Origin: Patescibacteria group bacterium
GTDB taxonomy: Bacteria; Patescibacteriota; Patescibacteriia; UBA10025; JAHIVO01
Assembly: GCA_041650915.1 (NCBI GenBank)
Contig: JBAZKE010000001.1
Location: forward strand, 251,284 to 315,283
Length of the DNA stretch: 64,000 nt
Direction of reading: 5' to 3'
A program made the translations under genes and the position numbers. Within the stretch, counting starts at the first letter, position 1. Each line of letters starts with the position of its first letter. The notes under the pieces are model-generated. The model searched no databases. It had not been told where the DNA came from and saw only the letters and a program-made list of their open reading frames with translations. This document shows, one piece after another, positions 1 to 64,000 of the stretch.

Positions 1-310
1 CATTGCCTTTTATAGCGGGTTAAACCAGTTCACGCACTTTCGGGCGAATACGTTGTATACGCTGACATTTCGTTTCAAGCTCCCGGCTGGCGCCGTTGAC
101 TTTCGTAGATGCCAGCTGGTGATCTACGATTCGCCAGCGTCGTCAAAGGTATATCGGATTGATGGGATCGAGTGCCCGCAGCACTCGAACTCATACCAGT
201 CCGTGGCCGTTCTGTGATCGTACCGATGCCAACCTTGGTATTGATATGATCCGAATAAGCAAAAGGGCAGTCTCAACAGAGACCGCCCTTTTCTTTTTGT
301 ATGTACAGCC

Positions 311-339
311 TTGCAAAAAGTGGCGGGACGTGCTATAAT
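311..339 (+). promoter_or_regulatory. sigma70-like promoter (TTGCAA -35, 17-nt spacer, extended -10 TGcTATAAT) upstream of first CDS
   Basis: ttgcaa at ~311-316, then 17 nt, then tgcTATAAT at ~331-339; ATG of the 385 CDS lies ~45 nt downstream. Confidence 0.45.
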
Positions 340-384
340 AGCTCTAGGAATACAAAATAAAAATTATCTAAACGGAACGGCAAT

Positions 385-3300
385 ATGAAGAAAGTATTCT
401 ATACTTTTTTTTGTGCACTGGCGGTTTTCGGGGCCGCTAATTTATACGTACCGGCTGCGCACGCCACCTACGGCGACGTAGCGACCTATGCGGGCAGCGT
501 GTACGGCGGCGACGGCGGAGACAAGCTCGATGCGTATTTTGATTTTCCGGAGGACCTGGCGCTCGACACTTCGGGCAACTATTACATTGCCGATACGTAC
601 AACAACGTAATCAGGAAGATTTCTTCGGGCGGGACCGTGAGTACGCTGGCAGGGGGCGGTTCGTACGGCTCTGCGGATGGCGCTTCCACAGCTGCGCAGT
701 TCGCGCTGCCGCGGGGCGTGGCGGCGGGCTCGGATGGCGCGGTGTACGTTGCCGATACCGGCAACAGCAGGATCAGGAAAGTCGCTGCTGACGGAACCGT
801 ATCAACACTCGTGAGCTCGGGGGTTTCTTCTCCATACGGCGTTCGGCCGTACGGCACGCGGCTGTACATCGCCGACTCCGGCAACGGTGCGATCAAGTAC
901 GTGAGCACATCCGGCGGAACGGTCACGACGCTGACGTCATCGCTTTCGGATCCGCGCCGCATGGATATTTCCGATGACGGGCAGACGCTCTACGTCGCCG
1001 ATAATGGCAACCACCGCGTCGTGTCAGTTAATACGACGACGGGTGTCGTTAACGTCATCGCCGGCTCGGGCAACTCAGGGTACGTTGAGGGTATCGGCAC
1101 GCTCGCCCAGTTTGAGAACGTGTGGGGCATTGCGCTCGACGGCGGCTACCTGTACGTATCAGACCACGACGGCTGGACGGTCGACCGGATCAGGAAGATT
1201 AATCTCGCGACGCGGTCGACTTCGCTCGTGTACCAGGATACGCGCCAGAATGAAATGATTTACCCCTCGGGCGTACTCGTAAACGGCGATTACGTTTATA
1301 CCGTGAATGCCGGCCTCGGCACAGTACACCGTTTCAACAAGAATAACGGATCCGACAACAGCTTATTCGCGGGATCGGACCGGTTTGGCAACGAGAACGG
1401 GGATATTGATGGCGCACTCTTCGGGCGGCCGAACGATATGGCCATGACAGCAGACGGGAAGTACCTGTACGTTGCCGACAACAATAAGATACGGAAGATC
1501 GATACCAGTGCGGGAACGGTCAGCCACGTGATCGGTTCGAGCGTTGACAACTACCGGGGAGAGGGGACTGATTACGATGAGCTGCCGGTCCGTTTTTCTA
1601 CGATCCAGGGCATAACGGTCAATGCAGCCGGTACGAGGCTGTACATTGCCGACCGGTGGAATAATAGGATACGGGGCGTTAACCTGACCGCTGATCCGAT
1701 TAGCACGTTTCTCGTATCAGGCGCCGGGCTCATCAATACGCGCGGTGACGATAATAACGGGTACCTGGAGGGGACGCGGTGCTCGGAAGACATTCAGACC
1801 ACGGGCGCATCGGGCTGCTCCTACTTCAGGGCGCCGACTGGAATCGTGATTGATCCGACGAATACGTACCTATACGTTTCAGATACCGGAAACAACAGGA
1901 TCCGGAAAGTGCGCATATCCGACGGCCAGACGTGGCTCGTTGCGGGATCCGGCGAGGCGGGGTACCTGAACGGCATCGGGTCGTCAGCCCGTTTTAACCG
2001 GCCGTTCGGGCTCACGATCGACGCGACCGGGAGCAACCTGTACGTCGCGGATACCAACAACCACGTCATCAGGAAGATTGAGCTCTCGTCAGGTACGGTG
2101 AGTACAGTGGTCGGCAATGGCTCTGCGGGATACCGCGAAGCGATCGGCACCGACGCGGTGCTGTCGTACCCCGAGTACGTCAAGATGTCAGCTGACAATC
2201 AGCTGTATTTTTCCGATACCGGCTCGCAGCGCGTCCGCGTGGTCGATCCGTCAACGCGGCTGACAAAGCTCGTCGCAGGCTCCGGCACGCGCGGGTATAA
2301 GAATGGGGCAAAGGAGTCAGCCCAGTTCAATAATATTAAGGGGCTGCAACCGAGCGCGGACAGCACTCTTCTCTACGTTGCCGACATGTGGAACGACGCC
2401 ATACGGCGCGTCGACGTCGAGGGTGAGGCACCGTATTCTGAGCCGGCACCGACGCTCTCCGCCATTTCCCCGAGCGAGGTCAACCCGGCATGGGATAAAG
2501 GTGCAGGCTTGCACGTGAAGGTTGAGGGCGGAAACTTCCAGCACGGGCTCATCACGCTGTTTGGGAATGCGGAGGCAGAGATCACGTACGTCCAGTCAGC
2601 AACTTCTCTGTCCGTCCGGCTGCCGCTCACCAAGATGAATCCCGGCTGGTACGACGTGACAGTGCGATCGCTCGACGGCCAGGAGGCAACGCTTGAACGG
2701 TCGCTGGGGATCACCAACAGCGCCGGCGTTACACCGGACGTGTACTACGAATACTCCGGCAAGACTGCCGGAACGATTTCTTCGCCAGGATCGTACAGTC
2801 CGCCGATCGCGGAGGGAACATCATTTTTTGCGTACTCTTCATCGCTCCGCGGCGGATACCACACCGGAGCCGGCAACCTGTTGGGGAGCAATGATGAGGA
2901 AATTATCGTCGGTTCGGGCGACGGCATGGCGCCGCACGTTCGGGTGTTTGATAGTACGGGCACCCTGAAAGCCCAGTTTTTCGCGTACGATTCATCGCTC
3001 CGCAATGGCGTTATCGTATCGGCTTGCGATGTGAATGGAGACGGCATGGAAGAGGTCGTTACCGCGCAGGGACCGGGGGGGTGGCCGCTCGTCCGCATTT
3101 TCGACGGGTACGGTACCGTGGTCAACGACGGTTTCTATGTGCTCGACGGCAAGTACACCGGGGGGGTGAACCTTTCGTGCGGTGATACGAATGGCGACGG
3201 CATATCGGAGATCGTCGTCGCGGCGCAGGCGGGCGGCGGTCCGCACGTGCTCGTGTATAACGTCGACGGGAAAATTTTAACCAATTTTATGGCGTACGAT

Positions 3301-3744
3301 CCAAAATTCCGCGGCGGAATCAACGTGACAACCGCTGACGCAGACGGCGACGGCAAAGATGAGATCATTACGGGCCCACAGATCGGGGCGTCGCACGTCC
3401 AGTTTTTCCAGATACGCCCGAATGAGCTTAAGCGCCTGTCACCGGGCTTCTACGCATTCAATCTCGACTACCGCGGCGGCGTATCTGTCGCTGGCGTGGA
3501 TACGGACGGCGACGGCACTAAAGAGGTGCTCGTCGGCGTCGGCGAAGAGGCGTCGCCGCTCGTCCGGGTTTTCAATATCCACGAGGAGCTGCAGAAGGAG
3601 TTTTACGTGTACACGACAACGTACCTCGGCGGCGTTAACATTGCAGGCGGTGACGTCGATGGTGACGGCGCAGACGAGCTCATGACGGTACCGAGGTCGG
3701 GTGGCGGGCCCAACGTCCGCGTCATTAACGTCGATGAGGTGTAG
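385..3744 (+). CDS. secreted NHL-repeat beta-propeller / FG-GAP (integrin-alpha-like, Ca-binding) repeat protein with an IPT/TIG-like middle segment
   Basis: N-terminal signal peptide MKKVFYTFFCALAVFGAANLYVPAAHA. More than 10 NHL-type repeats (YIADTYNNVIRKI, VYVADTGNSRIRKV, LYIADSGNGAIKYV, LYVADNGNHRVVSV, LYVSDTGNNRIRKV...). The C-terminal third has six FG-GAP-like repeats with DxNGDGxxEvv calcium-binding loops (DVNGDGMEEVV, DTNGDGISEIVV, DADGDGKDEIIT, DTDGDGTKEVLV, DVDGDGADELMT). No membrane anchor. Confidence 0.7.
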   Translation: MKKVFYTFFCALAVFGAANLYVPAAHATYGDVATYAGSVYGGDGGDKLDAYFDFPEDLALDTSGNYYIADTYNNVIRKISSGGTVSTLAGGGSYGSADGASTAAQFALPRGVAAGSDGAVYVADTGNSRIRKVAADGTVSTLVSSGVSSPYGVRPYGTRLYIADSGNGAIKYVSTSGGTVTTLTSSLSDPRRMDISDDGQTLYVADNGNHRVVSVNTTTGVVNVIAGSGNSGYVEGIGTLAQFENVWGIALDGGYLYVSDHDGWTVDRIRKINLATRSTSLVYQDTRQNEMIYPSGVLVNGDYVYTVNAGLGTVHRFNKNNGSDNSLFAGSDRFGNENGDIDGALFGRPNDMAMTADGKYLYVADNNKIRKIDTSAGTVSHVIGSSVDNYRGEGTDYDELPVRFSTIQGITVNAAGTRLYIADRWNNRIRGVNLTADPISTFLVSGAGLINTRGDDNNGYLEGTRCSEDIQTTGASGCSYFRAPTGIVIDPTNTYLYVSDTGNNRIRKVRISDGQTWLVAGSGEAGYLNGIGSSARFNRPFGLTIDATGSNLYVADTNNHVIRKIELSSGTVSTVVGNGSAGYREAIGTDAVLSYPEYVKMSADNQLYFSDTGSQRVRVVDPSTRLTKLVAGSGTRGYKNGAKESAQFNNIKGLQPSADSTLLYVADMWNDAIRRVDVEGEAPYSEPAPTLSAISPSEVNPAWDKGAGLHVKVEGGNFQHGLITLFGNAEAEITYVQSATSLSVRLPLTKMNPGWYDVTVRSLDGQEATLERSLGITNSAGVTPDVYYEYSGKTAGTISSPGSYSPPIAEGTSFFAYSSSLRGGYHTGAGNLLGSNDEEIIVGSGDGMAPHVRVFDSTGTLKAQFFAYDSSLRNGVIVSACDVNGDGMEEVVTAQGPGGWPLVRIFDGYGTVVNDGFYVLDGKYTGGVNLSCGDTNGDGISEIVVAAQAGGGPHVLVYNVDGKILTNFMAYDPKFRGGINVTTADADGDGKDEIITGPQIGASHVQFFQIRPNELKRLSPGFYAFNLDYRGGVSVAGVDTDGDGTKEVLVGVGEEASPLVRVFNIHEELQKEFYVYTTTYLGGVNIAGGDVDGDGADELMTVPRSGGGPNVRVINVDEV

Positions 3745-3816
3745 CCAGCGGGCTGGCATTATCCGATTGCATGCGCTATACTGATTGACTATTACTAAAT
3801 AATTAACAACCATGCT

Positions 3817-6087
3817 ATGCATCACAGTGAGAGTAAGGGAGCGTCGATAATTCCGGCCGTTTCGATCATTCTGGTCGCACTCCTTATCGGCGGCGGCCTT
3901 TTCTGGTACTCCCTTAATAAGGAAATCGTTTTTCCAGAGACCAACTTGGCTATGACCGGCGGCGCGCCGATCGCTGGAACCCTCGCGTACCAGCAGGGCG
4001 ATGTTTTTGTTTTATTCGCCTCGGGAAGCGAGTGGGAGCAGGCTGAGACGGATACAGTCCTCCATGCTGGGGACAGCGTACGGACAGGCGATGCGTCGAC
4101 AAATCCAAAAGCAATTATCGATCTGGAGATGGGCGATACGATCCGGCTCGGATATGGCACCGAGCTGTCGTTCTCTGCGCTCAAGCAGGATAAGGTCACG
4201 GTCTCTCAGGTCACGGGAGCAATTTACAGCCGCGTCGCGAAGCGGAGCAGGGGCCTGTACGAAGTGCAGGTCGGCGATGTGAGGATACGGGCGCTCGGAA
4301 CCGCGTTCGACGTCGTCATCGACGGCAAGGAGGTTGGCGTCAACGTCGTTGAGAGCACGGTTGCCGTGGTTACCGATGCGGGGCAGCAGAGGGTAGAAGA
4401 GGGAAGCTCAGCTACCATTGATAGTGACACGAAGGATCTTAGCGTAACATTGATGGATCAGTCAGCATTGGATAATGAATGGTATACCTGGAATAAAGAG
4501 GAGGATTCAAAGACAAACCGCGATCTTGGCATCCTTGAGCAGTTTGCCGGGCCGGATGTCGACGTTACGAGCCCTGCAGACGGCAGCACGGTAAAAACTG
4601 CAACGGTCACGGTAAGCGGGACGGTGAGTGATTTTGAAGCAACGGTCACAGTTGGCGGAGCGGCAGTCGTGAACAGCGCCGGGCAGTTTACCCATGAGGT
4701 AGAGCTTGTTTCCGGAAAGAACGTCATTTCCGTTACAGCCCAGAATGCCGAGGGGTACCGGACAGTAAAAGAAATCAAGGTGACGTACGCCGAAGACATT
4801 CCGGCAACTGCGACGCCCATCGAGGTATCCGCAGAGACAGGAGCGGACGGCGTTTCCCTTTCCTGGAACCAGTCATCGGGCACTGTGTTCCAGTATTATA
4901 AAGTAGTCAGGTCAGAGAGCAATCCGGAGCCAACCTATCCCGACGACGGCTACATTGCGGTATTGAACAAAGGAGACGAGCGCTATACTGATACTGAGGT
5001 TTCAGCGGATAAGACGTACTACTACCGCATTTGTGAAGTCATGGCCGAGGGTGAGGTTTTTTGTTCGAACGTGGTGCATATGAAAGGCAAACAGCAGCAG
5101 GAACAAAATGAGAACCAGAATCAGGGTGAAACCCAGAATCAGGAGCAGGAGCACAATCAGGAGCAGGCGACGGAGGCAGGGCTGTCGCTCTCGGCCACCG
5201 CAGAGTCGGATGGGGTGCACCTTAGCTGGACGACCGGCGGTCTCGACGTTTCAGGAGGATTCAAGCTCGTGAGGGGCACTGCGGCTAATCCGGTGTATCC
5301 GGGAAATGACTATCAGTATCTCTCGGACAGTTCAGCGCGAAGTTATACCTGGGCGCTTACCGACGGAAAGACGTATCACTTCCGCGTATGCCAGTACAAT
5401 GGTGAGGGGACGTGCCTTTCTTACAGCAACAATGTCGAGCTGACTGCGTATGAGCAGCCGACACCCGAGATAAGCCTCATCATGTCAGCGACGCCGGAAG
5501 ATACCGGTGTCGGGCTCTGGTGGTCGGATGTTTCTGCCATGTCGGGGTTTAAGTACTATAAGGTTGTCAGGTCAGAGACAAACGCTGACTTGCGGTACCC
5601 GGACGACAGCTACATCGCGGTCAAGTCAGCGGGGGAGGAGAGCCACCGCGACTACAGCGCGGTCAAAGGGACGCCGTACTTTTACCGCATTTGTGCGGTC
5701 GGTGATGCGATTGTGTGCAGCAACGTACTCCAGATAACCCCGATCCATACGAATGCTGCGCCGACAGCCGGTACGCTCTCGGGGTCGTTCAGCGGCGGAC
5801 AGCTCACGCTCTCCTGGACCGCATCAGGCGAAGCTGACTTTAAGTACTATAAGGTCGTATGGTCCCAGGCCGATTCGACGCCCGTCTATCCGACCGATGG
5901 GTATATCGGAGTGATTTCAGATGCGAATACGGTAACGTTTACCGATGATGGCGAACCCGCTGGATCGAGAAAAGACAGCGTGTGCCTGAACTGCACGACA
6001 AACTACTACGCCGTGTGCGTCGTCGATTCCCAGAGCCAGGTTGCTTGCAGCAATGCGGTCACGCTTTCTGGCGGGGCGGTCCAGTAA
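3817..6087 (+). CDS. membrane-anchored FecR-domain protein with a Q/N/E low-complexity linker and three or four ~100-aa FN3-like repeats
   Basis: One N-terminal TM helix (IIPAVSIILVALLIGGGLFWY). FecR-like segment (VLHAGDSVRTGDAS...IDLEMGDTIRLGYGTELSF). Linker KGKQQQEQNENQNQGETQNQEQEHNQEQ. Tandem internal repeats, each with the signature (F)QYYKVVRSE...YYYRICEV / FKYYKVVRSE...YFYRICAV / FKYYKVVWSQ...NYYAVCVV. Confidence 0.6.
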   Translation: MHHSESKGASIIPAVSIILVALLIGGGLFWYSLNKEIVFPETNLAMTGGAPIAGTLAYQQGDVFVLFASGSEWEQAETDTVLHAGDSVRTGDASTNPKAIIDLEMGDTIRLGYGTELSFSALKQDKVTVSQVTGAIYSRVAKRSRGLYEVQVGDVRIRALGTAFDVVIDGKEVGVNVVESTVAVVTDAGQQRVEEGSSATIDSDTKDLSVTLMDQSALDNEWYTWNKEEDSKTNRDLGILEQFAGPDVDVTSPADGSTVKTATVTVSGTVSDFEATVTVGGAAVVNSAGQFTHEVELVSGKNVISVTAQNAEGYRTVKEIKVTYAEDIPATATPIEVSAETGADGVSLSWNQSSGTVFQYYKVVRSESNPEPTYPDDGYIAVLNKGDERYTDTEVSADKTYYYRICEVMAEGEVFCSNVVHMKGKQQQEQNENQNQGETQNQEQEHNQEQATEAGLSLSATAESDGVHLSWTTGGLDVSGGFKLVRGTAANPVYPGNDYQYLSDSSARSYTWALTDGKTYHFRVCQYNGEGTCLSYSNNVELTAYEQPTPEISLIMSATPEDTGVGLWWSDVSAMSGFKYYKVVRSETNADLRYPDDSYIAVKSAGEESHRDYSAVKGTPYFYRICAVGDAIVCSNVLQITPIHTNAAPTAGTLSGSFSGGQLTLSWTASGEADFKYYKVVWSQADSTPVYPTDGYIGVISDANTVTFTDDGEPAGSRKDSVCLNCTTNYYAVCVVDSQSQVACSNAVTLSGGAVQ

Positions 6088-6111
6088 CGATACTGCGTTT
6101 AAAAGAAAGGA

Positions 6112-6142
6112 GGCAGCCTGTCGGAAGGCAGGCTGCCTTTTT
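6112..6142. terminator. bidirectional rho-independent terminator between convergent genes
   Basis: ggcagcctg (6112-6120), 8-nt loop, caggctgcc (6129-6137), then ttttt. Sits between the + CDS ending at 6087 and the - CDS ending at 6158. Confidence 0.6.
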
Positions 6143-6157
6143 GTTGAATTTTGATTT

Positions 6158-7300
6158 CTATCCCTCATACGCATAGCGATTGACCGGGATCAAACCTCGG
6201 TACGCCAATATTGCCTGGCGTGCGAGAGATTGCATCTCGAGATCCTCGGCATTCACGCGATTGATGGGGATCACGTCCTCAAGGTACACGTAAACGCCTT
6301 CCGTCAGCTCGGCAGCTGCCGTCATCTTGCCGGACCAGTAGAGCACGTCTGCATGGAAACCGATGTCGACGAGCCGCTTGCCGACCTCCTCGGCAATCCG
6401 CAGGTACCATCGGTCGAGCACTTCCAGCACTTCTTCATTGCCCTGGCGGGCGAGTTTGATGATGTCCTTGAAATCGGTAACGCCGAGGTGGCCAAGGTGG
6501 CTCATGAGGCCGGAGCGCTTGAGCAAGAGTTTCGCAATTTCACCGAAGTCCTTGCCGTCATTCCTCGCGAGGTCGTGGATATACCGGGCGAAGTCGAGCG
6601 ACGGCACGTCACAGCAGCGCGTGATTCCCGGAGGGCCGATCTGATTGGGATTGCTCACCGCGATGATTTTGCCCTTGCGAACAGCTGCGATGCTGAATCC
6701 GCCGCCTCCGGCATAGATGAAGATGCCGTTCGCTTCGCAGGCGTTGATTCTGTTTTCTTGTGCCCAGGAAGCGATCATTTCCCGCAGCGCAAGGTAGTGG
6801 CCGTGTGATTCGATCGGCAGCCCTTTGATTCCGCTCATCTTGCACGCCTGGTTGTAGGCAGGGTCTTCGCCCGAAACGGGATCTGCGAAGAAGACGTTGT
6901 CCTGGATGCCGAGCTCCTGTGCGACTGCAAAGCCGTCGGTCGGCGCGTTGTTGCATACGTGAATCGTGCCGAAGTGGCCACGGGCGCATGCTCTCAGCAC
7001 CGGCTCATCGACCCGCGTAACACCGGGAAGCGCGTTGACTAGGATAGCGCCCCGTGTCGCGATCCCGCACACGGCCAGTGTGCCGGATGGGTCTGGCAGT
7101 TTTTCGGCAATGAATTTAATGTAGCGAAGCAGCGATGACTGGCGGTCGCCTGCCGCCGCATTGTCCGGAAATTCCAGTACGCGTTTGTCGATAAATTCAC
7201 CATTGATTGGAAATTGATCGATATCCGCGGTAAAAACTTCCGCACTGGTGGAGCCGGGGTTATAGCCGATGATAACCCTGCACGTTTTACTTTCTGACAT
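6158..7300 (-). CDS. buk: butyrate kinase-family (ASKHA superfamily) acyl-kinase
   Basis: N-terminus RVIIGYNPGSTSAEVFTAD matches the butyrate kinase ILVINPGSTSTKIxxxD motif. Internal IFIYAGGGGFSIAAVRKGKIIAVSN matches LIVVHMGGGTSVGTHKDGRVIEV. About 380 aa, typical length. Strong SD (aagGGAGGAcatacgATG) and a TTGACG-17-TACAGT promoter upstream on the minus strand. Confidence 0.65.
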   Translation of the reverse strand: MSESKTCRVIIGYNPGSTSAEVFTADIDQFPINGEFIDKRVLEFPDNAAAGDRQSSLLRYIKFIAEKLPDPSGTLAVCGIATRGAILVNALPGVTRVDEPVLRACARGHFGTIHVCNNAPTDGFAVAQELGIQDNVFFADPVSGEDPAYNQACKMSGIKGLPIESHGHYLALREMIASWAQENRINACEANGIFIYAGGGGFSIAAVRKGKIIAVSNPNQIGPPGITRCCDVPSLDFARYIHDLARNDGKDFGEIAKLLLKRSGLMSHLGHLGVTDFKDIIKLARQGNEEVLEVLDRWYLRIAEEVGKRLVDIGFHADVLYWSGKMTAAAELTEGVYVYLEDVIPINRVNAEDLEMQSLARQAILAYRGLIPVNRYAYEG

Positions 7301-7520
7301 CGTATGTCCTCCCTTGGACTATGGGTTGTGGGATAGTAGGTTCTTTTTTTGTATCCGATTACTGTATCAGAGGTTGAGCCGTTCGTCAATCAAAAAACCT
7401 CTCCGCACAGAGCCGCTGGGTAAGCGGTGTGGTTACAAAAAAATTCCTGCAGGTTTAAAGGGATTTGGCGCCGACGCGCTTCTTGTGCTGCATTCGCGCG
7501 CGTAATTAACGGCGTTGCGT

Positions 7521-7660
7521 ACGCCAAAACAGAGCGGACCCAAGGGGATTTGGTTCCGGGGTGCTCGGGCGGTTCCCGCATCCTCGCACCCGTGCTCGCG
7601 GTCGCGACTCAAGCAGGTGAGTCGCTTATTCCGCTCGCACCCCCTGATCTCTTCAGTTAG
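7521..7660 (-). repeat. degenerate partial copy (variable loop + T-arm + acceptor 3' strand) of the adjacent tRNA-Asp, split by a ~80-nt GC-rich hairpin insertion
   Basis: Minus-strand reading: AGATCAGGGGG-[~80 nt insert]-CCCCGGAACCAAATCCCCTTGGGTCCGC, versus the intact tRNA AGATCAGGGGTCCAAATCCCCTTGGGTCCG. Confidence 0.45.
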
Positions 7661-7694
7661 ATTTTAGAGGTTAAGAGAATACTTCAAAACTAAG

Positions 7695-7769
7695 CGGACC
7701 CAAGGGGATTTGGACCCCTGATCTCCTCCGTGACAGGGAGGCGTGTTAACCGGGCTACACCATGGGTCC
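7695..7769 (-). tRNA. tRNA-Asp (anticodon GTC), 75 nt, CCA not encoded
   Basis: Minus-strand cloverleaf read by hand. Acceptor GGACCCA/TGGGTCC, U8, D-stem GTGT/ACAC with D-loop AGCCCGGTTA (A14, G18G19, A21), G26, anticodon stem CCTCC/GGAGG with loop CTGTCAC (U33, GUC, A37, C38), variable AGATC, T-stem AGGGG/CCCCT with loop TCCAAAT (C at position 55 is atypical), discriminator G73 as expected for Asp. Confidence 0.7.
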
Positions 7770-7799
7770 GCTTAGTTTTGAAAGTCAGATTCGTTCTAT

Positions 7800-7895
7800 C
7801 GTGTTATTGAGGAGGCATGCCTGCCCCGCCGTATGGCGGGATTAACCGGGCTAGTTCTCCCGTCGAATGACGGGACACCATGGGTCCGTTCTGCT
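7800..7895 (-). repeat. degenerate partial copy (acceptor 5' strand + D-arm) of the adjacent tRNA-Asp, with a 21-nt hairpin insertion in the D-arm and a diverged downstream part
   Basis: Minus-strand reading: GGACCCATGGTGT-[CCCGTCATTCGACGGGAGAAC]-TAGCCCGGTTAA followed by diverged sequence with the hairpin CCCGCC-ATAC-GGCGGG. Compare the intact GGACCCATGGTGTAGCCCGGTTAACAC. Confidence 0.4.
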
Positions 7896-7907
7896 GGTGA
7901 AGATTCG

Positions 7908-8252
7908 CTATTTAACTGCTTTTTTCACGATCGCTTCGAATGCTTTCGGCTCGTGCTCCGCGAGCTCCGCGAGCATTTTTCTGTTGAGCTCAATCTTCGC
8001 GTTTTTTAGCGCCCTCATGAATGTGCCGTACGTCATGCCGCGCTCGCGAGCTGCAGCGTTGATCTTGATATTCCAGAGGTTTCTCGTTGTCCGTTTTTTC
8101 TTCCGGCGGTCGTTGTACGCGTGCACGCCTGCCTTTATTGCTGCAACCTTGGCGAGTTTTGGCTTACTCTTCCGCCCCCAGCGGTAACCTTTTGTCTTTT
8201 TGAGGAGGTTCTTCCGCCTTTTCAAATGTGATATTCCGCGTTTTACTCTCAT
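7908..8252 (-). CDS. rplT: 50S ribosomal protein L20
   Basis: MRVKRGISHLKRRKNLLKKTKGYRWGRK...NDRRKKKRTTRNLWNIKINAAARERGMTY is the canonical L20 sequence. Gene order infC-rpmI-rplT. Confidence 0.9.
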   Translation of the reverse strand: MRVKRGISHLKRRKNLLKKTKGYRWGRKSKPKLAKVAAIKAGVHAYNDRRKKKRTTRNLWNIKINAAARERGMTYGTFMRALKNAKIELNRKMLAELAEHEPKAFEAIVKKAVK

Positions 8253-8257
8253 AGTTA

Positions 8258-8464
8258 TTAGCCGTAGGGCGTTAGCTTTTTAATCGTTTTAATCTGCGTT
8301 TCATGCGCTGGAATGTCCCTCCGCTTGCGCATGCTGATCACGCCGGACTCTCTCGCATTGAAGTGGTCCTGCCCGGATTGCCTGCGGAGTACCTTGCGTT
8401 TGGACTGCGATCCTGTGAATTGGAACCGCTTCTTAGTCGCTTTGTGTGTTTTAAGCTTTGGCAT
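8258..8464 (-). CDS. rpmI: 50S ribosomal protein L35
   Basis: The internal Met gives MPKLKTHKATKKRFQFTGSQSKRKVLRRQSGQDHF, the L35 family signature (MPKxKT...KRF). The ORF-track start at 8527 is probably an over-extension. Confidence 0.85.
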   Translation of the reverse strand: MPKLKTHKATKKRFQFTGSQSKRKVLRRQSGQDHFNARESGVISMRKRRDIPAHETQIKTIKKLTPYG

Positions 8465-8551
8465 AGTATGTTTCGTATTGGTTGAATAAGTAGTAACCAG
8501 TATACTGCAATACCGCCGCGGTGTCACGGCAGCTTGCTTGAGCCGCGCGGC

Positions 8552-9040
8552 TTACTTTTTTCCGACGAGCAGCGAGAGCCGCCCTCCCTGCCGGCTGACC
8601 GGCTGTTCGATGGCTACGCTTGCCGACTCCGAGAGCGAACCAACAAACTGCGTCATCATCTCCTGTGCGCGGTTTGCGTGCGCGCGTTCTCTGCCGCGGA
8701 GGATGAGCTCAACCTTGACCTTGTTGCCCTTCTCAAGGAATTTAAGCGCCTGATTTTTCCTTAGTTCGAGATCGTGCGGGCCGATCTTCAGCGAGATCCG
8801 CACGCCTTTGATCTCAACTTTCTTTTGCTTCGCTTTCTGCTTGCGTTCTTTCTTCTCCTGCTGGTATTGGTATGCTCCAAAGTCCATGATTCTGCATACA
8901 GGAGGTTCCGCGAGCGGGGATACCTCAATGAGGTCGAGCTCACGTTCGTGCGCGAGCTGGAGCGCGCGGCGTGTGTCCATGGCGCCGAGCTGCGCGCCCT
9001 CGTCGTCGATCACCATTACCTGCGGAGCCTTGATCATCAT
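8552..9040 (-). CDS. infC: translation initiation factor IF-3
   Basis: ...IKAPQVMVIDDEGAQLGAMDTRRALQLAHERELDLIEVSPLAEPPVCRIMDFGAYQYQQ...GRERAHANRAQEM matches IF-3 N- and C-domains. The ORF-track start (9151) overlaps the tmRNA 3' end and is almost certainly too long. The real start may be a non-AUG codon; an ATT lies at ~9101-9103. The first in-frame ATG is listed here. Confidence 0.8.
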   Translation of the reverse strand: MMIKAPQVMVIDDEGAQLGAMDTRRALQLAHERELDLIEVSPLAEPPVCRIMDFGAYQYQQEKKERKQKAKQKKVEIKGVRISLKIGPHDLELRKNQALKFLEKGNKVKVELILRGRERAHANRAQEMMTQFVGSLSESASVAIEQPVSRQGGRLSLLVGKK

Positions 9041-9127
9041 GTTGGCGCGGAGCCGCTTCTTGATAACGAGCTTCGGGGGTCGTCGTCTTCGTCTGCTGCT
9101 AATGGTCGTGGTGGTTAATGATTTTTT

Positions 9128-9537
9128 TGGTGGAAGCGAGGGGCATCGCACCCCTGTCCATGTAACCGGTTACAAAAACCTCTACAAGCGTAGTCTGTTT
9201 AATGGTGTCGGATCGAGGGGTAAGAACAGACAAAGCCCCCGCAACCCCGAGCCTTCAATTGGAGTTTAAGCGCCTGCGAAAAGGCTAACGCAGATGCCGA
9301 TTCCGGTAATGGCGCCCTGGTTCTCTACCGGACGTCGAGAGCAGGACGGCAGTTGGTTTTTAGGCAACTACTGGCGCAAAGGAAGGCACGGCAAATGCTT
9401 GCGCAAATGCGGTCTTCACCTTGCTAACAAATGATTTGGCATTTGTAATTTTCTACCGTTAGTTTAACGTCGTAGAGGTAAACTTGGACGGCTTGCTGTT
9501 TTTATAAACGTGCTACTGTCGATTTCTAAACGCTCCC
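9128..9537 (-). ncRNA. ssrA: tmRNA (ssrA), ~410 nt, CCA encoded
   Basis: Minus-strand 5' end GGGAGCGUUUAGAAAUCGACAGUAG resembles the B. subtilis tmRNA 5' end GGGGACGUUACGGAUUCGACAGGG. The 3' end GGACAGGGGUGCGAUGCCCCUCGCUUCCACCA has a T-arm plus acceptor. The acceptor pairs 5' GGGAGCG with 3' CGCUUCC and includes the G3:U70 Ala-identity wobble. Located directly downstream of smpB on the same strand. Internal candidate tag frame ...GCA UUU GCG CAA GCA UUU GCC GUG CCU UCC UUU GCG CCA GUA GUU GCC UAA. Confidence 0.65.
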
Positions 9538-9618
9538 CTGAGTACGTGTTGAGAGGTGAGTTTTTAGGTTTGAGTGGTATGGTTATTATACTCAAAACTC
9601 AATTCTCATTGCTCACAC

Positions 9619-10068
9619 CTACGCTTTGTTCCGCAAGAGCTGCCGTACCTGCCGGTCTGCATCGCGTTTTTTCATAAGCTCCCGTTTATCGTGGAGCTTT
9701 TTACCCCTACAGACCGCGATTTTTACCTTGATCAGACTTTTTTTAGTATAGATAGAAAGTGGCAGTACTGTCAAGCCCTTGCTGCTCAGTTTTCCAGTCA
9801 GTGAGGCGATTTCCCGTTCATGCAGGAGCAGCTTGCGGGACCGGGTTGGCTCGTACCCGCGTTGGCTCGATGACATCGCGTACGGGGAGACGTGCGCGTT
9901 GATAAGCCATATTTCACCGTCCCGTCCCGTAACGTAACTTCCCTTGAGGTTGCAGCGCCCGCCTTTGACTGATTTGACTTCCGACCCGGTCAGCACAATG
10001 CCAGCCTCAAACTCTTCGAGGATGTGGTAGTCATGTAGTGCGCGTTTGTTCGTGGCAAGCGTAGGCAT
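9619..10068 (-). CDS. smpB: SsrA-binding protein SmpB
   Basis: NKRALHDYHILEEFEAGIVLTGSEVKSVK...GYEPTRSRKLLLHEREIASL...KVKIAVCRGKKLHDKR is the canonical SmpB sequence. Confidence 0.9.
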   Translation of the reverse strand: MPTLATNKRALHDYHILEEFEAGIVLTGSEVKSVKGGRCNLKGSYVTGRDGEIWLINAHVSPYAMSSSQRGYEPTRSRKLLLHEREIASLTGKLSSKGLTVLPLSIYTKKSLIKVKIAVCRGKKLHDKRELMKKRDADRQVRQLLRNKA

Positions 10069-10138
10069 AGGGTTGCTTTCGTACTTCCATTATAGAGCAA
10101 TACGTCCGTGAGGGGAACTCGCGGTGGAGCTGTTTTTT

Positions 10139-10147
10139 TGCTATACT
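10139..10147 (+). promoter_or_regulatory. extended -10 element TGcTATACT, 9 nt upstream of the argS ATG (leaderless or near-leaderless)
   Basis: tgcTATACT at ~10139-10147, then acaggagct, then ATG at 10157. Confidence 0.4.
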
Positions 10148-10156
10148 ACAGGAGCT

Positions 10157-11800
10157 ATGAATCTTCTCGTAAATTTTCAGAAGAGGATTGACGCTGCGAT
10201 CGTAGAACTCTGGCCTCACGTTCGGGGCCAGCTTCGTGCTGCTGAAATCACGTATCCCCCCGATGAAAAGTTCGGGCACTACGCCACGAATGTCGCCATG
10301 CAGCTTGCGCCGATCGTACATGCAAATCCGATTGAGATCGCACAGCGGATAACCGAGAAGCTCGGTGCGGTTCCGGCTGCGGCGAGAGTGGAAGTGGTGC
10401 AGCCCGGTTTTATCAATTTTTTTGTCGATGAGGCGTGGCTCGTTCGGCAGGTCCGCCTGATCATCACCGAGAAACGGCGATTCGGTGCGAGCGCCGTCGG
10501 AAAAGGCATTCGGGTTCAGGTAGAATTTATTTCGGCGAATCCAACCGGCCCGCTCCATATCGGGAACGGCCGCGGCGGGTTCGCTGGGGATACGCTCGCC
10601 AACGTCCTCAAGCTGACCGGCCACACCGTACAGCGTGAGTACTACGTCAACGATATGGGCAAGCAGGTCGGCATCCTCGCGGAATCGGTCCTGAGGCGGT
10701 ACTGGCAGCATAAGGGGATCAAGAGCGAGTACCCGGAGTACTGCTACCAGGGAGCATACGTCGATGATCTCGCGAAGAAACTTTTTCTGCCGAACTATAA
10801 GCTCAACAATACCCAGAAACTTGAAGAGGTGCGGGAAAAAATCAAGGGGAGAATCCTGCAGCGGATGATCACGAGCATTAAAAAATTTTGCGAAAAAGAG
10901 CTCCGGATTAAATTCGATACGTGGTTTTCTGAGCGTGAGCTGTACGATTCGGGGCAGGTCGACATGGTGCTCGCAGCGTTGAAAGAACGGCAGCTGCTTT
11001 ACCGCTCTGAGGGTGCGCTGTGGCTCAGGACAAAACGGTTCGGCGATGACAAGGATCGCGTGCTCATCAAGGCGGACGGTGAGCCAGTATACTTCTTGTC
11101 TGACGTCGCATACCACTGGAATAAGTTCGCGAAGCGAAAGTTCGACAAGGTCATCGATGTGCTCGGCGCGGACCACCACGGCTATATCGGGAGGCTGCAG
11201 GCCGTCATGAGGATTTTTGAGTTCGACGCGAAGCTCGATGTTCTCATCACCCAGCTCGTCAGGCTTATCCGCGATGGCGAGGAGCTGAAGATGTCAAAAC
11301 GCGCCGGAACTTTTGTGCTGCTTGAGGAACTCGTGCGGGAGGTCGGCATTGATGCGGTCAGGTATTTTTACCTTATGCACGATTTCGGCACCCACATGGA
11401 TTTCGACCTCGATCTGGCGAAAAAGCAATCAAAGGACAACCCGGTGTACTATGTACAGTATGCCCACGCGCGAATCTGTAGTATACTGAGTAAGGCGAAG
11501 GGGTTGAAGACGGCCCCGCCTCAGCGGGGCAGCGCAGTCGAACCACCGGAGGCTGCGTTAATCAGGCTCCTCATCCGCTGGCCTGAGCTGCTCGTCGAGG
11601 TATCGCGCACGTACCAGGTGAGCAAACTTCCGTCTTACGCCGCCCAGCTCGCGATGCAGTTCCACGATTTCTATACCCGGTGCAGGGTCATTGATCATAA
11701 CATCGTCGACGAGCGCCGCCTCAACGTCATTAAGGCGACGAGGATCGTTCTACAGAATGCGCTGTCAGCAATGGGCATCAGCGCGCCCGATAAAATGTAG
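10157..11800 (+). CDS. argS: arginyl-tRNA synthetase
   Basis: Class I motifs PTGPLHIGNGRGG (HIGH-type) and ELKMSKRAG (KMSK), ~550 aa. The ORF-track start at 10124 is a GTG extension; the first ATG at 10157 gives MNLLVNFQKRID. Confidence 0.9.
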   Translation: MNLLVNFQKRIDAAIVELWPHVRGQLRAAEITYPPDEKFGHYATNVAMQLAPIVHANPIEIAQRITEKLGAVPAAARVEVVQPGFINFFVDEAWLVRQVRLIITEKRRFGASAVGKGIRVQVEFISANPTGPLHIGNGRGGFAGDTLANVLKLTGHTVQREYYVNDMGKQVGILAESVLRRYWQHKGIKSEYPEYCYQGAYVDDLAKKLFLPNYKLNNTQKLEEVREKIKGRILQRMITSIKKFCEKELRIKFDTWFSERELYDSGQVDMVLAALKERQLLYRSEGALWLRTKRFGDDKDRVLIKADGEPVYFLSDVAYHWNKFAKRKFDKVIDVLGADHHGYIGRLQAVMRIFEFDAKLDVLITQLVRLIRDGEELKMSKRAGTFVLLEELVREVGIDAVRYFYLMHDFGTHMDFDLDLAKKQSKDNPVYYVQYAHARICSILSKAKGLKTAPPQRGSAVEPPEAALIRLLIRWPELLVEVSRTYQVSKLPSYAAQLAMQFHDFYTRCRVIDHNIVDERRLNVIKATRIVLQNALSAMGISAPDKM

Positions 11801-11819
11801 TAGATTTATTTTTTCTCAC

Positions 11820-12962
11820 ATGAGAATCGGCATCGACTGCAGGACAATTTTAAACCCGAAGCTCGGTGAACGGGCCGGTGTGGGGCACTACACGTACTAC
11901 CTCGTGAAGAGCATTTTGAAGTACGACAAGAAGAACGAATACGTGCTACTCTTTGACTGGAGGTTTCGCAACATGGCGGAGTTTGAGCAGAAGAACGTCC
12001 GGGTAAAAAACTTGCCGTTTTCACAGTACAATAAGTTCCTTCCTTTCGCATATTCGCACATGCTGATTTCCGCCTACCTCCTGAAGCAGGGGCTCGACCT
12101 GTTTCATTCGCCGATTTCATCACTGCCGCTTACGTACCCGAAGAAGTCGATCATCACAGTCCACGACCTGGCAATTTATAAAAATCCGTCCTGGTTTCCG
12201 TCCCAGATTTTTTCTACTAAGCTGCTCGTGCCGCGGAGCTTGAGCGCAGCGGATAAAATCATCGCCGTCTCACAGAGCACCAAGCGGGACCTCAAGCAGA
12301 TTTTTAACGTGCCGGGGAAGAAAGTGCAGGTTATCTACGAAGCGACGCGGGTAGATAAGATCCCGGTGAAGAACAAGAGCCTGGATAGCTTAAAGAAGTT
12401 TAAGCTTCCCCGCAGGTACGTATATTTCATCGGCACGCTCGAGCCGCGCAAGAACCTCATTACCCTCATCCGGGCATATAGAAGGCTGATCTCGCAGGGG
12501 CCCGAATTCAGGAACTACAGCCTCGTCATCGCGGGCGCGAAGTCATACAAGCACGAAGCGGTATTTGATGAGATCACCGCTCTCAAGCTTAAGAAGTACG
12601 TGAAGTACCTCGGGTACGTCACGCACAACCAGAAGATTGAGCTGATGAAGAAAGCTTCTTGTTTCGTATTTCCCTCGGCGTATGAGGGTTTCGGGCTGCC
12701 GGTACTTGAGGCAATGGCGCTCGGGACGCCCGTCATCACGACGAACGTTTCATCCCTCCCGGAGATCACCGGCAAGGCCGCCCGGCTCGTAGATCCGGAA
12801 GACGAGCAGCAGCTCGCCGGGGCGCTCAGAGAGGTTCTGGGCAGCACGCAGCTGCAGCAGCGGCTGGAGAAGGCCGGAATTGAACGTGCGCGGTATTTCA
12901 CGTGGGAACGCAGCGCAAAAGAGACGATTAAGCTGTATGAGAGCATGAAGGGAGGCAGCTAA
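11820..12962 (+). CDS. family GT4 (GT-B) glycosyltransferase
   Basis: MRIGIDCRTILNPKLGERAGVGHYTYYLV N-terminus. C-terminal EGFGLPVLEAMALGTPVITTNVSSLPEI nucleotide-sugar-binding motif typical of GT4. The ORF-track start (11691) overlaps argS; the internal ATG at 11820 was chosen. Confidence 0.8.
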   Translation: MRIGIDCRTILNPKLGERAGVGHYTYYLVKSILKYDKKNEYVLLFDWRFRNMAEFEQKNVRVKNLPFSQYNKFLPFAYSHMLISAYLLKQGLDLFHSPISSLPLTYPKKSIITVHDLAIYKNPSWFPSQIFSTKLLVPRSLSAADKIIAVSQSTKRDLKQIFNVPGKKVQVIYEATRVDKIPVKNKSLDSLKKFKLPRRYVYFIGTLEPRKNLITLIRAYRRLISQGPEFRNYSLVIAGAKSYKHEAVFDEITALKLKKYVKYLGYVTHNQKIELMKKASCFVFPSAYEGFGLPVLEAMALGTPVITTNVSSLPEITGKAARLVDPEDEQQLAGALREVLGSTQLQQRLEKAGIERARYFTWERSAKETIKLYESMKGGS

Positions 12963-12967
12963 CCCCC

Positions 12968-13246
12968 ATGTGGTACCAGCAGGGCAAAGGCGGAATGCAA
13001 ATCGGCGTGAAGGTAAAGCCTGGAGCACCCGAGAGCAGGGTCGTCGGCGTATACGGCGATTTTTTGAAAGTGGACGTGGCAGCGCAGCCCGAGAAGGGCA
13101 AAGCAAACGATGCGCTTGTAAAAGTTTTGAGCAAGCACTTCAAGGTGCCGCGCGACGGCATTACGATTGTCCACGGCAAGAACCAGGCGCGCAAGCTTGT
13201 TTTCCTCAAGGTTGGGAAAAATGCACTGATCGAATCTGCTGATTAG
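12968..13246 (+). CDS. DUF167 / YggU-family small protein
   Basis: GVKVKPGAPESRVVGVYGDFLKVDVAAQPEKGKANDALVKVLSKHFKVPRDGITIVHGK matches the YggU pattern (V.PGA....v.g..gd.LkV.v.A.P..GkAN..L...L.k..v.k..v.iv.G). Confidence 0.6.
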   Translation: MWYQQGKGGMQIGVKVKPGAPESRVVGVYGDFLKVDVAAQPEKGKANDALVKVLSKHFKVPRDGITIVHGKNQARKLVFLKVGKNALIESAD

Positions 13247-13425
13247 TGGAGCTGGCGCCGCGTACGCCTTGCTTGCCGTTCGCTTTTTGTATTTACAATC
13301 CTACGCGTTTACGGGGCATGATGAAAATCAGCATGAATGATTTTTTTACTTTCCGCATTGCCCGTGGGGCATTGATACCCTTGCTTTCATGATGATTTTC
13401 AGCTAGAATAGACCTACATTTTATT

Positions 13426-16347
13426 ATGGCAAAAAGAGAGCAAAAGGATTCTCATGTTAGCTTTCCTGAGATGGAGCAGGAGGTGCTCGCATTCTGGGAA
13501 AAAGAAAATATTTTCAAAAAGACACTCGACAAGACAAAGGGCGGGGAATCGTTTGTTTTCTTTGAAGGCCCGCCGACGGCTAACGGAAAGCCGGGCATCC
13601 ACCACGTTCTCGCCCGTGCGTACAAGGACATTATGTTGCGCTATAAAACGATGCGGGGATTTTTTGTTGAGCGGAAAGCGGGCTGGGATACGCACGGCCT
13701 TCCGGTCGAGCTGCAGGTAGAGAAAGAGCTCGGCATTTCAGGCAAGCCTGACATAGAAAAGTACGGCATTGCCGAGTTCAACGCGAAGTGCCGGGAGTCG
13801 GTGTGGAAGTACAAGAGAGAGTGGGAAGAGCTCACGAAGCGAATCGGCTTCTGGCTTGACCTCGACCGCCCGTACGTGACGTACGAGAATGACTACGTCG
13901 AGTCCCTCTGGTGGGTCATTAAGCAGGTGTGGGACAGGGGATTGCTCTATAAGGGGCATAAGGTCGTGCCGCACTGCCCGCGCTGCGGGACCGCGCTCTC
14001 ATCGCACGAAGTTGCGCAGGGTTATAAATCGGTCAAAGATAATTCCGTCTACCTCAAGTTCAAAGTGCTCGGCGAGGACGATACCTACATCCTGTCCTGG
14101 ACTACGACACCGTGGACATTGCCAGGCAATGTTGCGCTCGCTGTCGGTGAAAAAATTGACTACGTAAGGGCAAAGGTTGGCAAAGAGATTTTCATACTCG
14201 CGCAGGCTGCACTCGGACGGATCGCCGAGAAGTGCAAGGTTATCGAGGAACTGAAGGGTTCCGCACTCGTCGGCACACGGTACGAACCGCTCTTCGATAT
14301 CGCGGCGTTGCAGTCGGAGACATCGCATCAGGTGTATGCCGCGGACTTCGTGAATACAGAGGAGGGTACGGGCGTCGTGCACACGGCGGTTATGTATGGC
14401 GAAGATGATTACCAGCTCGGCGAGAAGGTGGGGCTGCCCAAGCACCACACGGTTGATGAGAATGGGAAGTTCACCGATGACGTTCCTGAGTTCGCCGGAA
14501 AATTTGTCAAAGATAAGGATGTTGAGAGGGGCATCGTTGCACTCCTCAGAGGCCGGGGTGTGCTGTACCATGAAGAGTTGCATGAGCATGACTATCCGTT
14601 CTGCTGGCGCTGCGATACCCCGCTCCTGTACTACGCCAAAGATTCCTGGTTCATCAGGATGAGCGAGCTGAAAAAAGAGCTCATCAATAATAATAATGAG
14701 ATTAACTGGGTGCCAGGGTACATCAAGCACGGGAGGTTCGGGGAGTGGCTCAACGAGGTCAAAGACTGGGCTTTCTCGCGGGAACGCTACTGGGGCACAC
14801 CGCTCCCTATCTGGGAGTCCGATGACGGCGACCGGATCTGCATCGGTTCATTCGCGGAACTCAAGGAGCTCGCGAAGGATCCATCGAAGGTCGGGGATCG
14901 ATTTGATCCGCACAGGCCTTTTGTCGATGAGATTGAGATCGTGAGGGACGGGAAAACATTCCGCCGGATCAAGGAAGTCGCCGATGTGTGGTTCGATTCC
15001 GGCTCTATGCCGTTTGCCCAGTGGCACTACCCGTTTGAAAACAGAGGCCGAATTGATGACAATGTAAGTTTTCCGGCAGCGTATATCGCCGAAGCGATTG
15101 ACCAGACGCGCGGATGGTTCTATACGCTCCTCGCCGTCTCAACGCTCCTGCAGAAGAGTTCGCCGTACCGCAATGTCATTTGCCTCGGGCACATCATGGA
15201 TTCGACAGGGCAGAAGATGTCGAAGTCCCGCGGGAACGTCGTGGACCCTTTTACGATGGTTGGCACGTACGGCGCTGACGCGCTGCGGTGGCACCTCTTC
15301 ACCATGAACCAGCCGGGCGATACGAAGCTCTTTGACGAGAAGAGCCTTGAGGATGTCGTGAAAAAGTACTGGCTCATTCTGTGGAACGTGCTCTCCTTCT
15401 GGAAGATGTACGCCGGGGAATTTAAGCGGACTGACGCCTATGAGCCGCCGCGGGCGCCGCACGTACTCGATCGTTGGATAATAGCCCGTCTGCACGAGCT
15501 GGCAAGCCAGGTCTCCGGCAAGCTGGATCGGTACGCCGTTACTGAAGCCGCACGGTCAATCGGCGAATTTATCGCCGAGCTCTCTACCTGGTATCTTAGG
15601 CGGTCACGTTCCCGGTTTAAGCACGCGGGCGCCGTGCGCCAGGATGCGGTTGCGGTGCTCCACTACGTGCTCATGACGCTGTCCAAGCTCCTTGCTCCAT
15701 TCGTTCCTTTCATAGCCGAGAGCCTGTACCGTGAGGTCATGCCACGCGGCAGCGGAGCAGAGAGCGTCCACCTCGCCGACTGGCCGCAGGCGGACGCTGC
15801 CCGCATTGATAAGAAGGTTTTGAAAGGGATGGCCACGGTCCGGCAGGCCGTGGAGCTGGGGCACTCTCTGCGCAAGGAGAAGAAGCTCAAGGTACGCCAG
15901 CCGCTTGCCCAATTTGTCGTCCGTACCAAAGCTCTGGACCCTGAGCTTAAGGAGCTTATCAAAGAGGAGGTCAATGTCGATGAGGTCGTGGCCGTCGATG
16001 AGCTGCCCGTGTATGACGAGTTCGTTTTCAAGGAGGCCCCGGGGCTTGCCGTTGCGCTTGATACGACGATTACCGACGAGCTGCGCCAGCGCGGCATCGT
16101 GCGCGAGATGGTGCGCCACATCAATGCGATGCGGAAAGATGCGAAGCTGACGATCGAAGATACGATAACCGTCTACTATGAAATCACTAACGAGGAGCTG
16201 CGGGGCATCTTTAAGCATTATCGGGAGCGGATCTGCCGTGAGGTTATTGCAGTGACATGTCTCGAGGAGCTTCCGGAAAACGTTGACCTCAAGACGGTAC
16301 TTGAGATATCGGGGAACAAGATAACCTTCGGCATCAAGCAGCAGTAA
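13426..16347 (+). CDS. ileS: isoleucyl-tRNA synthetase (type 2, eukaryote/archaea-like)
   Basis: EGPPTANGKPGIHHVLARAYKD (HxGH-type motif), DWAFSRERYWGTPLPIW (IleRS editing/CP1 signature, cf. DWCISRQRYWG), KMSKSRGN. 973 aa. Confidence 0.9.
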   Translation: MAKREQKDSHVSFPEMEQEVLAFWEKENIFKKTLDKTKGGESFVFFEGPPTANGKPGIHHVLARAYKDIMLRYKTMRGFFVERKAGWDTHGLPVELQVEKELGISGKPDIEKYGIAEFNAKCRESVWKYKREWEELTKRIGFWLDLDRPYVTYENDYVESLWWVIKQVWDRGLLYKGHKVVPHCPRCGTALSSHEVAQGYKSVKDNSVYLKFKVLGEDDTYILSWTTTPWTLPGNVALAVGEKIDYVRAKVGKEIFILAQAALGRIAEKCKVIEELKGSALVGTRYEPLFDIAALQSETSHQVYAADFVNTEEGTGVVHTAVMYGEDDYQLGEKVGLPKHHTVDENGKFTDDVPEFAGKFVKDKDVERGIVALLRGRGVLYHEELHEHDYPFCWRCDTPLLYYAKDSWFIRMSELKKELINNNNEINWVPGYIKHGRFGEWLNEVKDWAFSRERYWGTPLPIWESDDGDRICIGSFAELKELAKDPSKVGDRFDPHRPFVDEIEIVRDGKTFRRIKEVADVWFDSGSMPFAQWHYPFENRGRIDDNVSFPAAYIAEAIDQTRGWFYTLLAVSTLLQKSSPYRNVICLGHIMDSTGQKMSKSRGNVVDPFTMVGTYGADALRWHLFTMNQPGDTKLFDEKSLEDVVKKYWLILWNVLSFWKMYAGEFKRTDAYEPPRAPHVLDRWIIARLHELASQVSGKLDRYAVTEAARSIGEFIAELSTWYLRRSRSRFKHAGAVRQDAVAVLHYVLMTLSKLLAPFVPFIAESLYREVMPRGSGAESVHLADWPQADAARIDKKVLKGMATVRQAVELGHSLRKEKKLKVRQPLAQFVVRTKALDPELKELIKEEVNVDEVVAVDELPVYDEFVFKEAPGLAVALDTTITDELRQRGIVREMVRHINAMRKDAKLTIEDTITVYYEITNEELRGIFKHYRERICREVIAVTCLEELPENVDLKTVLEISGNKITFGIKQQ

Positions 16348-16359
16348 AGCTCCTGCCTT

Positions 16360-17115
16360 ATGGGGACATACTACGTCCGCGGGATCATACTCATGCACCA
16401 GGATTTCCGTGAAGCTGACCGCCTCATCACCGTCTATACGGAGGAGTACGGCAAGCTTAGGCTGCTCGCCCGCGGGGTGCGGAAGGTTTCGAGCAAGCTC
16501 GCCGGCAACCTCGAGCCGTATGCACTCGCGCGGCTTCATGTCGTACGGGGGAGGCGGTACGATACGGTTGCCGCTTCTGACGTTGAAAAAACTTTTAATG
16601 GCATCAGGCGAGACCTGAAGCGAACGTACCTCGCCGCCTACTTTTCGTCCGTGGTCGAGTATGCCGTGCCTGGCAGCGTGAGGGATGCAGGCATCTATGC
16701 CTTGATCCGGCAGGCGTTCAGTACGCTCGAGCACGCAACGACGAATCCGGTCCGGCGGATGAAACTCGTATGGTTTTTTGTCTGGCAGCTCCTCGCGCAC
16801 GTCGGCTACGGGCCGGAGCTCCAGGCGTGCCTCGCATGCAGGAAGAAGTTGCGACCTGCGGTGCACACGTTCAGCTTCACGCGCGGCGGCATTGTCTGTA
16901 CGGCATGCTCTGAGGGGCCTTCTGGTGCCGATGCAAAGATCAGGCCGAATGCCATCAAAGCCCTCCGGATCGTATGCCGCGGGCGGTGGCAAGATGCGGT
17001 ACGGCTGCGGACCGGTGCCGATACGGCGCGTGAACTGACGTCACTCACGGAAGCGTACCTCAGCTTTATCCTCGAGCGGCCCCTGCCGCTCACCCAGTTT
17101 TTCGCGCCCGAATAA
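16360..17115 (+). CDS. recO: DNA repair protein RecO
   Basis: N-terminal OB-fold region GIILMHQDFREADRLITVYTEEYGKLRLLARGVRK and a C-terminal zinc finger CLACRKK...CTAC. ~250 aa. Confidence 0.85.
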   Translation: MGTYYVRGIILMHQDFREADRLITVYTEEYGKLRLLARGVRKVSSKLAGNLEPYALARLHVVRGRRYDTVAASDVEKTFNGIRRDLKRTYLAAYFSSVVEYAVPGSVRDAGIYALIRQAFSTLEHATTNPVRRMKLVWFFVWQLLAHVGYGPELQACLACRKKLRPAVHTFSFTRGGIVCTACSEGPSGADAKIRPNAIKALRIVCRGRWQDAVRLRTGADTARELTSLTEAYLSFILERPLPLTQFFAPE

Positions 17116-17118
17116 TTT

Positions 17119-17127
17119 TGCTATACT
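17119..17127 (+). promoter_or_regulatory. extended -10 element TGcTATACT, 13 nt upstream of the ATG at 17141
   Basis: tttTGcTATACTgagcgtaatagctATG. Confidence 0.35.
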
Positions 17128-17140
17128 GAGCGTAATAGCT

Positions 17141-19168
17141 ATGCCGATACAAAAAGGAGAAGAAAACAAGCCGCCAGAGGGGAAGAAAGTTTCCGTGCGT
17201 GCAGCCCGCTTGGAAGATTCGCCTGAAAAATCCGTGCTACCCCCTGGTGCCAAGGATTTTGCGAGTATTTACCGTGATGCGCGCGGGAAGCTCGGGTCCA
17301 TGGGTACGATTGAGCGGAGCGATCCAAACAGGAAAAAGAAAATTATCGGATGGATCGTCGTTGTCGTGCTCGTTCTCGCGGGCGTTTCGATCGGCGGTTT
17401 TTACTACTTCATGAACACAGAGGACTCTTTTAGCGACGACAATATCGAAATATCAGTGCTTCGCTCCCCGGCACTTTCCTCCGGTGATTCGACCGGCTTT
17501 ACCATTACGGTCAAGAACACTGCGGCAATCGCGCTTAGGAATGTCGAGCTCACGGTGCGCTACCCGGAAGAGTTTCGGTTCAATTCTTCCTCTCCGCTCG
17601 CGGACAACGCAGCAAACAACGCATGGACCCTTGGGGAAATTCCTGCGGGCGGATCTGAGTCTGTCGAGGTGACCGGGCAGCTCTTCGGCAGCGTCGGCAG
17701 TACGATCGGTTTTTCCAGCCTGCTGAGCTATATGCCGGCGAATTTCAATTCCGAGTTTCAGAAACGCGAGGATTTCAACGTCATCATCGCGAGTTCCGTA
17801 CTCAACTTTGACGTAAATGCACCGGCCCGCGTCATCAGTGAGAACCCTGAGCAGTATTCGTATACCATCACTAACAATTCGAGCGAGCCGATTGACCGGA
17901 TCCGTTTTCACCTGACAATACCCGATGATTTCGCCACATCCGATTTTAATCCCGCCCCGACGGACGGAACTGCGACGTGGGAAATCGCGCGGCTCGATCC
18001 TGCAGGGTCATACACCGTCTCGTTTAACGGCACTGTAACCGCCGCCGAAGGTTCGATGCGTGAAGTGAAAGCTGCGGTGGGGTACGTCGATGCTGACGGG
18101 ACGTACCATGAGCAGATGGCCGAAACTTCAATCGTGTTTGTCATCAATCCGGAGCTCACCGTTGAGCTTGACGCTGTTACGGTGAGCGAGTACGGAACGG
18201 TACCGTTCGGGGGTTCGCTTGACTACACGCTCAGCTATAATAATGCGAGCCAGTCCGTGATCAACAACCTCGTACTCGCCGTTGAGTTCAACGATACCGT
18301 ACTCAACTGGGAGTCGCTCGTCGATACGAATGGCGGGGCCGTATCCGAGAACACCATACAGTGGGACAGTAGCGAGGTGAGCGGGCTTGAATCGGTCAAA
18401 CCGGGCGACAGCGGCGAGCTGAAGTTTAGCATCAACCTCCTTGAAAACATTGTAGCTAAGGATACTGACGAACGGAATTATTCCGTGCAGGCAACTGCAT
18501 ACGCCCGCTCCGATGATGTAGTCGACCTCGAGGGGGGCGTATTCGAAGTTGTATCTGAGCCTGTTGAAGTCAAGGTCAGCAGCCGGCTCGATCTGCGCGC
18601 TGAGGGCCGGTACTATAGTGATGAATACATTGCGGTCGGAGACGGGCCGATTCCGCCGGTAGTCGGTGAGACAACGACGTACCAGATTTATTGGTACATC
18701 CAGAATGGGACGAACGAGGTGGACGAGGTAACGGTCACGGCTACGCTCCCGGATGACGTTGTATGGGAGGAAGATAGCTCGATCAGCGCTGGAGAGCTCA
18801 GCTATGACGAATCTACGCGCGCCATAACGTGGTCAATCAATCGGATTCTCGCACATGTCGGGCAGCTTAGCCCGGAGCTCAGCTGCAGGTTTGCGATATC
18901 GGTTACGCCGGACGCCTCGGACAGCGGTACGCTCATGACGCTGCTCGGAAAGAGCACTATCAGCGGGCATGATTCGTTCGCCGGGCACGGCGTGGAAGGT
19001 GTAGAAGACCTCATCACGTCCAACTTAGAATCAGATCCCCAGGCAGTGGGGCAGGGCCTCGTGACGAGCGGCAGTACAGCCAACACGAATAGCGGCACAA
19101 ACGCAAATACCAACCTCAGCTCTAATACAAACAGCGCGGTCAACACAAATTCGCCCGGGGGGTATTGA
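17141..19168 (+). CDS. membrane-anchored surface protein with four DUF11-type (conserved repeat domain) repeats and an S/T/N-rich C-terminal tail
   Basis: One TM (IIGWIVVVVLVLAGVSIGGFYYF). Repeats with the DUF11 hallmark (...NAWTLGEIPAGGSESVEVTG; ...ATWEIARLDPAGSYTVSFNGTVTA; ...ITWSINRILAHVGQ). Tail TANTNSGTNANTNLSSNTNSAVNTNSPGGY. Confidence 0.6.
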   Translation: MPIQKGEENKPPEGKKVSVRAARLEDSPEKSVLPPGAKDFASIYRDARGKLGSMGTIERSDPNRKKKIIGWIVVVVLVLAGVSIGGFYYFMNTEDSFSDDNIEISVLRSPALSSGDSTGFTITVKNTAAIALRNVELTVRYPEEFRFNSSSPLADNAANNAWTLGEIPAGGSESVEVTGQLFGSVGSTIGFSSLLSYMPANFNSEFQKREDFNVIIASSVLNFDVNAPARVISENPEQYSYTITNNSSEPIDRIRFHLTIPDDFATSDFNPAPTDGTATWEIARLDPAGSYTVSFNGTVTAAEGSMREVKAAVGYVDADGTYHEQMAETSIVFVINPELTVELDAVTVSEYGTVPFGGSLDYTLSYNNASQSVINNLVLAVEFNDTVLNWESLVDTNGGAVSENTIQWDSSEVSGLESVKPGDSGELKFSINLLENIVAKDTDERNYSVQATAYARSDDVVDLEGGVFEVVSEPVEVKVSSRLDLRAEGRYYSDEYIAVGDGPIPPVVGETTTYQIYWYIQNGTNEVDEVTVTATLPDDVVWEEDSSISAGELSYDESTRAITWSINRILAHVGQLSPELSCRFAISVTPDASDSGTLMTLLGKSTISGHDSFAGHGVEGVEDLITSNLESDPQAVGQGLVTSGSTANTNSGTNANTNLSSNTNSAVNTNSPGGY

Positions 19169-19186
19169 TGCGGCTCAGGCAGGTAG

Positions 19187-19825
19187 TTACCCTGCAGGTT
19201 TTTCTTTGGAAGAGAAGTGCGTAATAATGCTCAGGAGTGCAAACAGGGCTGCTACCCAGATGAGTATTTCAGCAGTGAGTACGATCGCGCCGTTTTGCTG
19301 CCAGAGGAGCAGGAGTGAAACGGCGACGCCCTCGGTGCCGAATTTCATTTTACCGAATGCATTCGCCCCGATTTTCGGGCGGTGCTTCAGGACATACGCC
19401 ATGAATGGCCCGATGGCGACCGCAAAGAGCACGAGCATGGCCTCGAGAGAAAGTATGGTAGCGATTGCTGCGGTGCTGAGGTTGCCGACGCCGACCATGA
19501 GCAGGACGGTTACAAAAATGATTTTATCCGCGGCAGGGTCGAGCAGCGCACCGAACTTTGTGATTTTATTATGGCATCGGGCTACTGCCCCGTCGAGCGC
19601 ATCGGAACAGAGGAATACAACGAATATGAAGGCTGTCCAGCCGTAATGTTCTTGCTCGTAGAGCAGGTAAATCGGTATAATGAGGAAGATACGAGCAGCA
19701 GTGATGAGGTTGGGGGTAATCCACCGGGGCACGAACCGTGCGATATACAGGAAGGGCACGTCGCGCCATGCGATGATCTTTCCGAGAATTCCCATTTGAA
19801 TTTTTTGGTCATCCATGCCCTTCAC
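19187..19825 (-). CDS. pgsA: CDP-alcohol phosphatidyltransferase (PgsA-like phosphatidylglycerophosphate synthase)
   Basis: Motif DALDGAVARCHNKITKFGALLDPAADK equals D-x2-DG-x2-AR-x8-G-x3-G-x3-D. Multi-TM, ~210 aa. Confidence 0.8.
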   Translation of the reverse strand: MKGMDDQKIQMGILGKIIAWRDVPFLYIARFVPRWITPNLITAARIFLIIPIYLLYEQEHYGWTAFIFVVFLCSDALDGAVARCHNKITKFGALLDPAADKIIFVTVLLMVGVGNLSTAAIATILSLEAMLVLFAVAIGPFMAYVLKHRPKIGANAFGKMKFGTEGVAVSLLLLWQQNGAIVLTAEILIWVAALFALLSIITHFSSKEKPAG

Positions 19826-19851
19826 TGTATAAAAAAAATAACCACTTGTCT

Positions 19852-20952
19852 ATGGGTTTCCGCGTACAGTACAGAAGCAGGCGCTCAGCAGCGCGGGCGG
19901 GGATCCTGCGCACCGCGCACGGCACCGCGCACACGCCTTTTTTCATGCCGATCGCGACCCGGGGCGCAGTCAAGGGGCTCACCGCCGATGACGTTCGGGC
20001 GTCCGGGAGCCGGGTCGTGCTCGCCAATACGTACCACCTGTGGCAGCGTCCTGGGCTCGGCACCCTGAAGCGGGCAGGTGGGCTGCACCGGTTTATGGCT
20101 TGGGACGGGCCGATACTTACCGACTCCGGCGGGTACCAGGTTTTTTCCCTCAGCGCGCGCAGAAAAATTACCGAGCGGGGCGTTGAATTCCGATCTGAGA
20201 TTGACGGCAAAAAACACCTGTTGACTCCAGAAAAAGCGATCGAGATACAGCATGCGTTGGGCTCGGATATTATCATGAGTTTGGATGAATGCCCGCCATA
20301 CCCAAGTACGCGTGTGTACGCCGCACATTCGTTGGCGTTAACGACGCGGTGGGCGCAACGCGGTTTTGACCGCATGAAAAAATTCCGGTCGAAAAAACAG
20401 TTGCTGTTCGGCATTGTCCAGGGCTCTTCGTACCGGGAACTGCGCCGGGAGAGCACTCGGCAGCTATTGAATATCGGTTTTGACGGATATGCCATCGGCG
20501 GGCTGGCGGTAGGCGAGCCGGCGGAAAAAATGTACCAGGCAATTGGTTGGGTGGAGCCGCTATTGCCGAAGGACAAGCCGTGCTATCTCATGGGTGTCGG
20601 CAAGCCGGAGCAGATCGTCGAGGCGGTGCGCCGGGGAGTCGATATGTTCGATTGTGTCATCCCGACCCGCAACGCCCGTCACGGCACTCTGTACGTGTGG
20701 AAACGGAGAGCGCTCACGGGCGCATTCTACGGTGAGTTGCGGATTAAGCAAGCAGCTTACGCCCATGACGTGAGGCCGATCGATCCACGGTGCGACTGCG
20801 GTGCGTGCCGGCAGTATTCGCGTGCGTACATCAGGCACCTGATGAACACCGGTGATCCGCTCGCCCTGCGGCTCGCTACCGTGCACAACGTACGTTTCTT
20901 CGCTACCCTCATGGAGGCGGTGCGGCGCAGCATCCGTACGGGCACGCTCTAG
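19852..20952 (+). CDS. tgt: queuine tRNA-ribosyltransferase (tRNA-guanine transglycosylase)
   Basis: TPFFMPIATRGAVKGLTADDV...VVLANTYHLWQRPG matches Tgt (TPCFMPVGTYGTVKG...ILGNTFHL). Zinc site CDCGACRQYSRAYIRHL. Confidence 0.9.
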   Translation: MGFRVQYRSRRSAARAGILRTAHGTAHTPFFMPIATRGAVKGLTADDVRASGSRVVLANTYHLWQRPGLGTLKRAGGLHRFMAWDGPILTDSGGYQVFSLSARRKITERGVEFRSEIDGKKHLLTPEKAIEIQHALGSDIIMSLDECPPYPSTRVYAAHSLALTTRWAQRGFDRMKKFRSKKQLLFGIVQGSSYRELRRESTRQLLNIGFDGYAIGGLAVGEPAEKMYQAIGWVEPLLPKDKPCYLMGVGKPEQIVEAVRRGVDMFDCVIPTRNARHGTLYVWKRRALTGAFYGELRIKQAAYAHDVRPIDPRCDCGACRQYSRAYIRHLMNTGDPLALRLATVHNVRFFATLMEAVRRSIRTGTL

Positions 20953-20988
20953 GCTTGGTTGCATGGGTAGTGCTCCGGCACGAAAAAG

Positions 20989-20997
20989 TGCTATACT
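20989..20997 (+). promoter_or_regulatory. extended -10 element TGcTATACT, 8 nt upstream of the ATG at 21006 (leaderless)
   Basis: gTGcTATACTactatcgtATGaag. Confidence 0.4.
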
Positions 20998-21005
20998 ACT
21001 ATCGT

Positions 21006-21365
21006 ATGAAGGGTTTTTTTAAGCCAACAAAAGCAAAGGTATGCATTGCCTTTCTCGTCCCTCTGTTCGTGGCTATCGAGGTTGTGCCCGTTGAGGGAGG
21101 GACAACGTACGATTTTGCCCTTACGGTAAGCCCGTATATTGTCTTCATATTCAGCCTCATAACACTGTGGACAAAGAGCGATAGCGTCATCGCTGATTTT
21201 CAAAGCGCCACCTTATCCCAGAAGCTACAGGCGGTGCTGCTCGAGCTGTTCCTCCCGCTCCTGATTGGGTACTTAATTTCCTGCTGCATCGTATACCTTT
21301 TCCAGGAGATCAGGAGGCGCATGGGCGCTGCAGGAGAAGCGGCCAAACCGACCAAGGCAGCGTAG
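21006..21365 (+). CDS. small multi-TM membrane protein, function unknown
   Basis: MKGFFKPTKAKVCIAFLVPLFVAIEVVP... with 3 predicted hydrophobic helices. Start moved to the ATG immediately downstream of the -10 element. No recognisable family. Confidence 0.4.
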   Translation: MKGFFKPTKAKVCIAFLVPLFVAIEVVPVEGGTTYDFALTVSPYIVFIFSLITLWTKSDSVIADFQSATLSQKLQAVLLELFLPLLIGYLISCCIVYLFQEIRRRMGAAGEAAKPTKAA

Positions 21366-21448
21366 GTGCGGATTGATACGATACGGCCGTCTGTTTTCGC
21401 GGTTGTGGGATTTTTCGTATCTGCTACAATTTGAGTGCGTTACTATTA

Positions 21449-22192
21449 ATGGGCGGAATATATATGGAACAAGAACAGCAGATGACGAAGCGCCAGCGGC
21501 GCGAGTTAAAAAAGCAGGAGAAAGCTCTAGCCCGCGAACGCCAGGTCAAGCGGACGAAAATCATCCGGTGGTCGGTATGGACAGGGGCAGTCGCCATCAT
21601 TCTGGGCATCTGGTACCTTGGTTTTTTTAGGGCTTCGGACACGTACACGAACAGCAACGGTGAGGTGCGCGCAAATCCGACGCTCGGGGGAGCGGACGCA
21701 GCGGTCGTTGTCACCGAGTTTTCCGATTTCAGCTGTCCGGCATGTGCCGCTACCGCGCCCGTGGTAAAGGAGGTTGCCGAAGCGTACGGCGACCAGATCC
21801 GCGTTGAGTTCAACGGTTTCAATCTTCAGCATACCTGGTCCGAGAAGTCCCACGAAGCGGGGGAGTGTGCGCTTGATCAGGGGAAGTTTTGGGAGTTCCA
21901 TGATATCATTTTTTCGCGGCAGTCAGAGTGGGTGAGTGCGGATAATGCCCTCGATACGTTCGCTGCGTACGCAGAAGAAGCAGGGCTTGACCGGGCAGCT
22001 TTCGTCACCTGCCTCGACAGCGGAGAGATGGCGGATGAGGTTGGCCGCGATACGAGCGTAGCCCGGGCGAATGGCATCGATGCGACCCCGACATTCAGCA
22101 TCGGCGATGAGAAGGTGGTGGGCGGACAAACGTTCGAAGAGTTTAAACGAATCATCGATGGACAGCTTGGCATCGAACCAGCAGCAGAGTAA
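21449..22192 (+). CDS. DsbA-family thiol:disulfide oxidoreductase (membrane-anchored thioredoxin fold)
   Basis: CPAC active site in FSDFSCPACAATAP, N-terminal TM helix, DsbA-like C-terminal half (...GIDATPTFSIGDEKVVGGQTFEEF). Preceded by a TGCTACAAT -10 at ~21421-21429. Confidence 0.75.
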   Translation: MGGIYMEQEQQMTKRQRRELKKQEKALARERQVKRTKIIRWSVWTGAVAIILGIWYLGFFRASDTYTNSNGEVRANPTLGGADAAVVVTEFSDFSCPACAATAPVVKEVAEAYGDQIRVEFNGFNLQHTWSEKSHEAGECALDQGKFWEFHDIIFSRQSEWVSADNALDTFAAYAEEAGLDRAAFVTCLDSGEMADEVGRDTSVARANGIDATPTFSIGDEKVVGGQTFEEFKRIIDGQLGIEPAAE

Positions 22193-22685
22193 ACTCATTG
22201 ACGGCAGGACGCGATCTGCCCTTTTTTGGGCTACCGGATTTGGGAGCGGGTACCTGCCGATTGCGCCGGGGAGCTGGGGATCACTCGTTATCGCGGGCGC
22301 AGCGTGGTGGCTGCTCAAGCTGCCAATCGTCTGGTACCTGGCATTGACCGCAATAATTTTTACGATTGGAATTTTAGTTGCCGGCATCGCTGATCAGCAC
22401 TTCCGTTCACGCGGGGGCAAGGATTCTGACAACGGGCAGATCGTTATTGATGAGTGGGCAGGGCAGCTTATTACCCTGCTGCCACTCTTTTACTTTGAAA
22501 AGAGCTTACTCAACATTGGAATCGGGTTTGTTTTATTCAGAATTTTTGACGTACTGAAGTTTGGATTTGCGAAGTATTTTGACAAGCGGCACGACCACTG
22601 GGGGGTGATGTTGGATGACGTTTTTGCCGGAGTGCACGCCGGGATTTTTTTCTTTATCGCGCTGTGGATGATGTACAGGATGTAG
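22158..22685 (+). CDS. pgpA: phosphatidylglycerophosphatase A
   Basis: LFWATGFGSGYLPIAPGSWGSLVIAGAAWWLL matches the PgpA signature (GFGSGLSPxAPGTxGSL). The start is uncertain: the track ORF overlaps the DsbA gene and the internal ATG at 22158 was chosen. Confidence 0.7.
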   Translation: MDSLASNQQQSKLIDGRTRSALFWATGFGSGYLPIAPGSWGSLVIAGAAWWLLKLPIVWYLALTAIIFTIGILVAGIADQHFRSRGGKDSDNGQIVIDEWAGQLITLLPLFYFEKSLLNIGIGFVLFRIFDVLKFGFAKYFDKRHDHWGVMLDDVFAGVHAGIFFFIALWMMYRM

Positions 22686-22843
22686 AGTGGAAGAAGGCGA
22701 TAGAAGGAAGGAGAGGGTGCTAAGAAGGGTGAGAGGATGAGAGGGCGAGAAGGCGCGAGAGGGGCAGGTGGGGTATGGCCGTTCTGATTTTTGATACCCA
22801 AAAACAAGGCTCGGCCGTTAATGCTGGCATATATTGGGTATGC

Positions 22844-23827
22844 CTATGGCGTACCGTATTTTTTATCGATTTCTTCGAATGTTGTTTTCGAAATGCTGCC
22901 GATCGCCGATGTCAGCTCGTCCATGTTTTCGCCGCGCGTCATGATGCATAGCAGGTACGGATGGCTAGGGTAATACACGATGCCGCAATCATGGAGTTGC
23001 TTGGTCCCGCTGCTTTCTGCGCCCACGACGCCAAACTTACTTGCGACTTTTATCGTATCAGGCAGCCCGGCCGCTAAACCGTAGGTGAAGCTTGACTGGC
23101 TCAAGAGTTCCAGCGCTTGTTCCGACATGCTTCTGTTCAAGTAGGAGGCGTTATACAGGATTCGGAAGAGTGATGCATACGCCTTGACGCTGACAAAGTC
23201 TTCTGGCGTTTCGGGCCCGATTGTTGTCAGCCCTAGATCCAGGTGTATCTGCTGGATCTTGTTATCTCCGATGTTGCCGGCCAGCATTTCAAACGCCAGA
23301 TTGTCTGACCGGACAATCATCATGCCGATCAGTTCTTGCACGGAGTAGGATGACCCCGGTGTCAGATATTCGCTTGCATTCTGGCTTGCAGGCGGGTCTG
23401 CGTTCACCGTTAGCATTTCTTGGAGAATCGCAGGGTCGCTTTCCGCCATTTTGAAATACGCCATCATAACGGGCACTTTCAGGAGGCTTGCTGGCTTAAA
23501 ATTTTCCCGTTCATTGATGCCGTACCACGGCCCGTTATTGAGATCCCGGTAATACATTGAAATGTGGCGGATTGAACTTCCCGTTTTCAAATCATCAATT
23601 ACTTCCTCAATGGCGTATTTGAAGCTTTTCAGGTCAGTTGATTCCAGCCCTGAATTGATTTCACATTCGAGCAGGGGATTGATGAACTGGTATCCGCCCT
23701 GACGGACCGAGACGCCTTGATGGGTCGTTGCATCGTTGTTATCCAGAGCCGCATATCCAAACCAACCTATTACCATGCCGATACAGCACAGTAGTATTGA
23801 ATAGATAATGATGCTCCGCCGTTTCAT
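22844..23827 (-). CDS. class A beta-lactamase-fold serine hydrolase (beta-lactamase/PBP-related), membrane-anchored
   Basis: SxxK (PASLLKV), SDN (VRSDNLAF) and a KTG-like KFG motif in the right order and spacing. N-terminal TM helix. Confidence 0.5.
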   Translation of the reverse strand: MKRRSIIIYSILLCCIGMVIGWFGYAALDNNDATTHQGVSVRQGGYQFINPLLECEINSGLESTDLKSFKYAIEEVIDDLKTGSSIRHISMYYRDLNNGPWYGINERENFKPASLLKVPVMMAYFKMAESDPAILQEMLTVNADPPASQNASEYLTPGSSYSVQELIGMMIVRSDNLAFEMLAGNIGDNKIQQIHLDLGLTTIGPETPEDFVSVKAYASLFRILYNASYLNRSMSEQALELLSQSSFTYGLAAGLPDTIKVASKFGVVGAESSGTKQLHDCGIVYYPSHPYLLCIMTRGENMDELTSAIGSISKTTFEEIDKKYGTP

Positions 23828-24055
23828 ACACTACCAGTATACCGTTAGTGTCATGCTAGCACAAATTTTTTAGTGAGAAGTTCATTAGCGAGTTTGCAAC
23901 GTATATAATGTGAGTTTTTTAGTGTTCGATATAGTGGAAACGTTAAGAAATTGATTTTTCCCCCAAAGTGTGTTACAATAGTAAGGTATTAAATGTAAAA
24001 AAATAATGATTTTCGGGTTGTAAATACCCATTATTTTTTAGTATACAAGTCATTG

Positions 24056-27000
24056 ATGCAGGCAGATCAAATGCCAGCGCGCCAAAAAAAGAAAAAAATA
24101 ACCGGTAACATACCAGTGCGGCAGAACCGCAAAAAAACGATCGCAACGCAAAAAAAGCGGTCGGCTTGCCGCGTGTCGGCTGTCAGCTCCCGTTCAGGAG
24201 CCGCTAAACAGAATCAAAAGAATCGAACTCGAACAGCCGTGGGGTTTTATGGGCGATTTTTTGCTTTTTTAAACTTAGTAACCGGCTTTATCCGCGCGTA
24301 TCGGCCACTTATTATTGTCGCGCTTGTCGTCACGGCGACTGCTGGTTTATTTTATTTTTATTACCAGAGCACACTGGCTGCCGCGGCGCAGTACGTGATT
24401 GACACGCAGGCTGAGTGGGAAGCAGGCGAGTATTATCCGAACACGGTCGATACAAAAACAACTGCCGATGAAATTTCAATTAAACCAGGCGGCGGCGGCA
24501 CATGGGACGGCGATACGACCGGATTTCTCACTGACACCGCGGGTTATGAATACTGGTCGTACGACGGCCCGTCATACGGCGCTGACCTGACCACGGACGG
24601 CACATACATTTACCAGATCCTCGGCAACCGCAGGCCGTACCTGTTCCGCTACAATCCGGAAACGAATACATGGAAGCAGCTTGCTAATGCGCCGACTTCT
24701 TTTTATTACGGCGGTTCGATTACCTATGATGCGCATACGAAGAGCATCTTTGCCATTAACGGCGGAGAGCAGAACGAGACGGAACAGGCGACTAAGCACA
24801 TGTTCCAGTATGACATTGCTTCTGACACGTGGTCCAAATCAACTGACGCGCCGGATACGTTCGGCCTTGGTTCTTCAATCACGTCCAACGGCGCGGGCAA
24901 ACTGTTCGCGGTCCGCGGCAGGAATACCGACGAGCTGTGGGAGTACGACATTGATGATGAAACATGGGACCAGAACTATTCCCAGCTGCCCACGCCGTAT
25001 TATGTGTACCAGACCAATGGCCAGCCGCTCGAATTTGTGAATGAGCAGTACAGCGACGGGGAGGGCGACCACTGCACTCAGGGCTGCCTATTCACGCTGT
25101 ATGGTGGCGGCAACCGGAATTTTTTCCGTTTTGATATTGCCGAAAAAATCTGGTACCACACGACGCCCGTTGACCTGACTATCCCGGCCGCTCTTGGCGG
25201 CGTGAACTATGGATCGTCCTTCGCCTATGACAGCGACCGCGGCAATTTATTTTTGCTCCATGGCAATACCCAGTATCCGGCCACGACAACCATGGGTGAT
25301 AATTTTTCCACGTATGACGTATCTGCGCAGGACTGGGATGACGCGCCTGAAGACACGCCGGACGCGCCCGGATGGGTCACGTACGGCGGCGCCATGGTGT
25401 ATCTGGACGACTACGTGTATGCCATGCAGGGATATAATGGTTCTAGGCCTGGTTTGTGGCGGTATGACGCGGCAAACGGCTACTGGGATTCCATTTCCAC
25501 GCCGGACGTGGCAAACGGATCAAACCCAGCGCTTGGCCAGGGCACCCAGGGCAGCGGAGGGGAGAACGGCCACCTGGTATATGTTCCCAGCGGCACATAC
25601 TGTGCTGACGCTGGCGGGTGCCTGTATTCTTTCAGGGGCGGCAATTCAACGAATTACTGGCGGTATAATGTCGACGCCAAGACCTGGACTACCGATCTTT
25701 CTGTGGAGAATTTCGGAGCGTTACAGCAGGGTTCTTCGTTCTGCTACAACGGCGCGAACAGGATATATGCGCTACATGGCGAAAGTACACTTACATTTTA
25801 CCAGTATGAAATCACTGGTGAAGGCGATGATGATGAGGACACCTGGCAGGTGCTGACCAGCATGCCCGCAGACCATAGTGATGCTGATGATTATCCGGAC
25901 GCCTCTGCGAATGCGTCATACGGTTCTTCGCTTGCATGCATGGGCACCACGGTGTATGCGCTTAAAGGAGGGACTTCAGCGAGCGGAGCCAACCATTTCT
26001 TCAGTTATAATGGAGCGGCATGGACGGATTTGGAGCCATTGCCCCAGCGCGCGTACCTGGGCGCAAAGCTCGTTACAGTACCGTACGACGCGGGGCATAC
26101 AGAATGGTGCGCTGACGCGTCGGGTTGCGTATTCGCTTTTGCCGGAAACATGCGCGGCGACTGGTACCGGTATAATATCGGAGCGAACACCTGGACCGCG
26201 CTCACTGGCGACAATCTACCTACCGCGACTTATTATACGGCTTCATTGGCATACGACGGCCAGGGGAACATTTACGCGACTGACGGTAATTATGACACCA
26301 ACATGTGGAAGTACGAGATCAACGGGGATGACGGCACCTGGTACCAGATTGCGGATCTGCAGGCGCGCGTCGGCTACAATAACGCCCTTGCATACGACAG
26401 CGACAATAACGTGATGTACTTCCAGCAGGGCTTGGGCACGACAACGATAAGCCGGTTTACGCCGACGCCTGACGATTATATCGCATCGGCAACCTGGATT
26501 TCAGAGCCGCTTGATCTCGGGTATGTCAATTCGTTTTCAACACTCGGATATTTAGTTACGGAGCCGGACGATTCAGCGGTAACATTCCAGACCAGGACCT
26601 CGACAGACAAAGTGTCATGGTCTGACTGGGAAAATCTCGGGCTTTTGGACGCGATTGAGTCGGATGCGGGGCAGTATATCCAGGTTAAGGCGGTTTTGGC
26701 GGCATCAACTGACGGCGGCGATACACCGACTATAACGAGCATTACAGTGAATTACGACAAGGACGGCACAGCACCTGATAATCCTGATGTTGACGGGTAT
26801 GCTGATTCCACCGAAGCGACGGAAATTACTTCGGGCGCAGGCAACTTGTACCACTATACGAATCCGTACTTCGAGTGGGACGCTGCAACGGACGATTCCG
26901 GCATTGCCGGCTACTACGTGCGGTGGACTGACGATGAATTGGATGATCCCGATGAAAGCGAGGATTATTTCCAGACCGGCACCTCGTACGAAGTGAATAC

Positions 27001-30000
27001 GGTGATGCAAGAAGCGGACGGCCCGTATTTCCTGCGCATCGCGGTCAAGGACGATTCGGGAAATGTTTCAACTCCGGAAACCGCGTTTACCTACAATTAT
27101 ACCGGGGTTAATACCGCGACAGAAGCGGTGTGGGACGATCAGGCGGATTTCGAGGACGGGGAGACTGAAACGAATATCAAAACCGATGCGAACGGGGGAA
27201 CGAATATGACGCTTGATCCGATCAGCCCCGGCACGTGGATGGACTTGCCTGCGTCATTCGGCACTGCCGGCTATAACCATACCTCGTACAACGACACGTC
27301 GATCGCCTGGGACGGCGATGATACGATATATGCATTACGTTCGGTCAATTCGCAATATTTCCATAAATACACCATTTCAACAAAGACATGGGAGCAACTT
27401 GCAAATACCGGCGTGGCGGCGTACACTGGCTCGGCAATCGTGTACGTGCCTGACGGAACCACGGCTAACTGCACTGATGACGGCGGATGCGTCTTTGCCA
27501 CTATGGGCAACGGCACCGGATTCCGCAGATACGATGTCAATGCCAATGCGTGGACGGCGCTCGCTTCCGTGACGCTCTCAGTCGGCAATGGCGGCGGATT
27601 GATCTGGACGGGCGGCGACTACATCTACGCTTCCCGCGGCCAGGGCACCGTCACTATGTACCGCTACGATATTGACAGCAATGAATGGGACGATAACGCG
27701 GCGCCAGACCCTGATTACGCGTTTAATTATGGCGCGGCGTACAGTTATGTGCCAAACGGAAATTACTGCCTTGATTTGCAGGGCTGTATTTTTGCCACGC
27801 GTGGCGGCACTTCAACCCACGTGTACCGTTTTGACATACAGGGAGGTTCTTGGTCATTTCTGACCGCACTGCCGTCAGCATCGCCGCCCAAGGTGAATTA
27901 CGGCGCGACCATGCAGTATCACGATGGGTTCTTGTACTATATTGCCGGGTACTATTCGACTGATTTCCTGAAATACGACATTGCCAGCGATTTTTGGTCT
28001 GCGATGCCTGACCTGCCCACCACCCATTACTACGGATCCACGAATAATCTGGTGTACGATACTAGTTCGGACATCATGTATACGCTGCGCGGTTCGGCTG
28101 AATACAGTTTCCTGAGTTTTGACGTGGCGGAAGACGAGTGGCGCAACCCGGCAATCCCGCACGGCAGTACGACCAATGGTTTTTATTATGGCGGCGTGGC
28201 TTACGACGGGGATGACACGTTATATATTGCGCGCGGAAATGCCGGCAACATGGCTGATTTTTATAAATACACCATATCCACGAAAACCTGGCAGAATCTG
28301 CTGGACGTGCCGATGCGCATGAATACCGGATCCGATTTGATTTACGTTGACGGCAAGGTGTATGCGCTAACTGGCGCGCCGCCGTACGGCGAGGTATATA
28401 GCCGGATGTACGAATACGATCTTGAGACAGGTTTTTGGACTAGGAAAGGCGATCTGCCTGCTGCAGTCGGTGATGGCGCAAAACTGGTTTGGGACGGCAA
28501 TAATACTATTTATACTGCGCGCGGCGGCGCAACGGCAAGCTATACGGTGTATTCATATAAAATATCAGGAGCAGCGGGTGCAGGACAGTGGACGACCCAG
28601 GCAGAAAATGTGTTTGGCAATGCCACCGTATACCAGGGCGCATGTTCGGTATGGGATGGCGGCACCAAGCTCTATTTGATCCAAGGGCAGAATTTATCGA
28701 ATATCCTGTTTTGCAATCTTTCCACGGATGGCGACGGCAATGGCACGTGCGATTGGCAAGCGGATACGCTCACCAACCCCTCCGTCGGGATTCAGTACGG
28801 CAACGCCTGCGCTTTTTATGACGGTACTCCTGATGATTTAATTTTTATACCACGCGGGAATACAAATACCACAGATTTTCTTGTGTATAATGTAACGGAT
28901 GATACATGGGAGACTCGCACGCTGAATAACTTTTATTATGGCGGCCGTCTCGTGACCGGACCGGACGGAATTTTATACGGCTTCCGCGGGTATAACACCT
29001 CAACCATGGACCGGTACGTGCAGCAGACTGCAACGACCAGTTTTCAGCGTACCGGCACCTGGACATCACCAATCGTAACTGCGACGGATATATTTGATTT
29101 TGGAGGGTTCGAGGTAAACGATTCCGAAGAAGAAAACACCTCATTAACGTATGAAACGCGGACGTGTTCTGACGCCGGCTGTGCCGCTGACCAGGGAGAC
29201 GCGCACTGGTCGGACTGGGACGAGGTGTCCAACGCGCGAACGATAGAAACTACGGATTACTATACGGTAGATTCCACGCCGGCAACGTACATCCAGGTCC
29301 GCGCCACCTTCAATTCAGACCGCGTGTACACCCCAACAGTAAACGACTTTACCTTGAGCTACTATATTGACGGCACTGACCCGGACAATCCGGCCGCGCC
29401 GGTTGACGGGTACACATCGAGCGCAAAAACAACGACGATTGATAATAACGACTGGACAAACGATGCGACCCCATACTTTGGATGGACTGCGTCTGATGAT
29501 GCGGGCGGCATTGGCATTGAAGGATTCTATGTGTATTTCGGCACGGACGAGACCAAAGATCCGGTGGATGACGCGGCTGACCCGACCAACCTCGCCTATG
29601 ACAACAGCACGAACTACTATGAGGTTAATGATGATGGCACGACTGGTTCATGGAACGCGGCAACGCAGAGCAGCGATGCGATTACTGACGGCGATTACTA
29701 TTTGCGCATCAGGACCAAGGACTTAAACGGCAATGTAACTGATAGCGCAGTGGCCGCATTTACATTCCTTATTGACGAGAGCGTGCCGAATAATATCACC
29801 GACCTGCAAGTTGGGGATTATATGTCTGCGGAAGATGATTTTGATTTTACTTGGACTGCGGTGAATGATGAAGGCTCGTCAGGCATTGAACAGTACTGCT
29901 ACCATACTGGTTCATCGGCCGATACGTGTGTTGACGAGGGCACGATCTGCAGTGGTGGCACCTGCCTGGTTGAAAACGTCCCGCACTACCAGACGCGCGT

Positions 30001-32974
30001 CAATACGTTTTATGTGCGTGCGGTCGATGAAGCCCTGAATCCGGCCGCGTCATATGCTTCAACGGGGTATTTTTATACCGGCGGCCCGCCGGAACCGCCC
30101 GGAAGCGTGACGGTTGATCCGCTTGCGAGCGTGAATAACAACACGTTCACGATTTCTTGGGATTTGCCAACGACCTGCCTTGGTTCGACGCCATGTTCCG
30201 CGAGCGATATTTACCGCTATTGCTATACTATTAATGAAGAGCCGAGCTCGGAAACATGCGGTGCCAATTATAGCGGCGATGCAACTCCTTCGCCGGATGG
30301 CGGATGGACGACTGAAACTCAGACCTCAAGCCGCCTCCTGCCTGACTTTTCCGCCGCTACCCTGCAGGGCGAAAATATCGTTTATGTAGTGGCAATGGAT
30401 ATTGTGAGCAATATTGATTATTCCAATTATACGACTGCAACGTACGACTTCACTTCCACCGCGCCTGGCATGCCCGCGAGCATGGAGGCGACTGATACGT
30501 CTGACCGCACGACCAATAAGTATTCAGTCGTGCTGACGTGGGATGAGCCGGAAGATGTGGGTAGCGGCGTTGAGTCGTACAAGGTGTACCGCTGCGAAAG
30601 CGATTGCGAGAATCCGTCCACGGTGGATGACCCGCCCTCGAATTATACGAATATCGCCGAGGTGAATACGCTTGGTTATTTGGATACCAGTTTGGACAAT
30701 ACCATTACGTATTCTTACTTCGCGCGGTCGACCGGCACGGGCGGCACGATTTCCGGCAATTCCGCCGTGGCTGAAATAAAACCTGAAGGAAAATTCAAGT
30801 ACGCGCCAACTATCAGCGGCGCACCGGCAGTAACCGCGTACATCCGTTCCGCTTTGGTCGAGTGGCTCACCTTGAATGACCAGGACCAGTACGGCAACGT
30901 TATCGAACACTACGCCTCGTCATACGTGCAGTACGGAACAACGACCGCTTATGGCGAGGAAGACGGTACATCTGACCTGACGGACGAGCATTCGGTCACT
31001 CTGACAAACCTGACGCCGGATACCACGTACCACTATCGGTGCAAGTGGGTTGACCAGGACGGCAATGAAGGCTATTCATCTGATTATACGTTCACGACCA
31101 AGGGAGCGCCGTCAGCGCCGATTAACCTCGCGGTCGATCCGGAATCGAACACTGTGAATAGCTTTGGTTTTTCCTGGGACGCGCCGACTGATGAAGGCGT
31201 GACGGTCGCCGGGTATTACTATTCCATCAATAATATCCCAAACGAAACGAATACTACAAATATCGAGGAAACGAGTATCGAGGCATTCGATGCAGCGACC
31301 CAGCAGGGAACGAACACATTCTACGTTGTCGCGATCGATGACGGCGGCAATATCAACTACGCAAACTACGCATCAGTTGATTTCGAGGCGTATACAGAGC
31401 CGCCCAGCGAGCCCCAAGCCGTTACCATCACTGATTCGTCTGACCGCGATGCAAAGCGGTATTCGATAACTCTGACTTGGGACCCGCCCGAGGGATACAC
31501 AGCGGACGATGAAATATACTATACGATATATCGTCGGGAGGCAGAGGCAGACACTGAAGCTGCTGGCGCCGGCATTGCAAAAGCCGCGGCGGATGACCTG
31601 GAAGAGATTGCGACGATCACCTCGACCGGGTATCTTGATACCGGCCTGGACAGCTCAACGGAATATTTCTACCAGGTGACGGCTCGTGACAAGGCGCAGG
31701 CAACCTCGGATCCGACTGACATTGTTTCCGAAGTGCCGGAAGGGCGCTTTACCCAGCCGCCTGCGATCACCGAGAATCCCGTTGCAGTTTCCGATTCGTT
31801 TGCGGCCACGATTACCTGGCGGACGGAACGTGTCGCATCCTCGTTTGTCGATTTCGGCCTCACCAAGACGGACTGGACCGAGGAGCAGGGGACGGCTGAC
31901 ATGGTTGAGGAGCATTCGGTGCGGATTACCGGCCTGAAACCGGAAACGACCTACTTTTACCAGGTAAAGAGCATTGACGTTGATGAAAACGAGGCATACT
32001 CAAACGTATACTCGTTTGTCACGCTTGAAGCGCCGCGGGTGCTTGAGCTCGACGTGACTGATATCAAGCTGTTTGACGCTATCGTCACATGGGATACCAA
32101 TAAAGAAACGACTGCGGTGATCGAATACGGTACGACCACTGACTACGGGATGACGTATACCGATGTCACTCTTTCGTATGCGCTGACGCACACAGTCAAG
32201 CTTGATCATCTGGATGACAGCCAGACGTACCACCTGCGGATCAACGGCCAGGACCGTTCCGGCAATCCGATACAGTCGGATGACTATTCGTTTACCACTT
32301 TGACATTCCCCGAAGTATCCGATATATCATACGTAAACAAATCGGAGGGCCAGACGGAAATTTTCTGGAAAACGAACGTACCGACCACTTCCGAGGTGGA
32401 GTACTATAGCGACCAGATTGCCCCCAAGACCCAAGGCAATACGGCGCTTGTTACGGAACACGTGATTCTGTTGTACGGGCTGGAAGACGCGACTACGTAC
32501 CAGTTCAAAGTGCGCGGCTCGGATGAGTTCGGCTATGAGGCCGTGTCCGATGAGCGCGAGTTCACGACGCTCGAGGACACCACGCCTCCGGAAATATACG
32601 GCGTGCAGTCCGAGTCAAATACGATCGGTTCAGGCGACGCGTCAAAAATCCAGATTGTCATTTCGTGGAAGACGAATGAGCCGACCACGTCGCAAGCTGA
32701 TTTCGGCGTTGGTTTGGGCGGTTCTGACTATTCGGACCAGACTGAAGAAAACGCTGAGCTGGTAATGGACCATCTGGTGGTTATTTCCGACCTTGCGCCC
32801 GCAAAGACGTACCATTTCCGGGTCGTATCAACTGACAAGGCGGGGAACCAGACGAAATCAGGATCGCATACGGTGTTGACTTCACGGAAGCGCGAGTCAT
32901 TCCTGCAGCTTATCATTTCCAATCTGGAAACGACATTTTCGTGGCTCGGCAATGTCGGTTCCCTGGCAAAGTAG
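24056..32974 (+). CDS. giant (~2970 aa) membrane-anchored surface protein with multiple Kelch-like beta-propeller blades and many FN3-like domains
   Basis: Basic cytoplasmic N-terminus (K/R-rich), one TM (LIIVALVVTATAGLFYFYY), then long arrays of Kelch-like repeats (YGGS...W..Y, FRFDIAEKIWYH, WRYDAANGYWDS, YRYNIGANTWTAL...). Interspersed and C-terminal FN3-like domains (YHYRCKWVDQDGNEGYSSDYTFTT, YFYQVKSIDVDENEAYSNVYSFVT, YHLRINGQDRSGNPIQSDDYSFTT, YHFRVVSTDKAGNQTKS). Start set at the first ATG after the TTG given in the track. Confidence 0.75.
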   Translation: MQADQMPARQKKKKITGNIPVRQNRKKTIATQKKRSACRVSAVSSRSGAAKQNQKNRTRTAVGFYGRFFAFLNLVTGFIRAYRPLIIVALVVTATAGLFYFYYQSTLAAAAQYVIDTQAEWEAGEYYPNTVDTKTTADEISIKPGGGGTWDGDTTGFLTDTAGYEYWSYDGPSYGADLTTDGTYIYQILGNRRPYLFRYNPETNTWKQLANAPTSFYYGGSITYDAHTKSIFAINGGEQNETEQATKHMFQYDIASDTWSKSTDAPDTFGLGSSITSNGAGKLFAVRGRNTDELWEYDIDDETWDQNYSQLPTPYYVYQTNGQPLEFVNEQYSDGEGDHCTQGCLFTLYGGGNRNFFRFDIAEKIWYHTTPVDLTIPAALGGVNYGSSFAYDSDRGNLFLLHGNTQYPATTTMGDNFSTYDVSAQDWDDAPEDTPDAPGWVTYGGAMVYLDDYVYAMQGYNGSRPGLWRYDAANGYWDSISTPDVANGSNPALGQGTQGSGGENGHLVYVPSGTYCADAGGCLYSFRGGNSTNYWRYNVDAKTWTTDLSVENFGALQQGSSFCYNGANRIYALHGESTLTFYQYEITGEGDDDEDTWQVLTSMPADHSDADDYPDASANASYGSSLACMGTTVYALKGGTSASGANHFFSYNGAAWTDLEPLPQRAYLGAKLVTVPYDAGHTEWCADASGCVFAFAGNMRGDWYRYNIGANTWTALTGDNLPTATYYTASLAYDGQGNIYATDGNYDTNMWKYEINGDDGTWYQIADLQARVGYNNALAYDSDNNVMYFQQGLGTTTISRFTPTPDDYIASATWISEPLDLGYVNSFSTLGYLVTEPDDSAVTFQTRTSTDKVSWSDWENLGLLDAIESDAGQYIQVKAVLAASTDGGDTPTITSITVNYDKDGTAPDNPDVDGYADSTEATEITSGAGNLYHYTNPYFEWDAATDDSGIAGYYVRWTDDELDDPDESEDYFQTGTSYEVNTVMQEADGPYFLRIAVKDDSGNVSTPETAFTYNYTGVNTATEAVWDDQADFEDGETETNIKTDANGGTNMTLDPISPGTWMDLPASFGTAGYNHTSYNDTSIAWDGDDTIYALRSVNSQYFHKYTISTKTWEQLANTGVAAYTGSAIVYVPDGTTANCTDDGGCVFATMGNGTGFRRYDVNANAWTALASVTLSVGNGGGLIWTGGDYIYASRGQGTVTMYRYDIDSNEWDDNAAPDPDYAFNYGAAYSYVPNGNYCLDLQGCIFATRGGTSTHVYRFDIQGGSWSFLTALPSASPPKVNYGATMQYHDGFLYYIAGYYSTDFLKYDIASDFWSAMPDLPTTHYYGSTNNLVYDTSSDIMYTLRGSAEYSFLSFDVAEDEWRNPAIPHGSTTNGFYYGGVAYDGDDTLYIARGNAGNMADFYKYTISTKTWQNLLDVPMRMNTGSDLIYVDGKVYALTGAPPYGEVYSRMYEYDLETGFWTRKGDLPAAVGDGAKLVWDGNNTIYTARGGATASYTVYSYKISGAAGAGQWTTQAENVFGNATVYQGACSVWDGGTKLYLIQGQNLSNILFCNLSTDGDGNGTCDWQADTLTNPSVGIQYGNACAFYDGTPDDLIFIPRGNTNTTDFLVYNVTDDTWETRTLNNFYYGGRLVTGPDGILYGFRGYNTSTMDRYVQQTATTSFQRTGTWTSPIVTATDIFDFGGFEVNDSEEENTSLTYETRTCSDAGCAADQGDAHWSDWDEVSNARTIETTDYYTVDSTPATYIQVRATFNSDRVYTPTVNDFTLSYYIDGTDPDNPAAPVDGYTSSAKTTTIDNNDWTNDATPYFGWTASDDAGGIGIEGFYVYFGTDETKDPVDDAADPTNLAYDNSTNYYEVNDDGTTGSWNAATQSSDAITDGDYYLRIRTKDLNGNVTDSAVAAFTFLIDESVPNNITDLQVGDYMSAEDDFDFTWTAVNDEGSSGIEQYCYHTGSSADTCVDEGTICSGGTCLVENVPHYQTRVNTFYVRAVDEALNPAASYASTGYFYTGGPPEPPGSVTVDPLASVNNNTFTISWDLPTTCLGSTPCSASDIYRYCYTINEEPSSETCGANYSGDATPSPDGGWTTETQTSSRLLPDFSAATLQGENIVYVVAMDIVSNIDYSNYTTATYDFTSTAPGMPASMEATDTSDRTTNKYSVVLTWDEPEDVGSGVESYKVYRCESDCENPSTVDDPPSNYTNIAEVNTLGYLDTSLDNTITYSYFARSTGTGGTISGNSAVAEIKPEGKFKYAPTISGAPAVTAYIRSALVEWLTLNDQDQYGNVIEHYASSYVQYGTTTAYGEEDGTSDLTDEHSVTLTNLTPDTTYHYRCKWVDQDGNEGYSSDYTFTTKGAPSAPINLAVDPESNTVNSFGFSWDAPTDEGVTVAGYYYSINNIPNETNTTNIEETSIEAFDAATQQGTNTFYVVAIDDGGNINYANYASVDFEAYTEPPSEPQAVTITDSSDRDAKRYSITLTWDPPEGYTADDEIYYTIYRREAEADTEAAGAGIAKAAADDLEEIATITSTGYLDTGLDSSTEYFYQVTARDKAQATSDPTDIVSEVPEGRFTQPPAITENPVAVSDSFAATITWRTERVASSFVDFGLTKTDWTEEQGTADMVEEHSVRITGLKPETTYFYQVKSIDVDENEAYSNVYSFVTLEAPRVLELDVTDIKLFDAIVTWDTNKETTAVIEYGTTTDYGMTYTDVTLSYALTHTVKLDHLDDSQTYHLRINGQDRSGNPIQSDDYSFTTLTFPEVSDISYVNKSEGQTEIFWKTNVPTTSEVEYYSDQIAPKTQGNTALVTEHVILLYGLEDATTYQFKVRGSDEFGYEAVSDEREFTTLEDTTPPEIYGVQSESNTIGSGDASKIQIVISWKTNEPTTSQADFGVGLGGSDYSDQTEENAELVMDHLVVISDLAPAKTYHFRVVSTDKAGNQTKSGSHTVLTSRKRESFLQLIISNLETTFSWLGNVGSLAK

Positions 32975-33044
32975 CGAGGCATATTGTGCAGTAGTGATGA
33001 GCCCTTTCTACATTATTGCGGTATTTTGATGATGAGCGGTGTTT

Positions 33045-33053
33045 TGCTATAAT
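33045..33053 (+). promoter_or_regulatory. extended -10 element TGcTATAAT, 10 nt upstream of a tiny leaderless ORF preceding the ABC transporter pair
   Basis: tttTGcTATAATaacatccatcATGgcaaga. Confidence 0.4.
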
Positions 33054-33063
33054 AACATCCATC

Positions 33064-33120
33064 ATGGCAAGAGCATTTCGGCCTAAGACCGCCCGTGATA
33101 TATCAGAAAAGACTAGCTAG
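33064..33120 (+). CDS. tiny 18-aa leaderless ORF (MARAFRPKTARDISEKTS); possible leader peptide, coding status unproven
   Basis: ATG 10 nt after the -10 element. Basic peptide. Ends ~50 nt before the ABC ATPase gene. Confidence 0.2.
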   Translation: MARAFRPKTARDISEKTS

Positions 33121-33171
33121 TGCAGTTAACGTTTACAGCTTATTATCCACGAGTAGAGTATCGAAGACCAG

Positions 33172-34050
33172 ATGTTTGGCAGAAAAAAGAAAAAAACTGA
33201 AGCAGTATCCGCCGCCCGGAATTCAGGGGCAGGTATGGCGGCGCCAGCAAAAAATACAGATGGAATCCAGCAGCAGAAAGCTCCTGATGCAACTTCGTCA
33301 GGCATTGGAAAACCTGGGGAGATAAAAACGGCTGAGCTGCCCGAAGAACAAAAAAAGCCGGTTATCCTGCTGGAGCGTGTCAATAAAAGTTTTGACCTGG
33401 GAAAAACGGTCGTCCAAATTCTGAAAGACATCAACGTGCAGATATTTCCGCGCGAGTTTATCGTTATCCTCGGGCCGTCCGGAAGCGGCAAATCAACGCT
33501 CTTAAACACGCTTCTTGGGCTCGAACCCCCGTCAAGCGGACGTGTTGTCATGAATAATATCGATATTACTCGGAAGAAGCAGGACAAAATAGCAAAAATC
33601 AGGTACGGATTGTTTGGCATCGTATTCCAGCGGCCAGAGTGGGTACGGTCATTAAGCGTCGTGCAAAATGTCGCATTACCGCTCTCAATTAACGGGACAG
33701 AAAAAGATAAACGGATGCGTATCGCGTGGGAAAAGTTGAAGCTGATCGGCATGGATACTCATGGCAAGTACTTCCCGACGGAATTATCTGGCGGCCAGCA
33801 ACAGAAGGTGACTTTGGCGCGTGCATTGGTAAATGATCCGCAGGTTATCATTGCCGACGAGCCGACTGGCAATCTAGACAGCGCTTCAGCGGATCGCGTT
33901 ATGGATCTGTTTAAAAACTTGAATGAGAGGTTCCATAAAACCATTATCATGGTTACCCACAATATCGATTACGTGCGGTATGCGTCCCGGACCATTTATA
34001 TCCGTGACGGAAAAGTCATCGAGGGAAGCGAGCAGTTTTTATCGGGATAA
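33172..34050 (+). CDS. ABC transporter ATP-binding protein, MacB/LolD/FtsE-like, with a ~65-aa low-complexity N-terminal extension
   Basis: Walker A GPSGSGKSTLLN, signature LSGGQQQKVTLARAL, Walker B IIADEPTGNLD, H-loop VTHN. Confidence 0.85.
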   Translation: MFGRKKKKTEAVSAARNSGAGMAAPAKNTDGIQQQKAPDATSSGIGKPGEIKTAELPEEQKKPVILLERVNKSFDLGKTVVQILKDINVQIFPREFIVILGPSGSGKSTLLNTLLGLEPPSSGRVVMNNIDITRKKQDKIAKIRYGLFGIVFQRPEWVRSLSVVQNVALPLSINGTEKDKRMRIAWEKLKLIGMDTHGKYFPTELSGGQQQKVTLARALVNDPQVIIADEPTGNLDSASADRVMDLFKNLNERFHKTIIMVTHNIDYVRYASRTIYIRDGKVIEGSEQFLSG

Positions 34051-34065
34051 GAAACGACCGGCAAT

Positions 34066-35313
34066 ATGAAGATAGGGTTTACCGTCTTTTTATCAGCGAC
34101 GAATTTACGGCGCAGGAAGCTGAGGAGTTTTTTGACGATCGGCGGCATGGCAATCGGCATTGCCCTCGTAGTATTCCTCGTGTCGCTCGGTTTCGGGCTG
34201 CAGCGGATGATTGTCAGCCAGATCGCGAATGTCGAGGCGCTCACCATTCTTGACGTGTCAAAAGGCGAGTCAACGCTTCTTGCATTGGACAAGGATACGG
34301 TTGATTCGTTCAAAGATTTGGACAATGTGGATAACGTGAGCCCGTCACTCTCGCTCTCCGGCCAGATTACGCATGCCGAGTCAGTCACCGATGTGGCGAT
34401 TTATGGCATTGAGCCCCAGTTTCTATCCATGGAGGGGATCAAAGTAAATTATGGAGCAGAATTTTCAAATGCGACAGCCCAAGAAATTATCGTAACGTCA
34501 ACTGCCCTGAATCTGATCGGGCTTGGTGCGCCCGAAGAATCTGTGGGAGCTGAATTGCTCCTGAAGATGCTTGTTCCACAGAAGATTGAGGGCACTGAAG
34601 AAGAGGAATTGGTGGCAAAAGAAGTAGCGGTTACAATCAGCGGAGTAATCATAGAGGATGATGAGTTAACCCTCGCGTATGCGCCGTTGGAGTTTTTAAC
34701 TTCGCTTGGCTTTACGCCCAATTACAGCGCGGCAAAGGTCAAGGTGGATGATAAAGATGCTGATTATGACGTCGCAAAGGTAAAAGTAACGGACGAGTCA
34801 AAGCTGCCTGAGGTCCGCGCACAGATTGAGGCTATGGGGTACCAGGTTGATTCCGTCGCGGATACGGTCGGACAGATTGACCAGATTTTCGTCATTTTTG
34901 AAATCGTAGTTGCCGGGTTTGGCGCGATCGCATTGCTGGTTGCCGCTATCGGTTCGTTAAATACATTGACCGTATCTCTCTTGGAACGGACGCGTGAGAT
35001 CGGCCTCATGAAGACCCTTGGCGCGACCTCGGGAGACATCCTGCGCTTATTTTTAGTAGAGTCAGTTCTCATCGGCGTGACCGGAGGCATCGCCGGCATT
35101 TTATTGGGCATTGGGACTGGCAAGTTGGCCAATACCGGCATTAATTTCCTCGCTAGCAGGCTCGGCGGGGAGTCAGTTAATATTTTTAGTACGCCGGCAA
35201 TTTTTATCGCGATTATTTTAGCAATTATTTTAATTGTAAGCGTCATAACCGGCCTGTATCCTGCACGCCGTGCAGGCAGGATCAATGCCCTTGACGCATT
35301 GCGATACGAATAA
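34066..35313 (+). CDS. ABC transporter permease, FtsX/MacB-type, with a periplasmic domain
   Basis: N-terminal TM, large extracytoplasmic domain, C-terminal FtsX-like 3-TM bundle with LLERTREIGLMKTLGATSGDI. Confidence 0.8.
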   Translation: MKIGFTVFLSATNLRRRKLRSFLTIGGMAIGIALVVFLVSLGFGLQRMIVSQIANVEALTILDVSKGESTLLALDKDTVDSFKDLDNVDNVSPSLSLSGQITHAESVTDVAIYGIEPQFLSMEGIKVNYGAEFSNATAQEIIVTSTALNLIGLGAPEESVGAELLLKMLVPQKIEGTEEEELVAKEVAVTISGVIIEDDELTLAYAPLEFLTSLGFTPNYSAAKVKVDDKDADYDVAKVKVTDESKLPEVRAQIEAMGYQVDSVADTVGQIDQIFVIFEIVVAGFGAIALLVAAIGSLNTLTVSLLERTREIGLMKTLGATSGDILRLFLVESVLIGVTGGIAGILLGIGTGKLANTGINFLASRLGGESVNIFSTPAIFIAIILAIILIVSVITGLYPARRAGRINALDALRYE

Positions 35314-35322
35314 CTAACGCAT

Positions 35323-35997
35323 ATGCCGCCAAAAAGTTCACAGACATTATTTGCCCAGAAAAAACGGCGGGTCATCGGGGAGATGATCCGAAAGGCGGAA
35401 TTGAAGAACAAGAACGCCTGGGTTTCGATTCACCGCTCTTCAAAAGAAGACATGATTACGTATGAGAGCAAAGGTTTTGTCGTTTCGATCAATGGGAGCG
35501 GGACGCTTGCCATGGACCATGCCCAGTGCAAAGAAGCGGGGCTGTTGTCCGCATACGTCGTTGGTCACGGCGGCATCGTGATCAATGGCGGCAGGTCGTC
35601 CGGGATCATAGCGGCGTCGTCACATGCGGCGGGGCCGCATAAAATCGGGATCGTTTTTCCCGAGATCGAAAAGGAGGCGGATGATGCGGGATCCAAGGCG
35701 CTCGTCAATTCGCCGCAACCCAGGAATGAACTTTTAAGCACGTGCGCTCCGATCATCGTGATCTTCCGCGGCGGGCTCGGGACGCTGATGACGCTCCTGC
35801 GGTCCATCGTACATATCAAGAACAGGCCGTATCATCCTGACCAGCTGCCCCAGATGGTTTTTATCAGCAATTACTGGATCGGGCTTCTGACGACCCTAAT
35901 GAACATGGGTACGCTTCCCCGCGAGTTTATCGTCGCTTTGCATTTTTTTGATAGTGCACAGGATATTATCAACAAAATTCCTTCGCAGGAAGGATAA
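35323..35997 (+). CDS. SLOG-superfamily Rossmann protein (LOG/TIGR00730 or TIGR00725-like, DprA/Smf-related fold)
   Basis: IIVIFRGGLGTLMTLLRSIV resembles the LOG PGGxGTxxE motif. Glycine-rich YVVGHGGIVINGGRSSGIIAA N-terminal nucleotide-binding-like segment. Assignment by motif only. Confidence 0.45.
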   Translation: MPPKSSQTLFAQKKRRVIGEMIRKAELKNKNAWVSIHRSSKEDMITYESKGFVVSINGSGTLAMDHAQCKEAGLLSAYVVGHGGIVINGGRSSGIIAASSHAAGPHKIGIVFPEIEKEADDAGSKALVNSPQPRNELLSTCAPIIVIFRGGLGTLMTLLRSIVHIKNRPYHPDQLPQMVFISNYWIGLLTTLMNMGTLPREFIVALHFFDSAQDIINKIPSQEG

Positions 35998-36009
35998 CAT
36001 GCCACTAGT

Positions 36010-36480
36010 ATGCCAATGAGCGAGAGCAAGAAAATAATCATAATAATCGTTTCTTCGGTTGTCGGTTTAGGCATTATCATCGCCGGGGTAGGATTTTTTA
36101 TCCTTTCAAACAGCGAGCCGAATGACAATGGGTCCAATGAGGTGATTCCGCCAGCGAACACGGCGTCAAGCAACACCAATAGCATCGAAAATGTGAATAA
36201 CGCGCCGGCCATCGCGACAAACAGCGAAATAAGCGTTGAGGGCACTGTATTTATAAAAGGGTATTCGACTCCGAGCGAATCGTATGGCGTACTGACGACT
36301 GACGGGAATGAGATCGGCCTTGGGAAATATGATTCCATGAAAGAGCAGTTTCGGCCGTATATCGGGGATAAGGTAGCGGTTACGTTCAGCAATGTATGCA
36401 GAAGCACCAATGCGGACTGCTGCAAGACAGTTTGCTTCTATTGTGGTACAGTAAAATCGTGGGAACCGCTTGATGAATAG
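36010..36480 (+). CDS. small membrane-anchored protein with a Cys-rich C-terminus, unknown function
   Basis: TM KIIIIIVSSVVGLGIIIAGVGFFIL, S/N/T-rich linker, C-terminus ...CRSTNADCCKTVCFYCG. Confidence 0.4.
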   Translation: MPMSESKKIIIIIVSSVVGLGIIIAGVGFFILSNSEPNDNGSNEVIPPANTASSNTNSIENVNNAPAIATNSEISVEGTVFIKGYSTPSESYGVLTTDGNEIGLGKYDSMKEQFRPYIGDKVAVTFSNVCRSTNADCCKTVCFYCGTVKSWEPLDE

Positions 36481-36557
36481 GGGCAGGGAGGAAACTGCCT
36501 GCAGGATGCCCGGAGAAGCGGTGTTACTAAGCATTGAGAGGGGATACCAGCATACCG

Positions 36558-36941
36558 ATGCCCGAACAGAAAAAGATACTTATCGTCGAGGATGAACAGG
36601 CGATTCGCCAGGCACTGCGCAAATCGCTGAGTGCAACGGAGGGCATCGCCATCTATGAGGCAGAAAACGGTGAAAAAGCGCTTGAGATGATTGCCACAAG
36701 CGCGCCTGATTTGATTTTACTTGACGTCATCATGCCGAAGATGCACGGGATTGACATGTTGAAGACATTGCGCACCGGCCAGCAGCATCGGGACATACCG
36801 GTCATCCTGCTGACCAATTACGCGGATGACCCCAAAGTTATCGAAGCGGTCAAGAATGGCTTGTGCGAGCTGATGGATAAAACGAAGTGCAGACTCGATG
36901 ATGTTGTAGTCAGGATAAAACAAAAACTGGGGGTCGCATAA
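36558..36941 (+). CDS. stand-alone response-regulator receiver domain protein (CheY-like), paralog 1
   Basis: KILIVEDEQAIRQALRKSL...APDLILLDVIMPKMHGIDML (acidic pocket plus phospho-acceptor Asp). No output domain. Start moved to MPEQKKILIV. Confidence 0.8.
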   Translation: MPEQKKILIVEDEQAIRQALRKSLSATEGIAIYEAENGEKALEMIATSAPDLILLDVIMPKMHGIDMLKTLRTGQQHRDIPVILLTNYADDPKVIEAVKNGLCELMDKTKCRLDDVVVRIKQKLGVA

Positions 36942-36990
36942 CATCGACCTAAGTAAGAGTACTTACAATTGTTAATGATTCCATTATTGT

Positions 36991-37218
36991 ATGGACAAGC
37001 AGGGACAACAGCCGACCGAGGCGCAGAAAAATCTGATTTCCACCGTTTCGCATAAGTTAAAAGGCCCATTGACCACTATTAACCTCTATACTGAAGCGTT
37101 GCTGTCGGGAAGCGTCGGTAATCTAAGCGATGAACAGAGGCAGTATGTCCAGGAGGTGCATGATGCAAGTAAAAAAATGGTTGTGTATGTGAAAGACCTG
37201 AAGAATATTTTTAATTAG
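36991..37218 (+). CDS. orphan HisKA/DHp-domain fragment (75 aa) with no HATPase_c domain
   Basis: H-box LISTVSHKLKGPLTTINLYTEALL fits the HisKA pattern SHELKTPLT. The protein ends 40 aa later. No kinase ATP-binding domain anywhere in the cluster. Confidence 0.55.
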   Translation: MDKQGQQPTEAQKNLISTVSHKLKGPLTTINLYTEALLSGSVGNLSDEQRQYVQEVHDASKKMVVYVKDLKNIFN

Positions 37219-37251
37219 ATTCATTGCTGGATGATTGATTGAATAAACTCT

Positions 37252-37629
37252 ATGGTCGGACAAAAGAAAATACTTATCGTTGAGGACGACCAGTCAGTAC
37301 GGGTTGTGCTGGGAAATGAATTCCGGAGGATGGGGTACCAGATCATTGAAGCGGAAAACGGCGAAGCGGCAGTTGCGTTAGCACTTGCCGAGCATCCGAA
37401 TCTGATTCTGCTGGATGTCATCATGCCGAAGATGCACGGCATGGACATGCTCCGCAAGCTGCAGGAAAACGAGTGGGGCAAGAGCGTGCCGGTCGTTTTG
37501 TTGACGAATTTTTTTGATGACCCGCGCGTTATGGAAGCGGTGAAAGAAGGCCGGTGCGAGCTCCTCAGCAAATCTGAGGCAAAGCTGGAGGATATCGTGA
37601 ATAAGGTGCAGGAAAAAATTGGGGAATAA
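37252..37629 (+). CDS. stand-alone response-regulator receiver domain protein, paralog 2
   Basis: KILIVEDDQSVRVVLGNEFRRMGYQIIEAENGEAAVALALAEHPNLILLDVIMPKMHGMDMLRKLQ. About 55% identical to paralog 1. Confidence 0.8.
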   Translation: MVGQKKILIVEDDQSVRVVLGNEFRRMGYQIIEAENGEAAVALALAEHPNLILLDVIMPKMHGMDMLRKLQENEWGKSVPVVLLTNFFDDPRVMEAVKEGRCELLSKSEAKLEDIVNKVQEKIGE

Positions 37630-37653
37630 CAACGGCTGGCTGTCTATAGCCAT

Positions 37654-38007
37654 ATGCTGAAGGAAAAAAAGATATTGATTGTTGAGGACGACCCGATGCT
37701 ATTGCACCTTTTAGCAAATGGTTTTCGGAAGGCCGGGTATACTGTCTTTGAGGCGGTAAACGGGCACCAGGGCATTGAAACCGCATCACAAGAAAAACCA
37801 TCCATCGTCGTATTGGACATAATCATGCCGAAAGTCGACGGGGTGACGGTGTACAAGGCTCTTCGGGCATCCGGAGCCGTAATTGTCATCTGGACAAACC
37901 TTAGCCAGAAGGAAGTAGAGGCAGCAATCGGCGAATCCGGCATAGATTATCATGCAAAAGCGGAATGTTCGCTCGAGCAACTTATATCGCATATCAGGGA
38001 AATATAA
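37654..38007 (+). CDS. stand-alone response-regulator receiver domain protein, paralog 3
   Basis: KKILIVEDDPMLLHLLANGFRKAGYTVFEAVNGHQGIETASQEKPSIVVLDIIMPKVDGVTVYKAL. Confidence 0.75.
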   Translation: MLKEKKILIVEDDPMLLHLLANGFRKAGYTVFEAVNGHQGIETASQEKPSIVVLDIIMPKVDGVTVYKALRASGAVIVIWTNLSQKEVEAAIGESGIDYHAKAECSLEQLISHIREI

Positions 38008-38132
38008 AAAAAGATCAATATCACTATTTATTCATGCTTAAATCATTTGGTTTAAGTATTTTTCAGCTTTACAAATTGCAAAAAAAGTGTTAAAATTAGC
38101 ACACGCGCTAAGCCATTGAACATGCACGGTAC

Positions 38133-38528
38133 ATGTCTGACAATGTTTTAATCGCAACGCTCAAATATATTGCCATAGAGATCCTGTGGGATATTGTGTA
38201 CTTTCCGATCTGGTGGTATTCGAAAGGCCTCGTACGGATCGGGCGGTACTGTCTCGAGAGCGCTGAGTTCCACGTCTCGAGGCGCCTTGCGCTCGGAGTG
38301 TGGCTGAGGAGCATGTTCAAGCCGATGTACGGCGATTATACGAAAGAGGGCAGAATCATCAGCTTTTTCATGCGTGTCGTCGTACTCGTCTGGAAGCTCA
38401 TTGCGACGGTACTGTGGATGTGCGTGCTCGCACTCATCTTTTTTTGCTGGATTTTATTGCCATTCATCATCGTGTACTACATACTGTACCAGGTGTTTGG
38501 TGTGCCTTTTATTCCCTTCAGCAGGTAG
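38133..38528 (+). CDS. small multi-TM membrane protein, unknown function
   Basis: Hydrophobic, W/Y/F-rich (IEILWDIVYFPIWWYSKGL...LIFFCWILLPFIIVYYILYQVF). No family recognised. Confidence 0.4.
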   Translation: MSDNVLIATLKYIAIEILWDIVYFPIWWYSKGLVRIGRYCLESAEFHVSRRLALGVWLRSMFKPMYGDYTKEGRIISFFMRVVVLVWKLIATVLWMCVLALIFFCWILLPFIIVYYILYQVFGVPFIPFSR

Positions 38529-38533
38529 GTTGT

Positions 38534-41299
38534 ATGGAGACAGAAACAGGAAAATCTTTTGTACTGCTCACCTGCCCCTTGTGCGGCGGTACGAGCGTAA
38601 CGAACGAGGGCACGTGCAGCCGCTGCCGGGAGCAGGGTGTTTTTGCGTGGCATGAGGGAGATATCCTGCACTGGAGCAAGAAGATAGATACACTTCACAT
38701 TTTTGAGGAGGAGATTGAACGTGCGGTGAAGGCGCTCGTAAACGGCTTCCTCGTCTTCGTCGGTGTCGTCGGACTCATCGCCCTCTTCATTATGATGATC
38801 CGCACCGCAGGCTGGACTGACCACTTCTGGGAGGTATTCAGGGAACGCAACAGTCTCATGGCGATTTTTTCTATAACGCTCATTGCCGATTTGTACGCGT
38901 ACTACCGGATCCAGCGGGAATCGCTCATGGAGCGTACGGTAAAGGTAAAGCGGTTTGATCCGCTCCTTACGGAGGAGGAGCCGCCCGCGCTTTTTGACCA
39001 GGTCAGCTCGAATCCGGGCAAGGGGATGATCGACGTATCAGTGACCTTCACTGAGGACGCGACGCAGTCTGTTGAACGCGCATGGCAGCTCGCCCAGAAG
39101 TTAAAGCATGCAGAAGCTACGCCGCTCCACAGCTTTGCGACCGTCCTTTCGTACCCGCAGGCGAGGATTATCCTCGCGCGGCTTGGCGTCGATGGAAAGG
39201 CGCTCGTCGAGAAGATATCGCGGAGCCTCTATAAGCTGCCGAAGAAAGACCGCGGAGACACGCGGCTCTCCGGGAGCTTCCGGTCCATGTTGCTGTCCGC
39301 GTACGTCGAGGCGTACGAGGCGCGGCAGGAGAGGGTTGAGGCGCAGCACATGCTCGTCGCCGCGGTAAAGACCGACCCGACGGTGCGCGATATCCTGTAC
39401 GACATGGAGATTGAGCTTGATGAGGTCATCAACGTTGTCGAGTGGATCAATATTCAGCACCGGATCGCGGAACAGCGCCGCCGATGGCGGAGCAAGGCCG
39501 CCTACAAGTCGAAGGGCGTGATGAACAAGTCGATGACCTCCCAGGCAACGCCGCTGCTCGACAGGTTCAGCCATGATTTGACCTCGCTCGCCCGGCAAGG
39601 GGTGCTCGCGCCGTGCATCGGCAGGGACAGCGAGCTCGAACAGACGCTCCGGATCATCGAAGGCGGCAAGAACATCATACTCACCGGCCATCCCGGGGTC
39701 GGCAAGACGAGTGTCGTTGAGGGAATCGCGGCGCTTATGGCATCCGAGGAAGTCCCGGCTGTGATGCAGGATATGAGGTTTGTGAGCCTGTCGGTAGCGT
39801 CGCTCGTCGGTTCCGCGGGGCGCCAGGGCGAGCTCGAGGGAGTGCTGCTCCAGCTGATCAACGAAATCGTCCGGTCAGGTAATATTGTACTCTTCATCGA
39901 CAACATACAGAATATGGTCGGCGTCTCTACGCAGGGCGCAGAGAACCTCGACATTTCGGATATACTTGCAAACGCGCTGTCAAAGCGGCTTTTCTACTGC
40001 ATTGCAACGACGACGCCGCTCGATTTCCGCAGGTATATCGAGCCATCAAGTTCGCTGACTTCGGTTTTCCAGCGGGTCAATGTCAGCGAGCCGGACCGCA
40101 ACGGAACGATCAGAATCCTCGAGGGGAAGGCAAACTCGGTCGAGGCGAAGAACCAGGTATTCTTTTCGTATGATTCCATCGAACGCGCCGTCATCCTGAG
40201 CGAGCGGTACATCCACGAACGCTTCCAGCCGGAGAAGGCGATCTCGATTCTCGACGAGGTCGGCGTTTACGTGCGCCGCAAGAAGGGCGCCAACTCAATC
40301 GTGACCGGAGAGGATGTCGCGGAAATCGTTTCGCATAAGACGAACGTGCCGGTGACAAAAATTACCGAGAAGGAAACAGAGAAGCTGCTTCAGCTCGAGG
40401 AGCGGATCCACCAGCGCATGGTTAACCAGGACGAAGCGGTCAAGGCCGTGTCGACCGCACTCCGGCGTGCGCGTGCGGAGCTGCGCGATATCGGGCGTCC
40501 GATCGTCAACCTGCTTTTCCTCGGGCCGACCGGCGTCGGCAAAACGGAGCTCGCCAAGACCGTCGCTGAGACGTACTTCGGATCGGAGGATACCATGGTC
40601 AGGCTCGATATGTCCGAGTACCAGGAAAAGTCCTCAATCAGCCGCATGATCGGCTCGCCGCAGGGAGTCGGGGGCAGCGGGGAAGGCGGGTACCTCACAG
40701 AGGCGATCCGCACGCAGCCGTTCTCGCTGCTGCTGCTCGATGAAATGGAGAAAGCTCATCCGGATATCCTCAACCTCTTCCTGCAGGTGATGGACGATGG
40801 CCGCCTGACGGATACGCTCGGCCGTACGATTGACTTCACGAACGTGATTTTGATCGCGACGTCGAACGCCGGTACGCCGATTATCCAAAAGCGGATCAGG
40901 GAGAATGTCCCAATCGAAAAAATAAAAGACGAGCTCATCAACGAAGAGCTCAAGCAGTACTACCGTCCCGAGTTCCTCAACCGTTTCGACAACATCGTCG
41001 TGTTCACGCCGCTCTCATTCGAGCATATCCTGAAGATCGTTGATCTTATGCTCGGTAATGTGCGGAAGCGGCTCGCCGTGAAGGGCATCCAGCTCGAGGC
41101 GACGAAGGAAGCGAAAGAAGAGCTCGCACGGGAAGGGTATGACCCGGTGTTTGGCGCACGGCCATTGCGCCGCGCGATCCAGGAGCGGGTTGATAACGCC
41201 CTCGCGAATTACCTGCTGCAGGGCAAGATCGGCAGGCGTGACGTCGCCGTGCTCGAAAAAGGCGGCAATATTTCAGTCCGTTCGGCGCCGCCGATTTAG
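38534..41299 (+). CDS. Clp/Hsp100-family double-AAA+ ATPase (ClpA/ClpC-like, no long M-domain) with an N-terminal C4 zinc ribbon and two TM helices
   Basis: N-terminus CPLCGG...CSRCREQG, then TMs LVNGFLVFVGVVGLIALFIMMI and LMAIFSITLIADLYAYY, then a Clp_N-like repeat region. NBD1 Walker A GHPGVGKTSVVEGIA, NBD2 Walker A LFLGPTGVGKTELAKT, Walker B LLLLDEMEKAHPDILNLFLQVMDDGRLTD. The start is the ATG at 38534; the track start at 38300 is an extension. Confidence 0.85.
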   Translation: METETGKSFVLLTCPLCGGTSVTNEGTCSRCREQGVFAWHEGDILHWSKKIDTLHIFEEEIERAVKALVNGFLVFVGVVGLIALFIMMIRTAGWTDHFWEVFRERNSLMAIFSITLIADLYAYYRIQRESLMERTVKVKRFDPLLTEEEPPALFDQVSSNPGKGMIDVSVTFTEDATQSVERAWQLAQKLKHAEATPLHSFATVLSYPQARIILARLGVDGKALVEKISRSLYKLPKKDRGDTRLSGSFRSMLLSAYVEAYEARQERVEAQHMLVAAVKTDPTVRDILYDMEIELDEVINVVEWINIQHRIAEQRRRWRSKAAYKSKGVMNKSMTSQATPLLDRFSHDLTSLARQGVLAPCIGRDSELEQTLRIIEGGKNIILTGHPGVGKTSVVEGIAALMASEEVPAVMQDMRFVSLSVASLVGSAGRQGELEGVLLQLINEIVRSGNIVLFIDNIQNMVGVSTQGAENLDISDILANALSKRLFYCIATTTPLDFRRYIEPSSSLTSVFQRVNVSEPDRNGTIRILEGKANSVEAKNQVFFSYDSIERAVILSERYIHERFQPEKAISILDEVGVYVRRKKGANSIVTGEDVAEIVSHKTNVPVTKITEKETEKLLQLEERIHQRMVNQDEAVKAVSTALRRARAELRDIGRPIVNLLFLGPTGVGKTELAKTVAETYFGSEDTMVRLDMSEYQEKSSISRMIGSPQGVGGSGEGGYLTEAIRTQPFSLLLLDEMEKAHPDILNLFLQVMDDGRLTDTLGRTIDFTNVILIATSNAGTPIIQKRIRENVPIEKIKDELINEELKQYYRPEFLNRFDNIVVFTPLSFEHILKIVDLMLGNVRKRLAVKGIQLEATKEAKEELAREGYDPVFGARPLRRAIQERVDNALANYLLQGKIGRRDVAVLEKGGNISVRSAPPI

Positions 41300-41353
41300 C
41301 GCACTGCGTAAACAAAACAGCCGAGGGGCACAGCGCACCTGCCGGGTTGTTTG

Positions 41354-41746
41354 CTATGCTCCGGTCGCGGACCGCAGGGTGCCGGTGAGGGTTGAGAGGA
41401 TTGCGAATGCTGCGAGCGCGATTACGGTGCCGAGGGCTGAGTACTTGAGTATCTGTTTTGCTTTGGTCACGCGCTCTTCGTTGCCGGCAGCCGTCATCCA
41501 CATGAAGCCCCCGTAGATGACCATCACCACGCCTGCGAGCCCGAGGAAGCCGAGCAGGATTTGCCCGGCCCGGATCACCATGTGCGGCGGCTCCTGGTCA
41601 GGGAGCTTGGTCGCGTCTTTGATTTTATTTCCCGGATCAAATTCAACGCCGAGCGCCGTTTTTACCCTGCCAATGAGAAGGTATGCGCTAAAAGCAGTTG
41701 AGCCAAGCCAGCCGATTGTTTTCCAGGAAATTTTTTTCATACGCAT
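41354..41746 (-). CDS. TrbC/VirB2-like (conjugative or type IV secretion) pilin-family small membrane protein
   Basis: Signal/TM, then GFLGLAGVVMVIYGGFMWMTAAGNEERVTKAKQIL, which matches the VirB2/TrbC pilin core (hydrophobic helix - YxGfxymtsgGnxEkvxkAKxxi), then a second TM. 130 aa. Confidence 0.55.
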   Translation of the reverse strand: MRMKKISWKTIGWLGSTAFSAYLLIGRVKTALGVEFDPGNKIKDATKLPDQEPPHMVIRAGQILLGFLGLAGVVMVIYGGFMWMTAAGNEERVTKAKQILKYSALGTVIALAAFAILSTLTGTLRSATGA

Positions 41747-41756
41747 ATCCTACGTA

Positions 41757-41787
41757 CAGTATATGAGATGCGAGGCGTTTGTGTCAA
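41757..41787 (-). promoter_or_regulatory. strong sigma70-like promoter for the pilin-like gene (TTGACA - 18 nt - TATACT), ~17 nt from the ATG
   Basis: Minus-strand reading gcTTGACAcaaacgcctcgcatctcaTATACTgtacgtaggatatgcgtATG. Confidence 0.5.
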
Positions 41788-41794
41788 AGCTGGG

Positions 41795-41822
41795 TTTGAC
41801 AGGCATTTTGCACCGTGATACA
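41795..41822 (+). promoter_or_regulatory. divergent sigma70-like promoter (TTGACA - 16 nt - TACAGT) for the small CDS at 41916
   Basis: ggTTGACAggcattttgcaccgtgaTACAGT. The downstream gene has a good SD (aggagtttgtaATG). Confidence 0.45.
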
Positions 41823-41915
41823 GTTGTTGGCCAACTGTTCATTACATTGGAGTACCGTCTGCCCGTAATAGGATTACAAACTACCATCTAATCATTTTTT
41901 GGAAAGGAGTTTGTA

Positions 41916-42098
41916 ATGTCTGACAAGCTGTACAAAATGTACGGAAAGGACAATCCCGACGGCATACGGATCAGCGAGCCGCTTGAAAAGAGCGGATTGC
42001 ATCCGATCCAGTGGCTGATGATTGTCATCATCGCCTGCCTGGCCGTCGCGATCATATTTGGAGCTGTAGATTCAGTGCGTGCCATTCCGTTGCCGTAA
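41916..42098 (+). CDS. 60-aa single-TM protein, unknown function
   Basis: Canonical SD AGGAG 7 nt upstream. One TM (IQWLMIVIIACLAVAIIFGAV). Confidence 0.45.
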   Translation: MSDKLYKMYGKDNPDGIRISEPLEKSGLHPIQWLMIVIIACLAVAIIFGAVDSVRAIPLP

Positions 42099-42206
42099 CG
42101 GTTGGGCATGTTGAACCTATAGAGTAGCTGGCGTTCCGCGTCAAGAACGCCAGCACTTTTTTTATTTGCCGAAAAAGTCCGAAATCGCTATACTTAATTT
42201 CATCAT

Positions 42207-43547
42207 ATGGACCAGAATGACAAAATGGAAAAGATCATATCGCTGTGCAAGAGGCGCGGTTTTATTTTCCAGTCAGGCGAGCAGTACGGCGGGCTCCAGG
42301 GTTTTTGGGATTTCGGCCCGCTCGGGGTTGAGCTGAAGAACAACATCAAAAAAGCCTGGTGGAAGCGGTTTGTGCAGCAGCGCAGGGATGTTGTCGGATT
42401 AGATTCGGCCATTATTACCAATCCTACTGTTTGGGAGAAGAGCGGGCACGTCGGCGGTTTTTCGGATACGTTGGTCGAGTGCAAGCAGTGCCATCATCGT
42501 TTTAAGCTGGATGATTTGGCAGGAAGCCAAGAACAGGAAACCACAAATCAGAAATGCCCGGATTGCGGTGGCCAGCTGACGCAGGAACGGAAGTTCAATA
42601 CGATGTTCAAGACATTTGTCGGGCCGGTTGAGGATTCGTCGGCTGTTGCGTATTTGCGTCCGGAAACAGCACAGAATATATTCGTTGATTTTGATACGAT
42701 CCGCCAGGCAATGCGCCTGAAGCTTCCATTTGGCATCGCACAAATCGGCAAGGCGTTTCGCAATGAAATCACGCCCGGCAATTTCATTTTCCGCTCACGT
42801 GAGTTTGAACAGATGGAGATCGAGTATTTCATTGATCCTAAAGAGGATGCGAAGTATTTCAAAAAATGGGTTGATGCAAGCTTTCAGTGGTTTCTCGATC
42901 TGGGCATGAAAAAGGAGAACCTCCGTTTGTTTGAGCAGCCGAAAGGGGAGTTAGCTCATTATTCAAAAGCAACTACGGACATTGAATACAATTTTCCTTT
43001 TGATAAGGGATTTGCGGAGCTCATGGGCATAGCGAACCGTACGGATTATGATTTAAAAGCACATAGCTTTACGTATACAGATGATGTGGAGAAAAAGGAG
43101 TTTGTTCCGTACGTTATTGAGCCGTCGGCAGGCGTTGACCGCGCGGCACTCGCATTTTTATTGGATGCATACGAAGAAGTGAAGGGCGGACGGACGACCA
43201 CGACGGAAAGCAATAAGGAAGCAGAGGTTGTGTTGCGTTTGCACAAAGACCTTGCGCCGTACAAGGCGGCGGTGCTGCCATTATCCAAGAAAGAACAGCT
43301 TGCGAAACCCGCGCAGGATATTTACCATGACCTGCAAAAACATTTCATGGTGGCGTATGACGATGTCGCGTCCATCGGCCGGCGGTACCGGAGGCAGGAC
43401 GAGATCGGCACGCCATACTGCATTACCGTTGATTTCGACAGCTTGGAAGACAAAAAAGTTACGGTTCGCGATCGCGATACCATGAAACAGGACCGGGTGC
43501 AGATCGGGGAGTTGGTAAATTATTTGAGAGATAAGTTACATTCATAA
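42207..43547 (+). CDS. glyQS: glycyl-tRNA synthetase (alpha2 homodimeric type)
   Basis: N-terminus [39 protein letters not shown] matches GlyRS ([33 protein letters not shown]). 446 aa. Confidence 0.9.
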   Translation: [446 protein letters not shown]

Positions 43548-43559
43548 TTTTTTACACTT

Positions 43560-44528
43560 ATGCGCGAAGGATATCGACCGCAATCGGAGGGGATAGGACA
43601 AACTGAAGAAAAAAAACAGGACAAACACCAAAAAAGCAGAGGCATCATTGACCGCATAAAATATGCCCTGAAAGTCGGGGCGATTGTCGGCGGGACCATG
43701 CTTGGTACTGGTGCCATGCGCGGCGGGGAAGCGGTAGCCGCCCCGGAAAAGGATAAAATTACGGATAAAGAACATAAATGGACCGAAGCTCAGGAAAGGC
43801 TGATCAATCAGATGTGGCATCGAACCAATGAGAAGGTAATGGAGCTGGATTCAATTTATTACCAGAAAAACAAGGATACTCTGCCGACAGACGTAGTTGA
43901 TTTTTTCCAGAAAGAGGGTAGTGATTTTGCCGTGGCTGTTGTCGAGGGCAATGGCACGATGGAGGATTTCGAAAGGGACCTGCAGGCATTGTACGATATA
44001 TTCCGTAAGAACCTGATCGGAGGCGATTCGACCGCAGCCGAAACGGTCCCGCCAACGCCAGCACAAACCCAGGAAGCTGATGCTTCGGCACAACAACAGG
44101 AAAGTGAGTTTGATGCTTTCGTGAATAAGGAGGAAGCTGAATTTGCTCAGAGTACAGAGGAAGCGCAGCAAACAATGGGTGAAACAATAGAAAAATCTGA
44201 AGCTGCTTTTATGGAATTAGAAAATGACCCTGCTTTTGCAGAATCAGATTCAACAGGCGTACTGGCGGAAAAGTACAATTCTACAGAGAATGCGGGACAA
44301 CGGGACACGATGAGGCAAGAAATACTGAAAACGTATTTGGGTTTTGAGATTCAGAAAGGCCATACTTTCAGCGAAGGGAAGTGGTCCGGAACCATTAAAA
44401 GAATTCCTGGTTTCATCATGGAACTTAAATTTACTGTCGATAAAGATGGAAATGTTGAAGGCAGTATTACGGATATGTTTTCTGGCGAAATGTCAGGCTA
44501 TCAAATAAATATATCTGAGTTGAAGTAG
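43560..44528 (+). CDS. acidic secreted hypothetical protein, cargo of the cassette inserted at the glyQS 3' end
   Basis: N-terminal hydrophobic segment (VGAIVGGTMLGTGAM), E/Q/A-rich low-complexity middle. No recognisable domain. Confidence 0.5.
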   Translation: MREGYRPQSEGIGQTEEKKQDKHQKSRGIIDRIKYALKVGAIVGGTMLGTGAMRGGEAVAAPEKDKITDKEHKWTEAQERLINQMWHRTNEKVMELDSIYYQKNKDTLPTDVVDFFQKEGSDFAVAVVEGNGTMEDFERDLQALYDIFRKNLIGGDSTAAETVPPTPAQTQEADASAQQQESEFDAFVNKEEAEFAQSTEEAQQTMGETIEKSEAAFMELENDPAFAESDSTGVLAEKYNSTENAGQRDTMRQEILKTYLGFEIQKGHTFSEGKWSGTIKRIPGFIMELKFTVDKDGNVEGSITDMFSGEMSGYQINISELK

Positions 44529-44567
44529 TTATAGGATGATTTACATGTACCTTTTTTATACATAATT

Positions 44568-44637
44568 GCGATACCGTGAAACAGGACCGGGTGGAGATCG
44601 GGGAGTTGGTAAATTATTTAATGGATAAGTTGAATTA
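44568..44637 (+). pseudogene. relic copy 1 of the glyQS 3' end (last 23 codons, ~88% nt identity, frame and stop preserved)
   Basis: gcgataccGtgaaacaggaccgggtgGagatcggggagttggtaaattatttAaTGgataagttGaAttag versus genuine gcgataccAtgaaacaggaccgggtgCagatcggggagttggtaaattatttGaGAgataagttAcAttcataa. Homology starts abruptly at gcgatacc. Confidence 0.7.
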
Positions 44638-44801
44638 GATTGTTTGTCACCTTTCTTGGCGGCGAGAAAAGCGGCGGAAAAGCATGCCTTGAGCGCAGCC
44701 GAAGGGAACCACCGCGCTGGTTCCGTAATCTTGAAAATTGGGCTCATCGTCCCTGCCGACCCACAACCGCTTCGCTTGAGTGGGATCGGCTTCCTCACTT
44801 C

Positions 44802-44888
44802 GTTCGCGACCGTGACACGATGGAGCAGGAGCGAGTGGCGGTTGACGAGTTAGAAGATCATTTGAAAGAGAAGCTGGGTAATGAGTAA
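44802..44888 (+). pseudogene. relic copy 2 of the glyQS 3' end (last ~28 codons, more diverged, in frame with its own stop)
   Basis: Encodes RDRDTMEQERVAVDELEDHLKEKLGNE* versus genuine [26 protein letters not shown]. Embedded in the otherwise spurious track ORF 44640..44888. Confidence 0.6.
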
Positions 44889-44950
44889 TCAAGCTGAGCA
44901 GTCGTGGCCGCTCGCCTCAACGGCGGGAGATTCTTCGCCTACGGCTCAGA

Positions 44951-46234
44951 ATGACAATAACGTACTATATGTTCAAACAATATAGGCTGAAAAATGACTT
45001 GCGGGTTTTACTCGCACCCCTCAAGGAGACGAAAGCCGTAACCGTGCTCGTCCTCGTCAAGGTCGGCTCGCGGTACGAGCCGAAGCAGATCAACGGCGCC
45101 TCGCACTTCGTGGAGCATCTCATGTTTAAGGGGACCGAGAAGCGCCCGACATCGCTCGACATTACCAAAAAGCTCGACGGCATCGGAGCGTCATACAATG
45201 CGTTTACCTCAAAAGACCACACGGGGTACTACGTTAAGTGCAGCAGGGACAAAATTGAGCTCGCGCTCGACGTGCTGTCCGACATCGTCTTCAACTCAAA
45301 ATTCGATACGGATGAGATTGAGCGGGAGCGCGGCGTCATCGTGGAGGAAATCAACATGTACGAAGATGCGCCCATGATGATGATTGATGACGTTTTTGAA
45401 GGGGCAGTCTTCGGCAGGGTGCCGCTTGGGCGTTCTATCGCGGGGCCTAAGGAGGTTATCAAGCGTATTACGAGAAAGCAGCTCTACGGCTACTACCGCG
45501 AGCACTACCAGCCGCGCAATATGCTCATTGCTGTCGCGGGCAACTATGACTATTCTGTCCGGCGGCTGATACGCGCCTATTTCGGCGGATCGCGTGTGCG
45601 CCAGCGGAAAGCGTCGTTTCGCAAGGTGGCGATTACCCAGCGGCAGCCGCGGGTTTCACTCAAGCGCAAGGAGACGGAGCAAGCCCACCTCGCCCTCGGT
45701 TTTCCCGCGTATTCGTACACGCAGCGGCAGCTCTATGCGCTCTACGCCCTCGCTGTCGTGCTCGGCGGTAACATGAGCTCGCGGCTCTTCATGTCGATCC
45801 GCGAACGGAAAGGCCTGTGTTATTATATCCGGACAGACGTCGGCATCTACGAGGATACGGGTACGTTCGCAGTATTCGCTGGGTTGGATAAGAGCCGCAT
45901 CAGGGAGGCTATCAGGGAGATTGTCAAAGAGCTCAAGAATATCCGGGATGGCGGAATCACGGCACAGGAGCTCAAGAAGGCGAAAGACTTCCTCAGAGGC
46001 AAGCTCATACTGGATCTCGAAGCGTCAGACAGCGTCGCATCGTGGCTCGGAAAGCAGGCGCTGCTCAAGGGAACGGTGCTGACTGCCGCCGAACAGCTTC
46101 GGCGGGTACGCGCCGTGACGATGGCCGACGTCCGGCGTGCTGCCCGGGAGGTCATCCAGGAGCGTAGGTGCAGCCTATCCCTCATCGGCCCGTTCAAGAA
46201 CGAACGTACGTTCCGCCCACTTTTAAAGATGTAG
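44951..46234 (+). CDS. M16-family zinc metallopeptidase (insulinase/pitrilysin-like)
   Basis: HFVEHLMFKGT inverted zincin HxxEH motif and the downstream E (...YNAFTSKDHTGYY). ~427 aa, typical M16B. Confidence 0.85.
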   Translation: MTITYYMFKQYRLKNDLRVLLAPLKETKAVTVLVLVKVGSRYEPKQINGASHFVEHLMFKGTEKRPTSLDITKKLDGIGASYNAFTSKDHTGYYVKCSRDKIELALDVLSDIVFNSKFDTDEIERERGVIVEEINMYEDAPMMMIDDVFEGAVFGRVPLGRSIAGPKEVIKRITRKQLYGYYREHYQPRNMLIAVAGNYDYSVRRLIRAYFGGSRVRQRKASFRKVAITQRQPRVSLKRKETEQAHLALGFPAYSYTQRQLYALYALAVVLGGNMSSRLFMSIRERKGLCYYIRTDVGIYEDTGTFAVFAGLDKSRIREAIREIVKELKNIRDGGITAQELKKAKDFLRGKLILDLEASDSVASWLGKQALLKGTVLTAAEQLRRVRAVTMADVRRAAREVIQERRCSLSLIGPFKNERTFRPLLKM

Positions 46235-46268
46235 GTACTATTGTATACTGGGAGCAGGAATTAACGCT

Positions 46269-47327
46269 ATGGCAAGCGACGACAAACAGCTGACGATAAA
46301 TATCTCCACATCCACGATTGTGAAGGTTCTCGTCGTGATCTTTACGCTGGCGCTCCTGTATATGCTTCGGGATGTGCTGCTCATGCTGGTAGTCTCGATC
46401 GTGCTCGCGACGGCACTTAATCCGTGGGTGAACGCCCTGCAGCGCCGGAGGGTTCCGCGCATTGTTGCTACGATTTTCATTTACCTCGCTTTTTTCGGCT
46501 CTTTCATTATCGTGCTCGTGCTGCTCATTCCGCCAATCGCGACCGAGGTCACCGACATCGCGAAAAATTTTCCGACGTACTATGAGCGCATTCTCAACGA
46601 TTTCCAGCGATTTCGGGAATTTTCCCTGCAGCAGAATCTGCTGACGTCGCTCGACTCGGCACTCCAATCGCTCCAGACCAATATCGCGCAGACGACGGCG
46701 AGCGCATTCAGCGGGATCGTCGGCATTTTTGGCGGGCTGTTTTCATTCCTCGGCGTCGTTGTTATTACATTCTACATGCTGCTCGAGGAGAATGCCCTCA
46801 AGAAGTTCATCCGATCCGTTACGCCGGTTAAGTACCAGCCGTACGTCTTTCAGCTCATGAACCGTTCGCAGGAGCGGCTCCGGCTGTGGCTCCGGGGGCA
46901 GCTCATTCTCTGCCTCATTATTGGTTTCTTAGCGTGGCTCGGGATGACCATTCTCGGCGTCCGCTACTCGCTCGTCCTGGGCCTGTGGGCGGGGCTTACC
47001 GAGTTCATCCCGTACCTTGGGCCGCTCCTTGGCGCGATACCGGCCGTATTCATCGCCCTCACGACCGGCAGCTTCTGGAAGGCGGTTTTCGTCGTGGTGT
47101 GGTTCATTATTATCCAGCAGATGGAGAATAACCTGATCGTGCCGAAGGTCATGGCAAAAACCGTCGGCCTCAATCCGCTCGTCGTCATCGTCGTCATGCT
47201 CATCGGCGCCAAGCTCGCGGGCATTGTCGGGCTGCTGCTCGCGGTGCCGGTCGCGCTCATCCTGAAGGCGTTTGCCGAAGATTTTTTTGCGCTCAAAGAG
47301 GAGGAAGACACAACGCTCGCCGCATAA
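46269..47327 (+). CDS. AI-2E family transporter (PerM/YhhT/TqsA, UPF0118)
   Basis: 8 TM topology with a central soluble insert, ~350 aa, matching the pfam01594 architecture. Preceded by TGTATACT at ~46242-46249. Confidence 0.7.
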   Translation: MASDDKQLTINISTSTIVKVLVVIFTLALLYMLRDVLLMLVVSIVLATALNPWVNALQRRRVPRIVATIFIYLAFFGSFIIVLVLLIPPIATEVTDIAKNFPTYYERILNDFQRFREFSLQQNLLTSLDSALQSLQTNIAQTTASAFSGIVGIFGGLFSFLGVVVITFYMLLEENALKKFIRSVTPVKYQPYVFQLMNRSQERLRLWLRGQLILCLIIGFLAWLGMTILGVRYSLVLGLWAGLTEFIPYLGPLLGAIPAVFIALTTGSFWKAVFVVVWFIIIQQMENNLIVPKVMAKTVGLNPLVVIVVMLIGAKLAGIVGLLLAVPVALILKAFAEDFFALKEEEDTTLAA

Positions 47328-47342
47328 GGAAACCATTGAACT

Positions 47343-48020
47343 ATGGCAACGCTCTACGTAGTCGCGACGCCGATCGGCAACCTGGAGGATATTACGTTCC
47401 GCGCACTCGATACGTTCAGGCGGGCCGATTTCATCGTGTGCGAGGATACGCGGCACACGCTGCAGCTCCTCAACCACTTCGAGGTCAAGAAGCCGCTTAT
47501 CAGCTTCCACCAGCACTCGAAGCTGCAGAAAATCAATGAGCTGATCGAATTGCTCCGCCGGGGAAAGAATCTGGCGCTCGTTACCGATGCCGGCACGCCG
47601 GCGCTGTCTGATCCGGGCGGCGTTCTTGTCGAACGCGTGGTCCACGAGCTCAAGGGCGAGGTCAATATCGTACCGATTCCGGGCGCGTCAGCGCTTACCG
47701 CAATCATTTCTGCGGCGGGAATCCCCACGGACAGGTTCACGTTTCTCGGTTTTCTCCCGCACAAGAAGGGCAGGCAGGCGCTTTTCACGCGGATTGCCGA
47801 ATCCGGAGAAACTGTTATTTTTTACGAATCAACGCATCGGATAGAAAAGGCGCTCACGTCACTCGCCGAAGTGCTTGATGAGAGCAGGCGCGTGGTTGTC
47901 GGACGTGAGCTCACGAAGAAGTTCGAAACGATTTACCGGGGATCCGCGAGAGAAGTGCTGAAGAAACTCCTTGCTGACAATACGAAGGGGGAGTTTGTGG
48001 TGGTCGTTTCCGGGAAGTGA
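47343..48020 (+). CDS. rsmI: 16S rRNA (cytidine1402-2'-O)-methyltransferase RsmI (tetrapyrrole-methylase fold)
   Basis: LYVVATPIGNLEDITFRALDTFRRADFIVCEDTRHTLQLLNHF matches the RsmI N-terminus (LYLVPTPIGNLEDIT.RAL..L...D.IAAEDTRHT..LL.HF). Confidence 0.85.
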   Translation: MATLYVVATPIGNLEDITFRALDTFRRADFIVCEDTRHTLQLLNHFEVKKPLISFHQHSKLQKINELIELLRRGKNLALVTDAGTPALSDPGGVLVERVVHELKGEVNIVPIPGASALTAIISAAGIPTDRFTFLGFLPHKKGRQALFTRIAESGETVIFYESTHRIEKALTSLAEVLDESRRVVVGRELTKKFETIYRGSAREVLKKLLADNTKGEFVVVVSGK

Positions 48021-48065
48021 GCCACAATCAAAAAACAGGCACGTTTGTGGAGAAGCCGGTTTTTT

Positions 48066-48074
48066 TGGTATACT
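48066..48074 (+). promoter_or_regulatory. extended -10 element TGgTATACT, 9 nt upstream of the metG ATG (leaderless)
   Basis: ttttttTGgTATACTgacaccactATGgcaaag. Confidence 0.4.
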
Positions 48075-48083
48075 GACACCACT

Positions 48084-49520
48084 ATGGCAAAGAAATTTTA
48101 CATCACAACACCAATCTATTATGTAAACGACAAGCCGCACATCGGGCACGCCTACACGACCATCGCGGCTGACGTTCTCGCGCGGCACTACCGCCAGAAA
48201 GGGTATGATGTCTTCTTTTTAACCGGTACGGACGAGCACGGCGCGAAGGTCGCGGAGAGCGCGGCCAAAGCCAGGCTCGATCCGCAGTCGTTCTGTGACC
48301 AGAACAGCGCGCTGTTCAAGGAAGCATTCAAAGAGCTTAATATCTCGAATGATTTTTTTATCCGCACCACCGACGAGCGGCATGCGGCGTCTGTTTCCAA
48401 GTTCATGCAGGTGCTGTACGACCGGGGGGATATCTACGAGGGGACGTACGAGGGCTTGTACTGCGTGGGGTGCGAGAAGTTCATGAAAGAGCGCGACCTC
48501 GACGAAGCGGGTAACTGCCCTGACCACGGCAAACCGCCGGAAAAGGTCAGCGAGAAGAATTATTTTTTCAATCTCTCAAAATACCTCAAGCAAGTCCAGG
48601 CGCTCATCGAGGCCGACACGATCACGGTGCTGCCCGCAACGAAAAAGCAGGAGGTTCTCGGCCTGTTCAAGCAGGGGCTGGAGGATTTCTCCGTATCGCG
48701 CGAAAAGGTGGCGTGGGGCATCCCGCTGCCGTTCGATCAGAAGCAGAAAACGTACGTGTGGGTGGAGGCGCTGCAGAATTACATTTCGGCGGTCGGCTAC
48801 GGGGATCATGAGAAGGAATTCGCGAAGTGGTGGCCGGCAGACGTGCACCTCATGGCGAGGGACATCATAAAGTTCCACGCGATATACTGGCCGGCAATGC
48901 TGCTCGCCGCCGATATCGAGGTTCCGAGGGTTATCTACGCGCACGGCTTCTTCAGCCTCGACAAGAGGAAGATGTCAAAGACGCTCGGCAACGTGATCGA
49001 TCCGCACGAGCTCGTGCAAGAATTCGGCGTCGACGCTACGCGGTACCTGCTCTTGTCGCAGTTTCCGTTCGGGCAGGACGGTGATATCAAGCGCTCGCTG
49101 TTCAAAGAGAAGTACAATGCCGACCTCGCGAACAACCTCGGCAACCTTGTAAGTCGGGTGCTCAATATGATCGAGAAGTACGCAGGCGGCGTTATCCCGG
49201 CACAGGTGCCATCTCCTATTTACCTCGAGCATAGTGACGAAAAAATTGAGCAGCTTCAGTTTGACCTCGTGCTCAATGAACTCTGGCAGGCGATCGACCA
49301 GGCAAACCAGCTCATCGATGAGAACGAGCCGTGGAAGATGGCGCAGGACGAGTCGAAAAAGGCTGGCCTCGACGTTCTCCTCGGGCAGCTCGCTGCATTC
49401 CTCATGGATTGCGCTGTCGCCATCCGCCCGTTCATGCCTTCAACCGGGGAGAAGATTATCGGCAGCCTCATGAGCCCGCGGATCGAAAAGGGGGATCCGC
49501 TCTTTCAACGTTTGAAATAA
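48084..49520 (+). CDS. metG: methionyl-tRNA synthetase (short form, no C-terminal tRNA-binding domain)
   Basis: FYITTPIYYVNDKPHIGHAYTTIAADVLARHYRQKGYDVFFLTGTDEHG (HIGH) and KMSKTLGN. Start set at MAKKFYIT. Confidence 0.9.
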   Translation: MAKKFYITTPIYYVNDKPHIGHAYTTIAADVLARHYRQKGYDVFFLTGTDEHGAKVAESAAKARLDPQSFCDQNSALFKEAFKELNISNDFFIRTTDERHAASVSKFMQVLYDRGDIYEGTYEGLYCVGCEKFMKERDLDEAGNCPDHGKPPEKVSEKNYFFNLSKYLKQVQALIEADTITVLPATKKQEVLGLFKQGLEDFSVSREKVAWGIPLPFDQKQKTYVWVEALQNYISAVGYGDHEKEFAKWWPADVHLMARDIIKFHAIYWPAMLLAADIEVPRVIYAHGFFSLDKRKMSKTLGNVIDPHELVQEFGVDATRYLLLSQFPFGQDGDIKRSLFKEKYNADLANNLGNLVSRVLNMIEKYAGGVIPAQVPSPIYLEHSDEKIEQLQFDLVLNELWQAIDQANQLIDENEPWKMAQDESKKAGLDVLLGQLAAFLMDCAVAIRPFMPSTGEKIIGSLMSPRIEKGDPLFQRLK

Positions 49521-49534
49521 CTAATCCATAGCTT

Positions 49535-50053
49535 ATGGCAACGTTCGACATTATTTTGCTCCTCGTCTTCTTCGGATTCGTCGGCGCAGGATTTTACTTC
49601 GGCCTCATCCATACGCTTGGTGCGGTCATCGGCGCCGTGCTCGGCGTCATCGTTGCCGGCTCTCTCTACGAGCAGGTTTCACCCTTTCTGCAGTTTTTTA
49701 TGCTCAAGGAGGGTGTTGCGGACGTGCTCTCATTCATCATCGTGTTTATTGTCATCAGCCGGCTTATCGGGTATATGGTCCACGTGCTCGACAAGGGATT
49801 CAAACTCGCGCGGCTCATTCCGTTCGCAACGACCGTCAACCGTTTTGGCGGGGCACTCCTCGGCTTCTTTGAGGCCGCGCTCGTGCTCGGCACCGTGCTG
49901 TACGTTGCGAGCCACTTCCAGCTCTCCCCGGAGATCAACGCGGCGATTGACCGTTCGCCGTTCGCCGGGCTCCTCATGACCATCGCGAGCGTCCTCGTAC
50001 CGCTCATCCCCGATTCGCTGAAGGTCAACGTGATTACCCCTTACACAACGTAG
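49535..50053 (+). CDS. cvpA: CvpA-family membrane protein
   Basis: MATFDIILLLVFFGFVGAGFYFGLIHTLGAVIGAVLGVIVAGSLY... 4-TM, ~170 aa, CvpA-like N-terminus. Confidence 0.65.
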   Translation: MATFDIILLLVFFGFVGAGFYFGLIHTLGAVIGAVLGVIVAGSLYEQVSPFLQFFMLKEGVADVLSFIIVFIVISRLIGYMVHVLDKGFKLARLIPFATTVNRFGGALLGFFEAALVLGTVLYVASHFQLSPEINAAIDRSPFAGLLMTIASVLVPLIPDSLKVNVITPYTT

Positions 50054-50057
50054 CTCT

Positions 50058-50891
50058 ATGGCTCTTCGGCTCATCGATACGCACGCACACCTCGATTTTG
50101 TTGAGTACGCGTCAGACCGCAACGAGGTCATCGGGCGCGCTTTCAATACCGGAATCGAAAAAATCATCAACATCGGCGCCGACTATGCGCACTTCAAGTC
50201 AACGCTCGAGCTGTCCTTTGCGTACGACAATATCTACGCGGTCGTTGGCCTCCACCCGCAGGAAGCGGTATCGCTCCTCGCGCAAAGCAGCGACATTGAC
50301 CGCGAAGTGAAGCAGATTCAGCAGCGGATCGAGAGTTTCAGTGACTATAAAACAATGGTCGGCATCGGCGAAATTGGCTTGGATTTTTTCCATATCGCGC
50401 GGGAATCGAGCGCGATGCAGCCTTCAATAACGAACTTGCAACACAGGCTTTTCGAGGCGCAGGTCGAGACCGCACTCAAGGTAGACCTGCCGATCGTCAT
50501 CCATGCACGGGATGCGTACGGGGAGATACTCGAGGTGCTGTCACGGTATGCGGGCAGGGGAAATCTCCGCGGCGTAGTCCATAGCTTTGAGGGCGATTTT
50601 GAAACAGCCATGAAGTTTATTCAGCTCGGGATTAAAATTTCGTTCAACGGCATCATCACGTACGAGCGGACTCACGATGAGCTCGCCGCAATCAAGGAAA
50701 TCCCGCTTACCGAAATTATGCTCGAGACGGACTGCCCATACCTGACGCCGGAACCGCTCCGCGGGCAGCGGAACGAGCCGTCCAATGTTGAATATATCGC
50801 ACGGAAAGTCGCCGCACTCAGGGGGATATCGGCCGAGGCCGTGGCTGGCCAGACAACGGAGAATGCGATTAAGCTCTTTAACCTCGGATAG
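50058..50891 (+). CDS. tatD: TatD-family metal-dependent DNase/hydrolase, paralog 1
   Basis: LIDTHAHLDF N-terminal motif, internal GEIGLDF and H/D metal ligands. ~277 aa. Confidence 0.85.
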   Translation: MALRLIDTHAHLDFVEYASDRNEVIGRAFNTGIEKIINIGADYAHFKSTLELSFAYDNIYAVVGLHPQEAVSLLAQSSDIDREVKQIQQRIESFSDYKTMVGIGEIGLDFFHIARESSAMQPSITNLQHRLFEAQVETALKVDLPIVIHARDAYGEILEVLSRYAGRGNLRGVVHSFEGDFETAMKFIQLGIKISFNGIITYERTHDELAAIKEIPLTEIMLETDCPYLTPEPLRGQRNEPSNVEYIARKVAALRGISAEAVAGQTTENAIKLFNLG

Positions 50892-50894
50892 GTT

Positions 50895-51734
50895 ATGCTC
50901 ATCGACACCCACGCACATCTAAATTTTTCGGCCTTTCGCGACGATATCGACGAGGTAGCCAAGCGTACCCTCGCTGAGGGCATGAAGGTGATTAACGTAG
51001 GCTCGCAGCGCTCAACCAGCGAACGGGCGATTGCGCTCGCCAAGCAGTATGCGGGAAGCATGTACGCGGCGGTCGGTTTGCACCCGATGCACCTCTTTGA
51101 GATGGAGGTGGACGAATCTGAAATATCTTTTGCGACCAGGCAGGAAGACTTCAATGCGGAGCGCTATGGGGAGCTCGCCGCGCACGGGGGTGTCGTTGCG
51201 ATCGGCGAGATGGGCATTGACTACTTCCACGTCCCGCAGGCGATTCCGATCGACGAGTTTGAGCACAAGCAGAAGCTGACGTTCCTTCGGGGCGTTGAGC
51301 TCGCGCAAAAGCTCCGCCTGCCTATCATCCTCCACTGCCGCGGCAGCAAGAAAGATGAGGCGCGCGCGTACGAACACATGCTCGAGGTGCTTGATCAAAC
51401 CGGCTGCACCAACGGCGTACTGCATTGCTATTCTTCCACGTGGGATATCGCGAAAAAGTTCCTTGATCGGGGCTTTATGATCTCATTCACCGGCATTATC
51501 ACGTACCCAAAAACGCATGAGCTTGAACGGGTGGTGAAGAATGCTCCGATGGACCGTATGATGGTCGAGACGGATGCGCCATACCTTGCACCGCAGATCG
51601 TACGCGGCAAGCGGAATGAACCACGGTTTGTCCGGTATGTTGCCGAGCGGATCGCGCACATCAAGAAGCTTAAGTACGAGGAGGTTGAGGACATTACCAC
51701 AGCCAACGCGGTTTCTTTTTTCAAGCTGAGCTAG
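50895..51734 (+). CDS. tatD: TatD-family metal-dependent DNase/hydrolase, paralog 2
   Basis: LIDTHAHLNF, GEMGIDYF. Lies 4 nt after paralog 1. Confidence 0.85.
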   Translation: MLIDTHAHLNFSAFRDDIDEVAKRTLAEGMKVINVGSQRSTSERAIALAKQYAGSMYAAVGLHPMHLFEMEVDESEISFATRQEDFNAERYGELAAHGGVVAIGEMGIDYFHVPQAIPIDEFEHKQKLTFLRGVELAQKLRLPIILHCRGSKKDEARAYEHMLEVLDQTGCTNGVLHCYSSTWDIAKKFLDRGFMISFTGIITYPKTHELERVVKNAPMDRMMVETDAPYLAPQIVRGKRNEPRFVRYVAERIAHIKKLKYEEVEDITTANAVSFFKLS

Positions 51735-51825
51735 AGGCCCGATTGACAAATACGTTCCGATAGCATACCGTAAGGAAAACTATAGAGGGTTTGTTTTTTC
51801 TGTAACTTTCACAAAGGAGGATTCA

Positions 51826-52203
51826 GTGGATGCACAGGTAGCTGTTTTCAAGGATATTCTGTGCGAAGAGGCGAGACTGCTCATTTCGCAGTGCTCTGGG
51901 AAGATAACTGACCGCATTACGTGGGGCAGGCTCCTGCAGCACTGCCGCACGTGCCACGTGTGCGCAGAGCTCTTCCTGGGACATCACAAGGGACAGATCG
52001 CGATCATCGCAGCGCAGGTAATCAACCGCGAGGTCATACCCGGGCACCGGTACTATGCCCTCGCCAACGTTGAGATGCACTTCCCGAAGCTGCTGGTCGA
52101 AGCACTCCAGGGCGGGGATCTGACCGATGACGAAAAAGCGCTCATCGCAGAGCACGTCGGTTCTTGCCACGAGTGCAAGCAGCACGTGCCCAGCGCGCAA
52201 TAA
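51826..52203 (+). CDS. small cytoplasmic protein with two zf-HC2-like H-x3-C-x2-C motifs (anti-sigma-factor-type zinc finger?)
   Basis: LQHCRTCHVC and HVGSCHECKQH. Confidence 0.4.
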   Translation: MDAQVAVFKDILCEEARLLISQCSGKITDRITWGRLLQHCRTCHVCAELFLGHHKGQIAIIAAQVINREVIPGHRYYALANVEMHFPKLLVEALQGGDLTDDEKALIAEHVGSCHECKQHVPSAQ

Positions 52204-52291
52204 GGCGATTCAAGCCACTAAGCCCACAGGCGACCGTACCTGTGGGCGTTGTATTTTACGGACGCTCGTTCCGCGTGATATACTACCGTAT

Positions 52292-53359
52292 ATGGATACA
52301 TCGGCAATTATCATCAGCGCTGTCGTCATCGTAGGTTTTATCATTACCTACGTTCTCGTGTTCCGAAAAAAAGGGGAGAGCGGCGCGAACCCCGAGCTGA
52401 AAGAGCAGCTCGTGCGGCTCGAGGAGCGGATTGCGCAGCTCAATGAGAAGAGCAGTGAACTTACGCGTACTGTTGATTCCAAGCTCGCCGACTCCACCAA
52501 GGCGATCCAGCAGCAGTTCGGGGAATCGACAAAGATCGTGCGGAACGTAACAGAGCGCTTAACGAAGTTAGACGAAACCAACAAGCAGGTGCTGAATTTT
52601 TCGGACCAGCTCAAGAATTTGCAGGACATCCTCAAGAACCCGAAGCAGCGGGGCGTGCTCGGCGAATACTACCTCGAGGAGACACTCAAGAACGTGCTGC
52701 CTCCAAACTCGTACAAGATGCAGTACAAGTTTAAGGACGGCGAGATCGTCGATGCGGTTGTCTTTGTGAAAGATAAGATTATACCGGTCGATTCGAAGTT
52801 TTCATTGGAAAACTATGAGCGCATTTTAAATGAACGGGATGAGAAAGAACGGCAGGCGCTTGAGGCACAGTTTAAAATGGACCTGAAGAACAGGATTGAT
52901 GAGACGTCGAAATACGTGCGGCCGTCTGAAAATACGATGGATTTCGCGTTCATGTTCATTCCGTCTGAGGCGATCTACTATGACCTCTTGGTGAACAAAG
53001 TCGGCGCTGTGAAGGTGAATACGCGCGACCTTATCGAGTACGCCTTCAAGGACAAGCACGTGATCATCGTTTCCCCGACCAGTTTTCTCGCATACCTGCA
53101 GACGGTGCTCCAGGGCTTGCGCGCGCTTCAGATCGAGGAGTCTGCAAAGGAGATCCGGAAGAACGTCGAGGCGCTCGGCAAACACATCATGAGCTTCGAG
53201 TCGTCGATGGCAAAGCTCGGCAACCACCTCGGCACGACAGTCAACACCTACAACTCGGCATCGAAAGAGTTTAAGAAGATAGATAAAGACGTTTTAAAGA
53301 TTGCTGATGTTGGGGGAAACGTCGAGCCGATTGAACTTGACCGGCCGCAACAAGACTAG
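52292..53359 (+). CDS. rmuC: DNA recombination protein RmuC
   Basis: N-terminal TM, long coiled coil, C-terminal RmuC nuclease-like domain (DAVVFVKDKIIPVDSKFSLENY ... FMFIPSEAIYYDLL). Start set at MDTSAIIISAVVIV. Confidence 0.8.
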   Translation: MDTSAIIISAVVIVGFIITYVLVFRKKGESGANPELKEQLVRLEERIAQLNEKSSELTRTVDSKLADSTKAIQQQFGESTKIVRNVTERLTKLDETNKQVLNFSDQLKNLQDILKNPKQRGVLGEYYLEETLKNVLPPNSYKMQYKFKDGEIVDAVVFVKDKIIPVDSKFSLENYERILNERDEKERQALEAQFKMDLKNRIDETSKYVRPSENTMDFAFMFIPSEAIYYDLLVNKVGAVKVNTRDLIEYAFKDKHVIIVSPTSFLAYLQTVLQGLRALQIEESAKEIRKNVEALGKHIMSFESSMAKLGNHLGTTVNTYNSASKEFKKIDKDVLKIADVGGNVEPIELDRPQQD

Positions 53360-53567
53360 GTTCCTCGAACAGTATGTGGAGGTTGCGAGGTTTTTTGCTA
53401 AGGAGAGCCATTTTTGCGTTTTTTTACGATGTCTCGAGAATCGCCGGGGCTTGATTTATTATCAAATATGGGTTAGTATTATAGCCAACTTGTGGATAAA
53501 AAGGTATTATTTGCCTTGAAAAAAAGGTTAATTTGCCGTTCGCGAACAGCACTTTTAATAGAACCGT

Positions 53568-53858
53568 ATGCCGCATGAAGAGCCGCAAAAACCATGGTGG
53601 CAGCCAGCACTGACCGTTTTTGGGGAGGTGACCGGCTGGATCGCAGCGCCAATACTGATTGCGCTCTTTTCGGGAAGGTACCTGGATGAAAAGTTTGACA
53701 GTGAGCCGTGGTTTTTTCTTGGATTAACGGCAGCCGCCTTCATTGTTTCAACGGTCGGCATCGTACAAGTCGCAGGCAAGTATATCAAGCAATTAGAAAA
53801 AGACAGCACAAACAGCAAGAAGACACATGAGCGAAGCAACGGAAAACATAACAGCTGA
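53568..53858 (+). CDS. AtpZ/AtpI-like small 2-TM protein preceding the ATP synthase operon
   Basis: Two TM helices, located immediately 5' of atpB, overlapping it by ~30 nt. Assignment by position and topology only. Confidence 0.4.
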   Translation: MPHEEPQKPWWQPALTVFGEVTGWIAAPILIALFSGRYLDEKFDSEPWFFLGLTAAAFIVSTVGIVQVAGKYIKQLEKDSTNSKKTHERSNGKHNS

Positions 53859-54723
53859 AGAGCCCGGCGTCGCGGAGGCGCACACGGGCGATGAGGGCGA
53901 AGCTGCGGAAACGCACGAAGAGGTTTCACACGAAATCACACTGTACGCTGAGCCGGTATTTTCGATTGGCAGCTTTGAGGTTACCAATGCGCTCATTAAC
54001 TCGTGGGTCGTTGTTTTTCTCCTCGTCGTACTCGCAATGGTTATCCGCAAGAAAATTGCCCGCATCCCGCGGGGGATCCAGAATGCATTCGAGATCGTCG
54101 TTGAGGGCGCCATGAACATGGCAGACTCGGTTACCGGCGATCGCCGGAAGACGGTGAGGATCTTTCCATTCGTGTTTGCAGTTTTTATTTTTATCCTCCT
54201 CAACAACTGGCTCGGCCTCATTCCGGGCATCGGGTCAATCGGATTCATCGAAGAGGGGCATGGCGCCGCCCTGTTTATTCCGTTTTTCAGGGGCGGCACC
54301 GCTGACCTCAACACGACCCTCGCACTCGCGCTTTTCGCCGTGGTCGGATCCAATGTATTTGGCATGCTGGTCGTCGGCGTCTGGAAGCATATCAATAAAT
54401 ATATCGGGCTGAAACTGCTCGCCGAAATTCCGATGAAGATTAGAAAGGAGCCGACCGTCATTTTCGTCAATCCGATCAAGTTTTTCGTCGGCATCATTGA
54501 AATCATCGGTGAGGTCGCGAAGATAGCATCGCTGTCATTTCGTCTCTTCGGCAATATATTCGCCGGGGAGGTGCTGCTGTCGTCGATGGCCGTTATCTTT
54601 GCGTTCGTACTGCCGGTCCCGTTCATGTTTCTCGAGGTGATTGTCGGCCTGATCCAAGCCCTCATCTTCGCGATGCTCATGCTCGTATACTTCACGATCG
54701 CATCGACCGCGGAGGAGCACTAG
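53827..54723 (+). CDS. atpB: ATP synthase F0 subunit a
   Basis: NWLGLIPG, LSFRLFGNIFAGEVLL (the conserved R-containing helix). The N-terminal acidic extension may be over-called. Confidence 0.85.
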   Translation: MSEATENITAEEPGVAEAHTGDEGEAAETHEEVSHEITLYAEPVFSIGSFEVTNALINSWVVVFLLVVLAMVIRKKIARIPRGIQNAFEIVVEGAMNMADSVTGDRRKTVRIFPFVFAVFIFILLNNWLGLIPGIGSIGFIEEGHGAALFIPFFRGGTADLNTTLALALFAVVGSNVFGMLVVGVWKHINKYIGLKLLAEIPMKIRKEPTVIFVNPIKFFVGIIEIIGEVAKIASLSFRLFGNIFAGEVLLSSMAVIFAFVLPVPFMFLEVIVGLIQALIFAMLMLVYFTIASTAEEH

Positions 54724-54802
54724 CGGGCTGTCATCCTGGATTTGATACGGAGTCTCAGCCACTGAAATTCCGCATCAGGCCCGGAATGATAAGAATTAAT
54801 AA

Positions 54803-55093
<291 letters not shown>

Positions 55094-55165
55094 CCGTATG
55101 ACGGACAGGGGTTGAGCACGCCTCGTACCCCTGTGGCCATAAGACTATAAATGACATCATAACGT

Positions 55166-55663
55166 ATGGATGAATTAGTAAAAACGTTCCACATCGACTG
55201 GAAGCTGCTCATCGCCCAGGTTATCAACTTCGGGATTGTGCTCGGCGTGCTCTGGTACTTCGCGTTGAAACCGCTCATGAAGGTCATGCAGAAGCGAAGC
55301 AACGATATCGACAAGAGCCTCAAGCAGGCGAAGGAGATCGAACAGAAACTCAGCGAAGCTGAGCAGTCCAAGGAAAAGATTATCATCGAAGCAAAACAGG
55401 AGGCGCAGATCATCATGGAACAGACGAACAAGCAAGCTGAAGCAGTGAAGGGTGAGAAGCTCGCACAGACGCGGGCAGAGATGGATAAGCTTGCCGCGAA
55501 AGCACGGGCTGACCTGCAAGCGGAAAAGGAGAAGATGCTCGCGGAGGCGAAGGTATCGGTTGCCGACCTCGTCGTCGCCGCGGCAGAGAAAGTAATCAAA
55601 AAGAACGTGGATACCGAGACCAACCGCAAGCTGGTCGAGGATGCCGTGAAGGAGATGAAGTAG
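55166..55663 (+). CDS. atpF: ATP synthase F0 subunit b
   Basis: N-terminal TM plus a long charged coiled coil, operon position. Confidence 0.85.
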   Translation: MDELVKTFHIDWKLLIAQVINFGIVLGVLWYFALKPLMKVMQKRSNDIDKSLKQAKEIEQKLSEAEQSKEKIIIEAKQEAQIIMEQTNKQAEAVKGEKLAQTRAEMDKLAAKARADLQAEKEKMLAEAKVSVADLVVAAAEKVIKKNVDTETNRKLVEDAVKEMK

Positions 55664-55664
55664 T

Positions 55665-56066
55665 ATGAAGAGGTTTTCACCGCAGCAGTACGCCCATGGT
55701 TTGTATGAAGCGCTCCGGAATGCGCCGGAAGAGAAAATTCCTGCAGCGTTAAAGTCTTTCGTCGCACTCGTTGCGCGCAACCGGGACCTGTCCAAATCGC
55801 CGAAAATCATTGAGGCATTCAGGGCATACGCCAATGAGCAGGAAAATATTCTGGAGATCGACATCAGCTCGGTAGAACCGCTCTCACAGGGCACCAAGCA
55901 GCTCATCATCAGGAATTTGGAAACCTCCCTCAAGAAAACGATCGTACTGAATGAATCAACGGATACCGGCTTGCTGGGGGGCATCGTCATGCGGTACGGC
56001 GACACAGTCATCAACGGCAGCGTTCAGAAAAGGTTGGAACTCCTGCACTCGACTTTGAAAAAGTAA
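55665..56066 (+). CDS. atpH: ATP synthase F1 delta subunit (OSCP), unusually short (133 aa)
   Basis: C-terminus LLGGIVMRYGDTVINGSVQKRLELL matches the delta consensus GGIVIRVGDKVIDGSVRGRL. Confidence 0.8.
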   Translation: MKRFSPQQYAHGLYEALRNAPEEKIPAALKSFVALVARNRDLSKSPKIIEAFRAYANEQENILEIDISSVEPLSQGTKQLIIRNLETSLKKTIVLNESTDTGLLGGIVMRYGDTVINGSVQKRLELLHSTLKK

Positions 56067-56431
56067 TACAAAAGCCGATCCAGGTGAATCGGCTTAATGA
56101 AGGTCAGGATCAATCGTGCTAGTGCAACCACCAGCTTTTGCAGGTTGGTTCCGGGCATTCGACCCAGCCGCGTGCCGCAGAAAATGAGCAGTTGCACGAC
56201 GGGCAGGTAAAGTCCGGGATACCAGTGAGGCGATCCCATACGTTAATGAGCAGCCAGCGTTTCCAAAAGTAGAGCGTCAGTTGGTTAAGCGGACACAGAC
56301 GGTACTTATACAGAGCTGTACGGAACGCGGCACGGAATGAATAGATGGTATGCAAAAGAGCAATCCTCCGTTTCTGAACAGTATATAGGCTATCAATTAT
56401 TTTACATACTATATTAACAGGATAAAAGGAT

Positions 56432-57970
56432 ATGTCAAATCGTGACTTTATTATCGAGCAGCTGAAAAAGCAAATTACGGATTTTAAGGCTGACGTCGCG
56501 ACCGAACGGGTTGGCACGGTGGAAGAAATCGGAGACGGCATTGCCCGCATTTCCGGCTTGTCCGACGTGATGGCATCCGAGATGCTCGAGTTTCCCGGCG
56601 GGAAGTTCGGAGTTGCCTTGAACCTCGAAGAAGACACTATCGGCGCCATCATCCTCGGCGAGGAAGCGGGCATCAGGGCGGGTGATACGGTCAAGAGCAC
56701 CGGCCGCATCCTCGAAGTCCCGGTTGGCGATGCCGTTATCGGCCGCGTGGTCAATCCGCTCGGGCAGGCGATTGACGGCAAGGGCGATATCCAGTCTGAC
56801 AAGCGGTATCCGATTGAAAAAATTGCACCGCGCGTCATTACCCGTGAGTCCGTGAGCCAACCCGTCCAGACCGGCATTAAGGCGATTGATTCGATGATTC
56901 CGATCGGCCGCGGCCAGCGCGAGCTCATCATCGGTGACCGCCAAGTGGGCAAAACCGCGATTACGGTCGATACGATCATCAACCAAAAAGGCCAGAACAT
57001 GGCCTGCATCTACGTGGCGATCGGCCAGAAAGAGTCAAAGGTGGCGAAGATGGTCGCGGAACTCGAGAAGCATGGCGCTATGGATTACACCACGGTCGTC
57101 GTTGCCGGCGCCTCTGATCCTGCTTCGCTCACATTCATCGCTCCGTACGCAGGCTGCGCAATGGGTGAGTATATGATGGACCAGGGCAAGGACGTTCTCG
57201 TGATCTATGACGACTTGTCAAAGCACGCGTGGGCGTACCGCCAGATTTCACTGCTCCTGAGGCGGCCGCCAGGCCGCGAGGCGTACCCCGGTGACGTCTT
57301 TTATCTCCATTCTCGCTTGCTCGAGCGCGCCGCAAAACTGAATCCCGACTATGGCGGCGGCAGCTTGACTGCGCTTCCAATCATTGAGACGCAGGCCGCT
57401 GATATTTCCGCGTACATTCCGACGAACGTTATCTCTATTACCGACGGGCAAATCTACCTCGAGCCGGACCTCTTCTATCAGGGTATCCGCCCGGCACTCA
57501 ACATCGGCCTGTCAGTTTCGCGTGTCGGATCTGCCGCCCAGATCAAAGCCATGAAGAAGGTGGCAGGGAAGCTCAGGATGGAGCTCGCGCAGTACCGTGA
57601 GCTCGCGGCGTTCGCGCAGTTCGGCTCTGACCTCGATGAGGCGACGCAGAAGCAGCTCGAGCGGGGCAAACGGCTCACTGAAATCCTGAAGCAGGGGCAG
57701 TACGAACCGATGCCCGTTGCGCAGCAGGTTGTCATTCTGTATGCAGCGATCAACGGTTACTGCGATGATGTCCCGGTTGAACACATCCAAAAATTCGAAA
57801 CTGCGCTCCATGCCTTTTTCGAGACATCGCACAAGCAGCTCCTCGATGAGATTGCAGCAACCGGAGAACTCGGTGAGGATATCGAGAGCAAACTGAAAGC
57901 TGTGATAGAAGATTTCAAAAAAACCAAGGATTTTGGAACTAAACAAGAGCCACAGGAAAAGGCAAAATAA
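56432..57970 (+). CDS. atpA: ATP synthase F1 alpha subunit
   Basis: [10 protein letters not shown] Walker A. Colinear with canonical alpha. Confidence 0.95.
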
Positions 57971-58050
57971 AATGGGGGCACTGAACGCGCTTGTCATTCC
58001 GAATTTGACCCGGAATCTTAGCTGAGTAAAAAGGAATTGATTATTACCCC

Positions 58051-60401
<2,351 letters not shown>

Positions 60402-60414
60402 GTAATGCATCCCT

Positions 60415-60855
60415 ATGGCAGGCAAGCTCAAGTTTGAAATAACGACCCCCGAGCGTGTCGTATTCTCGGCGGAGATCGACGAGGTCGTTCTGCCGACGCC
60501 GCAGGGTGAGGTCGGCATCCTCCCGAACCACATTCCGCTCGTTTCGCTGCTCTCCCCGGGGGAGCTCCGGATCAAGCAGGGCGGGGAGACAACGTTCATG
60601 GCCGTGTCGGGGGGTTTTATCGAGGTCAGGCCTGACAAGGTCGTAGTGCTCGCGGATACGGCGGAGCGCGCGGAAGATATCGATGAGGCGCGGGCTGAAG
60701 AAGCCCGAAAGCGCGCACAGCAGCTCTCCCGCGAGAAGCGCGCAGATGCTGCGGAGTTTGCGGCGCTGTCCGCCAAGATGGAGAAGGAGCTCGCGCGCCT
60801 CAGGGTCGCACGGAAGAAACGCCGGCGCAGGCCGGAAGCGCCGCTCCAGGCTTAA
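60415..60855 (+). CDS. atpC: ATP synthase F1 epsilon subunit
   Basis: MAGKLKFEITTPERVVFSAEIDEVVLPTPQGEVGILPNHIPLVSLLSPGELRIK. Confidence 0.85.
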   Translation: MAGKLKFEITTPERVVFSAEIDEVVLPTPQGEVGILPNHIPLVSLLSPGELRIKQGGETTFMAVSGGFIEVRPDKVVVLADTAERAEDIDEARAEEARKRAQQLSREKRADAAEFAALSAKMEKELARLRVARKKRRRRPEAPLQA

Positions 60856-60868
60856 TGGCCTGTGTCCC

Positions 60869-61060
60869 ATGGCCCATACCTCCAGAGCACTCGTTATTTG
60901 CTGCTTGGATTTCCGGCTCCACACCGTTGTACGGGATTTTTTGATATCGCTCGGACTCAAGGACAGTTACGATCGCATTACCTGCGCTGGTGCAATCAAG
61001 GGCACCGCTGAGCAGAACCCCGTTTCGGCTGATTTTTTACGGAACGGTATCCACATTTGA
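60869..61060 (+). CDS. 63-aa hypothetical protein
   Basis: Internal ATG of track ORF 60683..61060, just after the atpC stop (MAHTSRALVICCLDFRLHTVVRDF...). No family recognised. Confidence 0.3.
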   Translation: MAHTSRALVICCLDFRLHTVVRDFLISLGLKDSYDRITCAGAIKGTAEQNPVSADFLRNGIHI

Positions 61061-61134
61061 CTATTTATGCAATTCTTGCGAGAATGAAGCCAGGAGAGCA
61101 CCGCTTTGAAATTGATTTTGAAATGGTTCGGTAA

Positions 61135-61458
61135 ATGATCAGTATGGAAAGAGGAGAGCGGGAACACAATCCAGCCGAGACCGCAGAAGCGCAACCGTTG
61201 AACGATGCCGAGCTCGATGAGGTATATTCATTCGTGACGGGCGAGCTTCGCGATTATCTCAATGGCATGAAAGAGGGGAATAACAGGCTGTATCGGAAAG
61301 CAAATATTCCCGTTGACAGTGACCGTGCTGTGGAAATCAGCTACGGCGCAGACCGAGATCGAATCCGGGCGATGCCACCGGAAAAGCAGCGCCACGTGTA
61401 TCGGGATGTGCTGTTACTGAAGGAATTGCTTAAAATAGGCGCTCACGTGAGTACGTAA
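61135..61458 (+). CDS. 107-aa acidic hypothetical protein
   Basis: ORF only. No motif recognised. Confidence 0.35.
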   Translation: MISMERGEREHNPAETAEAQPLNDAELDEVYSFVTGELRDYLNGMKEGNNRLYRKANIPVDSDRAVEISYGADRDRIRAMPPEKQRHVYRDVLLLKELLKIGAHVST

Positions 61459-61504
61459 TCACGACAACAAACATTTACGATAATAGTTTTTAGGAGGTAG
61501 TGCC

Positions 61505-61681
61505 ATGACCGGCAATCAGTTTTCTGACAGTGATCCGTACGATCATCGCCGTCTGGTCGCAGTGTCCAAGGGGACGCCGCGCAGTACAGATCCGCCCATC
61601 TATCCCGGAGATAAACCGGTGAAGGTTATCACCTGGAGGGACCTTGAAGAAGGTCCAAGAGAAAATGTAGATACAAAATAG
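61505..61681 (+). CDS. 58-aa hypothetical protein (below the ORF-track cutoff) with a canonical SD
   Basis: taGGAGGtagtgccATG. MTGNQFSDSDPYDHRRLVAVSKGTPRSTDPPIYPGDKPVKVITWRDLEEGPRENVDTK. Followed by a terminator. Confidence 0.35.
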   Translation: MTGNQFSDSDPYDHRRLVAVSKGTPRSTDPPIYPGDKPVKVITWRDLEEGPRENVDTK

Positions 61682-61719
61682 TATCTCGCAGTACCGTCTG
61701 GCGGCGGTTGGCGCAGAAG

Positions 61720-61769
61720 CCCCTGCTTTTCAGCTTATACAACAGTTGACTGGCAGGGGTATTTTTTTT
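61720..61769. terminator. rho-independent-type terminator (CCCCTGC ... GCAGGGG + T8) between convergent small genes, followed by a second hairpin AAAACCCGCTTC...GAAGGGGGTTTTT
   Basis: Stem at ~61720-61726 / 61753-61759, then tatttttttta. Confidence 0.45.
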
Positions 61770-61842
61770 ACCCAAAGAAAAAACCCGCTTCCAGCATTCC
61801 ATTGCAGAAGGGGGTTTTTGGCCCGTGAACCAGCACACAGCT

Positions 61843-62085
61843 TCATCCTTTCTGTTGGGCGCCCGCACCTTGGTTGCCGTGCTTCCAGATTACCTTGATA
61901 AATTCAGGCACAAGAATGATCGTTACGATCATGACGAGGCAGCCGGCTACCCAGCGGAAGCAGTGCCACCACGGCGTGCTGTCCGCGATGAAAAACCAGA
62001 TTGTCGACGGTATGAGTGCGGTGAGCAGTGCCATTATAACGCCGACAAGCCAGTTCGCAAACTGCGATTTTAATTGTGTTTTCAA
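61843..62085 (-). CDS. 80-aa 2-TM membrane protein, unknown function
   Basis: WLVGVIMALLTALIPSTIWFFIA and VAGCLVMIVTIILVPEFI helices. Confidence 0.4.
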   Translation of the reverse strand: MKTQLKSQFANWLVGVIMALLTALIPSTIWFFIADSTPWWHCFRWVAGCLVMIVTIILVPEFIKVIWKHGNQGAGAQQKG

Positions 62086-62254
62086 GTATCTTGCCTCCTA
62101 TCCGTTTCGTTTGGTTCGTCGATAGTAGCAAGCTTTGCCATCCCTGTCAATACGATTCCCGAGCGGGCTTGCGGTGCACGGCTCGTGGGGCCGTTGCGGG
62201 AAGGTTTCTTGGCAGGTGGTCGGCAGGGGATTGGTACTTATCCACAGCCAGGTA

Positions 62255-62269
62255 CCTTGCATTGCAAGG
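62255..62269. promoter_or_regulatory. perfect 7-1-7 palindrome CCTTGCA-T-TGCAAGG ~45 nt upstream of padR; candidate PadR operator
   Basis: ccttgcattgcaagg. PadR regulators bind inverted repeats overlapping their own promoters. Confidence 0.35.
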
Positions 62270-62314
62270 TAATGTATGTAATACTTGTTTTACGATACTT
62301 TCAATGAGTGCCTT

Positions 62315-62662
62315 ATGGACGAAAAACAAAAGAATGAGCTCGAAAACACCCGTGCGCAGATGCGGAAAGGAATTCTGGAGTTCTGCATCCTCCTCGTCAT
62401 TTCAGCGGGCAAGATTTACGCGTCTGATATATTGAAGCAGCTCGAGCGGGCAGATCTGATCGTAGTCGAGGGAACGCTCTACCCGCTGCTGAGCAGGCTT
62501 AAGAATACGGGGCTGCTCGAGTACACCTGGGAGGAATCAAAGAGCGGCCCGCCGAGGAAGTACTATATTTTAACAAAGAAGGGAAAGGAGACGGTCAAGC
62601 AGCTCTCTCACACCTGGGGTAAGTTCAATCAATCGATCAATTCTTTAATCCACAAAGTTTAA
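62315..62662 (+). CDS. padR: PadR-family transcriptional regulator
   Basis: MRKGILEFCILLVISAGKIYASDILKQL...EGTLYPLLSRLKNTGLLEYTWEESKSGPPRKYYILTKKG (winged helix, classic PadR). Confidence 0.8.
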   Translation: MDEKQKNELENTRAQMRKGILEFCILLVISAGKIYASDILKQLERADLIVVEGTLYPLLSRLKNTGLLEYTWEESKSGPPRKYYILTKKGKETVKQLSHTWGKFNQSINSLIHKV

Positions 62663-62669
62663 TAATGAT

Positions 62670-64000
62670 ATGAACAAGACGGTCACTATCGTGCTCAACG
62701 GGATTCTCTTCCACATCGAGGAAAGGGCGTACGATTCGCTAAAATCGTACCTTGATTCTATCAAAGCGTACTACGCATCGAACGGGGATAGCGAAGAGAT
62801 CCTGAAGGATATCGAATCGAGCATCGCGGAGAAGTTTTCGGCAAAGGTGAAAACCGCCAAGCAGGTAATCGCGCTCGCTGACGTTGAGGAGCTCATCAGG
62901 GTTATGGGGACGGTGGAGGATTTTGCCGAAGCGAGCGGGGAGAGGGTAACCGATGCTGCACCGTCTTCCGGCGGAAAGCAGGAGAAAGGTGAACGGTCCC
63001 GGAGGAGGCTCTACCGGAATCCCGATGATACAATCATTGCTGGGGTATGCTCGGGCATTGCCGCGTTTTTCGGAATTGATCCGGTCATTGTCCGGCTCCT
63101 GTTTGGGCTGTCAATACTCCTCGGCGGCACCGGCTTTTTTGTGTACCTCGTGCTCTGGCTCATCATGCCCGCAGCAAAAACGAATACACAGAAGCTCGAG
63201 ATGCAGGGCAAGCCCGTCACGCTCGAAAAGATCGAGCAGGTTACGCGAGAGATCAAGGAGCGCAGCAAGCAGGGAGCCCATGCGGTAAAAGGTTTTTTTC
63301 CGAAGCTTTTCGCATTTTTTGGTGCCTTTTTCCGCGCGCTCGGTACGTTGATAACAAAACTCGGCCCGGTACTGAGCATATTCCTCGGGTCGGTGTTCGT
63401 CTTCTCGATGATCTGTGCGATCGCCGGACTGACGTTCGGGATCGCGGTGCTGCTTTTCAGCATTGATTCCGCGTACATCAATTTCGGTTACCCGATCAAG
63501 GAGGCGATGGGCGAGGCGCCGTACCTGCTGAGCGTGGGCGCTGGCTTCCTTACTGCCCTCATTCCGCTTCTGTTCCTGTTCCTTTTCGGCATCGTGCTGA
63601 TCAGGAGAAAAAATGTTTTTACAACCATTACGACGAGTACGCTGCTGGTAGTCTGGATGATCGGCATCATCACGCTCGGGGTAATCTCAATTGATGCGGT
63701 CCCGAAGATCGACCGTGTCATCGAAGAAGTCAACAGCAAGAGCGATATCGTACGGACGTACGATATGGCACATTTCACGTCCGTGGAAGTCGACGAGCCG
63801 TTTACGGTTATCATAACCAAGGCGGAGGAGTATTCGGTCAGGGCGACAGGCCAGGAGTATGACATTGAAGAGCTGGACGTCGCAGTCACTGACGGCACGC
63901 TCGAGATTGACCGGGACCGGCGGGAGTTCTACTACTGCCTTTTCTGCTGGGAGAAGCCGGTCACCATTACCATTACCATGCCGGAACTTAGTGAGGTATC
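62670..64000 (+). CDS. PspC-domain membrane protein (partial; runs off the 3' end of the window)
   Basis: RRLYRNPDDTIIAGVCSGIAAFFGIDPVIVRLLFGLSILLGGTGFFVYLVLWLIMP is the PspC domain signature. Multiple TMs. Starts 8 nt after the padR stop (typical PadR-PspC pair). The frame is open to nt 64000. Confidence 0.7.
   Translation, partial: MNKTVTIVLNGILFHIEERAYDSLKSYLDSIKAYYASNGDSEEILKDIESSIAEKFSAKVKTAKQVIALADVEELIRVMGTVEDFAEASGERVTDAAPSSGGKQEKGERSRRRLYRNPDDTIIAGVCSGIAAFFGIDPVIVRLLFGLSILLGGTGFFVYLVLWLIMPAAKTNTQKLEMQGKPVTLEKIEQVTREIKERSKQGAHAVKGFFPKLFAFFGAFFRALGTLITKLGPVLSIFLGSVFVFSMICAIAGLTFGIAVLLFSIDSAYINFGYPIKEAMGEAPYLLSVGAGFLTALIPLLFLFLFGIVLIRRKNVFTTITTSTLLVVWMIGIITLGVISIDAVPKIDRVIEEVNSKSDIVRTYDMAHFTSVEVDEPFTVIITKAEEYSVRATGQEYDIEELDVAVTDGTLEIDRDRREFYYCLFCWEKPVTITITMPELSEV

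Follow-up and report, generated by a model that had tools for sequence, protein, structure and literature searches.

The Hsp100/Clp proteins are textbook soluble threading machines; the D1 module contributes to disaggregation in ClpB, and ClpE carries an N-terminal C4 zinc finger. In FtsH and Msp1/ATAD1, N-terminal TM helices, two of them in FtsH, tether the AAA+ ring to the membrane on its cytoplasmic side, and FtsH also works with small membrane partners. Torsins are membrane-associated ATPases related to Clp D2, devoid of aromatic pore loops and provided with the membrane-anchored partners LAP1 and LULL1 (in part from PMC5425593). The window (the whole 64-kb stretch of DNA analysed here) encodes an Hsp100/Clp-like protein, hereafter the ATPase (Table 1). 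Rather than being an ordinary ClpC, it probably makes up, together with the product of the gene directly upstream, a two-protein membrane machine not described before, because it is predicted to be anchored, has lost ClpP docking, appears to combine a dead D1 with a live D2, and is nearly always directly preceded by its partner gene.

Table 1. Coordinates of the ATPase gene, its predicted domains and the upstream features
Feature	Coordinates	Strand	Basis
Promoter-like site TTTACA-17-TAAAAT, TG before the -10 hexamer	38068..38096	+	10/12 consensus match only
Partner gene, 131-aa helical membrane protein	38133..38528	+	Directly upstream of the ATPase gene
Predicted membrane-anchored Hsp100/Clp-like double-AAA+ protein (ATPase), 921 aa	38534..41299	+	ATG at 38534, stop ending at 41299
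C4 zinc ribbon, residues ~9-46 (C14, C17, C28, C31)	38558..38671	+	CxxC pairs; AF2 strands 9-13, 36-40, 43-46
Juxtamembrane helix and TM1, residues 53-92, hydrophobic core 67-91	38690..38809	+	KD19 up to 2.87; AF2 helix 53-92
TM2, residues ~107-126	38852..38911	+	KD19 1.37; AF2 helix 107-131
Clp_N-like N-domain, residues ~170-325	39041..39508	+	Weak Pfam Clp_N; ClpA alignment; AF2 helices
D1 AAA+ module, residues ~340-585, predicted pseudo-ATPase	39551..40288	+	Alignments to ClpB, ClpC
D2 AAA+ module and small domain, residues 586-921	40289..41299	+	Alignments; 68-species tally

Gene model and N-terminal module

The start codon of the ATPase gene lies 5 nt past the stop of the upstream ORF, and NCBI holds an identical 921-aa protein from a Patescibacteria MAG, encoded on a 679,916-bp contig. 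The initial annotation had considered that the true start might lie downstream of the TM helices. In about 80 full-length homologues the sequence opens with this N-terminal module, so the N-terminal 180 aa belong to the ATPase. A longer gene model starting at GTG 38300 (the longest ORF, 999 aa) was rejected, because it runs over the partner ORF in another reading frame and every homologue has its start where ATG 38534 lies. Both the family alignments and the species-level ORFs show conservation of the N-terminal module. A profile built from it retrieved 372 cluster representatives, those checked for domains being Clp-like proteins; four of the listed matches are unrelated proteins with repeated zinc motifs.

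The module opens with the CxxC...CxxC zinc ribbon that had been placed ahead of the Clp_N region, and its four cysteines were located (Table 1). Across the family this ribbon is of the DnaJ CxxCxGxG type, the copy in the window being degenerate: weak DnaJ_CXXCXGXG matches were obtained for 18/30 family N-modules and Anti-TRAP matches for 15/30. The ribbon is present in 61/68 species. As to the two TM helices proposed at the outset, TM1 is strongly hydrophobic in the window protein, and the segment is hydrophobic in 66/68 species. TM2 is weaker, being marginally hydrophobic and carrying D119 (family median KD17 1.66; an Asp in this column in 35/68 species). A two-helix hairpin is likely. Most plausibly, judging from hydropathy and the AF2 helices, the hydrophobic helices form an in-out-in hairpin with a loop of only ~15 aa outside the cytoplasm. 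With such a hairpin, the zinc ribbon, the N-domain and both AAA+ rings would lie on the cytoplasmic side, close against the membrane. Alternatively, given the KD19 of 1.37 and the internal Asp of TM2, the protein may be single-pass with the zinc ribbon outside the cell. The predicted topology is that of FtsH and Msp1/ATAD1, with an AAA+ ring held at the membrane by N-terminal TM helices. The protein nevertheless belongs to the Hsp100 double-ring clade, whereas theirs are classic single rings. It also differs in having no protease domain and only a very short extracytoplasmic loop, and in lacking the pore-loop aromatics on which they depend.

The Clp_N-like domain that follows scores 18.2 bits with Pfam Clp_N (cut-off 20.7), the match covering one repeat only, and a precomputed PF02861 match is present in most homologues. 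The continuous alignment with ClpA begins at residue 174, and eight helices span 174-324 in the AF2 model. The domain ends in a long basic helix (295-324) with a conserved NVVEW motif and an invariant W304.

The AAA+ modules and the ClpP-docking segment

The ATPase has the class-I Hsp100/Clp fold, with two tandem AAA+ modules recognised by Pfam as AAA (381-493, 73 bits) with AAA_lid_9 (523-614, 55 bits), and as AAA_2 (655-821, 206 bits) with ClpB_D2-small (827-901, 89 bits). The N-domain-D1-D2 order is that of ClpB/Hsp104. D1 comes closest to ClpC (175 bits), and the large and small domains of D2 align with T. thermophilus ClpB D2 at 380 bits. Foldseek comparison of the AAA core of the AF2 model (pLDDT 84.9) with ClpC, ClpC1 and ClpB protomers gives target-normalised TM-scores of 0.82-0.86, the value for ClpB being ~0.85.

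Two AAA+ folds are therefore present, as the initial annotation had it, but its description of both modules as complete is inaccurate because D1 lacks the catalytic residues. D1 retains a Walker A motif (GHPGVGKT, 385-392). It has D456-N457 in place of the Walker B DE, S510-V511 in place of the two Arg fingers and G430-R431-Q432 in place of the pore-loop KYR. Across the family, the Walker B DE and the pore-loop aromatic are each found in 0/68 species, and Arg at the finger positions in 4/68. From these motifs, D1 is predicted to be a catalytically dead pseudo-ATPase in the window protein and throughout the family. D2 would be the only competent ATPase module, with Walker A GPTGVGKT (664-671), Walker B D736-E737, Arg finger R817 and sensor 2 GARPLRR (874-880), and all its ATPase motifs are strictly kept in the 68-species tally. 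The D2 pore loop reads GVGG instead of the GYVG of ClpB, with V712 where a Tyr is expected; this second missing tyrosine also speaks against the original label of a 'ClpA/ClpC-type' protein with complete modules. The loop is of full length in the window protein and shortened in 46/68 species, and its aromatic residue is kept in ~20/68 species and absent in ~48/68. The dead D1, the eroded D2 pore loop and the conserved upstream partner, which is the one robustly conserved neighbour, had all been overlooked. A complete paralogue with the same N-module and no D2 also exists.

The long M-domain of ClpB was correctly described as missing: compared with T. thermophilus ClpB the ATPase lacks ~112 aa, a clean deletion in the family alignment, and compared with ClpC it lacks ~54 aa. 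The segment of D2 between SNAG and RPEF is 38 aa long and without a ClpP tripeptide in 68/68 species, where the reference lengths are 36-42 aa in ClpB and 44-45 aa, with an xGF tripeptide, in ClpC. None of the 68 family members has the helix-loop-helix in which the (I/L/V)G(F/L) tripeptide sits. A tblastn search with the ClpP sequences of E. coli and B. subtilis found no clpP in the window and nothing significant in the 818 kb made up by the window and the related loci. The missing tripeptide in NBD2 and the missing clpP in the window, both reported previously, thus stand. ClpP independence, then put forward as a possibility, is well founded because the docking loop is absent in the window protein and in 68/68 species-level homologues.

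Partner gene and genomic context

The protein encoded directly upstream of the ATPase matches no Pfam or NCBIfam family. Its conserved positions are D20, FPxWWY (24-29), G32, FxPMYGD (62-68), GRxIS (73-77), R81 and P110. The AF2 model (pLDDT 90.7) has helices at 4-52, 54-60 and 71-122, and no PDB fold was matched with E below 2. We found 1158 relatives; among the 120 listed, all source names are 'hypothetical protein' from Patescibacteria or unclassified bacteria. A separate search placed relatives in 454 species genomes. A partner homologue lies directly upstream in 7/7 loci first inspected, in which identity of the Clp-like protein falls from 68% to 42%. Conversely, of 77 species genomes with sufficient sequence downstream of the partner, 73 have a Clp-like gene next to it and 4 have the partner alone. 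The median gap between the partner stop and the Clp-like ATG is 3 nt, with 63/68 pairs within -23 to +12 nt. In the window, the promoter-like site precedes the partner gene, and the two ORFs are not separated by any terminator-like site. An intramembrane salt bridge linking ATPase residue D119 to partner residue R81 was considered and rejected, D119 being conserved in only 35/68 species. The anchored Clp-like family and the partner were found in Patescibacteria only, and the cassette of a ~130-aa membrane protein and an anchored Clp-like ATPase is apparently restricted to them. Complete genomes that carry the family include CP060223.1 and CP181398.1. We came across no description of the family in a full-text literature search that took in the CPR papers PMC10633639, PMC6744442 and PMC4508563.

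The gene adjacent downstream scores 32.8 bits with T4SS_pilin (PF18895), and a promoter of its own matches the consensus at 11/12 positions, in agreement with the pilin-like neighbour and near-consensus promoter reported at first. It lies 54 nt from the ATPase gene in convergent orientation, and REC and HisKA ORFs are present nearby. Among 80 related loci, the pilin gene is found downstream in 11, all from the closest clade, and the REC array in 2. Distant family members sit in unrelated contexts, a dcw cluster and an rpsB-tsf neighbourhood. This distribution agrees with local synteny within a housekeeping region (GlyRS, M16 peptidase, AI-2E transporter, RsmI). Pilin, REC and GlyRS were rejected as functional partners of the ATPase, since they accompany it in its nearest relatives alone. 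The neighbouring genes that were scanned yielded no Pfam family of T6SS type, and the ATPase scores 518.5 with the ClpV/TssH equivalog TIGR03345, below the cut-off of 884.95. One apparent fusion to an MraY-type glycosyltransferase was observed.

Possible modes of action

We favour, with a probability of roughly 70%, a ClpP-independent, D2-driven, membrane-bound remodelling ATPase of Hsp100/Clp fold that works with the small partner. The protein would assemble as an Hsp100-like hexamer, with D1 serving as a structural or nucleotide-binding scaffold and D2 as the sole motor. Neither ClpP nor DnaK coupling would be needed, and the protein and its partner would associate stoichiometrically in the membrane. 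ATP cycling by D2 could then remodel or extract a client at the membrane, or else the partner; candidate sites for binding clients or adaptors are the DnaJ-type zinc centre and the Clp_N-like domain. Strong processive threading of the ClpB/ClpC kind is doubtful because the D2 pore-loop Tyr is replaced by Val in the window protein and has been lost or deleted in most of the family. V712 may still retain some pore-loop grip. Since ~20/68 members keep the D2 Tyr, threading may be ancestral and is perhaps the current mode. Extraction or quality control of membrane proteins is a reasonable guess at the task.

The name 'ATP-dependent Clp protease ATP-binding subunit' given by NCBI and JGI suggests an ordinary ClpC/ClpA-type unfoldase feeding a ClpP encoded elsewhere in the genome, and ClpA does align in a single stretch and likewise has no long M-domain. 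The chances of such a role appear next to negligible. Not only is the ClpP loop missing in every homologue and the D2 segment of ClpB-like length, but the ATPase falls far under the NCBIfam cut-offs for ClpA (TIGR02639, 564.6 against 993.15; PRK11034, 423.4 against 1350). It further differs from ClpA, ClpC and ClpE in its inactive D1 without pore-loop tyrosine, in lacking the short M-domain of ClpC and in its predicted membrane anchor, and no clpP was found in the window or the 818 kb including related loci. The database name is misleading for this family. With its best NCBIfam and PDB scores to ClpB, its ClpB-like D2 length and the lack of a ClpP loop, the ATPase could instead be a stand-alone disaggregase of the ClpB/ClpG kind, tethered to the membrane and threading aggregated membrane-proximal proteins. 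Its DnaJ-type zinc centre could bind non-native polypeptides, the established role of the DnaJ cysteine-rich domain. We consider this unlikely, because the M-domain is missing, and with it the coupling to DnaK, and the score with the ClpB equivalog TIGR03346 is 639.1 against a cut-off of 1232.1. D1, which contributes in ClpB, is moreover inactive here with Walker B DN and no Arg fingers, and both pore-loop tyrosines are gone, with the D2 loop shortened in most of the family. The zinc ribbon, the anchor and the dedicated small membrane partner also set the protein apart from ClpB/Hsp104. A service to the pilin or to the large adhesins (extraction, assembly or quality control), possibly under REC/HisKA control, extends the initial annotation, which had proposed extraction or quality control of membrane or surface proteins with the adhesins as candidates. 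This reading draws on the adjacent PF18895 gene with its strong promoter match, on the membrane nature of both products and on the recurrence of the adjacency in two related loci. It is very unlikely and not supported: the pilin gene is convergent and separately transcribed, the pilin and REC/HisKA neighbours are confined to the closest relatives, distant members lie in other contexts, and the pattern is one of local synteny in a housekeeping region.

The loss of pore-loop aromatics leads to a more speculative possibility, to which we give a low probability: the Hsp100-derived ring may have given up threading, and D2 hydrolysis would act as a torsin-like switch that drives conformational work, via the TM hairpin, on or through the small membrane partner. 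This work might consist of gating or of remodelling a membrane complex, the bilayer or the envelope. The D1 aromatics are absent throughout the family, and the D2 aromatics are lost and the loop shortened in most of it, yet the D2 ATPase motifs are kept. The pairing with a membrane partner is tight (73/77 genomes, median gap 3 nt), and the D2-less paralogue recalls the inactive AAA-like relatives that serve as torsin cofactors. Against it, GY survives in the D2 loop of ~30% of members, and in the window protein this loop is of full length and carries a hydrophobic Val. R817, the arginine finger of D2, is intact, whereas that of torsins is supplied by a cofactor. Torsins are moreover single-ring, eukaryotic and lumenal, and the partner here is small and helical, matching no AAA+ family and no fold. 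Any resemblance to torsins would be one of mechanism, not of family membership.

Patescibacteria are microbial dark matter with minimal genomes. The cassette described here would define a whole Hsp100 subfamily, predicted to be membrane-anchored, with a pseudo-ATPase D1, without the elements for ClpP or DnaK coupling and with its pore-loop tyrosines largely lost. It would broaden the roles assumed for the Hsp100 scaffold and provide a bacterial counterpart to torsins and other non-canonical relatives; should the torsin-like switch prove true, it would be a new kind of bacterial membrane machine, whose function might be lineage-defining for a large Patescibacteria branch. With two proteins and one ATPase, the cassette is a defined and experimentally tractable target. 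As the two genes are conserved in hundreds of Patescibacteria species, their role is likely important and possibly related to the envelope, to which the occasional placement in the dcw cluster and the apparent MraY-type fusion also hint.

Gene model and membrane anchor

The Clp-like ORF is confirmed and codes for a protein of 921 aa, its ATG lying 5 nt past the TAG stop of the preceding same-strand ORF. The very same 921-aa sequence is known from a Patescibacteria MAG (679,916-bp contig), and about 80 full-length homologues (40-75% identity, about 910-925 aa) begin with the same N-module, a zinc ribbon and a probable TM1/TM2 hairpin. The taxon-named homologues all belong to Patescibacteria lineages, for example Kerfeldbacteria, Uhrbacteria and Nomurabacteria. 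Because this N-terminus is shared, the first 180 aa, on which the initial annotation had based its membrane-anchored unfoldase, do belong to the protein. A longer reading from a GTG at 38300 overlaps ORF 38133-38528 out of frame and is supported by no homologue.

Besides the Pfam matches listed in the table, Clp_N scores 18.2 bits, slightly below threshold, and continuous alignment with ClpA begins at residue 174. In an AF2 model built from a 68-sequence family alignment (mean pLDDT 84.9), a disordered linker lies between the Clp_N-like region and the two AAA+ modules (D1 and D2). Superposed on protomers of ClpC, ClpC1 and ClpB, the AAA core of the model reaches target-normalised TM-scores of 0.82-0.86. 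Hydrophobicity is strong in TM1 and, for the window protein, marginal in TM2 (KD19 1.37, with D119 inside), but a hydrophobic segment is kept there family-wide. The AAA+ rings require ATP from the cytoplasm, which is also where a four-cysteine zinc site would be expected; the two helices therefore most plausibly form an in-out-in hairpin whose outside loop is about 15 aa long. The family ribbon is of the DnaJ CxxCxGxG type, 18 of 30 N-modules giving weak DnaJ_CXXCXGXG matches and 15 giving Anti-TRAP matches. In the window protein the motif is degenerate, reading CPLCGGTS and CSRCREQG, and 7 of 68 species have lost the ribbon.

Segments of the Clp-like protein (residues) and features around its gene (window positions)
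Feature	Position	Strand	Description
Zinc ribbon C14/C17/C28/C31	residues 9-46		small β-structure, AF2 model
Juxtamembrane segment and TM1	residues 53-92		one 40-residue helix, AF2 model
TM2	residues 107-131		helix preceded by short loop helix, AF2 model
Clp_N-like double repeat	residues 174-324		eight helices, the last long and basic, AF2 model
AAA	residues 381-493		Pfam match
AAA_lid_9			Pfam match
AAA_2	residues 655-821		Pfam match
ClpB_D2-small			Pfam match
Very large ORF	24053-32974	+	2973 aa, TTG start
MacB-type ABC transporter pair	33172-35313	+	ABC_tran ATPase, then MacB_PCD + FtsX permease
LOG/lysine-decarboxylase-like gene	35323-35997		follows MacB-type pair
Membrane-anchored ORF	36010-36480		156 aa, without family
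REC ORF	36534-36941		stand-alone
HisKA-only ORF	36991-37218		75 aa, phospho-acceptor domain, interrupts REC array
REC ORF	37252-37629		stand-alone
REC ORF	37654-38007		stand-alone
Promoter-like site	38068-38096		upstream of partner
Partner ORF	38133-38528	+	small membrane protein
Clp-like ORF	38534-41299	+	Hsp100/Clp-type ATPase
Pilin-like gene	41354-41746	-	T4SS_pilin (PF18895) / Mbov_0395-like small membrane protein
Pilin-like gene promoter	41787-41758		near-consensus, 11/12 sigma-70 match

A conserved upstream partner

The decisive context finding is the partner encoded directly upstream. At the first seven loci inspected, where identity of the Clp-like protein ranges from 68% down to 42%, a protein of 120-135 aa precedes it on the same strand; these proteins, none with a Pfam match, form one homologous set in which D20, FPxWW, PMYG, GRxIS, R81 and P110 are invariant. 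A profile search recovered 1158 proteins, with relatives in 454 species genomes; each of the 120 matches listed bears the source name 'hypothetical protein' and comes from Patescibacteria or unclassified bacteria. Downstream sequence is long enough at 77 of the 80 loci retrieved, and at 73 of them the Clp-like gene comes straight after the partner. The gap between the partner stop and the Clp-like ATG has a median of 3 nt (63/68 within -23 to +12 nt), a spacing typical of translationally coupled subunits, and no terminator was found between the two genes in the window. The partner model is confident (pLDDT 90.7) and comprises long helices 4-52 and 71-122 linked by the conserved PMYGD loop, and gave no fold match in the PDB. 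In four of the 77 species genomes (L029, L047, L050 and L080) a partner-family gene occurs on its own with unrelated genes after it, so either the pairing has exceptions or these genomes carry the ATPase at another place.

ATPase rings and proposed function

The two rings were aligned with ClpB of T. thermophilus and ClpC of B. subtilis, and with ClpB/ClpC sequences inside a family alignment; the motifs were then counted in 68 species-level orthologues taken from the representative genomes of GTDB. The motifs mark D1 as a pseudo-ATPase ring and leave D2 as the only motor. The canonical tyrosine grip has been largely given up by the family.

ATPase motifs in the window protein and among the 68 orthologues
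Motif	D1, window	D1, orthologues	D2, window	D2, orthologues
Walker A	GHPGVGKT kept	30/68 canonical	GPTGVGKT kept	68/68
Walker B	DN in place of DE	0/68 canonical (DE)	DE kept	68/68
Arg finger(s)	SV in place of RR	4/68 with arginine	R817 kept	68/68
Pore loop	GRQ in place of KYR	0/68 aromatic	GVGG (V712) in place of GYVG	about 20/68 aromatic; 46/68 shortened
Sensor 2			GARPLRR kept	67/68, remaining one an alignment gap

We favour, with a probability of about 0.7 at the level of architecture, a ClpP- and DnaK-independent, membrane-anchored Hsp100 variant. D1 would act as a scaffold ring and D2 as the lone motor, and the ATPase would form a stoichiometric complex with its small integral membrane partner, acting on a membrane-associated client. 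The fold is common to known Hsp100 proteins, whereas the anchoring, the ring economy and the dedicated membrane partner differ. The database label of the family is a generic Clp protease ATP-binding subunit, and full-text literature searches and targeted reading of CPR papers turned up no description of family or partner.

An ordinary ClpC/ClpA feeding ClpP is scarcely credible: no ClpP-docking tripeptide occurs in the corresponding D2 segment, which measures 38 aa in 68/68 members, as against 44-45 aa with xGF in ClpC references and 36-42 aa in ClpB references, and no clpP is detectable within the window or 818 kb of related loci. The protein also falls far under all NCBIfam equivalog cut-offs (ClpB 639 vs 1232, ClpA 565 vs 993, ClpV 518 vs 885). 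ClpB gives the highest of these scores, and a ClpB-like disaggregase tethered to the membrane is somewhat less far-fetched, if still improbable, the M-domain being wholly missing (about 112 aa fewer than ClpB, about 54 aa fewer than ClpC). A torsin-like switch working through the partner, without threading, is the most serious of these alternatives, though still an unlikely one.

The initial annotation had tied the unfoldase to the pilin gene, the REC/HisKA array and large adhesins (the very large ORF presumably being one of the latter). The pilin-like gene is indeed adjacent, but it is convergent, has its own promoter and lies downstream in just 11 of 80 loci, in the closest clade only; the array occurs in 2 of 80 related loci. 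Such a link is very doubtful. Neither a catalytic HATPase domain nor an output domain was seen in the array (36534-38007). Further out, the genes belong to a housekeeping block kept in synteny (MacB-type ABC transporter, GlyRS, M16 peptidase, AI-2E transporter, RsmI), and distant family members lie in a dcw cluster or beside rpsB-tsf.

Distribution of the N-module

Searched against 1.84 billion representatives, the N-module profile matched 372 proteins. Once short fragment-like sequences and four matches of repeated zinc motifs are set aside, two length classes appear, one full-length (about 900-930 aa) and one of about 585-631 aa that ends directly after the D1 small domain. The latter is a complete D2-less paralogue (P0335, P0312, P0339, P0302, P0369; L090:799-2619), in which the same N-module and a Clp_N-like domain are joined to a D1 that is highly degenerate; it may serve the full-length ATPase as a cofactor or an inactive subunit. 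The P0335 ORF is complete on its contig, stop codon included, and the gene upstream of it codes for 244 residues (partial), not for the partner of about 130 aa.

In addition, P0283 (1231 aa) is an apparent fusion of the Clp-like protein with a C-terminal Glycos_transf_4 (MraY/WecA-type) membrane domain. At locus L008 (5607-9838) the genes follow a dcw-type order of mraZ, rsmH, small ORF, partner, Clp-like and, directly downstream, Glycos_transf_4. Fusion and context may hint at a role in the cell envelope; the fusion may also be a gene-calling merge. Many cassette-bearing contigs (e.g. L011, L014, L015 and L052) carry the title 'uncultured Gammaproteobacteria bacterium' (TPA binchicken assemblies), and L081 is named 'Candidatus Udaeobacter sp.'; the public records probably give placeholder or incorrect taxon names here.

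Follow-up and report, generated by a model that had tools for sequence, protein, structure and literature searches.

Integrative elements are known to insert into the 3′ ends of housekeeping genes. In islands at the 3′ ends of tRNA, tmRNA and protein-coding genes, direct repeats of the gene end bracket the insert, and the target gene remains whole, its end being resupplied by the insert. Integron arrays have a serial order in which the latest insertion sits closest to the fixed end. For rhs, cdiA and T6SS effector loci, orphan 3′ arrays and displacement of C-termini were reportedly described by Jackson et al. 2009. In xenologous aaRS displacement an essential gene is replaced in situ by the allele of another lineage, and to our knowledge a surviving stump of the displaced gene has rarely been documented. 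At the rhs, cdiA and T6SS loci, displaced 3′ ends lie downstream of the intact gene, pushed there by the new end of the incoming module, and HFIR with no integrase involved has been proposed for this C-terminal displacement and the resulting orphan 3′ arrays (Kirchberger et al. 2017, PMC5361080). In HFIR, or ‘homologous recombination at the border’, seen in natural transformation and in single crossovers of circularised fragments, DNA integrates by homology at one end and by an illegitimate joint at the other, at microhomology without extended homology, so that foreign DNA is trapped beside the anchor; partial duplication of the homologous segment has been seen experimentally, single crossovers of circular molecules duplicating 109–950 bp of it (PMC3240628). 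The same logic has been proposed for the serially displaced 3′ gene ends of T6SS and Rhs loci (PMC5361080). Among cultivated Patescibacteria, natural competence and recombination of homologous DNA are on record for Saccharibacteria only (PMC10633639).

Our results suggest that the 3′ end of glyQS in the 64 kb stretch of Patescibacteria DNA analysed here (the window, taken from a contig of roughly 680 kb) is likely to be the scar of serial recombination with chromosomal DNA of related Patescibacteria, and not a site-specific integration site. The event is of a known kind and no new mobile-element or integron-like system is revealed. Downstream of the intact glyQS lie serial orphan 3′ fragments of the gene. 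A repeat search (family D1) identifies three direct, in-register copies, at 43471–43542 (reference), 44565–44636 (89%) and 44809–44880 (65%); over its whole length the current gene end (e0, 43471–43547) is repeated at 44565–44637 (89% nucleotide identity) and 44802–44888 (65%). These alignments, together with an independent assembly of the same sequence, bear out the extra copies proposed by the sequence-only reading of this DNA. The relics, e1 (copy 1, 44568–44637, forward strand) and e2 (copy 2, 44802–44888, forward strand), correspond to the conserved anticodon-binding-domain end of GlyRS and, as that reading also stated, remain in frame with stops of their own, e1 with 22 sense codons and a TAG (23 codons with the stop) and e2 with the last 28 codons and a TAA. 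Copies e0 and e1 share 89–91% identity (89% over 72 nt, at a spacing of 1094 nt) and are each other's closest relatives, with common derived bases that are absent in L086, L083 and L082. The glyQS-end motif is written GAAACAGGACCGGGTG[C/G]AGATCGGGGAGTTGGT; its 42-nt core occurs exactly twice in the window, against 0 expected from 100 shuffles. Copy 2 is weak at the DNA level and clearly homologous at the protein level, where VRDRDTMEQERVAVDELEDHLKEKL and its counterpart align with 60% identity over 25 residues (tblastn E 3e-6). The homology of copy 1 has the abrupt onset ascribed to it, at ..AT-GCGATACC, and the relic junctions fall at unequal positions, codon −22 in copy 1 and codon −28 in copy 2. 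Both relics are displaced, non-functional old glyQS ends, and none was found in 139 + 6 (∼145) other glyQS loci.

The undisturbed state of the locus is seen in L170, the closest relative found, whose flanking proteins are 80–89% identical to those of the window and whose gene order (pilin, glyQS, 83 nt, M16, AI-2E, rsmI) represents the empty site. Positions 44802–45099 of the window are colinear with L170 2694–2991, covering the glyQS end, the intergenic region and the M16 start (76% over 299 nt, E 5e-56), with near-identity in the intergenic stretch 44905–44962 and 21 of 27 residues of the e2 peptide matching the C-terminus of L170 GlyRS. Since copy 2 and the intergenic DNA downstream of it are colinear with the L170 glyQS end, copy 2 is the native end, and the rightmost copy is the oldest, in keeping with the earlier proposal that each incoming element displaces the old end. 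On the strength of these alignments we take it as established that e2 is native and that the sister lineage has the empty site. The right flank (44889–46234, forward strand) consists of the native intergenic DNA and the gene for an M16 (pitrilysin-family) peptidase, 80% identical in amino acids to that of L170 and probably starting at 44969. On the left, the rearranged region is bounded by a native T4SS-type pilin gene on the reverse strand (41354–41746; 84% amino acid and 75% nucleotide identity to the L170 pilin), homologs of which bear PF18895. The intergenic region between pilin and glyQS (41747–42206, forward strand) is enlarged to 460 nt, versus 112 nt in L170, and contains an orphan 60-aa ORF (41916–42098), a terminator hairpin (42127–42154) and the conserved glyQS promoter (42166–42194), a block that aligns across relatives; neither the 60-aa ORF nor the DNA of this region has a homolog in any fetched locus.

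The glyQS gene itself is at odds with its flanks. Compared with L170, M16 is 80%, AI-2E 88%, pilin 84%, the ClpC C-terminus 89% and RsmI 83% identical, whereas GlyRS is 67% identical; the GlyRS proteins of L170 and L171 are 84% identical to each other, and a 35–40 aa insertion that both carry is absent from the window GlyRS. The latter is instead 81–84% identical to GlyRS of L086, L082, L093 and P0126–P0136 (81–82% for the first three). In a search of 5.8 billion proteins its nearest match is 84% identical and L170 GlyRS ranks about 75th; an exact-sequence look-up of the window GlyRS returned no record, and the genomic contexts of the three top matches contain neither ORF322 nor relics. Along the gene, the 5′ segment (42207–42335, forward strand, about codons 1–43) is of the L170/L171/L090 type, with 83–88% nucleotide identity to L170 in sliding windows. 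The ratio of L170-type to foreign-type informative sites changes from 18:3 before 42333 to 80:191 after it (Fisher p = 5e-7), with L170-type states at 18/21 sites in 42207–42335 and foreign-type states at 191/271 sites in 42336–43547, and the switch near 42335 sits in the most conserved 5′ part of glyQS. These comparisons show that the foreign part of glyQS starts at about codon 44, the remaining functional gene (42336–43547, forward strand, e0 included) being a xenologous ‘short-type’ allele, and we count the xenologous mosaic structure among the firm results of the alignments. The 5′ segment is probably what survives of the native gene and what served as the anchor for homology; since L090 and L171 carry its states as well, the left crossover may have to be placed farther upstream, between 41747 and ∼42340. 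Base composition was considered as evidence of import and set aside: glyQS and ORF322 have low GC3 relative to flanking genes, but the copies in relatives are GC3-poor too and L170 is AT-rich overall, so composition alone is not decisive.

The DNA between the relics has its counterpart in the chromosomes of relatives. Positions 44559–44806 are colinear with L083 7663–7886, which comprise a glyQS end and the intergenic region behind it (E 1e-45), and the spacer (s, 44638–44801, forward strand) matches L083 at 115/133 positions outside one 24-nt indel (86.5%), a better conservation than that of coding DNA. As in L083, e1 passes directly into the spacer; in L083-type genomes the spacer follows glyQS, and ORF322 lies downstream of it. 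The segment between copy 1 and copy 2 is thus gene-less and 164 nt long as the sequence-only reading had it, but it is ordinary L083-type intergenic DNA from downstream of glyQS and not a cassette. These alignments show e1 and the spacer to be of donor type, brought in together from a relative's chromosome. An L083-type organism, L085, co-occurs in the sample of the window genome. A structured RNA in the spacer was considered and rejected, with no Rfam match, folds no better than shuffles on both strands and no covariation with L083.

Between the genuine glyQS end and copy 1 the sole ORF is ORF322 (43560–44528, forward strand), which begins 12 nt past the glyQS stop and encodes the single acidic 322-aa protein (pI 4.66) that had been predicted there. 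It has a weakly hydrophobic Gly/Ala-rich segment at residues 35–53 and is probably membrane-anchored; its N-terminal half is conserved and its C-terminal half variable. The protein has no Pfam match, and a structure model from a four-sequence alignment (mean pLDDT 47.6, pTM 0.31) is too poor for a fold search. Homologs form just three further clusters among 5.8 billion proteins, each directly downstream of glyQS in sister lineages, where the gene is syntenic with glyQS, stands without flanking repeats and is followed by HD and GNAT genes. ORF322 is 83% identical in nucleotides to its L086 homolog (94–97.5% over codons 241–300), compared with 58–70% for the flanking genes and ∼60% between ORF322 of L086 and of L082/L083; the identical fraction at third codon positions is 0.74, against 0.33–0.43 in flanking genes. 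This synteny and these values show ORF322 to be of donor-type origin, an ordinary chromosomal neighbour of glyQS. A comparison across related genomes, which the earlier reading had called for, yields the empty site in L170, but it also finds ORF322 elsewhere as an ordinary neighbour without repeats and not as a cassette. A search of the rest of the window for HD, GNAT, ORF109 and CDP-alcohol transferase genes gave only a distant CDP-OH paralogue at 19187–19825. The 39 AT-rich nucleotides between the ORF322 stop and e1 (x, 44529–44567, forward strand), whose right edge is an illegitimate junction, show no significant similarity in any fetched locus; the idea that they are a degraded HD-gene start was dropped, as alignment scores were no better than those of shuffles.

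In our view this structure is probably explained by serial HFIR-like recombination at the glyQS–M16 slot, anchored by homology at one end and joined illegitimately at the other. The native state would have been that of L170: pilin on the reverse strand, a long glyQS of the 480-aa type, ∼83 nt and M16. In a first event (A), a donor fragment carrying a short-type glyQS together with the DNA behind it would have crossed over by homology near 42335, in the conserved 5′ part of glyQS, and joined illegitimately within the final 28 codons of the gene then in place, stranding e2. The right joint lies in a 13-nt patch of imperfect microhomology: at 44789–44801/44802, L083-type intergenic DNA gives way to an L170-type glyQS end, with a 13-nt overlap to which both partly match. 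A second event (B) would have added a glyQS end, ORF322 and the 39 nt, taken from the ordinary surroundings of glyQS and ORF322 in a sister lineage. On the left it would have used homology in glyQS or its end copy, and on the right an illegitimate joint at codon −22, stranding e1; one crossover with a circularised fragment would have the same outcome. Event B may have followed Event A in the window lineage, or may have taken place in the donor ahead of the transfer. The old ends would remain as untranslated relics, and the cell would have survived each event since an intact end of the essential gene arrived with the new DNA. The earlier suggestion that the copies are displaced old gene ends, and that the incoming DNA of each event carried its own glyQS end, is retained here. 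At least three ancestries meet in the foreign tract (the glyQS body, an L086-like ORF322 and an L083-like e1 and spacer), which implies more events than the minimal two, and with no closely sampled donor (nearest GlyRS 84%) the events are not assignable to specific donors. The order of events given here, like any placing of the e0/e1 duplication in one genome or the other, is inferred. Both illegitimate joints lie within ∼15 nt of each other in a gene of 1.3–1.4 kb, which is unlikely under uniform placement; this clustering may reflect joints that formed beside the end of the homologous heteroduplex and the short, conserved region upstream of M16. As to enzymology, RecA-type strand exchange may have been combined with a joint at microhomology, the DNA having probably been taken up by transformation or through a conjugation-like T4SS; the only recombination-related genes visible in the window are those for RecO (16360–17115) and RmuC (52127–53359).

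The locus thus agrees with HFIR in its homology-anchored end (the glyQS 5′ part or glyQS end), where the switch from 18:3 to 80:191 marks a crossover in a conserved anchor, in the joints at s/e2 and x/e1, the former joining donor-type to recipient-type DNA at microhomology, and in the foreign DNA trapped beside the anchor. Unlike the experiments, it is a natural footprint in an uncultivated genome, with two nested joints, both at the end of one essential gene. As at rhs, cdiA and T6SS loci, displaced ends lie downstream of an intact gene and no integrase is involved; there, however, they are variable toxin domains with immunity genes under selection, whereas here they are near-equivalent, functionless relics of 22–28 housekeeping codons, and no toxin or immunity domain was detected. 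The discordance of GlyRS with its flanks corresponds to xenologous aaRS displacement, but the replacement is partial, the donor is a fairly close relative in the same Patescibacteria group and the stump of the old gene survives.

The sequence-only reading had instead proposed serial site-specific integration into the glyQS 3′ end, by a recombinase that might be lost or located outside the window. Spelled out, a tyrosine or serine recombinase would have inserted small circular cassettes one after another into an attB in the 3′ end of an otherwise untouched glyQS, each cassette rebuilding the gene with a glyQS-end mimic as attP. The intact gene and the attL/attR-like direct repeats that flank the ORF322 segment (e0/e1 89%, e2 65%) do recall islands at gene 3′ ends, a known strategy of integrative elements, and the two junctions are confined to one ∼15-nt part of a highly conserved block, at a place where glyQS and M16 are adjacent in 36/64 lineages and separated by lineage-specific inserts of 151–4528 nt in 28/64. 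The event that stranded copy 2, however, replaced ∼1.2 kb of the glyQS body, beyond the reach of 3′-end integration, so that the model is already contradicted for this copy; the target gene is not the native one (GlyRS 67% against 80–89% for the flanks, breakpoint near 42335, L170 insertion absent). The supposed cassettes, 0.23 and 1.09 kb, are the ordinary glyQS surroundings of relatives (L083 intergenic DNA; ORF322, followed elsewhere by HD and GNAT without repeats) and hold ORF322 alone, with no element-specific genes; the junction nucleotides differ, e0 and e1 are closest to each other with neither element-like, and no relic ends occur in the ∼145 other loci. The absence of an integrase from the window, which the same reading had reported, is confirmed by Pfam scans of ∼40 window ORFs, which detect no integrase, resolvase or transposase domain in the inserts or around them, and neither ORF322 nor the repeat core matches viral contigs. 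Its integron-like arrangement is not supported either: the serial order is shared with integron arrays, but the window shows no IntI or attI, no pair of attC-type inverted repeats at or near 44529–44640 or 44638–44801, and the repeats are duplicates of coding sequence. We consider site-specific integration very improbable.

It is unlikely, but conceivable, that recombinational replacement accounts for copy 2 only, and that e0 and e1 stem from a tandem duplication, in situ, of the stretch from glyQS end through spacer to ORF322 by unequal or illegitimate exchange between sister chromosomes, in the donor or the window lineage, followed by loss of the first spacer and the second ORF322. This would explain why e0 and e1 are sister sequences with common derived bases; e1 still adjoins the spacer, which in L083-type genomes sits between glyQS and ORF322, and the order e0, ORF322, x, e1, spacer would thus fit a duplication joint between x and codon −22. 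It nevertheless requires at least two precise deletions besides the duplication, no fragment of a second ORF322 remains, and by itself it leaves an L086-like ORF322 (83%, locally 97%) beside an L083-like spacer unexplained. That the assembly fused related strains of one sample at their conserved glyQS-end sequence is brought to mind by the presence of L085 in that sample and by a repeat conserved enough to mislead an assembler. Such a chimera can practically be dismissed, because an independent Logan assembly of run SRR8542065 (L001) is identical over 11,786 nt spanning all three copies; in addition, e1 and the spacer are only ∼75–86% identical to L085 and so are not DNA of that strain, and e2 is colinear with the native downstream region. 

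A broader reading would see the junction of the glyQS 3′ end and M16 as a dedicated diversification slot in this Patescibacteria group. The conserved glyQS-end block coding for 12 aa would then be a recombination signal, used by a recombinase encoded in trans or by a mechanism coupled to competence, genes for small surface proteins (ORF322-like, ORF109, ORF288, ORF128) would be swapped between co-occurring lineages, and the two relics with junctions ∼15 nt apart would be footprints of this traffic. We hold this reading, in the whole and in each of these parts, to be quite doubtful.

Understood as homology-anchored recombination, the locus provides a clean natural example of an essential housekeeping gene partly overwritten in place by the DNA of a relative, in which both breakpoints are kept: the homologous crossover within the gene and the illegitimate joint by which the old 3′ end was stranded. 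This is of interest in a phylum where recombination and gene exchange have been inferred mostly from phylogenies, and it marks the conserved glyQS–M16 junction as an often remodelled slot with lineage-specific small surface proteins.

The last ~72 nt of glyQS (glycyl-tRNA synthetase, GlyRS; 42207–43547, plus strand) form a single family of three direct copies in a repeat search, comprising the genuine end (43471–43542, the reference), copy 1 (44565–44636, 89% identical to it) and copy 2 (44809–44880, 65% identical). The 64 kb contain exactly two occurrences of a 42-nt core for which chance predicts 0; copy 2 is recognisable chiefly at the protein level (VRDRDTMEQERVAVDELEDHLKEKLGNE and a stop; aligned with the genuine end by tblastn at E 3e-6), and both relics are in frame with their own stop codons. 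An independent Logan assembly (L001) is identical across 11,786 nt spanning the whole arrangement, and the extra gene ends noticed in the sequence-only reading are therefore real. We label the parts of the arrangement e0 (functional glyQS end), O (ORF322), x (the 39 nt after ORF322), e1 (copy 1), s (a 164-nt spacer) and e2 (copy 2). ORF322 (43560–44528, 322 aa, pI 4.66) is the sole ORF separating e0 from e1. e0 and e1 are mutually closest, and have common bases without counterpart in the sister lineages L086, L083 and L082.

A search with the protein of the right-flanking pitrilysin-family peptidase gene (M16) identified a homolog with 80% identity in the closest relative found, L170, on a contig of 5.9 kb. 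The gene order there is ClpC, pilin (minus strand), glyQS (480 aa), 83 nt, M16, AI-2E and rsmI, and this locus is the empty site. Protein identity between the window and L170 is 88% for AI-2E, 84% for pilin, 89% for the ClpC C-terminus and 83% for RsmI, but only 67% for GlyRS. The window GlyRS is instead 81–84% identical to those of L086, L082, L093 and many unsampled relatives, with L170 ranking about 75th among its matches. L170 and another relative, L171, have GlyRS proteins 84% identical to each other, with a common 35–40 aa insertion that the window protein lacks. Furthermore, e2, the intergenic region and the M16 start (44802–45099) are colinear with L170 2694–2991 (76% over 299 nt, E 5e-56), and the e2 peptide equals the L170 GlyRS C-terminus at 21 of 27 residues. 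This discordance and the colinearity of e2 together show that e2 is what remains of the native glyQS and that the present gene is largely a xenolog. The GlyRS insertion falls in a Zn-ribbon-like CxxC...CxxC region (window codons 95–135, 42490–42610); it is present in L170, L171 and L083 and missing in the window, L086, L082 and L093, an indel polymorphism that crosses the genome phylogeny. Directly 5' of M16, ~46–58 nt (AACGGCGGGAGATTCTTCGCCTACGGCTCAGAATGACAATAACG; window 44905–44962, L170 2795–2852) are nearly identical whereas adjoining coding DNA is only ~76% identical, and this block may serve M16 as a conserved promoter or leader.

Positions where L170 differs from the L086/L082/L093 majority locate the left boundary. 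Up to 42333, 18 of 21 such sites in the window are in the L170 state, and only 80 of 271 are thereafter (Fisher p = 5e-7), in agreement with sliding-window identities. This places the left crossover near codon 43, within the best-conserved stretch of glyQS, with a possible range of 41747 to about 42340 because the 5' states are also common to L090 and L171. The right joint is at 44801/44802, with L083-type intergenic DNA before it and an L170-type gene end from it onward, and a 13-nt patch there matches both types partly. A donor partner was sought for the x/e1 joint (44567/44568) and none was identified. The pilin–glyQS intergenic region (41747–42206) measures 460 nt in the window versus 112 nt in L170, and contains an orphan 60-aa membrane-like ORF (41916–42098) followed by a strong terminator hairpin (42127–42154), neither with homologs in any locus retrieved. 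The enlargement may reflect another insertion, at the left margin of the remodelled stretch.

The spacer is intergenic DNA of an L083-type relative. e1 and s (44559–44806) are colinear with the L083 glyQS 3' end and the initial ~145 nt of the intergenic DNA that follows it (E 1e-45), with 115 of 133 spacer positions identical, one 24-nt indel excluded, and L085, an L083-type organism, co-occurs in the sample of the window genome. No Rfam match, fold signal or covariation was found for the spacer. At 86.5% its identity (44638–44801; L083 7743–7886) exceeds that of glyQS coding sequence in the same genomes (72–77%), which could mean that exchange was very recent or that the spacer contains a functional element not yet recognised. 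An inverted repeat, TTTCTTGGCGGCGAGAAA, opens it immediately 3' of the stop codon.

A search of 5.8 billion proteins returned only three other clusters of ORF322 homologs, all in sister lineages with identical synteny: ORF131, ClpC, pilin (minus strand), (ORF399/414), CDP-alcohol transferase, glyQS, (ORF109 or a 259-nt intergenic region), the ORF322 homolog (8001–8969 in L086, 8001–8924 in L082, 8001–8927 in L083), HD, GNAT, M16, AI-2E and rsmI. No glyQS-end repeats surround these homologs, and the proposal that ORF322 is a cassette does not hold. Several genes that lie around glyQS in that clade are lacking from the corresponding stretch of the window lineage (41747–44950) and from L170: the CDP-alcohol phosphatidyltransferase (407 aa), ORF399/414, ORF109, HD-domain and GNAT genes. 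All that the window contains is a distant CDP-OH paralogue (19187–19825). The N-terminal ~160 aa of the family are conserved (basic start, Gly/Ala-rich hydrophobic segment, helical domain), whereas the C-terminal half is swappable and of two unrelated types, one in the window and L086 and one in L082 and L083. At the same position L090 has a 288-aa ORF of similar build that cannot be aligned to ORF322. Window and L086 ORF322 share 83% nt identity (94–97.5% over codons 241–300; third-position identity 0.74), against 58–70% (0.33–0.43) for flanking genes between the window and L086/L082/L083, and about 60% (0.46–0.47) for L086 ORF322 versus L082/L083. By these identities, ORF322 was exchanged, well after genome divergence, between the window lineage and one resembling L086. 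The ~180-nt tract of highest identity (44280–44460; L086 8721–8900; rest of the gene ~80–85%) resembles a short tract that recombined between these two lineages very recently.

The locus combines one homologous end, one illegitimate end at microhomology and donor DNA from a relative's chromosome, with no recombinase gene found in the window and no viral link found; on these grounds it appears to bear the signature of homology-facilitated illegitimate recombination. Such recombination has been documented for E. coli conjugation and for bacteria capable of natural transformation; single crossovers of circularised molecules there also give duplications of 109–950 bp of the homologous segment (PMC3240628). 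The same mechanism was put forward for 3' ends displaced in series at T6SS and Rhs loci (PMC5361080), and natural competence has been shown in cultivated Patescibacteria, which recombine homologous DNA (PMC10633639). We infer two displacement events. In one, about 1.2 kb of glyQS would have been replaced and e2 left stranded; the other would have stranded e1 and added ORF322, either in the window lineage or earlier in the donor, by import or by tandem duplication and then deletions.

The sequence-only reading correctly took the repeats for displaced gene ends, and attributed them to site-specific integration at the glyQS 3' end. One feature alone, the proximity of the two joints (codons −22 and −28), is explained more naturally by such integration, although under homology-facilitated recombination joints would form beside the end of the paired homologous region, and the short conserved region upstream of M16 would leave little space for a viable joint farther downstream. 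The overwriting of glyQS itself, the chromosomal origin of the inserted DNA and the failure to find a recombinase gene in the window or a viral link all speak against site-specific integration, as does the comparison with about 145 other glyQS loci, none of which contains relic ends.

Elsewhere in the window, two giant surface proteins are predicted: a 1119-aa protein containing NHL and FG-GAP repeats (385–3744) and a 2973-aa protein containing Kelch, fibronectin-III and purple-acid-phosphatase-N domains (24053–32974). tRNA-Asp (7694–7769), infC (IF3; 8552–9151), tmRNA (9128–9537) and smpB (9619–10068) form one minus-strand cluster (7694–10068), and neither an island nor repeats were noticed at the 3' end of the tmRNA. 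As called mechanically, the ClpC ORF (GTG at 38300; 38300–41299) overlaps an upstream 131-aa ORF (38133–38528); homologs of 920 aa indicate a probable true start near 38537.

The source genome is that of a Patescibacteria (CPR) member of ~680 kb. Among 64 non-redundant Patescibacteria loci containing both genes, M16 lies ≤150 nt after glyQS in 36 and is separated from it by 151–4528 nt of lineage-specific DNA in the remaining 28, so the junction is conserved yet often remodelled. The locus is a tidy new example of already known processes. Rather than being a cassette or integrase system, it most probably records how relatives' chromosomal DNA overwrote an essential gene by recombination at a variable slot.
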